Shown here one piece after another: positions 1-64,000 of a stretch of 64,000 nt of DNA. Below the pieces are notes generated by a model. That model was not told where the DNA came from. It made no database searches and saw only the letters and a list, made by a program, of their open reading frames with translations. Both the position numbers and the translations under genes were made by a program. Numbering within the stretch: position 1 is the first letter of the stretch; each line of letters starts with the position of its first letter. Source of the stretch: Macrostomum lignano (Eukaryota); assembly GCA_002269645.1 (NCBI GenBank), contig NIVC01000069.1, positions 1 to 64,000 of the forward strand, in the 5' to 3' direction.

Positions 1-440
1 GATCCAGGAGCTGCAGTAGATCCAGGAGCTGCGGTTGAGCCAGGAGCTGCAGTGGATCCAGGAGCGGCAGTGGATCCAGGAGCGGCGGTTGAGCCAGGAG
101 CTGCAGTGGATCCAGGAGCTGCGGTTGAGTCCAGGAGCTGCAGTGGATCCAGGAGCTGCGGTTGAGCCAGGAGCTGCAGTGGATCCAGGAGCTGGCAGTG
201 GATCCAGGAGCTGCGGTTGAGTCAGGAGCTGCAGTGGATCCAGGAGCTGCGGTTGAGCCAGGAGCAGCAGTGGATTCAGGAGCGGTGGTTGAGCCAGGAG
301 CTGCAGTGGATCCAGGAGCTGCAGTGGATTCAGAGAGCGGCGGTTGAGCCAGGAGCTGCAGTGGATCCAGGAGCGGCGAGTTGAGCCAGGAGCTGCAGTG
401 GATTCAGGAGCGGCGGTTGAGCCAGGAGCTGCAGTGGATC
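1..440 (-). repeat. Coding tandem repeat C, 18-bp unit (STAAPG)
   Basis: Minus strand reads TCAACCGCAGCTCCTGGA/TCCACTGCAGCTCCTGG repeated; runs off the window start. Confidence 0.9.
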
Positions 441-3400
441 AGGAGTCTCTGTCGATACTGGAGCTGCTGGGATCCAGAGCTTCTGTCGATACGCGGAGCT
501 GCTGGAGATCCAGGAGTTTCTGTCGATACCGAAGCTGCTGGGGATCCAGGAGTTTCTGTCGATACTGGAGCTGCTGGGGATCCAGGAGTTTCTGTCGATA
601 CCGGAGCTGCTGGGGATCCAGGAGTTTCTGTCGATACTGAGCTGCTGGGGATCCAGGAGTTTCTGTCGATACTGGAGCTGTTGGGGATCCAGGAGTTTCT
701 GTCGATACTGGAGCTGCTGGGGATCCAGGAGTTTCTGTCGATACTGGAGCTGCTGGGGATCCAGGAGTTTCTGTCGATACCGAAGCTGCTGGGGATCCAG
801 GAGTTTCAGTCGATACTGGAGCTGCTGGGGATCCAGGAGTTTCTGTCGATACCGAAGCTGCTGGGGATCCAGGAGCTTCTGTCGATACCGGAGCTGCTGG
901 AGATCCAGGAGTTTCTGTCGATACCGGAGCTGCTGAGGATCCAGGAGTTTCTGTCGAGCCAATATCGGCTGTTGATGCTGATGAAATTTCTGTTGCTCTT
1001 GGAGCTTCTGTAGAGCTGAGCTCTGCAGTCGTGCCAGGAGCGACTGTCGGCCCACTGTGGTTATTGTGTTACATGTGAAATTGGCACCAATGTTTTCCAT
1101 GCATGTCTCATCGGTGGAGCAGCTGGTAGAACTGCACTCCTGGGTGCAGAGGTAACCAGGATATGAATTGTTGGAGTCGCTTCTATAACCGAAGTTGCAG
1201 GTGCAGAGGGTTGAAACGTTTGTAGAGCTGTTGTCGCAAGAGGCATAAATGGAACAGCTGGTGTTGGAGCACAGGCTGGGCACTAAAACAGGCAATGTTA
1301 TGCAGAAATATCGAGTGATCCTATTTTAGTAGGTTCGAATATAGAAAACTTCACAAATTTTCATACTGAGATCCACTTACCTGCCGAGGATACATTGCTT
1401 ACGGTAAAGTTGGAGAATGATTCGTTCGATGATGCCAGATTCGAAATGCCAGACTCGATATCAGAAGAAATTGCCTCTGTTTCGATTGTGTCTACCTGTG
1501 GCCCGCTAATTTTGTCGTCGAACTCAGTGATAACAGATCCTGGTCCAAGGCTGATCAGTATCAGCGTGTGCCTTGCGTTGGCAAATGCTGGGTTGCTTGA
1601 GCGACGAAATACTGCCAACATCTGTAAGTGAGCATTTAAAAATGATAAAAAAGAAACAAAAACAACTTTATACTTTATACGCTCGTATTCTTAGTTTTAT
1701 TAGTTAAAATAAGCGTTTAACTTACAAACTGTACGAATGCAATCCAGAAATTCTGCGCGGCAGGGCTGTTGTTGTCTCTCATGTCCTCATCGTAGTCTTT
1801 CTGCACGACGACCTTTGGTCGAACAATCTTTGCCGCTATAATAGAAGAAAAAATGTTTTTTTCAGCAATGCAACACAGAAAATTGTATCAAGAGGCTAGA
1901 AAAAGCACATACGTTCTTCACAACGATCTCCTCCCCTATTAACAGGGCATTGGCAGGTACGCTCATTGTTGACGATCGAACAAACACCGTCATTTTTGCA
2001 ATAGCCAACTAAACACGTTGTTGCAGCTGTTGTTGGCGCAACTGTCGTCAATGCCGCTGGTGATGTAGATGAAGTTGAAGGCTCGGACGGGGCAGGTCCG
2101 CTCGATGGAGGAGAAGTTGGAATTTCAGTCGATACCGGAGCTGCTGGAGATCTAGGAGTTTCTGTCGATACCGGAGCTGCTGGGGATCCAGGAGTTTCTG
2201 TCGATACCGGAGCTTCTGGGGATCCAGGAGTTTCTGTCGATACCGGAGCTTCTGGGGATCCAGGAGTTTCAGTCGATACCGGAGCTGCTGGAGATCCAGG
2301 AGTTTCTGTCGATACCGGAGCTGCTGGGGATCCAGGAGTTTCTGTCGATACCGAAGCTGCTGGGGATCCAGGAGTTTCTGTCGATACCGAAGCTGCTGGG
2401 GATCCAGGAGTTTCAGTCGATACTGGAGCTGCTGGGGATCCAGGAGTTTCAGTCGATACTGAGCTGCTGGGGATCCAGGAGTTTCTGTCGATACTGGAGC
2501 TGCTGGGGATCCAGGAGCTTCTGTCGATACCGAAGCTGCTGGGGATCCAGGAGTTTCAGTCGATACTGGAGCTGCTGGGGATCCAGGAGTTTCTGTCGAT
2601 ACTGAAGCTGCTGGGGATCCAGGAGTTTCAGTTGATACTGGAGCTGCTGGGGATCCAGGAGTTTCTGTCGATACTGGAGCTGCTGGGGATCCAGGAGTTT
2701 CTGTCGATACCGGAGCTTCTGGGGATCCAGGAGTTTCGGTCGATACTGGAGCTGCTGGGGATCCAGGAGTTTCTGTCGATACCGGAGCTGCTGGGGATCC
2801 AGGAGTTTCTGTCGATACTGGAGCTGCTGGGGATCCAGGAGTTTCTGTCGATACCGAAGCTGCTGGGGATCTAGGAGTTTCAGTCGATACCGGAGCTTCT
2901 GGGGATCCAGGAGTTTCGGTCGATACTGCAGCTGCTGGGGATCCAGGAGTTTCTGTCGATACCGGAGCTTCTGGGGATCCAGGAGTTTCTGTCGATACCG
3001 GAGCTTCTGGCGATCCAGGAGTTTCTGTCGATACCGAAGCTGCTGGGGATCCAGGAGTTTCTGTCGATACTGGAGCTGCTGGGGATCCAGGAGTTTCAGT
3101 CGATACTGGAGCTGCTGGGGATCCAGGAGTTTCAGTCGATACTGGAGCTGCTGGGGATCCAGGAGTTTCTGTCGATACTGAAGCTGCTGGGGATCCAGGA
3201 GTTTCAGTCGATACTGGAGCTGCTGGGGATCCAGGAGTTTCTGTCGATACTGAAGCTGCTGGGGATCCAGGAGTTTCAGTCGATACTGGAGCTTCTGGGG
3301 ATCCAAGAGTTTCTGTCGATACCGAAGATGCTGGGGATCCAGGAGTTTCTGTCGATACCGAAGCTGCTGGGATCCAGGAGTTTCTGTCGATACCGAAGCT

Positions 3401-6400
3401 GCTGGGGATCCAGGAGTTTCTGTCGATACCGGAGCTGCTGGGGATCCAGGAGTTTCTGTCGATACTGGAGCTGCTGGGGATCCAGGAGTTTCTGTCGATA
3501 CCGAAGCTGCTGGGGATCCAGGAGTTTCGGTCGATACTGGAGCTGCTGGGGATCCAGGAGTTTCTGTCGATACCGGAGCTTCTGGGGATCCAGGAGTTTC
3601 TGTCGATACCGGAGCTTCTGGCGATCCAGGAGTTTCTGTCGATACCGGAGCTGCTGGAGATCCAGGAGTTTCTGTCGATACCGAAGATGCTGGGGATCCA
3701 GGAGTTTCTGTCGATACCGAAGCTGCTGGGGATCCAGGAGTTTCTGTCGATACCGGAGCTGCTGGGGATCCAGGAGTTTCTGTCGATACCGGAGCTGCTG
3801 GGGATCCAGGAGTTTCTGTCGATACCGAAGCTGCTGGGGATCCAGGAGCTTCTGTCGATACCGAAGCTGCTGGGGATCCAGGAGCTTCTGTCGATACCGG
3901 AGCTGCTGGAGATCCAGGAGTTTCTGTCGATACCGGAGCTGCTGAGGATTCAGGAGTTTCTGTCGAGCCAATATCGGCTGTTGATGCTGATGAAATTTCT
4001 GTTGCTCTTGGAGCTTCTGTAGAGCTGAGCTCTGCAGTCGTGCCAGGAGCGACTGTCGGGCCCACTGTGGTTATTGTGTTACATGTGAAATTGGCACCAA
4101 TGTTTTCCATGCATGTCTCATCGGTGGAGCAGCTGGTAGAACTGCACTCCTGGGTGCAGAGGTAACCAGGATATGAATTGTTGGAGTCGCTTCTATAACC
4201 GAAGTTGCAGGTGCAGAGGGTTGAAACGTTTGTAGAGCTGTTGTCGCAAGAGGCATAAATGGAACAGCTGGTGTTGGAGCACAGGCTGGGCACTAAAACA
4301 GGCAATGTTATGCAGAAATATCGAGTGATCCTATTTTAGTAGGTTCGGATAAAGAAAACTTCACAAATTTTCACACTGAGATCCACTTACCTGCCGAGGA
4401 TACATTGCTTACGGTAAAGTTGGAGAATGATTCGTTCGATGATGCCAGATTCGAAATGCCAGACTCGATATCAGAAGAAATTGCCTCTGTTTCGATTGTG
4501 TCTACCTGTGGCCCGCTAATTTTGTCGTCGAACTCAGTGATAACAGATCCTGGTCCAAGGCTGATCAGTATCAGCGTGTGCCTTGCGTTGGCAAATGCTG
4601 GGTTGCTTGAGCGACGAAATACTGCCAGCATCTGTAGTTGATCATTTAAAAATGATAAAAAAGAAACAAAGGCAACTTTGTACTTTGTACACTCGTATTC
4701 TTAGTTTCATTAGTTAAAATAAGCGTTTAACTTACAAATCGTACGAATGCTAACCAGAAATTCTGCGCGGCAGGGCTGTTGTTGTCTCTCATGTCCTCAT
4801 CGTAGTCTTTCTGCACGACGACCTTTGGTCGAACAATCTTTGCCCCTATAATAGGAGAAAAAATGTTTTTTTCAGCAATGCAACATAGATAATTGTATCA
4901 AGAGGCTAGAAAAAACACATACGTTCTTCACAATGATCTCCTCCCCAATTAACAGGGCATTGGCAGGTACGCTCATTGTTGACGATCGAACAAACACCGT
5001 CATTTTTGCAATAGCCAACTAAACACGTTGTTGCAGCTGTTGTTGGCGCAACTGTCGTCAATGCCGCTGGTGATGTAGATGAAGCAGTCCGCTCGATGGA
5101 GGCGCACTCGGAGCATCACTTGGAGCAGGTCCGCTCGATGGAGGTACACTCGGAGCGTCACTTGAAGCAGGTCCGCTTGATGGAGTTGCACTCGGAGCAT
5201 CACTTGGAGCAGGTCCGCTCGATGGAGGTGCACTGGGAGCGTCGGATGGAGCAGGTCCGCTCGATGGAGGTGCACTGGGAGCGTCGGACGGGGCAGGTCC
5301 GCTCGATGGAGGCGCACTCGGAGCGTCAGATGGAGCACGTCCGCTCGATGGAGGCGCACTCGGAACGTCGGACGGTGCAGGTCCGCTCAATGTAGCTGCG
5401 CTCGGAGCGTCACTTGGAGCAGGTCCGCTTGATGGAGGCGCACTCGGAGCGTCACTTGAAGCAGGTCCGCTTGATGGAGTTTCACTCGGAGCATCACTTG
5501 GAGCAGGTCCGCTCGATGGAGGTGCACTGGGAGCGTCGGACGGGGCAGGTCCTCTCAATGTAGCTGCGCTCGGAGCGTCACTTGGAGCAGGTCCGCTCGA
5601 TGGAGGTGCACTGGGAGCGTCGGATGGAGCAGGTCCGCTCGATGGAGGCGCACTCGGAACGTCGGACGGGGCAGGTCCGCTCAATGTAGCTGCGCTCGGA
5701 GCGTCGGACGGGGCAGGTCCGCTCGATGGAGGCGCACTCGGAGCGTCACTTGAAGCAGGTCCGCTTGATGGAGGCGCACTCGGAGCATCACTCGGAGCAG
5801 GTCCGCTCGATGGAGGCGCACTCGGAGCGTCGGACGGGGCAGGTCCGCTCGATGGAGGCGCACTCGGAGCGTCTGACGCGGCAGGTCCACTCGATGGAAG
5901 CGCACTCGGAGCGTCAGATGGAGCAGGTCCGCTCGATGGAGGCGCACTCGGAACGTCGGAAGGGGCAGGTCCGCTCAATGTAGCTGCGCTTGGAGCGTCG
6001 GACGGGGCAGGTCCGCTCGATGGAGGCGCACTCGGAGCGTCTGACGCGGCAGGTCCACTCGATGGAAGCGCACTCGGAGCGTCAGATGGAGCAGGTCCGC
6101 TCGATGGAGGCGCACTCGGAACGTCGGAAGGGGCAGGTCCGCTCAATGTAGCTGCGCTTGGAGCGTCGGACGGGGCAGGTCCGCTCGATGGAGGCGCACT
6201 CGGAGCGTCACTTGGAGCAGGTCCGCTTGATGGAGTTGCACTGGAGCGTCGGATGGAGCAGGTCCGCTCGATGGAGATGCACTCGGAGCGTCGGATGGAG
6301 CAGGTCCGCTCGATGGAGGCGCACTCGGAGCATCACTTGGAGCAGGTCCGCTTGATGGAGTTGCACTCGAAGCATCACTTGGAGCAGGTCCGCTCGATGG

Positions 6401-7772
6401 AGGTGCACTGGGAGCGTCGGATGGAGCAGGTCCGCTCGATGGAGGTGCACTGGGAGCGTCGGATGGAGCAGGTCCGCTCGATGGAGGTGCACTGGGAGCG
6501 TCGGACGGGGCAGGTCCGCTCGATGGAGGCGCACTCGGAGCATCACTTGGAGCAGGTCCGCTCGATGGAGGCGCACTCGGAGCATCACTTGAGCAGGTCC
6601 GCTCGATGGAGGTACACTCGGAGCATCACTTGGAGCAGGTCCGCTCGATGGAGGTGCACTGGGAGCGTCGGATGGAGCAGGTCCGCTCGATGGAGGTGCA
6701 CTGGGAGCGTCGGACGGGGCAGGTCCGCTCGATGGAGGTGCACTGGGAGCGTCGGATGGAGCAGATCCGCTCGATGGAGGTGCACTGGGAGCGTCGGACG
6801 GGGCAGGTCCGCTCGATGGAGGCGCACTCGGAGCATCACTTGGAGCAGGTCCGCTCGATGGAGGCGCACTCGGAGCATCACTTGGAGCAGGTCCGCTCGA
6901 TGGAGGTACACTCGGAGCATCACTTGGAGCAGGTCCGCTTGATGGAGTTGCACTCGAAGCATCACTTGGAGCAGGTCCGCTCGATGGAGGTGCACTGGGA
7001 GCGTCGGATGGAGCAGGTCCGCTCGATGGAGGTGCACTGGGAGCGTCGGATGGAGCAGGTCCGCTCGATGGAGGTGCACTGGGAGCGTCGGACGGGGCAG
7101 GTCCGCTTGATGGAGGCGCACTCGGAGCGTCCGATGGAGCAGGTCCGCTCGATGGAGGCGCACTCGGAACGTCGGACGGGGCAGGTCCGCTCAATGTAGC
7201 TGCGCTCGGAGCGTCACTTGGAGCAGGTCCGCTCGATGGAGGCGCACTCGGAGCGTCACTTGAAGCAGGTCCGCTCGATGGAGGCGCACTCGGAGCGTCA
7301 CTTGAAGCAGGTCCGCTTGATGGAGTTGCACTCGGAGCATCACTTGGAGCAGGTCCGCTCGATGGAGGTGCACTGGGAGCGTCGGATGGAGCAGGTCCGC
7401 TCGATGGAGGTGCACTGGGAGCGTCGGACGGGGCAGGTCCGCTCGATGGAGGCGCACTCGGAGCGTCAGATGGAGCAGGTGCAGTAGGAGCCTCAGATGG
7501 GACTGGTAGAGTTGGAGCTTCGGAAGTGGCAGGTTCACTAGATGGAGCTACCGCTTCAGCTGTTGTGGACTGATTTGGAATTTCAGTCGTGCTTGCTGAG
7601 AGTTCTACAAAGATGTTGATGATATTTGAGTTTTGAGACTCCTATGTATTAAAGATACATTTAAACTTAAGCCGTCAAAAATTTGGCAGTCAAACTTCAA
7701 TGGTTTAATAAACTTACTGCAGACGAGTAATGCTGCAATCAGCAAATGCAGGGCGTAGTGGCAGCGCCACAT
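1..7772 (-). CDS. Mucin-like glycoprotein: signal peptide-PTS(A)-EGF-SEA-EGF-PTS(B)-EGF-SEA-EGF-PTS(B/C)..., 3' end outside the window. Exons 7772-7718, 7604-4923, 4845-4736, 4631-4391, 4292-1913, 1835-1726, 1621-1381, 1282-<1
   Basis: Exon 1 encodes MWRCHYALHLLIAALLVC (signal-like) and ends at a GTAAGT donor. All junctions are GT-AG with matching phases. EGF motif CLVGYCKNDGVCSIVNNERTCQCPVNWGGDHC; SEA-type segments YDEDMRDNNSPAAQNF and LISLGPGSVITEF; second EGF CSNTSCSIYASC...CTCNFGY...C. Single-base frameshifts occur inside the repeat arrays (about 6590, 6240, 5085, 3370, 2460, 640, 470). Confidence 0.85.
445..955 (-). repeat. Coding tandem repeat B, 36-bp unit (PVSTETPGSPAA), short array
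   Basis: Plus strand GGAGTTTCTGTCGATACCGGAGCTGCTGGGGATCCA repeated about 14 times. Confidence 0.9.
2130..3965 (-). repeat. Coding tandem repeat B, 36-bp unit (PVSTETPGSPAA), long array
   Basis: About 50 copies of the same 36-bp unit between the two EGF-SEA-EGF cassettes. Confidence 0.92.
5085..7490 (-). repeat. Coding tandem repeat A, 42-bp unit (PPSSGPAPSDAPSA)
   Basis: About 57 copies of GAGCAGGTCCGCTCGATGGAGGCGCACTCGGAGCGTC... in mucin exon 2. Confidence 0.92.
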
Positions 7773-7912
7773 ATTTTTTCCCAAATTTTCTGGTTTCAAT
7801 GCAAGAAGTTTAAAAAAAGTTTTGACAGTTTTTAGAATACTCGTTGTCCTTCTACTTTGAATCTTTTTCTTCTCTTAAAAGAACTAGTTTGCTATTTCTT
7901 TTAGTTCGCCGA

Positions 7913-7952
7913 CTATTTATAGTGGAACGATGAGGCCGTTTCGAGCTATTGG
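7913..7952 (-). promoter_or_regulatory. Putative core promoter of the mucin-like gene (CCAAT box plus TATA box)
   Basis: Minus strand GGCCAAT (7954-7948) then TATAAATAG (7921-7913), about 140 nt upstream of the ATG at 7772. Confidence 0.6.
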
Positions 7953-8656
7953 CCGGCTGGACCACCCGACCTCTGACGCGGCACCCCTTAGCGAACAAAG
8001 CAGCAAGAAATCTCTGTCCGAACCTTTGGCTGCGCGCACCCTGCATGCATCTCTCCGCGTATCGGCTTTGGGTCCGCTTACCTTTAGGTAGAATGAGAAA
8101 AGGAGAAGACGTGCTAGTTTAGCTTGAACACGAGGCAAATGGACATTAGATATCAACTAGCTAGCTGAAGTCAATTGAGGCAAAAAATTTATTGCAAACT
8201 TGCGCGCTTTTGAATATAATATGCATGGCTCTCACACGATTAAGAAGAATAAATGCGACGTTGTAAATATACAGGATAAAACAACGCTAGACGAAATGAT
8301 AAAGTTGCTTTTTGACGCAAAGAAAAACAGGACCCGAGAGAGGCAGAAGAGAGGGACGAGAGGGAGACAGGAATACGCTCGTATAAGCTTGGTTGTAGGG
8401 ATACAGCTCACTTATTTCGTCCAAATTGAAATCAATTTGCTCAGCTTATTGTCATAGATACATGCTTTTTACTACCCACCCCAGCAGTCAGGTTCTGAGC
8501 GTCTGTTTTGACGGATTTTGCTCACTGTGGCGATGTAAAATTTATATATCCCTTGAACTTTTTCGCATTTTGTAAATAAATCCACATTGGTGCTGGCGCC
8601 CCAACGATGGCGCCCTGACCTCAAGATTGTGTGGTTATGCTAAACACTCATAAGAC

Positions 8657-8875
8657 GGCAATTTCACAACGTCGAAGCACTAAACTTTACAATACCGAAA
8701 CTCATAAGACCGAAACTCCACAAAGTTAAAAACTTAATATAACAAGGACCATGCAGAATTTTCGGCGTTGTGAAATTTCGGTCTTGTGAAGTTTCGGTCT
8801 TGTGAAGTTTCGGTCTTGTGAAGTGTCGTGCAGTATTTTTCGGCGTTATGAAATTTCGGTCTTGTGAAAGCGACC
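8657..8875. repeat. Small fold-back repeat with internal 16-bp units (TTTCGGTCTTGTGAAG), probably a non-autonomous DNA element remnant
   Basis: ATTTCACAACGTCGAA near 8660 is the imperfect reverse complement of TTCGGCGTTGTGAAAT at 8761. ACCGAAACT units on the left mirror AGTTTCGGT units on the right. No TSD was identified. Confidence 0.45.
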
Positions 8876-11160
8876 CTCCAGACGCCCTCAAAGTGGCGCT
8901 TCTGCGACTGGTGCCCCGCTATGCCCCTTTTGTGAATCCGAGCATTTCGAAGCTAAGTGGTCCTTCAGCTGTTGAAATCAACTGCTTTGGAGAGTAACTT
9001 CAAACTAACCAGTGATGAGTGGTTTGTGTGGCTCTGGGATTGTAGTTTGAATGAAAACAGCGAACTACCATGACGCATGCTTGCTTACTCAGCTCATCAA
9101 TATTTTCAACAATATTTATTCTCGCAAAATGACCTTCTTTAATCGGAGTTTCCCAAATTAGCAACAGGTCGCCTTTTATACTGCTGGCTTGTGTGGGTGG
9201 AGCGCCCTCCCCTCTCCTCCGCGCCCCGGTCTCAAGAGACTGCGCGTAAATCTCAAGCATCTAGCTCGTAAAACTTCCATTTTAACCCTTGCTTTCAGTT
9301 GCATGTCTCAGACTTCATTGAGAGATTTAAAGCCGGGGGTGGGAGGCAGAGTAGACAGAATGGTTGAGAGCGCTTTCAGCCTACAAAAGACAGCCTCAAG
9401 TTTGTTTGCACTGCGCCCAGGAGATCGCTGTTAGGCGTTAGTCGGGGCGTAGAGCAGGAGGTGGCTACTCAAAGACTGCCACCGCTGGGAGAAAGACCAA
9501 CAGCCAGCAGGAGTCTCACCCATCTCAAACTCGTCGGGCAATTGACCCGCACCACACACAACTTAATTCTTCTGTGCTATGGGTTAGCAAAGAGTCGGTA
9601 GCTATGCCATGCCAGAAAACTGGTTTTTCTGTCTGTCGGTGTTGTACAGGTCACACTGCATATCTCTGTGTTCTCTATGTCATACGTCACGTCCAGTTGC
9701 GGAGGGGCAAAAATAGCTATTAGTATAAGAAAAGAAAACCACGCTCGCTGTGAATGATTGTTCAAGCAAAGCACTTACTTATAGACAGATTGTGGGAAAA
9801 GAAGGTGGCTGAGGGACACATTAATCTGTATCCAAAACAGATTTAGTAAGACTTGGACAAAACATGGAAAGCCTTTTTAAAAAGGTTATTTAAAAAAATC
9901 GAAAATGAATTCGAGAGACCTACGTCATCACTACTTTTGTTGTTATAGCTTCAAAAAGGATTTTATTTCCAGAAATTTCCGACACCACATTAGCTCGTAT
10001 TAATATAAGCTTTCGGGTCGGTTGCGTTGGGCTATAGAAAATGCATGCTTTCAAAATGGGATGGAGATAGCTAAAGCTAGCTATGGCTTTTCAATTTCAA
10101 ACGAGACGTTTGCTGGCGCTCGATGCAATGCCTAATAGATTCAAATGCAATCCAGTTTAGTGAATCTTCTTCGGCCAGGTGGTCTCATCAAATTGTGAAC
10201 TTCTCATAGCCATTTTTATTGTGCTGTTGTTCAGATAGAAGCAGTATGAGTAAGTTGTAAATATTTTTTTAAGTTCTGTTCTGAAGCCGCATACCCACCC
10301 AGCTTTTCTTTACCTCTCCTCGCGCCACCACACGCACGCATCATGCTCATGAAAGTGTCTTATTGTGCCCGGTGGCGCGCCCCCCCCCTGGTTGCGCCAC
10401 TGATTTGGCGTTTCGCATCTTGCACGTCGCCTTCGCATTGCGCTCTGCCCTGTGAGCTTTTATTATTCTATAAACTATTAAACTATTATTCTATACTTAT
10501 AGTAGTATTAAGTATAAAAGTATGGATTAAGAATGCAAGTCGAATGCTGTACAAGTTAATCGAAATATCCGTCCAGTGGCGTAGTCCATCCATTTAGCAG
10601 ATTAACGTACAGTGTAGCGTCAAACAAGTCTCAGCAAGGCCAATCATATTTTACCCATAATTGTCTATGGCCAAAACCTGGAGCAGTTGAATTCAGATTT
10701 TAAATTTTAAACAAAAATTTGTGCAGAAAGTGATCAAGCGATTAAAGTCAATTAGCATTTTGCGATGCCCATATCAAACAAGTCTTATCTGTGACTAAAC
10801 TGTCAGACCACGTGCGAGTGCTCAAATCAGATGTTTTCGCGGGCAAAACAGCAGGACAGGAAGCGCAGTGTGTGAGCAAACCAGGCTGCACTCTTGGAAA
10901 CCGTGATGACATCGTCTCTGTAGTACCAAGGGAACACCAATCCTGTAGAATGATTTCGTCTGGTGCAGCCGATTTCACGAAGCTTAGCAGCTAGCAGTAG
11001 TTCAGCACAACAGCAGCGCTTGCACGATGCATCACTTGACAGAATTCAGGCCATAGATTAGTTCAGCCTCTGCTAACTCAGGCAATGACTTCAGGCAAAT
11101 ATTACTTGTCTGAATTTAACTGCTGCCTTAAATTCAGTTCTCTGCCTGCGCCTGTGCCAC

Positions 11161-11633
11161 AGACTATAGAGACGGTGTTTGACCATAGACTATAGAGACG
11201 GTGTTTGACCATAGACTATAGAGACGGTGTTTGACCATAGACTATAGAGACGGTGTTTGACCATAGACTATAGAGACGGTGTTTGACCATAGACTATAGA
11301 GACGGTGTTTGACCATAGACTATAGAGACGGTGTTTGACCATAGACTATAGAGACGGTGTTTGACCATAGACTATAGAGACGGTGTTTGACCATAGACTA
11401 TAGAGACGGTGTTTGACCATAGACTATAGAGACGGTGTTTGACCATAGACTATAGAGACGGTGTTTGACCATAGACTATAGAGACGGTGTTTGACCATAG
11501 ACTATAGAGACGGTGTTTGACCATAGACTATAGAGACGGTGTTTGACCATAGACTATAGAGACGGTGTTTGACCATAGACTATAGAGACGGTGTTTGACC
11601 ATAGACTATAGAGACGGTGTTTGACCATAGACT
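11161..11633. repeat. Perfect 26-bp minisatellite (AGACTATAGAGACGGTGTTTGACCAT), about 18 copies
   Basis: Identical head-to-tail units with no spacers. Confidence 0.95.
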
Positions 11634-14554
11634 AAAGTGGAAGTATTGGCTGAATATGATTCAGTGTATTAAAATGAATGCTTGAATTTTTGGGTAAAAT
11701 GAAAACTGCTATATTAAGCTGTTACGTTTAAAAGTATATACAAGATTTGCAAACCCAAGAGATGAGGTGGATTGAAAGTTTAGAAGCAATCTATAGCTAT
11801 GAACTTGGGAAGGTGCAATCTGGTCTACCTAGACCTACCTATACCCACACTGCAGCACGGTACTGTAGCCATTTCACAAGATGGGCGCGGCCAGTTTAAA
11901 AGAGACCAAACAAATTATAAAGAGAAAAAACTACTTAAGCAAAGTGTTGGAGTGTGGGAGGCGTATAGGCAAGGCAATTAGCCACGAAGATCCATGCTTA
12001 GAGCCAGTCGGACTGCATGCAATGACCCAACTTTACCCTAACAACAAGCCATTACACTGCCAGAAAAATTCGCCGCGGTAAGGGGTTGGGGCTGGTCTGC
12101 TTAGGGTGAGTCACGCCATCAACTTGCGAGTTGGGCGAGTCTAGCTCTGACCATTCTACGCTAGGATATATCTTATCAAATCTGAACCCTACCATGCTCG
12201 CCCTCAGCACAATGTTCGTCCATTGTGCTCTTGTAGTAAGTTAGCTCGTCATTTTCTATTTGGTTTGTAGTAAAATGAAAAGCGGCTAAATGAAATGAGA
12301 AGGCATACGCATTCATGAATAGAATGGTTTCATGGCCTACCTACAACCCAGGCTCAGCAAGGCTAGCTAGACACGTGCCCGCAAGCTGGCTGAGTAGATG
12401 GGTCGTGTTCTGCATAGGTTGAGATTAGGCCGGCTCTGCGTGGATGGGTCCGTATAAGAGTATAATTCCGTACATTAAGTGCAGCTGGGTCCCCTGAGTA
12501 AGATGAGCTAAAGTGGTTGTGCATTGAAGAGTGCTAGCAACTGTCTGCTTGAAGGTCACAACAGATAAAAAAAGTTAATTTTTCTCTTCCTGAATTCCTT
12601 AGGGCGAAGCTCCATGTCATAAAGTTTGTACGTGTGGCTTTGTGTGTGTGAATATTTATGGCCTGGGGACCATTATAGATACATTCCGCGTGCAAACTAA
12701 TTTGTAAAAAATGCTAACCATTTAAGAACGAAGTTAACATGTACATATTGTGCGTTCGTACTCAACAGCTGTTAACTCAAGCAGAAAATATTCTGCATGT
12801 TCCTGGTGCATGCTTAATCTCGTCTTTTTACGTACTTGCGGCATGCACCCCGTCCCTTCGGGCTGGAAGTAATTTTGGTCTGTTTTTTAGACGATACAAA
12901 TTCAGAAAGCAATGTGTCCCTTAGATCAGAATTGGCAATTTAGCTAGGACATAGCAGGCGCTTGATAGATGGAAATAAAAAATAACCGTGGCCAAAATTC
13001 ATTGGATTTGAAGCATGTTCTTTGCTTGTTTGCTTTTGTCTGGGTAAGGTTTAAAAAATTTAATTTAGACTGTACCAGAGGAACTTGAGCGTCCGTCTGC
13101 TATGGTGTCTTGATCTTGACCGGCAATTGTGCTGGGAAGGGAGGGGACCAGCCTGCCAGGAACATCCCAGGCCCAGACAGATGGGATACATTTGACACGC
13201 GGTCCCGCATGGTCGACCCGACAGCCTAGGCCCGACAGTGTGGGATTTGAGCAGGGTATTTTTGTAAGAGGCCTCTGCATGGTTCATCTCGTGGAGGTGA
13301 AACCGGTGAAAATATTTATATAGGTATTTCCCATTATATTTTAGCAGAATACTTTAAATTTCAAAATATTAAATAATTAGTTTTTTGACACGATTTAGTA
13401 TTTAAAAAGTTGCTCTTCAGTGCGCAATTATTTTACTATTTACTATTTTACTTCTAAACTCTTTACAGTAGACAAATAGAACTACCGGACGAATATAACC
13501 ATACCCTTGTAGACATGTATGCATATGCATTAAATGCAAACTTCTTTGTAATACTATAATTGCAATAGTATGTCACTGTCACTCTTCTAAAGACGTACAT
13601 ATATATGTATATGAACTACATATATTTTACAGTAGTAGTCAGTAGTCACCGATGTAACTATAACCGCATGTACTTCAAACATTCAGAAATTCTAATGTGT
13701 AAATTAGAGATAAACCAAAAACGCTACGAGTACGAGATGTTCGTAGACTTGATGCAAATTGAAATATTTAATATACCCCCGGCCCCGACCGGCCACCCCT
13801 GACGCCCTGGGATAATCCGGTTGCGCCTGGTCATTTAACTTTAAGCTGCACATGCTGCGACTCTAATGCCAGTCTGCAGAAAAGTTATTTCGTTACCGAA
13901 CAGATATTCTTCGTCTCAGGGACAACTTAAACTACCGGGACGCGAAACAAGCCAAATCATGGCGAAAAAAGTTGGGGGCTCGTTTGAGTCTATGGGCGCC
14001 CGATTTTTCATGCATTAAATGCTTAGCTTAGCTGCTGAAAAGACTAAGGCCACAGTATTATTTTTGCTTTAAAAGGTTCAGAAGTTGTCTAAAAGTTTTT
14101 TTATTCAGTTTTAAATATGTTTTTTTGTTTTTTTGAGTACTAAAAAACGGCCGTACAGAGCACAGTGACATACAATTAGACACGCGAGATATTCACGAAG
14201 AAAATATTTAAACTTAGCATGGTGTATATATGTGGAACGGAACTGAATAGCTTATTTGAGGAGGAACTTATACGGGGACCTGTATACTGTATAGGAAAAA
14301 CTGGGGTACTAAGCGAAAAGTACATATATTTAAGCATGTGAGATAAGCACAAGAGAAAAAAGTTTAAAAGCATGAAATGATGTGTGTACAAAAGTACAAG
14401 GCAACTCGTACTCGTAGAATAGAACACAGAAAATCAGGACTAAACAGAACGAATTTTAGGAGGAACCCAGATAAGGAGCAGCTAGATATGAAAGATTTCG
14501 GATTGAAAAATTTGAAACTCCAAAGACAGAATACTAAAAACTATACCGCAAATT

Positions 14555-15399
14555 CATTGGCCTCCCAGTTTGCGTAGCTTTCTGTCGTGCGATGTAGTCG
14601 GCGCAGGTGCAACCTTGGATGAGCGCTTTACCAGGCCTTTAAAATAAACATTCGTAAGCCGACGACTTATACTGCTGCCGTGTCTATGGAACCGTCGCAC
14701 TTCAGTGCTGCAACAACCTTTTCATTGAAGACTTGGAGAGCGAGTGTTACCTTCGTTTTTCTGTATGCTTGAACTGAAGGATAGCAAGCTTCATGGGTTA
14801 ATTCCGTTCGTTTGACAACGTGATATTCTTCTGATTTGTACAGTCGGATCACGTCCACCCATTTGGCCGATATATTTACTGTCTGCACCTGGCGGTTGAA
14901 TAGTTAAGGTTCCATTGGATTCAGTTTGCCAATTATTGCAAGTCTCGAATCAAAACTGGCGTATGCATAATGAATGCGCGAACAGAGAAGTTTGGGGCAA
15001 TAAAAACTGTCTGTCTTTCCGTCTGTATCAAGCACGAAGATGGAAAGCCAGAGAAGACAGAAGTCAGATCTTTCGGTCTTTCATATCGACCATTCTTCAA
15101 CATGGGGTGTCACTTGGCAAATGCTTTTGGCATATGTCCATGTGTTCAGTCACTGTCTAGAATGGTAAATTTTATCGCAGTGGTTATTTTTAACAATTAG
15201 TTTGTGTAATAAATTCATCCACGCATACCAGCGTACGATGGCTTAGAATTAATATCCTTCTTACCTCAAAAATATTTGGTAGGGTCTGTCTCCAACGCTC
15301 CCGTTCTCGTGCATCTCAAGGAAGAGCAAATATCGTTGTTCGGCTTTCTTCTGAGTTATAGTTTGATCTGCAGTTAAAGACGCTGCACTTTCTCGACAT
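14555..15399 (-). pseudogene. Decayed, internally deleted P-element (THAP + P transposase) with a 108-nt intron in the THAP domain
   Basis: 15399-15265 encodes MSRKCSVFNCRSNY...IFALP*DARERERWRQTLPNIFE, ending at a GTAAG donor. After the acceptor at 15157 it reads TVTEHMDICQKHLP and, past a frameshift, RPKDLTSVFSGFPSSC, giving the THAP C2CH pattern. Downstream NNWQTE...AKWVDVIRLYKSE...VKRTELT...YP...KVTLALQVFNEKVVAAL resembles P-transposase motifs. Contains a stop and frameshifts. The left boundary (CATTGGCC at 14555) is tentative. Confidence 0.75.
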
Positions 15400-16878
15400 T
15401 TTTCACAGTCGCACAAGAGTTGAGGGCTATTTATTTGCCCTCACACCTCTTTAGACTGAAGAGTTGTAGTTGGAACGGCCATAGAACACTGCTTTCAAAC
15501 GAGCCCCCAACTTTTTTCACCATGATTTGGCTTGTTTTGCGTCCCGGTAGTTTAAGTTGTCCCTGCTTCGTCTATTATCGATTTATCGATTTAATTGCTG
15601 GTTCGTATAACCCCCGACCACTTCAATTCTTCACATTATCAATTTATCCATCGTTGACCCACGCTGATTTTATAGCAACGTTATAAATAAACTGATTTCC
15701 TTGCCCTAGCTGTGCGCCAATTAAATTAACCCGCTTTGACTAATTGTTTGGCTAACCCACTCCCCAAGTTGATGACTTAATTATCGTTACACTTCTCCCA
15801 GCCCGAGCGCTTGGTCTGGATTGGAATGAATGCTATTGAGGGACTTTCTGGCTAACCCCAACCCAACCTCAACCCCCGGCTCCGCTGACTGTAATGACTT
15901 TAACATTTTAATTCCACCACTTCGCCTGTGTGCGTGGCCTGGGGAGGGTGAAGATGTTAGTTTATCGATTTTCTCGCTAAGCGCGGTGCAATCCAGTTTA
16001 TTGTCGTTCAATTCTTCCACATGCGCTCCTTTGCTTGCGACAGCTTTCTCTTTTGTTTGGTCATGTTTACTGTCTTGGTTGACTTAAAATCCCGTACCGT
16101 TTTTGCTTCCTACTAACAGTAGGAACTCAGAATTAATATAAACGATTAACGTACCTGTGTTCTTACGTAATTTAACAAGCTACTAAAAACTCACACACGT
16201 TCTGTATATTTTCTATTACCATAAAGCAAAGGAATTGTGAGATCACAGGCAAATTAAATAGGCATAAACAAGGAAAATTGAATTCTGTTAAATAAGAACA
16301 TACGCGTATTCTCTTAGTATCTGGATAGTGGATACAGAAAAAAGCCGGAAAACCCAATTACTACAATCGTACGCGCACTAAAACAAATTGTTATCTGGAA
16401 TTTCAGGATTCAAATCCTTACTTACAGCTGTTTTAAGCATTCGCAGTCAAACCTATGGGATTGTGACCAGAAAAATCCAGTACAAAACAATAATAAAAGT
16501 GCAACTGAGGCCAACCATACACTGGTTATTATTGATCAGCTTAGTAAAGAAACACAAGCTAACCAAGACACAGAACCCAGCTAACACAGAAAGATACAGC
16601 ATGTAGCAAAAAAGCATCAATGATTTTAAATATCATATTGCGTGGACAAAGCGGTTAGGAATACATGTAACAAATTTTACTGAATAAAAAAAATGAAGTT
16701 AGGAATTTTAAGACACATCTGGCAGAATATATAAGACATCAAATAGGAAATATGGTTAAAAAATTGATACAATCGAACTACTTATTACGAATAAACATGT
16801 CCAGGTAGATATCTAAAATTCTAAATTACTGGCGACATGCTACAGTTGCTTTTAAAAAAGTTAATTTTACAGGAATTA

Positions 16879-17610
16879 GACAGGAAGTTATATTACAGCC
16901 TGAACCTATGGACCGGAAGTTATATTACGGCCTGAACCTATGGACCGGAAGTTATATTACAGCCTGAACCCATGAACCGGAAGTTATATTACAACCTGAA
17001 CCTATGAACCGGAAGTTATATTACAGCCTGAACCTATGGACCGGAAGTTATATTACAGCCTGAACCTATGAACCGGAAGTTATATTACAGCCTGAACCTA
17101 TGAACCAGAAGTTATATTACAGCCTGAACCTATGAACCGGAAGTTATATTACGGCCTGAACCTATGAACCAGAAGTTATATTACAGCCTGAACCTATGAA
17201 CCGGAAGTTATATTACAGCCTGAACCTATGAACCGGAAGTTATATTACAGCCTGAACCTATGGACCGGAAGTTATATTACAACCTGAACATATGGACCGG
17301 AAGTTATATTACAACCTGAACCTATGAACCGGAAGTTATATTACAGCCTGAACCTATGAACCGGAAGTTATATTACAGCCTGAACCTATGAACCGGAAGT
17401 TATATTACAGCCTGAACCTATGGACCGGAAGTTATATTACAGCCTGAACATATGGACCGGAAGTTATATTACAGCCTGAACCTATGGACCGGAAGTTATA
17501 TTACAACCTGAACATATGGACCGGAAGTTATTCATATATTACAGCCTAAAACCTATGGACCGGAAGTTAAACTATAACATAAACTTATGAACCGGAAGTT
17601 AAAAATCAAG
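16879..17610. repeat. 32-bp minisatellite (CCGGAAGTTATATTACAGCCTGAACCTATGAA), about 21 copies, just 3' of PDXDC1
   Basis: Direct reading; every unit carries CCGGAAGT or a one-base variant. Confidence 0.93.
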
Positions 17611-17874
17611 CTATAGATGGGTACGTCAAAAAATTAATTTTCAATCTAAAGTAAACTGAACGGACCGGAAATACCATAAGCTATAAGCTAACCGTTAACA
17701 CTGAACCGGAACCTACCTAGTAATATAGGTACTATAGCTAGCTACTAATCTCATATAGTGCAAAAGTAAAAGTCATTTCAAAGCAACTTTTTTACTTATA
17801 TTAGGAGGAATAGTTAATAGTAAAATGAAAGGAAAACAAAGGAAAAAATCTCATCGATACAAAAGTGAAATCAG

Positions 17875-20800
17875 TCACAGATTTGGCCCCCCGTTCACTT
17901 GCATCTTGTACTTGTAGGTGAGCTCGGTCGATGTCAGCCGGCCACTCTGCAACGAGAACGCCGCACCGCCTGAGTCCTTGGCCGGATCCTTGGCTAGCGG
18001 CGACAGCCAGTTGACCACCGAGTCAAGGAACGGCACCTGGCGAAGGGCGCCGGCCTCAGCTAGGCGACGCTGTTGCTCCCGTCTGAGCGCCGATTCCGCC
18101 TCGGCAATTCGTCGACGAACTAGGGCGTCTAGACGGCGCGCGCACAGTCTGGCGTCGGCTGCGGCGGCGCCGGCTTCGAGAACGCGGCGAACTAAGGATG
18201 GCAGGTCGGCGTCCTCCGGGACAAGGCCGCAGCGCAGGCAGCCAGACTCTGGGCACCAGGCAAATCCGGCGTCCATGGAGCGGACGGCGGCGGCGAGGTC
18301 GCGATTCACGGCGTCCTCTTCCTCGGCGGAGATGACGTCTGGCGTTGAGTCAGCGGCGACGAATGGCTGGAATCAGGGGGAGGAGAGAAGCATGGGGTCA
18401 TTAGAAGCAGACCGGAAGTAAGGGTTGTAGCTGGTCCTAGTGACCGGAAGTAAGTGTTGTAGCTTGCACTAGTGACCGGAAGTAAGTGTTGTAGCTTGCA
18501 CTAGTGACCGGTAATAAGGGATGTAACTTGCCCTAGTGACCGGTAATAAGGGATGTAAGTTGCCCTAGTGACCAGAAGTAAGGGTTGTAGCTTGCACTAG
18601 TGACCGGAAGTAAGGGCCGTAAGATAGCTTGAACTAGCAACCGGAAGTAGGGTTAGCCTGCCTTAGTAACCGGAAGTATGGTTGTAGCTTGCCCTAGTGA
18701 CGGAACTAAGGGTTGCAGCTTGAACTAGCTACCGGAAGTAAGCTAGGGTTGCAGCTTGAACAAGTCGCCGGAAGTAAGGATTGAACCTAGAATTATGACA
18801 GTAAATTTTAATTTAAATTAAGATACACTTTAACGCTCAATATATTATTTAGCAAACTGCAACTATTGGTAGTAGCATAGTGAGAGAAATAAACTTAAAA
18901 AAAATTAAACCAACCTTTTCCTCGCCGACATCCTCAACAGTCGGGCCGCCAGTTGCCGTCTCAGCCTCCTCCTGCTGCTTCTCCTCTTCATCTTCATCGC
19001 CGAAATCCTCCGGCCTAAGCCGATAGCGCAGGCCGCCAAGGCCAGGCCAGTCGGGCATGTCAACGTACATCAATCGGCCTTCGCTAGCCTCGGCCAGTTT
19101 TATAAACTCCGATCGAGCTCGCCTAGTAGAGTCGAGCAGGCGAAGCGAACTGCTCAGAGCTTCGGCCAGGCCGTCAACGTGATCTGGCAGCCAGTCGGCG
19201 CACGACTCGATCGGGCAGAACCGGATGCAGTACCTGGAGGCGTTCGATTCACTATCTCCGTTACGTAGGCGAATTTTGATGACGGACAGAGACTGCAGAT
19301 GAGGCAGCGCTGAGCGGAGGCTGTCCACTAGCCAGCGATTCTCTCCTAGTAGACGGCGTTGGGCCAGTTGCTGCTGCAAGCGCTGAAAGAATCCATTGAT
19401 TGATTGGGCGCTCATTGTAGCTTGAGTGAGCAGATACTTTAGAAGTGATTATCCCGTGTATCTCCAGAGAATATTATCCAGAGTATTTCTATGGGAGATT
19501 ATCCCGGGTATTTCTGGGGAGATTATCAAAGGTATATCAAGGGAAGATTATCCCAGGTATTTCTAGGAGAAATTATCTCGGGCATTTCTGAAGGGAGATT
19601 ATCTCGGGTATTTCTAGAGGAGATTATCCCGGGTATTTCTAGGGTAGATTATCCCGGGTATTTCTAGGGTAGATTATCCCGGGTATTTCTAGAGGAGATT
19701 ATCCCGGGTATTTCTAGGGTAGATTATCCCGGGTATTTCTAGGGTAGATTATCTCGGGTATTTCTAGAGGAGATTATATCGGGTATTTCTGGGGGAGATT
19801 ATCTTGAGTACCTCCAGTGAGATTATCCTGGGTATCTTTAAGGGAGATTATCCTGGATATCTCTTGGGGAGATTAACCTGGGTCTCTCTAGTGAGATTAT
19901 CCTGGTCAAAATACTCGCACAATTTTCTTCACCTCTTCCTGAGCGTCTTCAGAATCATCATGGGCAGGTTTAGACGAGTTCTCCGCAGCTTCTGCAGCTT
20001 CCTCATCAGTTTTATCTTTAGCCTGCTCATGATGAGCATCGCCGCTATTTCGCCGGTCACTGCCGATGCGCGCGTAGGGCGCCCTGGCCTGGTTTGTACT
20101 TTTAGCTGCGCTAATGGCCTTATTAGCCACCTTATCCTCATTAGCACCGCTATCAATAGCCAGTTCGCAGCGCTGCTCGGGCGGACAATACCGGAACAGC
20201 AGAACAGTTGGCGCGAATTCAAAATCAATCAGAAAGCTCAGCATCTGGCCTAGCAGATTGCTATTGGCTTTGATATCTGCTCGGTCATTGTCGGATAGAG
20301 ACTGCGGCTCTATCAGTTCAATGTCTGGCGCTGTTTTTAGCGCCGTTAAAGTGGCTTTGACCGTCTGTTCGACATTGCGGACTCGAGCTTGGATATTGTC
20401 GTAGCCGATCGCTTGCAGGACGAACCAGAGCGGCAGGAGAGACATTGGCTGGTAGGATAGGCAGCGAATATCGGCCGGGGCTGTCAGCGGCTGCTGCTTC
20501 CTCTGCTGCCCGAATTGCTGCTCAGTTTGCTCTTCTTCTTCTTCTTCTTCTTCGCCTTTTGGCTTGTCGTTGTTGCTTGGCGTCGCAGCTTCTGTGGTTC
20601 TTTTGTCACTATGCTTATTGGCTTTGGTAGCGGAGGCTTCGTCTTCATCTGTTGTCTGCAAGTTATTCAAGTTAGTTTGTGTTGTCTCAATATATATTTA
20701 ACTTCCTATCTGCGCTACTATAGGAAATTAGCTATATTTCTAACCTGTATTGCAATATTTAGGTTATTCTAATTACGAATTATTGTACGTATAATTAGGG

Positions 20801-23800
20801 TATCTCAATTTCTTTAAATCATGCAGGCGGTTGCTACCCAGATCATTCACAAATCAGCCAAGGCTTACTCACTCAGTTGCTACCCAGATCATTCACAAAT
20901 CAGTCAGGGCTACTCACCCAGTTGCTACCCAGATCATTCACAAATCAGTCACGGCTACTCACCCAGTTGCTACCCAGATCATTCACAAATCAGTCAGGGA
21001 GCTCAGGCGGTAGCTACTCTTTCCTCACCTTGTGCAGCAGAGAGCCGTCCCTAGCAATCCGCAGCACAGTGGCGCTGACCAGACCCGGATAGCCCAGCCA
21101 CTGGTCGAACTCCATCAGACAGGAGGAGACAGCCGAGCTGCCGCCTAGCAACGGTCTCAAACTAGTTGGTACAGAGTTTAGCGCCAGCTGGGACAGCTTC
21201 GAGCCCTGAACGTGCAGCCAGACCCGGTGCTGCCGACAGATGGCGGCCACGCGGCCCAGCCGATCATAGGAGCCGGTCAGGCGGGTGCCGCACATGGCCT
21301 GCACGAATAGCGGAGTTCGACCTTCGCCAGAGTCCGACTCGACTAAGCGTTGCAATTCGGAATGATCGATGCAGTCGGGGTTGTGCGAACTGCCTGGCAA
21401 CTGCAGATGGGGTTTTGTTGGTTTTGGGGAATTTGGTTAGCAACACTCACTGGCACTGAACAGTAACAGGTGCCTAAACAGAGATTCGAAGTGGCGCCAA
21501 GTAGGGATTTCTATGAATCTAGGAGTGCCAAATAGGGATTTCTAAGGGTGCCAAATAGGGATTTCTAAGGATAGCAAATAGGGATTTCTAAGGATAGCAA
21601 ATAGGGATTTCTAAGGATAGCAAATAGGGATTTCTAAGGATAGCAAATAGGGATTTCTAAGGATAGCAAATAGGGATTTCTATGAATCTAGGAGTGCCAA
21701 ATAGGGATTTCTAAGGGTGCCAAATATGGATTTCTAAGGATAGCAAATAGGGATTTCTAAGGATAGCAAATAGGGATTTCTAAGGGTGCCAAATAGGGAT
21801 TTCTAAGGATAGCAAATGGGGATTTCTATGATTCTAGGAGTGCCAAATAGGGATTTCTAAGGATAGCAAATAGGGATTTCTAAGGGTGCCAAATAGGGAT
21901 TTCTAAGGATAGCAAATAGGGATTTCTAAGGGTGCCAAATAGGGATTTCTAAGGATAGCAAATAGGGATTTCTAAGGATAGCAAATAGGGATTTCTAAGG
22001 ATAGCAAATAGGGATTTCTAAGGATAGCAAATAGGGATTTCTAAGGGTGCCAAATAGGGATTTCTAAGGATAGCAAATAGGGATTTCTAAAGATAGCAAA
22101 TAGGGATTTCTAAAGATAGCAAATAGGGATTTCTAAGGATAGCAAATAGGGATTTCTATGAATCTAGGAGTGCCAAATAGGGATTTCTAAGGATACCAAA
22201 TGGGGATTTCTAAGGATAGCAAATAGGGATTTCTAAGGATAGCAAATAGGGATTTCTAAGGATAGCAAATAGGGATTTCTAAGGATAGCAAATAGGGATT
22301 TCTAAGGATACCAAATGGGGATTTCTAAGGATAGCAAATAGGGATTTCTAAGGGTGCCAAATAGGGATTTTTAAGGATAGCAAATAGGGATTTCTAAGGG
22401 TGCCAAATAGGGATTTCTAAGGGTGCCAAATAGGGATTTCTAAGGGTGCCAAATAGGGATTTCTAAAGATAGCAAATAGGGATTTCTAAAGATAGCAAAT
22501 AGGGATTTCTAAGGATAGCAAATAGGGATTTCTATGAATCTAGGAGTGCCAAATAGGGATTTCTAAGGATACCAAATGGGGATTTCTAAGGATAGCAAAT
22601 AGGGATTTCTAAGGATAGCAAATAGGGATTTCTAAGGATAGCAAATAGGGATTTCTAAGGATAGCAAATAGGGATTTCTAAGGATACCAAATGGGGATTT
22701 CTAAGGATAGCAAATAGGGATTTCTAAGGGTGCCAAATAGGGATTTTTAAGGATAGCAAATAGGGATTTCTAAGGGTGCCAAATAGGGATTTCTAAGGGT
22801 GCCAAATAGGGATTTCTAAGGGTGCCAAATAGGGATTTATACGGGGCGCCGAGATAGGATCAAGGGGGGAGCTAATAACAAAAAAGGTTGTTCTAAGACG
22901 CTCACAATACGAAAGCAAGTCTTCGGCAAGCACAATTGGCAAGACAAATAATCCATCAGACTTGTTGAAGTAGTCGGATGCAGATAGATCACTGGCGGCT
23001 TGCTGAACAGGCACTCGAATCCGGTCTCCAGCAGGTTGGGAAATCTTGACAGCAGTGCTCGGCGACAGGCCAGCACGAGGCTGTCCCGCTTGTCCATGTG
23101 GAAGGCCAGCTCGCCGCCTCCGAGGCGCCACACTTTCGGTATCCATTCCGATAGGTCAGCCTGGGTGCGGCGAGGTTCAAGCGAAAGAAAATTTATAGCG
23201 ACTGCCTCAATAGCCCTACTGATAGTAGCATTAGTGACATTACTGAATCAACTTGAGATAAAGCAATAAAAATAGTTTATAAAAAGCGTTGCATGACGTG
23301 TAGCTTGAGCTGTAGATTTTGTAGATCAGTGCTACGAGACTAGCAGATTCTAGAGATCAACTCTATGAACCTACAGATTCGGTAGACCAATCCCACGAGC
23401 TTACAGAATCTGTGGAACAATCCTAAAAGCCTACAGCTTACAAGCTTATACAGATCCTGTAGATAAATCCTACAAGCTTACAGAATCTGTAGATCAATCC
23501 TACAAGCTTACAAAATCCGTAGATCAATACAAGCTTATACAGATCCTGTAGATCAATCCTACAAGCTTACACAGAATCTGTAGAACAATCCTACAAGCTT
23601 ACAGATTCTGTAGAACAATAGTACAAGCTTACAGAATCTGTAGATCAATCCTACAAGCTTACAGAATCTGTAGAACAATCCTACAAAAGTAGAGATATGC
23701 TAGCTTAACGTGTAGTCTTTAGATGCAATTAGATATCTCTTGTTTCGCAGCTAAATTAAGAAGACCCCAATGAATGGAATGGCAATCACTAAGAACCAAT

Positions 23801-24275
23801 GAAATTGCACAACCTGCAGTCGTTTAGCAAAGCCGCTCCCAAAGCCGCCACTCGATAGCCAAGCGGCCAGACTCTGACAGCACAGCACAGCGTTGGCGCG
23901 CTGATCCAAGTAGCGCAGCTTCGGCCTCCGACCGCTGTCGCCATTCAAGTCAAACAGCATGGAGCACAGGTCCTCCATTAAGCTGTCCATGCTCCGACCG
24001 GCGCTCTTCAATGGCAACGGCACGTGTTTGGTGTCGCGAGCCCGCTCCTGATCTTTCCTCTCCTGCTCCATTCGTTGGTTCATCTCGTCAATGCCTTTAG
24101 TAGATTCCATTATGGTGCGCTCGAGGTCTTGAAACATTTTATCCATAGCCGGATTGGGATAGGCCTGGCCCAGAGTCTGCGGATCGGCATCCAGGAAGCT
24201 CAATGGATGACCCCTTCGCTTCTTGTCCTCGCCATTTTCTCCAGTCTGACAGGCCACACTGGACCTGTTGGGCAT
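17875..24275 (-). CDS. PDXDC1: Pyridoxal-dependent decarboxylase domain-containing protein 1, about 920 aa. Exons 24275-23814, 23160-22906, 21400-21029, 20655-~19933, ~19382-18915, 18366-17875
   Basis: Motifs recognised against recalled human PDXDC1: KPPVIYL, TPLFVQAMCGT...YDRLGRVAAICRQHRVWLHVQG, LPLWFVLQAIG, NRWL...CIRFCP, RQVPFLDSVVNWLSP...FSLQSGRLTSTELTYKYK. All introns are GT-AG, phase 0. The start codon and the exon 4/5 boundaries are approximate. Confidence 0.9.
18410..18780. repeat. Degenerate 32-bp minisatellite (ACCGGAAGTAAGGGTTGTAGCTTGCACTAGTG) in PDXDC1 intron 5
   Basis: About 11 units, most with ACCGGAAGT. Confidence 0.85.
19448..19905. repeat. 25-bp minisatellite (GATTATCCCGGGTATTTCTAGGGTA) in PDXDC1 intron 4
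   Basis: About 18 variably diverged units filling most of the intron. Confidence 0.88.
20830..21000. repeat. 45-bp tandem repeat x4 in PDXDC1 intron 3
   Basis: GTTGCTACCCAGATCATTCACAAATCAG starts at 20830, 20876, 20921 and 20966. Confidence 0.9.
21499..22840. repeat. 23-bp minisatellite (AAATAGGGATTTCTAAGGATAGC) in PDXDC1 intron 2
   Basis: More than 50 units with GGGTGCC and 33-bp variants, and a duplicated block of about 376 bp (22090 vs 22466). Confidence 0.95.
23330..23690. repeat. 30-bp minisatellite (TAGATCAATCCTACAAGCTTACAGAATCTG) in PDXDC1 intron 1
   Basis: About 10-12 diverged units. Confidence 0.85.
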
Positions 24276-27200
24276 CAGGGCAGCTGGGATTCGAGCTTTA
24301 TTTAATGGCGATTCGGGCAATGCTTCAGCTGCTTCAGTTGGTTGGTGTTTGGTCTGACATTGTCAGTGGCTTGGCCTGCTGTAAGGATGTGAGTAACAGT
24401 AACATAACTAAAGCTAAAATATCTAGAGCCAAAAAATTAGGAATTGAATCTTTTGTATGATTTATTGATTGCATTAGGATAAAAGAAATATTTTTGGTAT
24501 TAGGATTCTATTGAATAACACACCATAACACTCATATGCAACCTAAGTTTTACGTAGTCAGTGTGACATTGTTTAAATTGTTTTCCACAAAAATGCAATA
24601 TACCTCATTGTCTTGTACTACAAAAAATTTAAATGTTTTCTTTTTATTAGTTGGTTACTTATAAAAGTTTTTCCTCTTTTATGCTAGGTTCTAACTTGAA
24701 TTGCATCAGTATTGAAAACACAATGTGGAAGCATAGCACAAGAATTGATTTAGATTGTGTAACCAATTTAAATTAGATTGTGTATTAATTTAAATTGTGA
24801 TTATGTCATAACTGCTTACATGTGACATTTACTCTAATAGCAGGAATATTGGATTATAAGTGCTACAATTCATTTTATAAATTCAATGAGAGCTAGCCTA
24901 GATATAACTAGACTAAACTACTAATGTAGCAACCTGTGTTTGAATCTTAGTAGCATAGTTTTATATTAAAAGTTTTTTTATTAATGTTTAATATAAAAGT
25001 TGCGCATGTCAAACATGCCAAATACCAAAGCTTACTAAGGGAATAACTAAGATATTAGGGCTTATTAGGGGAATTGCTATGATTTCAAGGCTTACTGGAG
25101 GAATTGCTATGATTTCAAGGCAAGTAAGATTCATATAAATAAATTTTAAAATTGTCCCTTCTGTAGGCCTATTAGGCCCTTAGCTACCTTAAAGGGAGAA
25201 CTAGACTACTAGTTTATACACTATATAAAAATATGTATACACTGGTAATAAAATATTACTTTTTATATGCAACTAGCATTGCCACAAGCATTTTTATTCA
25301 AGCAATTTAACTTAATAATACAGCAAATATTATGTTAGGCTTAGGCCCTATCTTTTACAAAGTATCATAATGCATAATTTATGTCAAATTTATGTTTAAA
25401 TATAACTGCATTCTTTAATAAAAAAATATTTTAATATATACACAAATGAATAATGTATATCCCATATTAAATTTTAGATTTAGGCTTATACTATAAAAAA
25501 TTGATAGATTGTTATATAAGATTTATAATTTTACACTAACATGGGTAGATAAATACATTAGGTTTGTAGATAATTAGGTAAAAAGTAGGCCTATCAATAG
25601 CAATTAAATAATATAGTTATTAAGTTATGTAGCATAAAACAAGCAATGATAATGTATTCCTTGGATAAAACAAGAGCTGATCTAGAGGGAGGGCAAGTGG
25701 CCAATGATCCCCCCCTAGCTGCAGCTAAAAAGTTGGCTATACTTTTTGGCCTACAACTATAATAGGTCTATTTTCCAATATTGGGTTGTAGGGTATAGCT
25801 TGCCCAGTTGCCTCTCCCCCTCAAAAATTTTCTTGATCTGTGCCTAGGATAGATAGAAGTTTTATATTTAAAAGTTTAATACATTTTTATTTTGAAATAA
25901 AAATGAGAAAATATAAAATAAAATATCTAAATTTATTATCAGTAACAATAATAATGATTCTGCAGGATAGCCCTAAAAAGTTGTTGGTTTGTGGCAAGAT
26001 TTCTAGAGTTTAGGCCAACATTTTATAACATCATAATTCATATTTTTTATATTAAAAATGGTAAAATATAATCTTTATATATATAAATTTTCTTTTCTTT
26101 AAATAAAATGCAATTGTGCCTAAAAATTATATATGTCTCTCTAGTATTTGTTTTTATGCCAGTTCATTCTTCCATTTGTTTCTTATGTTATGCTAATAAT
26201 TTACTACACCAAAGCTTATTTAAGATTAGACTTATGGCTATGCCAGAGATTTCTGGCAATTTTACACCGGAGATAGAAGTATGTTAAGAATTGACTATTT
26301 CAAATCAATTATAGTCTCTCTGCTAGGGTCAGGAGTGATATTTCAGGTCTGAATCTGGCCCACTCAGCCCCACTGACCAATTAGGGCTCGCGGGAATACC
26401 AGCTAAACCGATACTTAAAAGCCAACATATAAACAGTGCAACTAGCTGCAGAAGTAATATTTATTACAGCCTAATATTAAAACCTATACCACATAGCAGT
26501 TTTTAATACTTATAACAGCCGTTTCTTGGTAGTTTATAGTGTTTAAGCAATACTATTTTCTTATAACATGCAATTTCGTAATAAAATTGAAATACCACAA
26601 TCACGTGGTGAGTCTTTGCTTCGAAGGGGTGCCGAAATTTTACCATCTTTCTTCAAAATTTAACGCGAAATTTTCAGTTATTAAGTAATTTAGAAGTTTT
26701 TGTGTGCAATTGTACAGAAAGAACGCGGCATGGCCTAAAATAATGTTAAATGTTACAAATGGTATCTGTACACTGTATTTTCTACTTTCGGCCTGCAACA
26801 TTCATCTAACGTCGATGGCAAATGGGTACTTTACATAAATTGTGCTAATGGTATATTAAAACGACAGCTTTAGTATGTGCCTGTGTGAATTTATATATTA
26901 TAAGTACAATTCATTCGCTACATGTACATGTACACATGTTATACTGTTTTGCACTGTGCACTAAGCTACAGATTTTACTAAAAAACCATAATATAGTGCA
27001 AATCCAGTGCAACATTTCAAGTCCACCGATGTATCAGACGTGCTCGAGGTCGATGGTCGTCGCTGGCAAGTATTTTTTCTCATCAGATTGAGAGCTTCTT
27101 GTAGACTTCTGATGTGTACTACTATGTAATTACATTATGTATACACCAGACCCAGCGCCTGCCCCTCCCAGCTTTTTCGAGAGCGCGTGTGCGTGAGAGC

Positions 27201-27359
27201 TCATTATATAGTTCGAGCAATAGTTCGGCGATCCGGCAGGCCCCTGTCGACAAGGACATGTCCCAAAAGTGTGCGCGTTCATCGACAAGCAGTGCTTCGC
27301 GGTGTCAACAACAACAACAAAAAAATACGCTGTCAGGATGACAAAAGTCAGCGTCACAG

Positions 27360-30300
27360 GGCGCGCTTCATGGCTTGGGCGCGAACAAAGGCCGCGCCAC
27401 CGGCAGTGTCCGGGGCGCCGGCGTCGCTAGCAGACAGTCGACGTAACGCCGAGTTCGCGCTTGACCTCGCCGGTAGGGTGCCTGCAGCGTGAGCAGCAGC
27501 ACTCCTGTGTGATGAAAAGAGGCAATTAGATAAATAGCATGCACGGTAAGCAATGATTTAGGCCCTAGACAAACCTATTTTTGGAGCGTTCGGAGATTTT
27601 AAAGCTATTATGGCCCTAATTGCCTATCGCCGGTCGGCGAGTCCTACCAGTCTTTCTCCAATAGTCACAGGTACAGTACAAGAAAAGAAAGAACAAGAGG
27701 GAACACGAACCGAATAGATTTAGAGAGTGATAATCCTATTAGAATAGCTAAACTTGATCGACGGTTTAATTTGATTAGTAAAGTTACAAGATTCTCAACA
27801 CGATTCACGGCGCAGATAAATTGACACTGCAATGATAACGAGTAATAACGATTAGCGATAATAAATTAATAACGCAACTGGCAAGCGGATCTCAGCTGAG
27901 GAAAAGGAAGAACCGAACACGACCACGGAGAAGACTCCTAACCCCTGGCCTAAACCAGAACCTACTCTCGAACGAGAGCCCTGCCGAACCGACCGTTCAA
28001 CGGAGTACCGACTAAATTCTATCGGCACTGCCCTTCAGTGTGACACTGAGGCCCTCGGGGTCGAGGCCGCGTACTTGATCAGATCCGACAGTCTCTATCT
28101 AACCGCGCTTGACAGCGACGACTTCAGACAAGGATTTGCCGTAGACGTTACGCCACAAGACTGAAGCGGTTGGGCAAGGGAACAAAGTATGGACCGGGGT
28201 GATGAAATCAAAACGCCTCAAAGCGCGAACCAAAAAAAGGGAAACAGGCCACCGGCCGGGAAGCTGAACAAAACCAAGGACCGGGCAGAAGGAGAGAAGA
28301 AGGAAAAGTGAGATCTGATTGCCAAACACACTTTCATATATAGTCAGAGTCAAACCCCCCTCAAGCCGGGTGGTGGTCGTCTGGCCGGCCGCTTGCTTAA
28401 GCCGAATTGCACTGTGCCCGCGGCGCCGGGTAGAACTGGAACTTGCCGCGTGCCAGGGTCCAGGCCGGTTCTGATTGGCTGGCCGCGCAAAGCCGGGGTT
28501 CGCAGAGAACTCAACCCTCCGCTGAGTCACAGATTTGCGTTTGACTTCTAACCTGTTTACAATTTTAGATTTTAACTAACAATAAAAAGTCCATCAAAAA
28601 CGTGTGACTAAACTAAAGCAAAATAATAATTCAATAACAATATAGAACCCAACACAATCAACCAACTAACAAAATACACGCAAAAGATGCTCACACTACA
28701 CCTGCACCGGCTGTGGGCAGAACGACTCGGTGCGGATGAGATGGCCTGCGAGCTGGAGTCGCCGACGGCGCAGTATAGATCGCTTGGACGTGGCAGGCCA
28801 GCGCGGCGATAGAGTGCCGCGTTGTTGACTTGCTCGACAGAAATTTTTCCGGTGTCAGAAAAATTAACACGTGGCTAGGGCTTTAGAATAGCCTCAGCAA
28901 GTGGCCAATCAAGTTTCTGAGGCGACAACCATCAAGAAGGATCAAGACCAGCCGTACTATTTGCACCAACTTGGTTTTGCCTCCGCGAGCAGTGAAACTG
29001 TGCTCCCGATCATCACAACTGTTTTAATGGACGGACATCCGTGTCGGATATGGAGGGTTGACACTAGCTGGAGCTTCCGTGTCGCTGAAATCGGAGCGCA
29101 TCTATACAAGGATGTCCTGCACGGCGGCTCCGAGTTGCGCCCATCAACTGCCCAGCTGACCAAATACTCCAGACACTCCGTTAAAGTGCTCGGAAATTAA
29201 TTTGGAATTGCCCGTCAGCAAGTTGGTTTCAGAGGAGTCCATCCCAATTCCCCTGCTCGTTGTGGAGGGCAGCGGCCCAAGTCTGCTCAGCCGCTCGGCC
29301 GCTACTGGCTGCGCAGCTGCAACTCGACTGGCAGTCCATCAAACAGCTGAAGTCCGCCACCGACACCAAAGGGCAAGGACTATACTGGACGAATTCACTG
29401 AGGATGTTTGGTGATCTCGGTACATTCAAAGGCACGCCACTTTCGATAGAGCTGAAGCCGGATGCCAAGCTTCGGTTCAGCAAAGGCTCGCCCCATTGCG
29501 TTCTAGCTGAAGCCCAACGTCGAACAGCAGCAGAACAAGAAGGTGCAACAGGGAGTGCTGTACCCCGTGAAGTCCTTAGAATGGGCGTCGCCGATCGTTC
29601 CTGTAATGAAATCGGATGGCAGCATTCGGGTTTGCGCTGATTTTAAACAGATCGTCAATGCCTCATATTACATGTAATTCGGACACGTACTCGCCGAAGA
29701 ACATCAATGAATTATTCTCGAGACTCCCGCCGGAGGTAAGAAGTTTTTCAAGCTGGATCTGAATCAGGCCTTCTCACAGATGCCCATCGACACTGCAGCT
29801 CAGGAGCTCTGCACAGTGAACACGCGATTGGAGCTTCTTCGATACTCGGGGCTTCCATTTGGTGTATCGACGGCGCCGAGCATGTTCCAGAGAGTCATGA
29901 TGGATGGAAGTGCGCGTTCATGCAGGATTCTGTGGTGTACCTGGGACACCGCATTGACTCGGAAGGCCTTCATCCGCTGAAGGACAAGGTCCAAGCCATA
30001 GCGGATGTGAGCCAACGGATCCGACGCCGCTGCCGAGTTTTCTGGGTCTCTTGAATTACTACGGAAAGTTTCTGCCTAACTTGTAGACAGTCTTGAGTCC
30101 CCTTCACCAGCTGCTCAACAAGGAACTAGGGACAGTCGCAAAAGACGGCTTTCGACACCTGCAAGCGTCTTCTTGTCCAATTCCGAACGTCCTGGCTCAC
30201 TATGATGCAGCAGAGGAGCTTTTTTGGAGTGCGACGTTTCGGACTACGGAATAGGAGCCGTAATCTTCCATCGGGTCGGCGGTCTGGACAAGCCGGTTGC

Positions 30301-31650
30301 CGGACCCCGAGTTCAGCCGAGAGGAACTATTGCCAGCTGGAGAAGGAGGAGCTCGCACTGGTGTACGGAGTCAAGAAATTCAACCAGTACCTCCTAGGCC
30401 TCGAGTTCAGCCTGTTAACGGATCATCGACCTCTGCCTCGGCTCCTCGGTTAAGGCAAGCAAATCTGCCGTTGGCATCTGGCCGAGTGCAGCGGTGGGCG
30501 TTGCTGCTGTCAGCATATCAGTACAAAGCTGGTGCATTGCAGTGGCTCTTCGCTTCTGAGGGCGGATGCGCTTGGCTGTCTTCCAGCGCCGACTCCCGTG
30601 CCCAGAGAGATCGTCCTGCTAATAGACAGTCTGGATTCTGGTCCTGTCAGTTCTGAGGACATCGGCAGTTGGACACGGCGGGATCCCATGATGTCGCAGG
30701 TCGTTCGATTCTGCCTTACTCGTTGGCCTGAGACCGTGTCGCCGGAGCTGCTGCAATACAGTCGCTGATCCAAGGAAATTTCTGTGCAAGATGGCTGCCT
30801 GTTCTGGGGTAGCCGCATCATTATCCTACCAGCGGATCACGTTCAGTTGCTTCAGTGCCTCCACCAGAGTCATCTGGGTTCTTCTAGTATGAAGTCGCTG
30901 GCCGAAGCCATGTTTAGTGGCGAGGCATTGATCAGGAAATCGAGTCGATGGTAGCGTCTTGTTCTGAATGTCAGCGAAATCAACGGGAAGCATCTCCGGT
31001 ATCGCTGCAGCCCTGGCCTCTGCCTACTTGACCATGGACGCGGCTTCATATCGACTATGCAGGCTCTGACGCCTACTCAAAGCGGCTTGACGTCCACGTG
31101 ACATTGTCAGCGGATAGCGGCGACAACAGCAGAGAAGCTGCGGCAGAGCTTCTGTACGCACGGCCTACCGGAGGTCGTGGTGAAGGACAATGGGTCGTGC
31201 TTTGTGAGCAGTGTATTCTGCGAATTCTGTCTCCAAAACGGCGTTCGTCATGTGAGTACCCCACCGTACCACCCGGCGTCCAATGGGTTAGCTGAGAGGC
31301 CCTGCAGAGTTTGAAGCGCTCCGCCAACGTCGCAAGACCTGGTCCTGCCGAAGGCCAGTTCGGCGCCGACGGCCGTAGCCGAACCGCCGGTTCCGAGCTC
31401 CGCCGGTCTGGACGCAACCGGGCACCTCCCGACCAGCTGATGTACAAGTGACAAAGACTGAACTCTAACTGAGCTGGGCTCTGCTCTTGGTTGGGAGAGG
31501 TGTGGTAGCGTGTGGCGTGTGTCGGATCTGTGGTGTTTTGCTTGGTTGCTTTGTGTGTTTTGGTGGTTGCGTTGCTCTAGCTACCTTATCTGTGTAGCTA
31601 TGTACATTCGTTTGTGCGTGCTGTCGTTTACTCGGGTTTGCATAGATGTA
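27360..31650 (+). mobile_element. Decayed Ty3/Gypsy LTR retrotransposon (gag-PR-RT-RH-IN, PPT, start of 3' LTR), interrupted by a solo LTR
   Basis: Frameshifted motifs: zinc-knuckle remnant near 28800-28880; protease ITTVLMDGHPC..VDT; RT WASPIVPVMKSDGSIRVCADFK and LPFGVSTAPSMFQR; RNase [24 protein letters not shown]...TDHRPL; integrase H..H/C..C, LHIDYAG, PPYHPASNGLAER. PPT GGGAGAGG (31493-31500) is followed by TGTGG. Both ends are approximate. Confidence 0.9.
27508..28700 (-). mobile_element. Solo LTR, 1193 bp, with 4-bp TSD CCTG
   Basis: Begins TGTGATG and ends CACTACA; CCTG lies at 27504-27507 and at 28701-28704. Removing it rejoins a gag-like frame (...AAALLHRLWAERL...). The minus strand carries CCAAT (28478-28474) and TATATA (about 28342-28337), which suggests the orientation. 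Confidence 0.7.
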
Positions 31651-32542
31651 CAATTGCTACATGTACTTCGCGTTTAGTCCCTTTTTACAATATTTTTGAC
31701 AAATATATAAGTCGTCACAGTATGCGTTTTTCATGCTTGTTTTTTCGGTAAATGCAATCGTAAAGCCAAGTTGTTTCGCGACCCACTTGGAACAGTTTGC
31801 TCTTTTAGCAAGACATCTAACTCTGCGTCGCTTCAGTTCACCCAGCTGCAGTAAAATGGGTACTTGCATTATCAAAGGGTAATTGAGGGAGTGTGGCGAC
31901 CCAAACAGTCCTTGGAATGAACAGCCGTATGCAGCCTTCAGCTGTGGCTGAGCTGTCGGTTGCACAACTGATCATTAGGGAAGGTGTAAACAATTATTAT
32001 TATTACTATTAAATGCTTGACTACAATGTCTATTTAAAAGTTAAACGTTTCTTTGAAAACTGGTTCGAGAATGCAGCACTGTGTGGAAAACAATTCACTC
32101 ACACAGAGTACTATCACTTAGACGGCATGACACGGTAGATAGCAATCAATTTCAACCAAAAACAAGAACGTCAAAGTCAGGTGACGGTTCCCCACTTATT
32201 CAATGCTTTGTCGAAGTACTTATAAATTGAAAAGACAATTTGCAGCTTTAGTGATGGTACGATTCAGAGTGCATATAAATTGGCAACTGCGACGCAAAAG
32301 TGCACTAAAATATCTGACTGCCTGTTCGTTTGTACGAATTTAGCAAATAAAACTGCTTCACAAAACGTTACTCTATTCATTTTCCGTGAGCAAACTTAAT
32401 TACCAAAGCTGGTTCCAGGTGAGCAGCATAGCCAAAATGTTTACACTGTGCCCCACTGTTTGTTCAGGTGGTTACGGAGCCCGGGCTGATCGATAAAAGC
32501 CAGTATAAAGCGAGTGGAATCAAAACCGTTTGCAACTGATAT

Positions 32543-34888
32543 ATGCTTTCATTCAGCACAATGAATAAGCAGTTTAACTCGAGAACGAACTCGGTTAGCG
32601 GAGGCGCTGACTGCCTCTGGTTTGACGCCGGCACATCCGAGTTACTCACAGCGCGACTGCTTGAAGACGACGTTGAAGGAATGATCAGCCTTGCTGCAAC
32701 TGCCAGCGGACCAGAATGCTGCTTGGAGGATCGGCTGAGCTGGAGGCTGGAGCACAGTGCAGCAGCTTTATCAGAGCTCAGACCACCGGCATTTGCATGT
32801 CGGCTGCCGCAGCTGTGCGTCGTTCTGTCCAGTCGGCGGGTTCTTCGCTACCTGGCGCTGACTCATCCCCAGCTCTTGCTGCTAACTGACAGGGACTCCG
32901 GGTCGAACCTGCTGCACTGCATGGCCGAGGCCAGCTGCTCGGGAACTGCCGGCTACGAAGCTTTTCAAGCGGAGGCTTTTGAACTCTTACGTCATGTTTT
33001 TTGGGCGCCAGCCGGAGAAGATCCATGGTCTGATAGGTACATGCTACATTAGTTTTCGTTTTGCTCATGCTCACAAGTTCCTAAGTAATCATGCACTACA
33101 CTCGTAGAGACTGGGAGGAGAGCGTTAAATGAATATATGGTGTGCTTACGTCGCGGAGGCAACTCATTAGAGGTAGACTCATTAGAGGTAGACTCATCAG
33201 AAAGACGATAAATTCTTCCATGATGCACACTGTACCTGTTGACTCCTACCTTAAATTTACAACTAGTGACTGAAATGCAGCAGTTAGCAACCGATCACTG
33301 CAGTCAATGAATCTCTTTATTAACGCACGAAACCTCCAGCCCACAGGTAAACCTGCTTCATCGACTGTGTCGAATAGAAAATGCCCAAGGCCTGAGACCG
33401 TTGGAATTTTCCATGCTCATAGGCGCCTATTTCAGCGTTCGACTCATCCTTGGCGTTGAAGGGTACCTGCTAGTTAAGCAAGGTGCTCACGGAATTCGCG
33501 TGCGAAGTGCGTATGACTTTGCTGAGTACGATCTGATGAACGGAGAGCGACGAGACAAGAACCCTCTGCTGATGCTGACGCGGATGTCGACGGAGCAAGC
33601 GGACCAGTACGCACAGTCCGGCTTGCAGGATGTGCCAGTGATGAAGAATTGGATCGATTTGACCAATAAAGACATGAAATGCACTTTGACGCTGCGTTTA
33701 GTAGCTTTGAGCATACTGGCCTCTTCCTTCACTCCGTTCAGCAACCGCTTCGACCTCATTGTGTCCATGGCAGCCATCGGCTATGAGCTTGAGACGGGCT
33801 TTGAGCGGTACACTGATCTGATCAAACTAGCTTTGAGTAGCTCAAACAGCAGCGATGGGTCAATGACTGAAGGCCTGAACTACAGCATCACGGATCTAGA
33901 AAAGACTGTCCGAGTCAACTGCTCACCAGCGTCTCTGATCCACTACCTGACTGACAAGTCCAACCCGAACAATACCGACACGCTGTTCACGTCGCCACTC
34001 TGGGGTGTCCCAATTCAGAGGACAACGATTCTCAAAAACTGGTCAATTTCGCTGTTCATCCTGAGCCCAGTTCTAGTCATTCAACTCGCCGTTCTATTGC
34101 TTAACTGCTTCAAGGAGCTGCAATTTGCGCGGCGCTTCAGCAAATGGACACCGACGCACCGACGTCCGAAAGAGTATCTGGTACAGTCGCACTACTTCTT
34201 GACTGCTTACGCGCTCAGCTTCATGACAGGAATTATCTTCATCATTGCCTCAATGACTCTGGAGAGATCCATTGACTGCACAGACTATGTGCTCGGCCGT
34301 AGGGGCCCAAGAAACTTGCAGCTGACTGTGGCAGCCAATGTGTCCGAGTGCTCCGCAGTTCTGTACATATTCTTTACGCTATTTAGCGCACTTGAAACCT
34401 ACGAGAGCGGATGCCGAAGCATGTCTTTTCTGTGCATCAGCTTCCGACGAGCCATTTCCAGATTTGTCGGCGTTCTGCCGCTCTTCATTCTGTGGACGTA
34501 CATCGTGTTCGGCAGCCTGTTCTACATGACAGACGTTCTCGGCAAGGAGTTCGCGAAGCCGTACTCGGTGTTCTATTCACCGCTGCGCTTGCTGCTGAAC
34601 ATTGCCAGTCCGGCGCAGGACTTCACCAGCGTGGTACTGCACACACTCTTCATTCTGGTGGTTGGCATCAACGTACAGAACTTCATCATTGCCATCATAT
34701 CGAACTCGTTCGACGAATCGGTCAACAAGTTCGATATGATTTACACGCTGAGTTTGCTGAATAATTCGCTGCACACCTGGCAGTTGTATGGATGGCTCAC
34801 TCGGATGTCGAGGCGCGCATGCGGCAGCAGAGAAAAGAAAAATGAGACTGGCTGCCTTGTCAGAGTGTGGAGCCTGAAGCCTCGATAG
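32543..34888 (+). CDS. Divergent TRPV-like cation channel, about 680 aa; join(32543-33036,33340-34888)
   Basis: Ankyrin-like GSNLLHCMA and ENAQGLRPLEFSMLIG, YDFAEYD linker, six hydrophobic segments, pore helix FYSPLRLLLNIASP, S6 LFILVVGINVQNFIIAIISNSF. The phase-2 GT-AG intron restores the frame. AATAAA at 35148. Confidence 0.75.
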
Positions 34889-34904
34889 CCGCAGGCACAT
34901 GCAT

Positions 34905-35130
34905 GAGATCTGTGAGCATTGACAATCCAATACCCCATCTATGAGATCTGTGAGCATTGACAATCCAATATCCCATCCATGAGATATGTGAGGATTTACA
35001 ATCCAATACCCCATCCATGAGATCTGTGAGCATTGACAATCCAATACCCCATCCATGAGATCTGTGAGCATTGTCAATACAATACCTCATGCATGATCAA
35101 TCCAATACCTCATGCATGAGATCTGTGAGA
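34905..35130. repeat. 38-bp tandem repeat (about 5-6 copies) in the putative TRPV-like 3' UTR
   Basis: CATGAGATCTGTGAGCATTGACAATCCAATACCCCATC units lie between the stop codon and AATAAA. Confidence 0.85.
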
Positions 35131-36699
35131 TTTGTGTACTTTCATGCAATAAATAAATACAAAAAGATAATTTGAAATACTATTTTCAAGGAGCAGAAGT
35201 TACTTTTGCTATTGCTATAAAAATATTACCATCTCAACTCAAATTGCAATGATCGCAAGCATACAGCTCAAGCATGCGGCTGTATCAGTTTAGAAAAATT
35301 TCTCAAAAGTCGACTGTCAAATGTATGTGAAATGGCAAAATGTCAAGTGGGAAACATGCAGTCTAGAAACCATGAAAATAATGTTTCAAAAATAATAACT
35401 TTGATTCTTTCCATGCCTTTTAAACGCTGCTAATCATTATTGATAAAAAACAAAATTGCGTAAAGTTTTTTTCTGGCTTGCAACGACAAGTTAAATCAAG
35501 TCACGGACAATGTTGGATTCTAAGAAAATATTTTACCTATAAAGATATTTAATCATTTTTATTCCTAGAAATATAAGAATCCAACATGAGATTTAGAAAA
35601 AAAATCTGAAGCGAAACATTTTGTTCATATCTAGTTTGGTAAATCCGAAAATACTCCATTTATTAATATTTATTTCATATTAATCGGTATTTTTCCATCA
35701 ATACTACTTTTAAGCACCAAACTGCAATGTTAGCGAGACTGCTTTATTGCATGAAAGATAAATATAGAAAAACTAAACAATTAGGCAATTCGATCAAGGC
35801 TAAAATAGATGTACAAAAATATGCATTTAACGCATTAAGGCACTATTTGTTCGGTGCACCACAATTTAACAGCCTGTGTTTGTTCAACAAAAATATTTAC
35901 CTTTGTACAAATTAAGCCAGCTCAAGATTATAAAATATTCACGTTACATTCTTTTTGTTTAAATGGAAGTGAATCTTCAAGACACGATTATTTCTAACTC
36001 TACGGGATGAGCAACTAGCAGTGCTAGATGCCAATTCTGTTTAAAAAAATAAAGTTTGGAAGGGAACACTTGAGACAAATTTTCTTTCACAGCAAGCTGC
36101 GACTTAAATACGACGTATATGAGAGATAAATCTACAAGAATAGACACAATTAATTACAGTTAAAACCCGCCGGATAAAAAATAAACAATCTTGGTTAACT
36201 GTGAAGCAAAATAAATTACAAAAAAGCAATCACAAAACAGGAATGTGAAGGGAAGCTAGCGCAGCGCAGCCTAGCTACTGTTAATTGGACATGATTAAAC
36301 AAATTTTAAACAAATTTAACCATTTTTTGTGTATTTTAAACAAAATTACACAGCAATTCATCATAGGGCAAGATCAGCAAATTTTGAAATCGATTAATCA
36401 AACAGAGTAGTTCGTTAGGTCGTTATAACAAGAATAATTGCGTCATCAAAATTAAAAAAAGATTGAATTTTTTGCATTATCTAGATAAAAACTTGTTTTC
36501 TTCTGAGCAAGCCATATATTGGTGCTTGTATTTGTATATAAAATTGTCTATTAATAATTGAGAACCTTTATAAACCAGAAGCTTCACAAAGAACAAATTC
36601 CAATCTGCGGCAGATAAGTAGATAAGTAGTAGCAATTGCGACGTAGCAAGCTAGTGTCACTATTTTCTTAGTCATCTAGTTTAAGTTCATCTGCACTTG

Positions 36700-37050
36700 T
36701 CACTGTTTACTCTGTTTTCTCTCCCTCTGTTTAGTTCAGTCTTGTTATATTTCCTCGCTGCCTTCTGATTGGCTATTCAATCTGGCCTCATTCCCCAGTC
36801 GCCCACTCCACTCCACGCCTCGACTTTTTACTCTGTTTTGTGTTTTCTCTCCCTGCCTCCCTGTTTGATTCAGTCTTGTTATTCTTATCTCTCTATCCCG
36901 CGGCCTTCTGATTGGCTATTCGATCTGGCCTCTTTCCTCAGTAGCCCACTCCAACCCTCGTCTCCGTTTACTGTTTTCTTTCCCTCTGTCTTACTGATTC
37001 AGTCTCGACTCTCGTCATTCTTATCTCTTATCCCGCGGCCTTATCTTACC
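36700..37050. repeat. Degenerate ~130-bp direct repeat x3
   Basis: TGTTTTCTCTCCCT...TTCAGTCT...GCCTTCTGATTGGCTATTC recurs near 36713 and 36841, and partly near 36972. Confidence 0.6.
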
Positions 37051-37308
37051 TCTTCAACTTCCTAAGTCGTGCACTATTTTTATTATCAGCACCCAACTAA
37101 CCCCACCCTAATTAATGTTTCATAAATTTAATTGCTTTGGATCCTGCGCATCGCAGGCAGTGATTTCAATTTCAATTATAACTAATTTAACTGTACTCAA
37201 TAATTTATTCTTGTGAAAGTTCTAGTTTTTGAAAGCGCCCAATTATTACATACCCAATAAGTACAATTTAGTGACGTAAAATTTGAGCTTAAATTTATTA
37301 AACGACAA

Positions 37309-40300
37309 TCACAATGGCGTTTCAACTGACAATTCGCCAACAGAGCCAATGAAAGACTGACTGCCTTGTTGGTGTGGTGTCCGCCTCCTGATGGGCGAGG
37401 TGGAACTCCCACCTGGCTGCTGCTGGCGCGACGAGCTGGATCGACCACTGAGCCTGCGCTGATGATAGTGCTGAGTCACAGCGGCTGTTGATGAGCCGCC
37501 ACTGATGCTGATGCGCTTTTTGGCGGCTGAATGATGAATTATGCGCGGTTTTGAGGGTGCTGAGCGGCTCTGGTGATTATTATTTGCCTGCTGCTGCGGC
37601 TGCTGCTGCTGCGTGTGTGATGACCTAATCGGAGGGGTAAACAAACACAAGATGATTTATGCATGTAGACTTTGATTTGATAAAGTGCAAAAGTTTTATG
37701 GAAACAAGTTCAGTTGCTATGGCGACGGGTTTAGTTGCTATGGTGACGGTTCACAACGAAGCTCGATCTCACCTGCTATTCCGCTGCCGTCTGCCGCTAT
37801 CCCGCCGATGGGCGGGTCGCCAGCTGACTGACATGCTGGCCGCGGCGGAGACGGCTGCGGTGGGGCTGGCGGCGGGCGCCACCCTCGCTTCGTCTTTGGC
37901 GACGGGACGGCGCACCTGGGCTGGAAGCGACTCTTCGACTTCGATCTCCCAGGCGGTGGACTGCCGAGGCGAAGGTACCGGGTCACGACGCTGAAGCGAG
38001 CGACGGAGCACGTCTTGAGCGTTCAGCTGAGACGCCTGACGTGGCGCTGGCGCCGGCGGGAGCGGCTGCTGAGGCGCTCGATCGGTGCTGTCGGCACTGC
38101 CATTGACACTGACTGGCTGCCGAGGGGTGGCGCGCATCGGTGGGCGAGTCGGCAGCTCGTCTGGCAGACTTCCGGGTTCGGGAAGCAACCGCTGCGACTT
38201 CAGCTCAGACAGGGTGTCGCGTAAGCACTGCATCACCTGGGATATCCAGATAGTAGGGTTGGAATGAGAACGGTGAGATTAAACGGTGAGATTATTCTTT
38301 AGGAGTGAAGGTCAATAGGTTGGATGAAATGGTGATGAGGTGATTACGTAGGGTGAGAATCGAGACGAGGTAGGGTGAGATTGGAGATTAGGTAGGGTGA
38401 GATTGGAGATGAGATGAGGTAGGGTGAGATTGGAGATGAGATGAGGTAGGGTGAGAATGTAGATTTTTAGGTTGAGAATGGAGACGAGGTAGAGCGAGAT
38501 TCGAAATGAGTTTAGCATTAGGATGGAGATGATTAGGGTGAGAATAGAGATAGCGGAGGGTTCAGATAGAGGTGAGGCAGGGTAAGAGGGGAGCTGACAA
38601 CTAAATTTTCTAGTTTAACACACAGTCGCCATGATAGCAAAGCTAAAAACCTTAGCTCGCACAATGAACTCTACCCTAACAGATTCTGCATCAAACTGCG
38701 TCATTAGTGAATAAACAAGAGGTCTGCAGTAACCGCGATTTAACCCAGCCTGATCATAGTTCTCATAACAGCATGAGAGAAAGATGACAGACAGACAAAA
38801 CTATATGCGCAATTGTAGATACAACCTGTAAGTAAACCAAAATGCGCCAAAGTAAACTAAGGATACGAACCATAAAAATGCTTAACAACACACTAGTCAA
38901 AGACGAGACCGACATCAATTAATCTTTGAAAGCATGAGATTTGGAAACTATATTGTCAAGATACTCAAAAATTTTACTAAGCGTCTACAACACCGAGAAA
39001 TGTGATTGCATGCATTAATTCACAACCCGAACAAGTCCTCATAAACCAAATTAGCCAAATCCAATAAATTTATATGACCAAATCCCATAAACACACCTGA
39101 CCAAATCCCATAAACACACCTGACCAAATCCTATAAACACACCTGATCGATTCACATAAACACACCTGACCAAACCCATAAACACACCTGATCAATTCCC
39201 ATAAACACACCTGATCAATTCCCATAAGCACACCTGATCAAATCCCATTACCACACTTGATCAAATCCCATTAGCACACCTGATCAAATCCCTTAAACAC
39301 ACCTGATCAAATCCCATTAACACACACGGCCAAATCCATTAGCACACCTGATCAAATCCCACAAACACACCTGACCAAATCCCATAAACACACCTGACCA
39401 AATCCCATAAACACACCTGACCAAATCCTATAAACACACCTGATCGATTCACATAAACACACCTGACCAAACCCATAAACACACCTGATCAATTCCCATA
39501 AACACACCTGATCAATTCCCATAAACACACCTGATCAATTCCCATAAGCACACCTGATCAAATCCCATTACCACACCTGATCAAATCCCATTACCACACC
39601 TGATCAAATCCCATTAGCACACCTGATCAAATCCCTTAAACACACCTGATCAAATCCCATTAACACACACGGCCAAATCCATTAGCACACCTGATCAAAT
39701 CCCACAAACACACCTGATCAAATACTATAAACACGGAATCAAATCTCAAACACACCTGATCAGTTCTCATAAACACACCTGATCAAATCCCATAAACACA
39801 TCTGATCAAATCCCATAAACACACCTGATCAAATCCCATAAACACACCTGATCAATTCCCATAAACACACCTGATCAAATCCCATAAACACACCTGATCA
39901 AATCCCTTAAACACACCTGATCAAATCCCATTAACACAATTGATCAATTCCCATAAACACACCTGACCAAATCCCATAAACACACCTGATCAATTCCCAT
40001 AAACACACCTGACCAAATCCCATAAAATGATCGTCTCACCTGATCCTCAGTATAACTGAAATCCTTCTGCAGTCCAGCTCCCAGGAAGGCCAGAAACTCT
40101 TCATCCGACTTCATCTTCATCAGCCTCTTAGAGTGCAACCGCATGACGGCAACCGCCATAGCAACCAGGACCTGCTCCCCCAGTGCCACAAATATGTCCC
40201 ACAACCGCACAGTGATGGGAAATGGCATGCAGTCGAGAAACGCCTGCATGAACCACCGAACAGCGTAAGCGGTGACCGGCACCAAGTGCTTCTCGTGAAT

Positions 40301-41936
40301 CAGCCTGTCGAGTCTGGGCATGAGATTCTGCAGACAGGTCCTGTACTGCTCGATGTAGCGCAGAAGCTTGGGAAAGTTTGGAATAAAGAAGCCGTGAAGA
40401 CCGTGGCGCGGCCCCGTGAACAGCTGGGTCAGCGCCAAGAAGGCTTCTTCTTCGTCGTTGAAGTACAGCAGAAGGAAGGCTGCCAGCTGACTCATGCCCT
40501 ACGGTACGGCGGGTAGATTTGTCATCGGTTTACAGCATTTTAGCTGAGCTGTCACCCTCCACCACAATGCACCGATACTTCAGGGCCCGCAATTGTCACC
40601 CCTCCACCACAATCCCCTGATACTTCAGGGCCCGCAGCTGTCACCCCTCCACCACAATCCCCTGATACTTCAGGGCCCGCAGCTGTCACCCCTCCACCAC
40701 AATCCCCTGATACTTCAAGGCCCGCAATTGTCACCCCTCCACCACAATCCACTGATTTTTCAGGGTCCGCAGTTGTCACCCTCCACCACAATCCACCGAT
40801 ACTTCAAGGCCCGGAGTTGTCACCCTCCACCACAATCCCCCGATACTTCAGGGCCCGCAGTTGTCACCCCTCCACCACAATCCACCGATACTTCAGGGCC
40901 CGCAATTGTCACCCTCCACCACAATCTTCTGATACTTCAGGGCCCGCAGCTGTCACCCTCCACCACAATCTTCTGATACTTCAGGGCCCGCAGCTGTCAC
41001 CCCTCCACCACAATCCACCGATACTTCAGGGCTCGCATCTGTCACCCCTCCACCACAATCCACCGATACTTCAGGGCTCGCATCTGTCATCCCTCCACAA
41101 CAATCCACCGATACTTCAGGGCTCGCATCTGTCACCCCTCCACCACAATCCACCGAATCGTCACTGCTCAAACCTTGTAGCTCTCTAGCAGCACTAACCT
41201 GGCAATAGCCAACATCCGTGTTGTACATGCTATAGGCCACCAGAACGTTAAACAACACTCTTTGCCTAGCATTATATCGAACTCGATAGAACTCAGTAAA
41301 CCGATAAGTCCTATTCACGTCCAAATCAATCTGGTGCACATCTGCTGAATGCTTCCTGGCGTACTCCCTGATGGCCGGATAGCCCCATTGGCAGGACCGC
41401 CTGGCTTCATCGATTGCCAACAATTCGTACCAGACTGGATATCGGAACTTCTCAGGCACACCTTTGTACAGGCGGTTTAAAAACTTGGCGCTAAAATCCA
41501 GAGCTCGACGACTAGCCGTCTCGTCTCTGCCGCCATTGTCAGTTTCGGCGGCAACCCGGTGCCAGTTGGCGAAGCGGCTGCCGCTGGCCTGGCCAGATTG
41601 GTTTGCTGGCCGCAGCATCCGCTGCCACTTCGGCTCGCGGCGCAGGTCGGCTCGGCGAATTCGCGCCTCGGCGAGGGACAGAGCGGCGGGCACGCCGCCT
41701 GAGGCAGCCGGGTGGTAGAAGCCAAAGTGATCGATCTGGCTGTCCGGAGGCACCGGGTCAGCTTCGGTGATGCCAGAAATCCCGCCTGATGCTTTGCCAT
41801 CGTAGCGAGCAACAATGGCGGCGCGCTCAGCGTCTTGTCGGCGATTCTCGCGACTGTCCTCGTCTTCGTTGTTATTGTCCAGCTTGGAGTGGTGAACTTC
41901 GATGCGGGGCCTGACTGGTTGGAGCTTAGCTGACAT
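37309..41936 (-). CDS. USP6NL: USP6 N-terminal-like (RN-tre) TBC-domain Rab GAP, 658 aa. Exons 41936-41199, 40498-40040, 38236-37773, 37624-37309
   Basis: AERAAIVARYD, DHFGFYH, LYKGVP, IDLDVNRT (Arg finger), YNTDVGYCQ|GMSQ (Gln finger), GLHGFFIPNFPKLLR, PFPITVRLWDIF. GT-AG junctions with consistent phases 0, 0, 2. Confidence 0.92.
38260..38600. repeat. Degenerate (GAGAT/GGGTGAGA)-rich repeat in USP6NL intron 2
   Basis: Recurrent GTAGGGTGAGATTGGAGATGAG-like units. Confidence 0.7.
39075..40026. repeat. 23-bp minisatellite (CACACCTGATCAAATCCCATAAA), about 40 copies, in USP6NL intron 2
   Basis: Direct reading; internal block duplication of about 297 bp (39131 vs 39428). Confidence 0.95.
40550..41155. 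repeat. 45-bp minisatellite, about 13 copies, in USP6NL intron 1
   Basis: TCACCCCTCCACCACAATCC...GATACTTCAGGGCCCGCAGCTG units. Confidence 0.92.
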
Positions 41937-42609
41937 AATTATTGCTCCTGCAGTGGGGTAGCACAGTGAAGTTTTTCTCAGAATTGAGCTAGAGGTAAAA
42001 TGTTACTTTTTTGTCAAAAATTTCAAAAAAGAGAATAAAACAGATGATTTGGTAGGTTAATAACTAACCATAATAGAGAATATGTTATTAAGCTATTATG
42101 CAATAATAGCATAGTATAGGCATATTGAAGCCTCATAAGCCTTTAGGAGAAACAAAACATACTGATAAGGGCACAAAATAATGAAGGATTAAAAATACTA
42201 AAAATTCATAATCTTTGTAATCTACTTTAATAAGCTAAAATAAACATAACTATATCCAAAATGTGTCCAAATTTCAGAATTTGCTTAATTAGACAATAAA
42301 ATGAGCAACTAAAACAATGTTGATAATTTCAATCAATAAAGGCATTGGGTATTCTGTAGCTTAAATAAAATATAAGACAAAATAATAAAAAAATATATTT
42401 CAATAACAGAAACAAATAATAAAAACACCATTTTAAATCAAGAAGCACAACTATCTAAAATGTATTTTTATAATCTAATTAAGCAATGGGTTCCTTGTAG
42501 ATATTTCTAGCTTTTAATGGTAGAAATGTATTTTTATAATCTAATTAAGCAATGGGTTCCTTGTAGATATTTCTAGCTTTTAATGGCCAGATAAAAATCT
42601 AGTATAAAG

Positions 42610-42960
42610 CAAGCCAAAAATGAGAGTGAGAAGAGGGTCAAAAGGATAAAAAAGAACAAAAAGAGAAAAGAGAGACAAAAGAATGAACTGGAAAGACAAA
42701 ATAAGAAAAAAGAAAGGAGAAGAGAAAACAAAGACAAGGGAGAAAACAGAAGACAAAAGAAAAAGAAGAGAAAAATTAATAAAGGGAAGAGATAGGAAAA
42801 AAGAAGAGACAAAATAATAAGAAGAAAAAAGACAAGAAGAGAAAAGAAAGAAAGAAAAAAAGGTAACAGAAAAAAAAGAAAAAAGAGTCAAAAAGGAAAG
42901 AAAAGAAGAGTAAAAAGACAGCAGAGAAGACAATAGAAACAATTAAAAGAGAAGAGTTTA
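42610..42960. repeat. A/G-rich low-complexity tract
   Basis: Strongly purine-biased plus strand; explains the F/L/S-rich pseudo-ORFs. Confidence 0.8.
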
Positions 42961-45900
42961 CTATAAAAAAGAGCTAAACTAAAGCCTAAAAAATACCTCA
43001 AGCAGGCTAATTTGCTATTGTAAAGTTCAAAGAACCTAAAGGCTAGATAAATTGACTTTGTAAGCCCGAGTTTATTAATACTGGTCTAATTTGAAAGATT
43101 TCTTAAAAATTATTTTGCTTCTTGATTTTGCTATTTAAAACATTGTTGTTTTCCATTATTTGTATTGTAGTATATTATATTTATAGTATAGGTATTAATC
43201 TCATTTGGCTTACTTAAGCTTTGACAAAAAAAGTAACAAAACTTTTATTCTGTTCTAAATTGAATTACATCAATGTATTTAACAACATTAACATACTATT
43301 AAAATAAGCAATGCTTACTGAGCAACTGTTACCTAGGTTTTGTACACAAAAAGTAATTAATCTTTTTATAAACATTTTTAGAAAATCAAAATAAAAAAGC
43401 ATGAAAATTTGCATTGTTATTCTTCTCAACAAACATACAACTTCAAAAGTAGGCCCCATACTGTTAGAAAAGTTGAATGAAAAAAAATTAAATTAAAAAA
43501 TTGCAAGTTTGGCTAGGCCTAGCTGAACTTAAATGAATTAACTCAAACATAAAATGTAGTAAAACTAAAAACAGGAAAGAACTGGATAGCAAAAGGATAA
43601 GATTTGCGGCTAGTAAAAATTAGAACGTCTAATGTTCTTTGTGAGAGCCGACTCATACAACAATTGTGAAAACTCAAAATTACTATACTACACTAGCTCT
43701 AAGCTGTTTACGACCGGGCAGGGACGCAGGGTCAGGTAGGTATCACTTTTTAAAAGTAAATTTCCTTGAAAAAGCAGAAGTCAAAATATGGCAATAACAA
43801 ACATATTAGACTTTTTTATATGCGTTTATTACTTTTATAACAGAAAAACACTTAAAAAACTTTTTTACTAAAAAACGTAAAAGTTCTATACCATAAGACA
43901 CAAAAACTGGAAAACTGTTGTTAAATTGAGTATTGTATTTAATTACCTATTTTTCATCGAAATAGGTATGGCTATTGCCATTCAATAATCACAATTTCAA
44001 AGCACTAATATCCCTTTAGTTTAGGAAACAAAAAGTTATACTTTACAAATTGGTTCTGTGTCTAGAACCAGAACAAGCTTTATGAAGAGCCTCTAAGTTT
44101 GAGGTTTCTGGGTAGTCTGAAAGCAATTGCATATTAATAATGCTTTAAATATTTTTAAATTTTGTTTAAATATCCATCTATTGTCTTCTTACTTTATCTC
44201 AATAAAATATGTATAATATAAAATTTAATAAAAACGTTAGGCCTAATTTTTAGATAAGGTGTCAAAACTTTTGTTGTAAATTGTGACTTGCATTAAACTG
44301 GCCTACATTACAAGACATGACATCCCTCTAGTCTACTGCTCCACTAAAACTTTGTCTTACTTTTTACACAGATAAAATTAACATTTATCTGATTTATATT
44401 ATGTGTAAAATATTTTATGGCAGTAACAATGTTATGCAATGGCAATGTGTAATATAATAATTGCATATCAATTATCATGTACTACAATTCCTAGGCTATA
44501 GGCCTACCTACAGGCTACAACTTCTACAAGTACAACTGGCAATCTGTGTATTGTGTGATAGAAATTACTGTTATTATCACATTTTTGTTCTTTTAGACTT
44601 TATAAGAATGTTAATTTTTTTTGACAAAATATAGGCCTACTTTCTACAATTTTTGTATAATTTCATTTGTTTTGTATATTTTTTAATTTAAATCTAATTA
44701 ATTACCTAAAAAAGCTCAGATTCTAGATAAAATGGCTAGATAAAATAAAACGCTAGACCTATCTTAATACAAGCCCTTTTATTGCCATAGTATCTATTTT
44801 TAAATGTTTTAGGGTAGGCCTATCTAATTCTGATTTTGGTTGATATAAATTGCTTTCAATATATACATTTAAAATTTTTTATAAGACAACATTTTAGGTC
44901 TAATTATTATATATGCTTGGTGCCCTTTAGTAAGTTCTATATAATTTTATTATAGTCTTAAGCCCACACTCAGGATCATGTCATGTATACAGGAAATTTC
45001 TGGCACACATTTTGGACAGCTGGTGTACACTTGGCATACAAAATTTTTGAAAGGGTCTTCTGGTATACACCTTGGTGTATATACAATTGGTGCATATGCA
45101 TGGTGCACACTGGAGAAGGCTACGCCATGGCTACTGCAAGAGACAAAATCATGTAAAGTACATGAAGTGTGAAATTTTGCACAAAGTTTAACAATGATTT
45201 TGCAAGTATATTGTAATGACAATTGACAACCATTGCTTCATTCAAAATATTCTCTAAATCATGTTTTATTTCTCTTCTTTATTCTTTTTTTTGAAATTAA
45301 AAACATAAATCTTCAAATCTTCAATTTATAATATTTTTTTGCAATTGAACAAAATATTACAACTTACAATATATTGTGATTAGGATTTAGGACTGGCGCA
45401 CCTGGCGCACTTGTGCATTTTACCTGGCGTACCTAGCGCAGACTGAAAAAAAATTGAGGTGGCTTTCGGGGCACACAGCATGATCCTGACTATGGTCTAA
45501 AGCTAGGTCTAGTATTTTTAGTAGGCCTACTCTAATTTTTTTAATGTATATAACATGACCAATTGGTTTTGTTAAAGTTAAACCAAAGTCTAAACTTAAA
45601 ATGTATATAGCTAATGAAATGTATATAGGTATAGGATAGGGTATAACAAACTAACCAAATGGTATAATTCATCATGATGATTTATTCACCCCTTAGGCTT
45701 AGGCCCTATACCTTAGTTAGCTATCTAATTCTACTTGTTGTCCAATTTGTAGCCACTCAACTCTTGCTATGTACAATTTAATATTAGTTTAATGGGTTTC
45801 CAGTTTGTTTGTCTGCTAACAATGGATCTAGGACTATTCGTCTACCGGACTACTTGTCTGCCCTGGGCAAATGGCTAGTGGCTATTTGTCTGCCAGTGCT

Positions 45901-46869
45901 AGCTAGTAGATATAGTAACCAACATAGGTTTCTGGATACTTAGGTGACAAGATGCTTTGGCAACAGATATTTCAGCAACAATTTATATTGGCAACAGACA
46001 TTGCAGTAACTTATAGGATAGTAAAGTTCTAAACTATGTTATAACTTATAGTTGTTTTAATGTGTCACTATATAATTTAGACTAAGGCAGTAGTGCTGTC
46101 TTATCTACTATTCTAAACCATGTCGGAGTAAAAAATGAAAGCCATTGTATTTTACATGCAATCTACATAAATGAAAGTACCTTGCTATTAAAAAATGACT
46201 TTTAGACACTGTGCCAATGCAATGTTGCAATGAAATCATGGTATGCTGGTGGTGTGCACCACCTCCATAAAAAGTTCTAAGAAACTATAAACTTTTAACA
46301 AAGCTAACCTTTTCTTTGTTTTTTTAAAAATTCTGGAATATAATTGTTTATAAAACATTAACATATCACTCATTCTCATCTCACACATTGCTATTTATGT
46401 TCACTATTCTTTGGAAACAAAGTTAATGTCTCTAGAGGAGCAAGACAAAAGTCTAAATGCTTTTGCTTTGTGAATAAAAGAATTAGTTCTGTAGTTTTAA
46501 TCATAATTATATGTTTTCAATAGATTGTATAACTATATATATTCTATAAACTCTTAGTTGCTATGGCCATTGTACTTATATATTCTATAAACTCTTAGTT
46601 GCTATGGCCATTGTACTGCCATATTGAGAACAGTGGACACAAGGATATAGCTATAAAATGATTTGCTCATTTTGTCATTTTGTTTGACTATCTTTATTTT
46701 TCTTTTTCTTAGTCATATGTAGCTTATGTTTAAATAGCTGTATATATTATTATATATGCATATACTATATAGTACATATATAAATATTGCATAATAAAAA
46801 TTGGTGAACTATGTCCAATTAGCCTATTGATTTTATGTCAAATATTGCAACTGCAAAAAATTGCAGAAA

Positions 46870-47300
46870 CTGCAGATAGAGGAGAAGAGAGATAATAGAT
46901 ATAGAAAATAGATAAAAGTAGAAAGAAGAGAAGAGATACAAAAGAAAAGAGAGGAAAGACAACTGACAAAAAAAGAAAGATGACTAACAAGAGAGGAGAG
47001 AGGAGACAGGAGAGAGTAGAGAGAAGAAGAGACTCAAGAACATGAGAGATAAGAGTGGAGGTGACACAAGAGAGTGAATAGGAGAAAAGAGAGTACAAAA
47101 AAGATAAGAGTAGAAAATAGAGGAGAGAAAAGAGAAAAAAGCTATAGGGAAGAAGCAAGAGAAGAGAAGAGATGAGAGAGAAGAAAGGAGAAAAGAGATA
47201 GAGAGCAAAGGAGCTAGAGAATAGAGAGAATAGAGGAGAAATGACAGAGGGGAGACTAGAGATTAAAAAATGAGATAGTAGAGAGAAGAGAAAAGATAAG
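46870..47300. repeat. A/G-rich low-complexity tract
   Basis: GA/AG-rich plus strand; explains the F/L/S-rich pseudo-ORFs. Confidence 0.8.
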
Positions 47301-47502
47301 ATATATAATACAATTTCTTATACAATGTATAAAAAAAAGGTTTGTGGGCAATGTCCCTACCCCACTCATCATCCTACCCCTATCTGGCCAGTAGATAAAC
47401 AGTTTTAAAAAGAAACTTTTGTCTGCTTAGCAGATATATTGTCAGCAAACAAGACAACTAGCACGCAGCTTAACATTGGTAAAATCTGATTGGCCATAGT
47501 TA

Positions 47503-47797
47503 CATACATGCGCAACAGTCGGCCGAGTCGGCTGATCTGGCCGACTGATTTGGCGGCCAACCAAGGAAGTCGCAAAAATGCCCACCCAAAAAATACCAAA
47601 GTAGTAGTACTAAGTAGCTGACGAGGCATTTTGGCTTAATAAGACAGTGATAGTTACTTCTGCCGTTTACCAAAAGTTGCGTTAAATTTGCTTTACGGTT
47701 TTTTACATGTAAGTCGCATTTTTGGCCAAAAACTACGTCGCATTTTGTTAAAACTAAGTCGCACGGCCGACCGAATTTTCGAGGTTGCGCATGTATG
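47503..47797. mobile_element. hAT-type MITE, 295 bp
   Basis: Perfect 14-bp TIR CATACATGCGCAAC / GTTGCGCATGTATG, flanked by an exact 8-bp TSD CATAGTTA (47495-47502 and 47798-47805). Subterminal GTCGGCCG/CGGCCGAC repeats. Confidence 0.85.
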
Positions 47798-49562
47798 CAT
47801 AGTTATATATTATATACTTGCATTCTACAACTAAATTCTACGCTAAAATAGGCCTAAGAATTAATAACTATAAAGCTATTTTCTTACTTGATTTCATGAT
47901 AAAATATTTGGTCTATTACAAAGAGTAATATTAATACTATTAGTATTATATATGTAATTGTAAGTCAATTGGATGCTCTGTCTTGTATTATATATTCTGG
48001 CTTATAGATATTTCTTATTTAGTATTTGGCATTTTTATTCTAGTGTTTTCTTTTGGTATTTCCCTTTAAAATTTTCTCCTTGAGGACAGATTCCCTTTAG
48101 CACTTCCCCTCTAGGCAGTAGTAGCATCCTGTTTAGCACTTCCCTTCTAGTATTTTCTCTTGAAATGAAAATTGCTAAGCGGCTATGTGGCTATAAAAGT
48201 GGTTGCTAATATTCTGTGCTTTGTAGCAAGTTTTAAAAATCATAATAGGCCTAACTTACAAAAAATATCATATGGACAAAAAAGTAAATGACTTAACAAA
48301 GTATAATTGAACAAATTAAATATAAAAGTTTATTTGAAAATGCTGCTAAGGGGGAATGCTAGAAGGGAAACATTGGAGGGAAATGCAAGAAGAAAAATGC
48401 CAAAGAAGGAACTTCTAGTAGCCTATAGCTACAAGCCTAGTCTTTATGGTTGCCATATGAATAATTATATCTCTTGACCTTCAAGGGTATTAATAATGCA
48501 AATAGCTTCAAGCCAAGTTTTTAATTTAGCCCCAAATTTATATTCACTGCATTTTAAATCAAGCCTAGGTTAAGTTTATTGTTTCCTTTGCCTTGAGGAT
48601 AGCTAATGTGAATTGTGGTATGTAGTCTAAAGGATGCTATCTAGGTTGACACATTAAAAAATCCAAACTCTCCTAAGATAGACCTAAGGAGCCTAGCGTG
48701 ACTTCAAAGTTATCTAGCATATTGGTGCATTATGCCACTAGTGTCTGCAGCAAAGTAAGAGAAGTTAAAGAAGTTAAAGAAGTGTAATCTGATCCTTAGC
48801 CAAAATAGGGGGGTTAAAGAAATAGACAAAATATATGCCATTTTTTAATGTTGTATAGTATAACATTTGTTAAAATAGGGGCTCAGACTGTTGCATATAA
48901 ATATTCATTAATGAAAACAAATATCTTAATGTTTTAAGTGAAAGGTTGATTCATATTAATGCTAACTAGATATAAAGCTCTTTCTACTACTTGTTATCTT
49001 TATCATTGAAAAAACATCTAAGCTTAACAAAGTTAATAATATTTTAGTCAAAGCAAGATTTGAACACTTGAAAATAGACTATAACACTATTTAAATATTA
49101 AACTTGTAGGTACTAAAACATAGTTGATAGATACACACTTCAAATAATTAAGGCCAATAAACTTACTAGGTCTATTATTTTGTCTATTTAAGAGTGTAAT
49201 TATCATTAGCAATAATCAACATTTGTTATTGATACTAGAAATATATCCATATATATATAAAAGAATATGTAATTTACATTAGTGATTACATGATTAGAAT
49301 GATTGCCATACAAAGCAGATATCTTTAGTTTACTTATAAGTTTATAGATTTTTAACATGTTTTAATTTGTTCACTATAGACCTTTAAGCAGCAGGCAATC
49401 TAACTCTGATCATTGAGTTTTTATATCTTCTCTATTATTTTTTCATGATTTCTTCAACTAAGTGTCTGTCAAAATTGTCAACTGGATTTATTAGTTAAAG
49501 AAATCAAGTGTGCAGAATTGCAGTAAGTTAATTATTAGGGGCCCATTATTTTTCTTAAAAGA

Positions 49563-52500
49563 ATGGAGATTCAAGTTAAGAAAAGTCGAAAAGTGAAAGG
49601 CGTTCGCCAGAAACTGAAGCTGTTTCGGGCTAGCGATCCACTCAAATCTGTCATCATGTGGGGCATTAACTATTCGGTGAGTAAAAGTATGTATATTATG
49701 ACTGACGCGATGTACTGTAGTGTTGACCTTCAAATGACCCCTTATCAACCTGACGCAATGTACGGTAGTGTTGACCTTCAAATGACCCCTTATCAACCTA
49801 ACGCAATGTACTGTAGTGTGACCTTCAAATGACCCCTTATCAACCTGAGCACAGATGGACCAGTTGGACCACGTCAACAAGCGAACAATGCTGCTGCCAG
49901 ATGACTTCAAAAGTAATTTAAAAGTCAAGGTGGACAATCATCTGTTTAATAAGTGAGTAGTTTTAGCAAATTAGTTTCATATAAAAGCCTGCAATATGTG
50001 TATTGTGAATGATCATTTATTTTAAACCAATTGTCCTTTGAGTTATGTAGCTGTGGGCCACACCCTTGGCGTATGTTATGCGCTAAAATGCCTTAGTAAA
50101 AGCATCTCTTCTTTTTTCTATGTCTCTTTAACAATTTGGCTTCCTATTGCTGCTTTTAGTATCTGAAAAAATGGTTCGCTATCACAATCAGGCGTGTTGT
50201 TCTTTGACAGTCCCTGATTGCTTCTGCATAGGTATCTTCAATAGGTGCTTCGTTTCATTTTTTGAATCTGTTTTAGGCGTACTGTTTTTCGGGCTTTAAT
50301 CTTCTACTTTTGTGTTTAGCATCTGCTTACTGAGATTTTCTGATCTCTGCTTCTGTGTTTCAAATCTCTGCTTCTGTGAGTTTCACATCTCTGCTTCTGA
50401 GAGTTTCACATCTCTGCTTCTGTGAGTTTCACATCTCTGCTTGTGTTTCACATCTCTGCTTCTGTGTTTCACATCTCTGCTTCTGTGAGTTTCACATCTC
50501 TGCTTCTGTGTTTCACATCTCTGCTTCTGTGTTTCACATCTCTGCTTCTGTGAGTTTCACATCTCTGCTTCTGTGTTTCACATCTCTGCTTCTGTGTTTC
50601 ACATCTCTGCTTCTGTGAGTTTCACATCTCTGCTTGTGTTTCACATCTCTGCTTCTGTGTTTCACATCTCTGCTTCTGTGAGTTTCACATCTCTGCTTCT
50701 GTGTTTCACATCTCTGCTTCTGTGTTTCACATCTCTGCTTCTGTGAGTTTCACATCTCTGCTTCTGTGTTTCACATCTCTGCTTCTGTGTTTCACATCTC
50801 TGCTTCTGTGTTTCACATCTCTGCTTCTGTGTTTCACATCTCTGCTTCTGTGTTTCACATCTCTGCTTCTGTGTGTTTTACATCTCTGCTTCTGTGTTTC
50901 ACATCTCTGCTTCTGTGTTTCACATCTCTGCTTCTGTGTGTTTCACATCTCTGCTTCTGTGAGTTTCACATCTCTGCTTCTGTGTGTTTCACATCTCTGC
51001 TTCTGTGAGTTTCACATCTCTGCTTCTGTGTTTCACATCTCTGCTTCTGTGTTTCACATCTCTGCTTCTGTGTTTCACATCTCTGCTTCTGTGAGTTTCA
51101 CATCTCTGCTTCTGTGTGTTTCACATCTCTGCTTCTGTGAGTTTCACACCTCTGCTTCTGTGTTTCACATCTCTGCTTCTGTGTTTCACATATCTGCTTC
51201 TGTGAGTTTCACATCTCTGCTTCTGTGTGTTTCACATCTCTGTTTTTCTAGCTTTTTCAATTCCAAGTTAATGCAATTAGTTAACAAGAAACTCAGAAAT
51301 CTCATAAACGAACCCCCTTATGTGCCACAAAACCCGTGTCAGAGACAGCATGCCGAGCAAGTTCAAGTTCAAGGAGTACTGCCCCCTGGTGTTTGCCGAT
51401 TTGCGATCAAAATTCGGCATTGAACGCACAGAATACCTGGACAGCTTTATTAAACGCCAACCTCAGTACGACGCTTCTCAGGGCCGGTCCGGCAGCAAGT
51501 TTCTGTGCACTTATAATCGGCACTATGTAATTAAAACTATTGGTAGCGAAGAAGTTGAGCAGATGCACCATATTCTACAGGTGAGGGACTTGAAGGGTTT
51601 TAATTTAGAGACCAATTGTCGGTCAGCTGATGAGATCAAAGAGGCCAATTGTCGGTCAGCTGATAAGATCAAAGAGGCCAATTGTCGGTCAGCTGATGAG
51701 ATCAAAGAGGCCAATTGTCGGTCAGCTGATAAGATCAAAGAGGCCAATTGTCGGTCAGCTGATGAGATCAAAGAGGCCAATTATCTATCGGTTAACTGAT
51801 GAGATCAAAGAGGCCAATTATCCATCAGCTGATGAGATCAAAGGGGCCAATTATCTATCGGTTAACTGATGAGATCAAAGAGGCCAATTGTCTATCGGTT
51901 AACTGATGAGATCAAAGAGGCCAATTGTCTATCGGTCGGCTGATGAGATCAAAGAGGCCAATTATCTATCGGTCAGCTGATGAGATCAAAGAGGCCAATT
52001 ATCTATCGGTCAGCTGATGAGATCAAAGAGGCCAATTATCTATCGGTCGGCTGATGAGATCAAAGGGGCCAATTGTCTATCGGTTAACTGATGAGATCAA
52101 AGAGGCCAATTATCCATCAGCTGATGAGATCAAAGGGGCCAATTATCTATCGGTTAACTGATGAGATCAAAGAGGCCAATTATCCATCAGCTGATGAGAT
52201 CAAAGGGGCCAATTATCTATCGGTCGGCTGATGAGATCAAAGGGGCCAATTGTCTATCGGTTAACTGATGAGATCAAAGAGGCCAATTGTCTATCGGTTA
52301 ACTGATGAGATCAAAGAGGCCAATTATCCATCAGCTGATGAGATCAAAGGGGCCAATTATCTATCGGTTAACTGATGAGATCAAAGAGGCCAATTATCCA
52401 TCAGCTGATGAGATCAAAGGGGCCAATTATCTATCGGTCGGCTGATTAGATTCAAGTGATTTACCAGTTATCAGATATATATCCAGTTAACATTAGTAAA

Positions 52501-54994
52501 TGCTCCAAAGGCATGACAATAAATATTAGAATAATTTTCCGAAATTCTTTCCACCAGGCCTATCACGGCTACATAGTGGAGTGCAGCGCCTCCACACTGC
52601 TGCCCCAATACCTAGGCATGTACCGGGCCACGGTAGAGGACACCGAATATTATCTGCTAGTTACTCGGTAAGTTAACCTGCTTTAAATATACTCCTTGCT
52701 TTTTTTAAAGTCTATTGCTAATAAAAACTAGGCCTTCCTCAAGCTCTTCCACAAGTTCTCTCTCTTACGTGGTCACTTTTACACAAAGTGCCACTCTCAT
52801 TGTTACTCTTCCTCATATTTTAACTCTCCAAGGTGTCACTGTCATAATGTCACTCTTCCTCAAAGTGTCACTATCATAATGTCACTTTTCCTCGAGGTGT
52901 CACTATCATAATGTCACTCTTCCTCAAGGTGTCACTATCATAATGTCACTCTTCCTCAAGGTGTCACTATCATAATGTCACTCTTCCTCAAGGTGTCACT
53001 CCCACAATGTCACTCTTCCTCAAGGTGTCACTCCCATAATGTCACTCTTCCTCAAGGGGTCACTATCATAATGTCACTCTTCCTCAAGGTGTCACTCCCA
53101 CAATGTCACTCTTCCTCAAGGTGTCACTCCCACAATGTCACTCTTCCTCAAGGTGTCACTCTCATAATGTCACTCTTCCTCAAGGTGTCACTCCCACAAT
53201 GTCACTCTTCCTCAAGGTGTCACTCCCACAATGTCACTCTTCCTCAAGGTGTCACTATCATAATGTCACTCTTCCTCAAGGTGTCACTCCCACAATGTCA
53301 CTCTTCCTCAAGGTGTCACTCCCACAATGTCACTCTTCCTCAAGGTGTCACTCCCACAATGTCACTCTTCCTCAAGGTGTCACTCCCACAATGTCACTCT
53401 TCCTCAAGGTGTCACTATCATAATGTCACTCTTCCTCAAGGTGTCACTCCCACAATGTCACTCTTCCTCAAGGTGTCACTCCCACAATGTCACTCTTCCT
53501 CAAGGTGTCACTCCCACAATGTCACTCCCCAATCCGCATCCGCAGCTGCGTATTCAGTCCCCGCCTGAAGATCCACCGCAAATACGACCTGAAGGGCAGC
53601 ACGATCGACCGAGAGGCCAGCGAGAAGGAGCGCAGCAAGGAGCTGCCAACTTACAAAGACGTCGATTTTATCAACACCAAAGAGCGAATCAGCATTGGCG
53701 AGTCGCAGAAACACCGCCTGTTGCTCACGCTCAGGGCCGATGTCGACTTTCTCCAGCGCAATAATCTCATGGATTATTCGCTGCTCATCGGCATTCACGA
53801 CCTGCAGATCGGCGGCGGTTTCGAAGACGATCCAGAGGCTGAGGACGACGCCGGACTTGGGTCTGGGAACGAAGGCGCCGCGGTGTCGCCTCCGTCGGCA
53901 GCGGCCGCCGCTGCTGCAGCTCTTCAACCGGTGCCTGAAGACAGCGGCGACGATGAACGCGTGTTTGGCGGCGACGGTGCATCGCCGGAGAGTCCGAGTG
54001 CTATGGGAGAGGGCGGCGGCGAGAGCGGCGGAGGCGGCTTGGAGCCCGGTCGTTCGTTTCGTTATTCCGCCTTTCTAGGAAATCTTGATCCAGTTTTTGA
54101 AAGGTGATTTAAAGCGCGAGTGAATAACGAAAATAACGACCTGTGAATGGTGCGTGAGTGGATGTGATAGCCTGTGAATGGTGCGTGAATGGGTGTGACA
54201 GCCTGTGAATGGTGCGTGGGTGGGTGTGACAGCCTGTGAATGGTGCGTGGAAGGGTATGACAGCTTGTGAATGGTGTGTGGGTGGGTGTGACAGCATGTG
54301 AATGGTAAAACACAGTCTGTGAATGGTGCATATTGGGTGAAACACAGTCTGTGAATGGTGCATAGTGGGTGAGACACACCCTGTGAATGGTGCATAGTGG
54401 GTAAGACACAGCCTGTGAATGGTGCATAGTGGGTAAGACACAGCCTGTGAATGGTGCAGTGGGTGAGACACAGCCTGTGAATGGTGCATAGTGGGTGAGA
54501 CACACCCTGTGAATGGTGCATAGTGGGTAAGACACAGCCTGTGAATGGTGCATAGTGGGTGAGACACAGCCTGTGAATGGTGCAGTGGGTGAGACACAGC
54601 CTGTGAAAGGTGCATAGTGGGTGAGACACAGCCTGTGAATGTTGTGTGTGGGTGAGACACAGCCTGTGAATGTTGTGTGTGGGTGAGACACAGCCTGTGA
54701 ATGGTGCATAGTGGGTGAGACACAACCTGTGAATAGTGTGTGGGTGAGCCAGTGACAATGGACATCAGCAATGCCAAATGATACTGCAGGTACGGCGTGC
54801 AGTCATCCAGTCGGCAGCTGGTGTACTTTCTGGGCATAATAGACATACTCACCAGCTACGGTGTGCGCAAGAGAACTGCTCAAACCTACAAATCGATGAA
54901 GCACGGCTACAACAATGAGAATCAGCTGAGCACAGTTCGACCCGAGGTTTATGCCAGACGGTTCCTCGAGTTTATCGACGCTTGTATTGAGTAA
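49563..54994 (+). CDS. PIP4K2: Phosphatidylinositol 5-phosphate 4-kinase type 2, 440 aa; join(49563-49676,49855-49952,51343-51580,52558-52667,53546-54103,54790-54994)
   Basis: KLFRASDP, LPDDFK, FKFKEYCP, GRSGSKF, YVIKTI, LLPQYLGMYR, RKYDLKGS, LMDYSLLIGIHD, YFLGIIDILT, STVRPEVYARRF. All junctions are GT-AG with matching phases. Confidence 0.96.
49700..49848. repeat. 48-bp tandem repeat x3 in PIP4K2 intron 1
   Basis: ACGCAATGTAC.GTAGTGTTGACCTTCAAATGACCCCTTATCAACC units end 6 nt before the acceptor. Confidence 0.9.
50340..51245. repeat. 21/23-bp minisatellite (TGTTTCACATCTCTGCTTCTG) in PIP4K2 intron 2
   Basis: About 40 units; the 23-bp variant contains GTGAGT. Confidence 0.95.
51611..52450. 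repeat. 33/37-bp minisatellite (GATGAGATCAAAGAGGCCAATT...) in PIP4K2 intron 3
   Basis: About 23 units; the unit changes from 33 to 37 bp along the array. Confidence 0.93.
52800..53530. repeat. 32-bp minisatellite (AATGTCACTCTTCCTCAAGGTGTCACTCCCAC) in PIP4K2 intron 4
   Basis: About 22 units running to within 15 nt of the acceptor. Confidence 0.93.
54140..54750. repeat. ~32-bp minisatellite (GCCTGTGAATGGTGCATAGTGGGTGAGACACA) in PIP4K2 intron 5
   Basis: About 19 units. Confidence 0.92.
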
Positions 54995-55284
54995 TGTTGA
55001 GAATATTATATTTTATTTGCATGCTTCAAGTCATCGGTTTAGTTAGCAAATTCACAATCAGTTCTGTGAGTGATTTTTATTAAATCTGACTTCTTTTAAA
55101 TAAATGTGTAGAGTTGCTGGATCACTAGATTATGTACAACATTTTTATCTGCACCAGTAGCTTTTCCCATACCCAATATCCATAGCTTTTTGATGAAATT
55201 CGATTTGCACAAAACTTTATCCGACCATTCGCGTTGTTGTTTTGGTTTTAACATTTTTCATGAGTTTTTTTAGTATTGAGGCAT

Positions 55285-55443
55285 TGAGTGACACATGTCT
55301 AAGAGACACACTTAGTGACACATGTCTAAGAGACACACTGAGTGACACATGTCTAAGAGACACACTGAGTGACACATGTCTAAGAGACGCACTGAGTGAC
55401 ACATGTCTAAGAGACACACTGAGTGACACATGTCTAAGAGACA
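55285..55443. repeat. 27-bp tandem repeat x6
   Basis: GAGTGACACATGTCTAAGAGACACACT units. Confidence 0.92.
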
Positions 55444-56009
55444 TTTCTTCTCAATGTTCTAACTTGTTTTCAGTTCCATGTAACCATAGCTCATATTTTG
55501 GTAAATCACAATATAAAAGTACATGCTTCTCTTACACAACTATCCATATAATACTCTATATTCATTCTAGTCACAGCTATCGCAGCAGTGCAGCAGCAAT
55601 AGGTGTATTACCTGCCTAAATTAATAGTTCCCATTGTTGTACTTTTGTAACGCAGTTTTGAACGGAATTGAAAGTAAAAATTACACATTCTTTTATAGAA
55701 CGCGTACTACGTAATGCGTTGTTTCACACTTATAGTAGTATAGTATAGTCTGTTCGGTGTATAGTTTTAGAACAGTGAAGTTTGTAGCACACAATGAAAT
55801 ATTTTTGTATAGTTGCTTTTATGCTATAATAATTATTATATGTACATATACTTGCCTCTGTAGCCATTTGTCTTTTGTATTTTACCGCCTTTTGTTGTCT
55901 ACTAAGAGTTTCTAATCTCAGCTTTTACCCAGCCTCGTTTTTTATCAAAATACAATCTGTGTTTAAAAATCTATAAAATCTCATATCGAAGGGTGGGAAA
56001 TCTAGCTTA

Positions 56010-56545
56010 CAGTGTACATGCCCCTAGCCAACCTAACCTACTCCACTTTAATGTACATGCCCCCTAGCCACCCCACTCCACTTCAATGTACATGCCCCCT
56101 AGCCACCCCACTCCACTTCAATGTACATGCCCCCTAGCTACCCCACTCCACTTCAATGTACATGCCCCTAGCCAACCTAACCTACTCCACTTTAATGTAC
56201 ATGCCCCCTAGCCACCCCACTCCACTTCAATGTACAGGCCCCTAGCCACCCCACACCCCTTCAATGTACATTCCCCTAGCCACCCCACTCCACTTCAATG
56301 TACATGCCCCCTAGCCACCCCACTCCACTTCAATGTACATGCCCCCTAGCCACCCCACTCCACTTCAATGTACATGCCCCTAGCCACCCCACACCCCTTC
56401 AATGTACATTCCCCTACCCACAACTAACCCCTCATTGCACATGCCCATCTAGCAACCCCACTCCTTTTCAATGTACATGCCTCCTAGCCACCCCACTCCC
56501 CTCATTGTACATGCCCCCTAGCCACCCCACATCCCCTAAATGTCA
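56010..56545. repeat. 35-bp minisatellite (AATGTACATGCCCCCTAGCCACCCCACTCCACTTC), about 15 copies
   Basis: Direct reading; decays toward the right. Confidence 0.9.
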
Positions 56546-57262
56546 CACTACTAACCTTATCAGAACTACTCCCCTTAGATAAAGAAGTTCAAGATGAGAC
56601 CCCAGCTTCTGTACACTCAATAATTTAACCATATAAGTAAATTAAAGTTTACAAAGTTTAGAATTTCAAATTCGGCTTATATTTTTATAATCGGCAACCA
56701 TTTCTAATTGCGTAGTTTTGTTTTAACTGGAGCCTGCGTTTTTCTACTGTTTGTACACGAGATCAGTTTTTTACTGCTGTTGTAAGTTTAGCTTGTATTG
56801 AGCCTTGGCTTACAATACCAAAATTTATACAGTTGTACTGCTAGTGTTCGCGCAGTTCTGCATTGCCAGCGGGGCCTGAAAATAATGGCATGATTTTGCC
56901 AGCAATTTGCGTTCTATTCTACTTGCTTAAAGTAGATGGCGCCGCTATCCCAGTAGTATGCACTCGATATACTCAACAGAAATGTGCAACTGTCGCGTTC
57001 TCACTGCTTTTTTAATCTTGTCTGTCATTCCCCAAAACTGTTGTTCTAGATCTAACAATACAAGAGTATGTACGTCTTCTGATTGAAGTTATTAAAATAT
57101 AATTTTGATTTATTGTTATTATTATTGATCAATGTTCCTTATATGTTATTAATTTTATTTCGCTATTTATACTTCATACTTGTTGTATGAAGGCACCGGG
57201 ACATACTGATGCATTTTTTCGCCTGCTTTTGATTTATTTGGTTTACCACCGCATGCAGACAG

Positions 57263-57284
57263 GCAGACAGACCATCAGAAAGTC

Positions 57285-57351
<67 letters not shown>

Positions 57352-57432
57352 TAGACACAGACAGACAGACAGACAGACAGACAGATAGACAGACAGATAG
57401 ACACAGACAGACAGACAGACAGACAGATAGAC

Positions 57433-57469
<37 letters not shown>

Positions 57470-57496
57470 TAGACACAGACAGACAGACAGACAAAC

Positions 57497-57569
<73 letters not shown>

Positions 57570-57656
57570 TAGACACAGAAAGACAGGCAGACAGACAGAC
57601 AGATAGACACAGAAAAACAGACAGACAGACAAATAGACACAGACAGACAGACAGAC
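57263..57656. repeat. (GACA)n microsatellite
   Basis: About 390 bp with CA/GATA interruptions. Confidence 0.95.
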
Positions 57657-57664
57657 GAGAGCCC

Positions 57665-57870
57665 TGCCAACCGCCTCTGGTTCTGTGAGTCCTGCAGTCC
57701 CAGGCCCACCTGACCACCAGAGGGCACTGTTATTCCAAACTGCAATCAAATAAGACCATTCCGCTTTACAACGCCGAGATCTGGACGCTGACAGACCCCT
57801 GGCTGCTGCGCTCCACTTTCAATATCGTCGATCGAGTCGACAGACACTTAAGGAGCGGCACCAGCTGTTC
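57665..57870 (+). mobile_element. Degenerate RTE-like non-LTR retrotransposon fragment (C-terminal to RT)
   Basis: Frameshifted translation QRALLFQTAI../LYNAEIWTLT../LLRSTFNI resembles the LLY..ETWTL region of RTE-type LINEs. Confidence 0.45.
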
Positions 57871-58044
57871 ATGCTGAGCATTACATGTGCATTTGTATTG
57901 ACATACGAGAGTATGAACTCTCATGCCGCCTGACAGGAGTTTGTGATTGGCTGAGATCTGTCTCTATCTACTATACAAGTAGCAGTTGCAATCGGGGTCC
58001 AGATGCCATCTCGATACACCACTGGAGCTGCGCTCGTACAGTAA

Positions 58045-62935
<4,891 letters not shown>

Positions 62936-63039
62936 TGTGTGACTCGCAATTGCAAATACTCAACACTTATACTGACAGCATTAGTAGTGAGCTTCGCTTT
63001 TATAGTTAGACTATAGACACTACTGTCGAGTTGCAGACT

Positions 63040-63500
63040 AGCTGACTGTCTGACTGACTGTCTGACTGGCTGACTGTCTGACTGACTGTCTGACTGTCTG
63101 ACTGACTGTCTGACTGACTGGCTGACTGTCTGACTGACTGGCTGACTGACTGACTGTCTGACTGTCTGACTGTCTGACTGACTGTCTGACTGGCTGACTG
63201 TCTGACTGACTGACTGTCTGACTGACTGTCTGACTGACTGACTGACTGACTGTCTGACTAACTGACTGACTGTCTGACTGACTGGCTGACTGACTGACAC
63301 TGACTGACTGACTGACTGACTGACTGACTGACTGACTGTCTGACTGACTGACTGACTGACTGACTGCCTGACTGACTGACTGCCTGACTGACTGACTGAC
63401 TGACTGACTGGCTGACTGACTGACACTGACTGACTGACTGAGTGACTGACTGACTGACTGACTGACTGACTGACTGACTGACTGACTGACTGACTGACTG
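63040..63500. repeat. (GACT)n/(CTGT) compound microsatellite
   Basis: Direct reading, 3' of the synaptotagmin-like stop codon. Confidence 0.95.
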
Positions 63501-64000
63501 ATCAGCTGAGCGACTAGTTAAGTGAATGATGGACGGACAAAAAGCTTTGCTTTGAGACACTGAAGCAAAACTTTATCTAAACCTTAACTATTCAAAGCAC
63601 GAGGTTTAAGGAGTAAAATAAACAATTGCATAGCAGCAACAAAAATGATCAAATAGTTTCGTGTTAAGCGTCGAGGTACAGATGATGAATAAGATTTGAC
63701 AAGCGGCTTGTTACAGACAAATTTATTTCGCGATAACACATGTAATGAATTAACCAAAGTATGCTCATACAATGAGAACTTGCTCATGCAATTTTAAACT
63801 TGGAAAAATGAATCGTTTGAAATTTTTTAAAGTGAAAAAAGGAAGGCAGAAATACCATAACAGAATGGACTGATGAATATAAGCAGTGAATGCCTAAACC
63901 ATACTACTGAAAGTAGGTGGAAATTATATCAGAAATTTACAATTACGAGCTTATGTTAGTTATGGCATTATATAAATGAACAGTTTATAACTGACAAGTT

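What the first reader, a model, noticed from the sequence alone, without database searches (positions are those of the whole stretch)
1..7772. Modular mucin with a repeated PTS-EGF-SEA-EGF architecture and three different repeat types
Seen: a signal peptide followed by at least two EGF-SEA-EGF cassettes, separated by distinct P/S/T arrays of 14, 12 and 6 aa, and the gene continues past the window. Known: vertebrate MUC3/12/17 carry one EGF-SEA-EGF after the PTS region, and SEA domains can self-cleave at G|S(V/I)xx. Both cassettes here keep GPG|SVITEF. Inference: a possibly undescribed multi-module mucus, glycocalyx or adhesion protein that may be cut into several subunits with different glycosylated spacers.
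Basis: partly seen in the sequence, partly recalled or inferred. Interest (0 to 1): 0.72.

Follow-up and report, generated by a model that had tools for sequence, protein, structure and literature searches.

The report
Flatworm multi-cassette SEA-type mucin gene
The left end of this window holds the start of a giant Macrostomum lignano (flatworm) mucin gene in which a PTS-repeat plus EGF-SEA-EGF unit is repeated at least twice. This is an unusual invertebrate variant of a membrane-mucin type that the literature places only in vertebrates.

Summary
A GT-AG-spliced gene on the minus strand of window 1-7772 is M. lignano Mlig021149g2, annotated only as a partial hypothetical protein. It encodes a signal-peptide-like N-terminus, about 57 copies of a 14-aa PTS unit, and an EGF-SEA-EGF-truncated-EGF cassette. 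About 51 copies of a 12-aa unit follow, then a second 99%-identical cassette, then 12-aa units giving way to 6-aa units that run off the window.

The many frameshifts are assembly errors. An independent assembly carries the missing base at each of the five sites it covers. It has its own private deletions elsewhere.

Pfam SEA and EGF hits are below threshold. However, an AlphaFold model (pLDDT 72) has the SEA topology, and its top seven PDB fold matches are all SEA domains. The Gly-Ser of the GPG|SVITEF motif is invariant across the family.

Single-cassette paralogues have the layout PTS-EGF-SEA-EGF-EGF-TM-tail, like MUC13. The window gene therefore arose by tandem duplication of a 3,010-bp unit, with a breakpoint inside EGF3.

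Self-cleavage, a membrane anchor, the tissue of expression and the total number of cassettes remain inferred or unknown. I rate this a new variant of a known kind, of moderate interest.

The parts
7718..7772 (-). Exon 1: ATG and signal-peptide-like segment MWRCHYALHLLIAALLVC, ending in phase 1, with a GTAAGT donor
   Evidence: The hydrophobic core is followed by KLSAS|T. It was not run through a signal-peptide predictor.
7605..7717 (-). Intron 1 (GT...AG)
   Evidence: The acceptor TTTGTAG|AA restores the PTS reading frame.
4923..7604 (-). Exon 2: N-terminal S/T/P-rich lead-in, 14-aa PTS array and EGF1 of cassette 1
5077..7480 (-). PTS array 1: 42-nt (14-aa) unit PSSGPAPSDAPSAP, 57.3 copies. 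The pre-cassette region is 61% P+S+T.
   Evidence: TRF, composition. The array has the same length in the independent assembly L001 (colinear alignment).
4923..5031 (-). EGF1 of cassette 1 (C-x4-C-x5-C-x8-C-x-C-x8-C)
   Evidence: mouse EGF, E 1e-3; family profile against Notch EGFs, E down to about 2e-9 for the EGF1 region.
4736..4845 (-). Exon 3: N-terminal part of SEA 1 (beta1-alpha1)
4391..4631 (-). Exon 4: C-terminal part of SEA 1 (beta2, GPG|SVITEF, beta3, alpha2, beta4)
4530..4556 (-). Putative autoproteolysis motif GPG|SVITEF of cassette 1, with the scissile Gly-Ser between 4548 and 4547
   Evidence: Read directly from the sequence. The Gly-Ser is invariant in family alignments A2 and A3 and lies in the beta2-beta3 hairpin of the model.
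1913..4292 (-). Exon 5: EGF2 plus truncated EGF3 of cassette 1, linker, 12-aa PTS array, EGF1 of cassette 2
4069..4292 (-). EGF2 (6 Cys) plus 4-Cys stub, which is the N-terminal two-thirds of the EGF3 found in TM-anchored paralogues
   Evidence: Alignment A2.
2119..3966 (-). PTS array 2: 36-nt (12-aa) unit VSTETPGSPAAP, 51.4 copies. The inter-cassette region is 57% P+S+T.
1726..1835 (-). Exon 6: N-terminal part of SEA 2
   Evidence: offset of -3010.
1381..1621 (-). Exon 7: C-terminal part of SEA 2, including GPG|SVITEF at 1546-1520
1..1282 (-). Exon 8 (open at the window edge): EGF2 plus stub of cassette 2 (1282-1059), linker, about 14 copies of the 12-aa unit (445-957), then 21-24 copies of the 6-aa unit STAAPG (1-445)
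   Evidence: Indel density is high in 1-650, as expected near a contig end.

Best explanation
Window 1-7772 (minus strand) is the 5' part of Macrostomum lignano gene Mlig021149g2, covering at least 2,370 codons and eight exons. It encodes a giant SEA-type mucin.

Shown:
- The layout is a signal-peptide-like N-terminus, then about 57 copies of a 14-aa PTS unit, then [EGF-SEA-EGF-half EGF], then about 51 copies of a 12-aa PTS unit, then [EGF-SEA-EGF-half EGF], then 12-aa units grading into 6-aa units that run off the window.
- The reading frame is intact once assembly indels are discounted.
- The middle domain has a SEA fold, with GPG|SVITEF in the beta2-beta3 hairpin.
- The gene belongs to a small M. 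lignano family. Its single-cassette members have the layout PTS-EGF-SEA-EGF-EGF-TM-conserved tail, as in MUC13.

Inferred:
- The gene arose from such an ancestor by tandem duplication of a 3,010-bp unit (PTS array plus cassette). The breakpoint lay inside EGF3, and the copies are still 97-98% identical.
- The PTS arrays are densely O-glycosylated and form extended, hydrated rods.
- Each SEA module self-cleaves at G|S during folding and stays non-covalently associated. The mature protein would then be a chain of glycosylated subunits held together at force-sensitive joints.
- The protein probably ends in a divergent SEA-EGF-EGF-TM-tail module, which would make it a cell-surface glycocalyx mucin that can be shed under mechanical load.
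For: Organism and gene: a 100% match to BOX15_Mlig021149g2, with identical splice junctions.

Intact frame:
- At each of the five window frameshift sites covered by the independent Mlig_3_7 contig (6591, 6242, 5086, 3368, 2458), that contig has the extra base.
- That contig has ten private deletions at sites where the window is in frame.
- With six placeholder bases there is no stop codon in 2,170 codons.

Second cassette:
- It is 97-98% identical to the first, introns included, but differs at 24 positions and has different flanking arrays.
- The other assembly also reaches the junction between array 2 and cassette 2.

SEA domain:
- Pfam E is about 1e-3 for the cassette.
- Seven of nine isolated family SEA segments hit PF01390.
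- The top PDB hits of the SEA-only profile are SEA domains.
- The AlphaFold2 model has pLDDT 71.8, pTM 0.69 and a beta-alpha-beta-beta-alpha-beta topology.
- The top seven Foldseek matches are all SEA domains (TMPRSS11D, TMPRSS6 with TM 0.69 and rmsd 2.8, MUC16), with probabilities 0.85-1.0.
- Gly-Ser is invariant in alignments that are otherwise 18-35% identical.

EGF domains: the Cys patterns fit, and the family profile hits Notch EGFs at E 3e-13.

Family layout:
- P0004 and L004, P0016, and the contigs L002/L003 that I read as transcripts all end in TM plus a GRQYF-type tail.
- P0003 joins a cassette-2-type SEA to such a terminal module.

PTS regions: 57-61% P+S+T.

The autoproteolysis and force-unfolding mechanism of SEA domains comes from the literature (PMC13643018, PMC9578598).
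Against: - Pfam SEA and EGF scores for the cassette are below their gathering thresholds.
- The structural model rests on only eight sequences. Its confidence is moderate and the Foldseek E-values are only 0.009-0.1.
- The motif reads G|SVIT, not the canonical G|S[V/I]VV, and no cleavage was tested.
- No TM or terminal module lies in the window. Its link to this gene rests on one automated, partly out-of-frame gene model from another assembly (P0003).
- No expression or localisation data were found.
- The last 650 bases are error-rich and have no second assembly to check them.
- Of the eight exonic differences between the cassettes, seven are nonsynonymous. The low exon divergence may therefore reflect gene conversion as much as protein-level constraint.
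Confidence: 0.7

Rival explanations
1. The gene encodes a secreted, non-anchored mucin with alternating SEA and PTS modules, with no transmembrane end. It would resemble the secreted Xenopus family described by Lang et al. 2007.
For: No TM segment lies in the window. The internal cassettes have lost the C-terminal third of EGF3 and everything after it. Secreted mucins with alternating SEA and PTS domains are known in Xenopus (PMC4948705, introduction). P0002 shows yet another cassette context, with the 14-aa array on both sides, so the gene or its copies may be long chains.
Against: The relatives that carry a mucin-like region (P0004, P0016, P0006) all end in a TM segment and a conserved tail, as does the terminal module of P0003. 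The brittle-star relative P0013 also ends in a TM segment, but with a different tail. P0003 joins a SEA that is 100% identical to cassette 2 to such a terminal module.
Confidence: 0.3
2. The SEA modules do not self-cleave. They act as folded, N-glycosylated spacers or interaction domains between the PTS rods, as in most MUC16 SEA repeats.
For: The +4 position is Thr, not the canonical Val (sequence; motif from PMC13643018). No biochemical data exist. Each cassette carries nine N-glycosylation sequons, which fits a structural role.
Against: Gly-Ser followed by two aliphatic residues is kept in every family member despite only 18-35% identity elsewhere. The motif sits in the beta2-beta3 hairpin, where strain-driven cleavage occurs.
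Confidence: 0.35
3. The second cassette is an assembly artefact. Haplotypes or homeologous copies of a single-cassette gene were joined in tandem in a repeat-rich, polyploid genome.
For: M. lignano is a hidden polyploid with difficult assemblies (PMC10468722, abstract). The window end is error-rich. The other assembly breaks inside array 2. The 3' 600 nt of the two cassettes are identical in their exons.
Against: The cassettes have different upstream arrays (14-aa versus 12-aa) and different junction peptides. They differ at 24 positions. The independent contig also runs from cassette 1 through the 12-aa array into the cassette-2-specific junction TSPPSSGPA-EPSTSS.
Confidence: 0.1
4. The locus is a decaying pseudogene whose frameshifts are real.
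For: There are at least 13 frame switches in 7.7 kb.
Against: Each of the five frameshift sites covered by the second assembly is intact there, and vice versa. All are single-base events, and there are no in-frame stops in 2,170 codons. Exons are six-fold less diverged than introns between the cassettes (p = 2e-5).
Confidence: 0.04

Closest known systems
Vertebrate MUC13 (and MUC3/12/17), SEA-type transmembrane mucins
   Same: Both have a PTS tandem-repeat domain followed by EGF-SEA-EGF(-EGF), with a G|S[V/I]xx motif in the SEA. The flatworm paralogues add a TM segment and a cytoplasmic tail in the same order as MUC13 (PMC1552070, PMC13643018).
   Different: In the window gene the PTS+EGF-SEA-EGF unit is repeated at least twice, and its internal cassettes carry a truncated third EGF. 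An exhaustive HMMER search found no sequence-level link to vertebrate mucins. The shared architecture could therefore reflect either common ancestry or convergence. The literature places the origin of SEA-type membrane mucins in vertebrates (PMC9578598).
MUC16 (CA125)
   Same: A mucin with many SEA modules in tandem. The model's Foldseek hits include MUC16 SEA domains.
   Different: MUC16 repeats are units of about 156 aa without EGF domains and without long PTS arrays between the SEA domains (the repeat size is from my own knowledge). Here each SEA is flanked by EGFs and separated by PTS arrays of about 600-850 aa of differing unit type.
[quoted passage not shown] 2007, as cited in PMC4948705)
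   Same: SEA modules alternate with PTS domains in one polypeptide.
   Different: They are vertebrate proteins reported as secreted. EGF flanks are not mentioned in the text I could read, and the primary paper was not available.
M. lignano paralogues Mlig000697g4 (P0004), A0A1I8IR67 (P0016) and the terminal module of A0A1I8GA25 (P0003)
   Same: They share the EGF-SEA-EGF core at 27-35% identity and the invariant Gly-Ser. For Mlig000697g4, the one paralogue whose locus was read, the three intron positions are the same and the gene likewise carries more than one PTS array type.
   Different: Mlig000697g4 has a single cassette in its locus, and all three end in a complete EGF3, a TM segment and a conserved cytoplasmic tail (...SFxYPFKRYS...GRQYF).
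IMPG2 (interphotoreceptor matrix proteoglycan 2)
   Same: The order SEA, mucin-like region, SEA-EGF-EGF-TM resembles [cassette]-PTS-[terminal SEA-EGF-EGF-TM]. This rests on my own knowledge of IMPG2 and was not tested here.
   Different: IMPG2 has no EGF before its SEA domains and no long perfect tandem arrays. No sequence similarity to it was detected.

Membership tests
SEA domain (Pfam PF01390) | Profile HMM score above the gathering threshold | tested here: not met
   The cassettes score 18.9 and 20.1 bits against a cutoff of 26.4. The isolated SEA segment scores 19.9 bits. Seven of nine family SEA segments hit PF01390 at E<=0.1, best 5e-6. P0003 as a whole scores 26.7 bits.
SEA domain (Pfam PF01390) | Alpha/beta sandwich fold of about 110-120 aa (beta-alpha-beta-beta-alpha-beta) | tested here: met
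   The AlphaFold2 model on alignment A4 has pLDDT 71.8, pTM 0.69 and the expected order of elements. The top seven Foldseek PDB matches are all SEA domains, with probabilities 0.85-1.0 and TM up to 0.69.
SEA domain (Pfam PF01390) | G|S[V/I]VV cleavage motif in the beta2-beta3 turn (self-cleaving subclass) | tested here: inconclusive
   The motif is GPG|SVITEF in both cassettes, and Gly-Ser is invariant in the family. The fourth residue is Thr, not Val. The motif definition is from PMC13643018.
SEA domain (Pfam PF01390) | Actual autoproteolysis | not testable with these tools
   This needs protein expression and N-terminal sequencing.
EGF-like domain | Six-cysteine pattern and profile similarity | tested here: met
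   EGF1 is C-x4-C-x5-C-x8-C-x-C-x8-C and EGF2 has six Cys. phmmer against mouse EGF gives E 1e-3. The family profile hits Notch EGFs at E 3e-13. Pfam EGF for the cassette alone is below threshold, at 16.1 against 21.5 bits. The third EGF is truncated to four Cys.
Mucin (operational definition of Lang et al.: a PTS domain plus a SEA or VWD domain) | Long P/S/T-rich tandem-repeat domain | tested here: met
   There are arrays of 57, 51 and at least 35 units, and the PTS regions are 57-61% P+S+T. The definition is from PMC1552070.
Mucin (operational definition of Lang et al.: a PTS domain plus a SEA or VWD domain) | Dense O-glycosylation | not testable with these tools
   No glycoproteomic or lectin data are available for this gene.
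SEA-type transmembrane mucin (MUC3/12/13/17-like) | Single-pass TM segment and cytoplasmic tail C-terminal to the SEA/EGF region | tested here: inconclusive
   These features are absent from the window. They are present in the paralogues and in the terminal module of gene model P0003, which is joined to a cassette-2-type SEA. No contig was available to verify the link.
SEA-type transmembrane mucin (MUC3/12/13/17-like) | Detectable homology to the vertebrate members | tested here: not met
   The exhaustive phmmer search returned 38 hits at E<=1e-3. The hits I identified that extend beyond EGF1 are four M. lignano proteins, one unidentified transcript-like contig and one brittle-star protein, and I recognised no vertebrate mucin. 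That library carries no names, and the EGF-only hits were not identified. A profile search added only a Xenopus 'CD97 antigen-like' protein.
MUC16-type multi-SEA mucin | Tandem repeats of about 156 aa, each containing a SEA domain, without EGF domains | tested here: not met
   The repeat unit here is 3,010 bp and includes three introns, two and a half EGFs and a PTS array of about 600 aa.

The most novel reading that the evidence does not exclude
SEA-type membrane mucins with the layout PTS-EGF-SEA-EGF-EGF-TM predate vertebrates. In Macrostomum one of them has been converted by internal duplication into a chain of self-cleaving EGF-SEA-EGF joints separated by differently glycosylated rods. The mature protein would be a non-covalently concatenated, force-fusible glycocalyx or mucus polymer that can break at several predetermined points.
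Probability: 0.25. Interest if true: 0.75.

Novelty: new variant of a known kind. Interest (0 to 1): 0.55.

Why it matters
[quoted passage not shown] This locus shows that a free-living flatworm has a small family with the same PTS-EGF-SEA-EGF-EGF-TM order and a conserved Gly-Ser cleavage motif. One member iterates the module.

If the architecture is homologous, the origin of this mucin class moves back to early bilaterians. If it is convergent, it shows that the EGF-SEA-EGF joint next to a glycosylated rod is a solution that recurs.

M. lignano is transparent and amenable to RNAi and transgenesis. That would make it possible to test the proposed role of SEA domains as mechanical fuses in vivo. 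A protein with several such fuses in series is a natural experiment for that idea.

There is also a practical point. The locus shows that frameshifts in long-read assemblies of tandem arrays can make an intact giant gene look like a pseudogene.

Tried and rejected
- Single-sequence AlphaFold2 of the whole 228-aa cassette failed (pLDDT 34.7). I replaced it with a SEA-only run on an eight-sequence alignment.
- The word-indexed protein searches found only M. lignano self-hits and a few others. The exhaustive HMMER search was needed to find the paralogues.
- I could not extend the contig beyond window position 1. The only public contig found (NIVC01000068.1, L001) ends inside array 2. P0003 and P0002 have no contig on record.
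- The whole-cassette profile against the PDB was swamped by EGF hits, and the SEA-only profile gave only weak SEA hits (E 0.13-0.8).
- A literature search for the gene ID found nothing. Searches of supplements in four M. lignano RNA-seq papers also found nothing. The large tables were truncated in storage, or no files were held.
- Lang et al. 2007 and Pelaseyed & Hansson 2020 were not held.
- I considered and rejected identity with the adhesive proteins Mlig-ap1 and ap2, which are vWD-C8-TIL proteins.
- I considered the 45-nt array at 40547-41156 as a second mucin-like piece. It lies between two RabGAP-TBC exons on the other strand and is most simply an intronic minisatellite.
- The L004 file never reached the Python sandbox, so I analysed that locus with the ORF and TRF tools instead.

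Full report
**What is there.** The feature lies on the minus strand.
- The ATG is at 7772. It opens a 55-nt exon encoding MWRCHYALHLLIAALLVC, which ends at a GTAAGT donor.
- An acceptor at 7605/7604 (TTTGTAG|AA) restores the frame into a long S/T/P-rich exon.
- Tandem Repeats Finder reports a 42-nt array at 5077-7480 (57.3 copies, score 3135) and a 36-nt array at 2119-3966 (51.4 copies, score 3143). It also reports an 18/36-nt array over 1-957.
- Between the arrays lie two non-repetitive blocks of about 1.1 kb. Each has three GT-AG introns of 77, 104 and 98 nt with compatible phases.
- Each spliced block encodes 228 aa. The order is a six-Cys EGF, a domain of about 120 aa containing GPGSVITEF, a second six-Cys EGF, and a four-Cys stub. 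That makes 16 Cys and nine N-glycosylation sequons.
- The second block lies exactly 3,010 bp downstream of the first.
- The PTS regions are 61% and 57% P+S+T. The commonest units are PSSGPAPSDAPSAP and VSTETPGSPAAP.
- After cassette 2, the 12-aa units resume for about 14 copies. They then give way to STAAPG hexapeptides (21-24 units) that run off base 1.

**Whose gene it is.** The cassette is 100% identical to NCBI 'hypothetical protein BOX15_Mlig021149g2, partial' from Macrostomum lignano. It is 97% identical to UniProt A0A1I8HM67. The NCBI model uses exactly the splice junctions I derived by hand.

**Frameshifts are assembly errors.** The PTS frame switches at about 6591, 6242, 5086, 3368, 2458 and 1058, and at least seven more times in 1-650.
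- The end of contig NIVC01000068.1 (Mlig_3_7 assembly, locus L001) is 98.5% identical to window 15538-2372, so it is an independent assembly of the same locus.
- At each of the five window frameshift sites that L001 covers, L001 has one extra base.
- L001 in turn lacks one base at ten sites where the window is in frame.
- With six placeholder bases the window reads 2,170 codons without a stop.
- The two assemblies are colinear through array 1, so that array's length is reproducible.
- The dense insertions and deletions in 1-650 resemble the error-rich tail of L001 and suggest a contig end.

A pseudogene is therefore very unlikely.

**Is the second cassette real?**
- The two cassettes are 97-98% identical including their introns.
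- They differ at 24 positions: 8 of 827 exonic and 16 of 279 intronic (0.97% versus 5.7%, Fisher p = 1.8e-5).
- They have different upstream arrays and different junction peptides.
- L001's last bases run from the 12-aa array into the cassette-2-specific junction ...VSTEI-TSPPSSGPA-EPSTSS. A second assembly thus supports a module after array 2.
- Seven of the eight exonic changes are nonsynonymous, and synonymous sites are almost unchanged. Recent duplication or gene conversion therefore explains the pattern at least as well as purifying selection does.

**Domain identity.**
- Pfam hits SEA at 18.9 and 20.1 bits (cutoff 26.4), EGF at 16.1 bits (cutoff 21.5) and EGF_3 at 14 bits. All are below threshold.
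- A single-sequence AlphaFold2 run failed.
- An exhaustive HMMER search of 1.8 billion representative proteins found 38 hits at E<=1e-3. Only a handful of them cover the SEA as well as EGF1.
- With those relatives I built alignments A2 to A4.
- The SEA-only profile finds SEA domains as its best PDB sequences, but weakly: 2e7v and 8vis, E 0.13-0.8.
- Seven of nine isolated SEA segments hit PF01390, and no other family recurs.
- AlphaFold2 on the eight-sequence alignment gives pLDDT 71.8 and pTM 0.69, with a beta-alpha-beta-beta-alpha-beta topology. GPG|S lies between strands 2 and 3.
- The top seven Foldseek matches against the PDB are all SEA domains: TMPRSS11D, TMPRSS6 (TM 0.69, rmsd 2.8 A) and four MUC16 entries. 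Probabilities are 0.85-1.0 and drop sharply afterwards.
- The whole-cassette family profile hits Notch EGF repeats at E about 3e-13.

I accept the EGF-SEA-EGF call. I note that it rests on converging moderate evidence, not on one strong score.

**The family and the origin of the cassette.**
- The identified relatives that extend beyond EGF1 are mostly M. lignano proteins: the gene models P0002 and P0003 and the paralogues P0004 (BOX15_Mlig000697g4) and P0016 (A0A1I8IR67). The others are an intronless contig assembled from sequencing runs, of unidentified origin and read here as a transcript (P0006, L002/L003), and a brittle-star protein (P0013).
- P0004, P0016 and the contigs L002/L003 read PTS-EGF-SEA(xGSVx)-EGF-EGF-TM-cytoplasmic tail. 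The tail carries conserved ...SFxYPFKRYS... and C-terminal GRQYF-like motifs. This is the order of domains in vertebrate MUC13.
- The Mlig000697g4 locus has two PTS arrays (11 aa x 58, 10 aa x 17) and one cassette. Its three intron positions match those of the window cassette, and a retrotransposon lies upstream.
- In alignment A2 the window cassette's four-Cys stub aligns to the first four Cys of EGF3 in these relatives. It stops where they continue with CxCxxGYxGxxC.

The simplest history is a tandem duplication of [PTS array + EGF-SEA-EGF-EGF] with a breakpoint inside EGF3.

**Does it end in a membrane anchor?**
- No terminal module lies in the window.
- UniProt model A0A1I8GA25 (P0003) joins an out-of-frame piece of the 14-aa array and a SEA identical to cassette 2 to a divergent SEA-EGF-EGF-TM-tail module.
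- This suggests that such a module lies downstream of a cassette in another assembly. It is an automated model, and I could not fetch its DNA.
- P0002 shows a cassette flanked on both sides by 14-aa-type arrays. More cassette contexts therefore exist than the two in the window.

**Mechanism.**
- Shown: the architecture, the intact frame, the SEA fold and the conserved Gly-Ser.
- From the literature: SEA domains with G|S[V/I]VV cleave themselves through strain during folding in the ER. The two chains stay non-covalently bound, and force can unfold or separate them (PMC13643018, PMC9578598).
- Inferred: each cassette is such a joint, so the mature protein is a series of O-glycosylated rods linked by force-sensitive, disulfide-stabilised EGF-SEA-EGF nodes. 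The protein is probably membrane-anchored.
- The Thr at the fourth motif position and the lack of any biochemical data keep the cleavage step at roughly even odds.

**Comparison and novelty.**
- Single EGF-SEA-EGF modules are known in MUC3/12/13/17.
- Multiple SEA modules are known in MUC16, which a 2006 paper called the only mucin with multiple SEA domains (PMC1552070).
- A Xenopus family of secreted proteins with alternating SEA and PTS domains is also known (PMC4948705).
- I found no description of a repeated PTS+EGF-SEA-EGF unit, and none of any flatworm SEA-type mucin.
- No sequence-level link to vertebrate mucins was detectable, so homology versus convergence remains open.

I rate the finding a new variant of a known kind, with interest 0.55.

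**Context.** The rest of the window holds unrelated genes (RabGAP-TBC, PIP5K, PDXDC1-like) and many minisatellites. It holds no further mucin-like gene.

Noticed in passing
window 1-650: The density of single-base insertions and deletions is about ten-fold higher than in the rest of the gene (seven frame switches in 650 nt). It resembles the error-rich tail of contig L001. The window probably starts at or near a contig end that lies inside the hexapeptide array.
   Followed up: partly
window 40547-41156: A 45-nt minisatellite (13.7 copies) would read as the PTS-like unit AVTPPPQSTDTSGPA on the plus strand. It lies between two RabGAP-TBC exons on the minus strand (ORFs at 39944-40495 and 40953-41936), so it is most simply an intronic minisatellite.
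   Followed up: partly
window 9000-64000: Minisatellite density is very high. There are dozens of arrays with 20-46-nt units, for example a 23-nt unit at 21529-22838 and at 39075-40026, a 20-nt unit at 59771-62254, and tetranucleotide tracts at 57256, 58525 and 63042. GC content swings between 27% and 59%.
   Followed up: no
window 51320-54107 (+), 18849-19415 (-), 33401-34888 (+): The neighbouring genes include PIP5K-like exons interrupted by 32-37-nt minisatellites and a PDXDC1-like exon. There is also a 495-aa multi-pass-membrane-looking ORF with no Pfam hit.
   Followed up: partly
L004 3223-6741: A long retrotransposon pol-like ORF (reverse transcriptase/integrase-like, 1,172 aa) lies immediately upstream of the single-cassette paralogue Mlig000697g4. 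That paralogue's 11-aa array also carries an assembly-type frameshift near position 8000.
   Followed up: no
window 5031-4923 and 2021-1913 (EGF1): The best solved-structure sequence matches of EGF1 are the ErbB ligands EGF and TGF-alpha (E about 1e-3), not matrix-type EGF repeats. EGF domains of vertebrate membrane mucins have been proposed to engage ErbB2.
   Followed up: no
P0002 (A0A1I8HM67) and P0003 (A0A1I8GA25), other M. lignano gene models: Both models translate the 14-aa array out of frame. They show cassette contexts that are absent from the window: a 14-aa array on both sides of a cassette, and a cassette joined to a terminal TM module. They point to further cassettes or to near-identical gene copies in this polyploid genome.
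   Followed up: partly
P0004, P0006, P0016, P0003 C-termini: The cytoplasmic tails of the TM-anchored family members share conserved motifs (IPRA[RH]L, SFxYP[FY]KRYS, C-terminal GRQYF/ENFY). This suggests a conserved intracellular partner.
   Followed up: no
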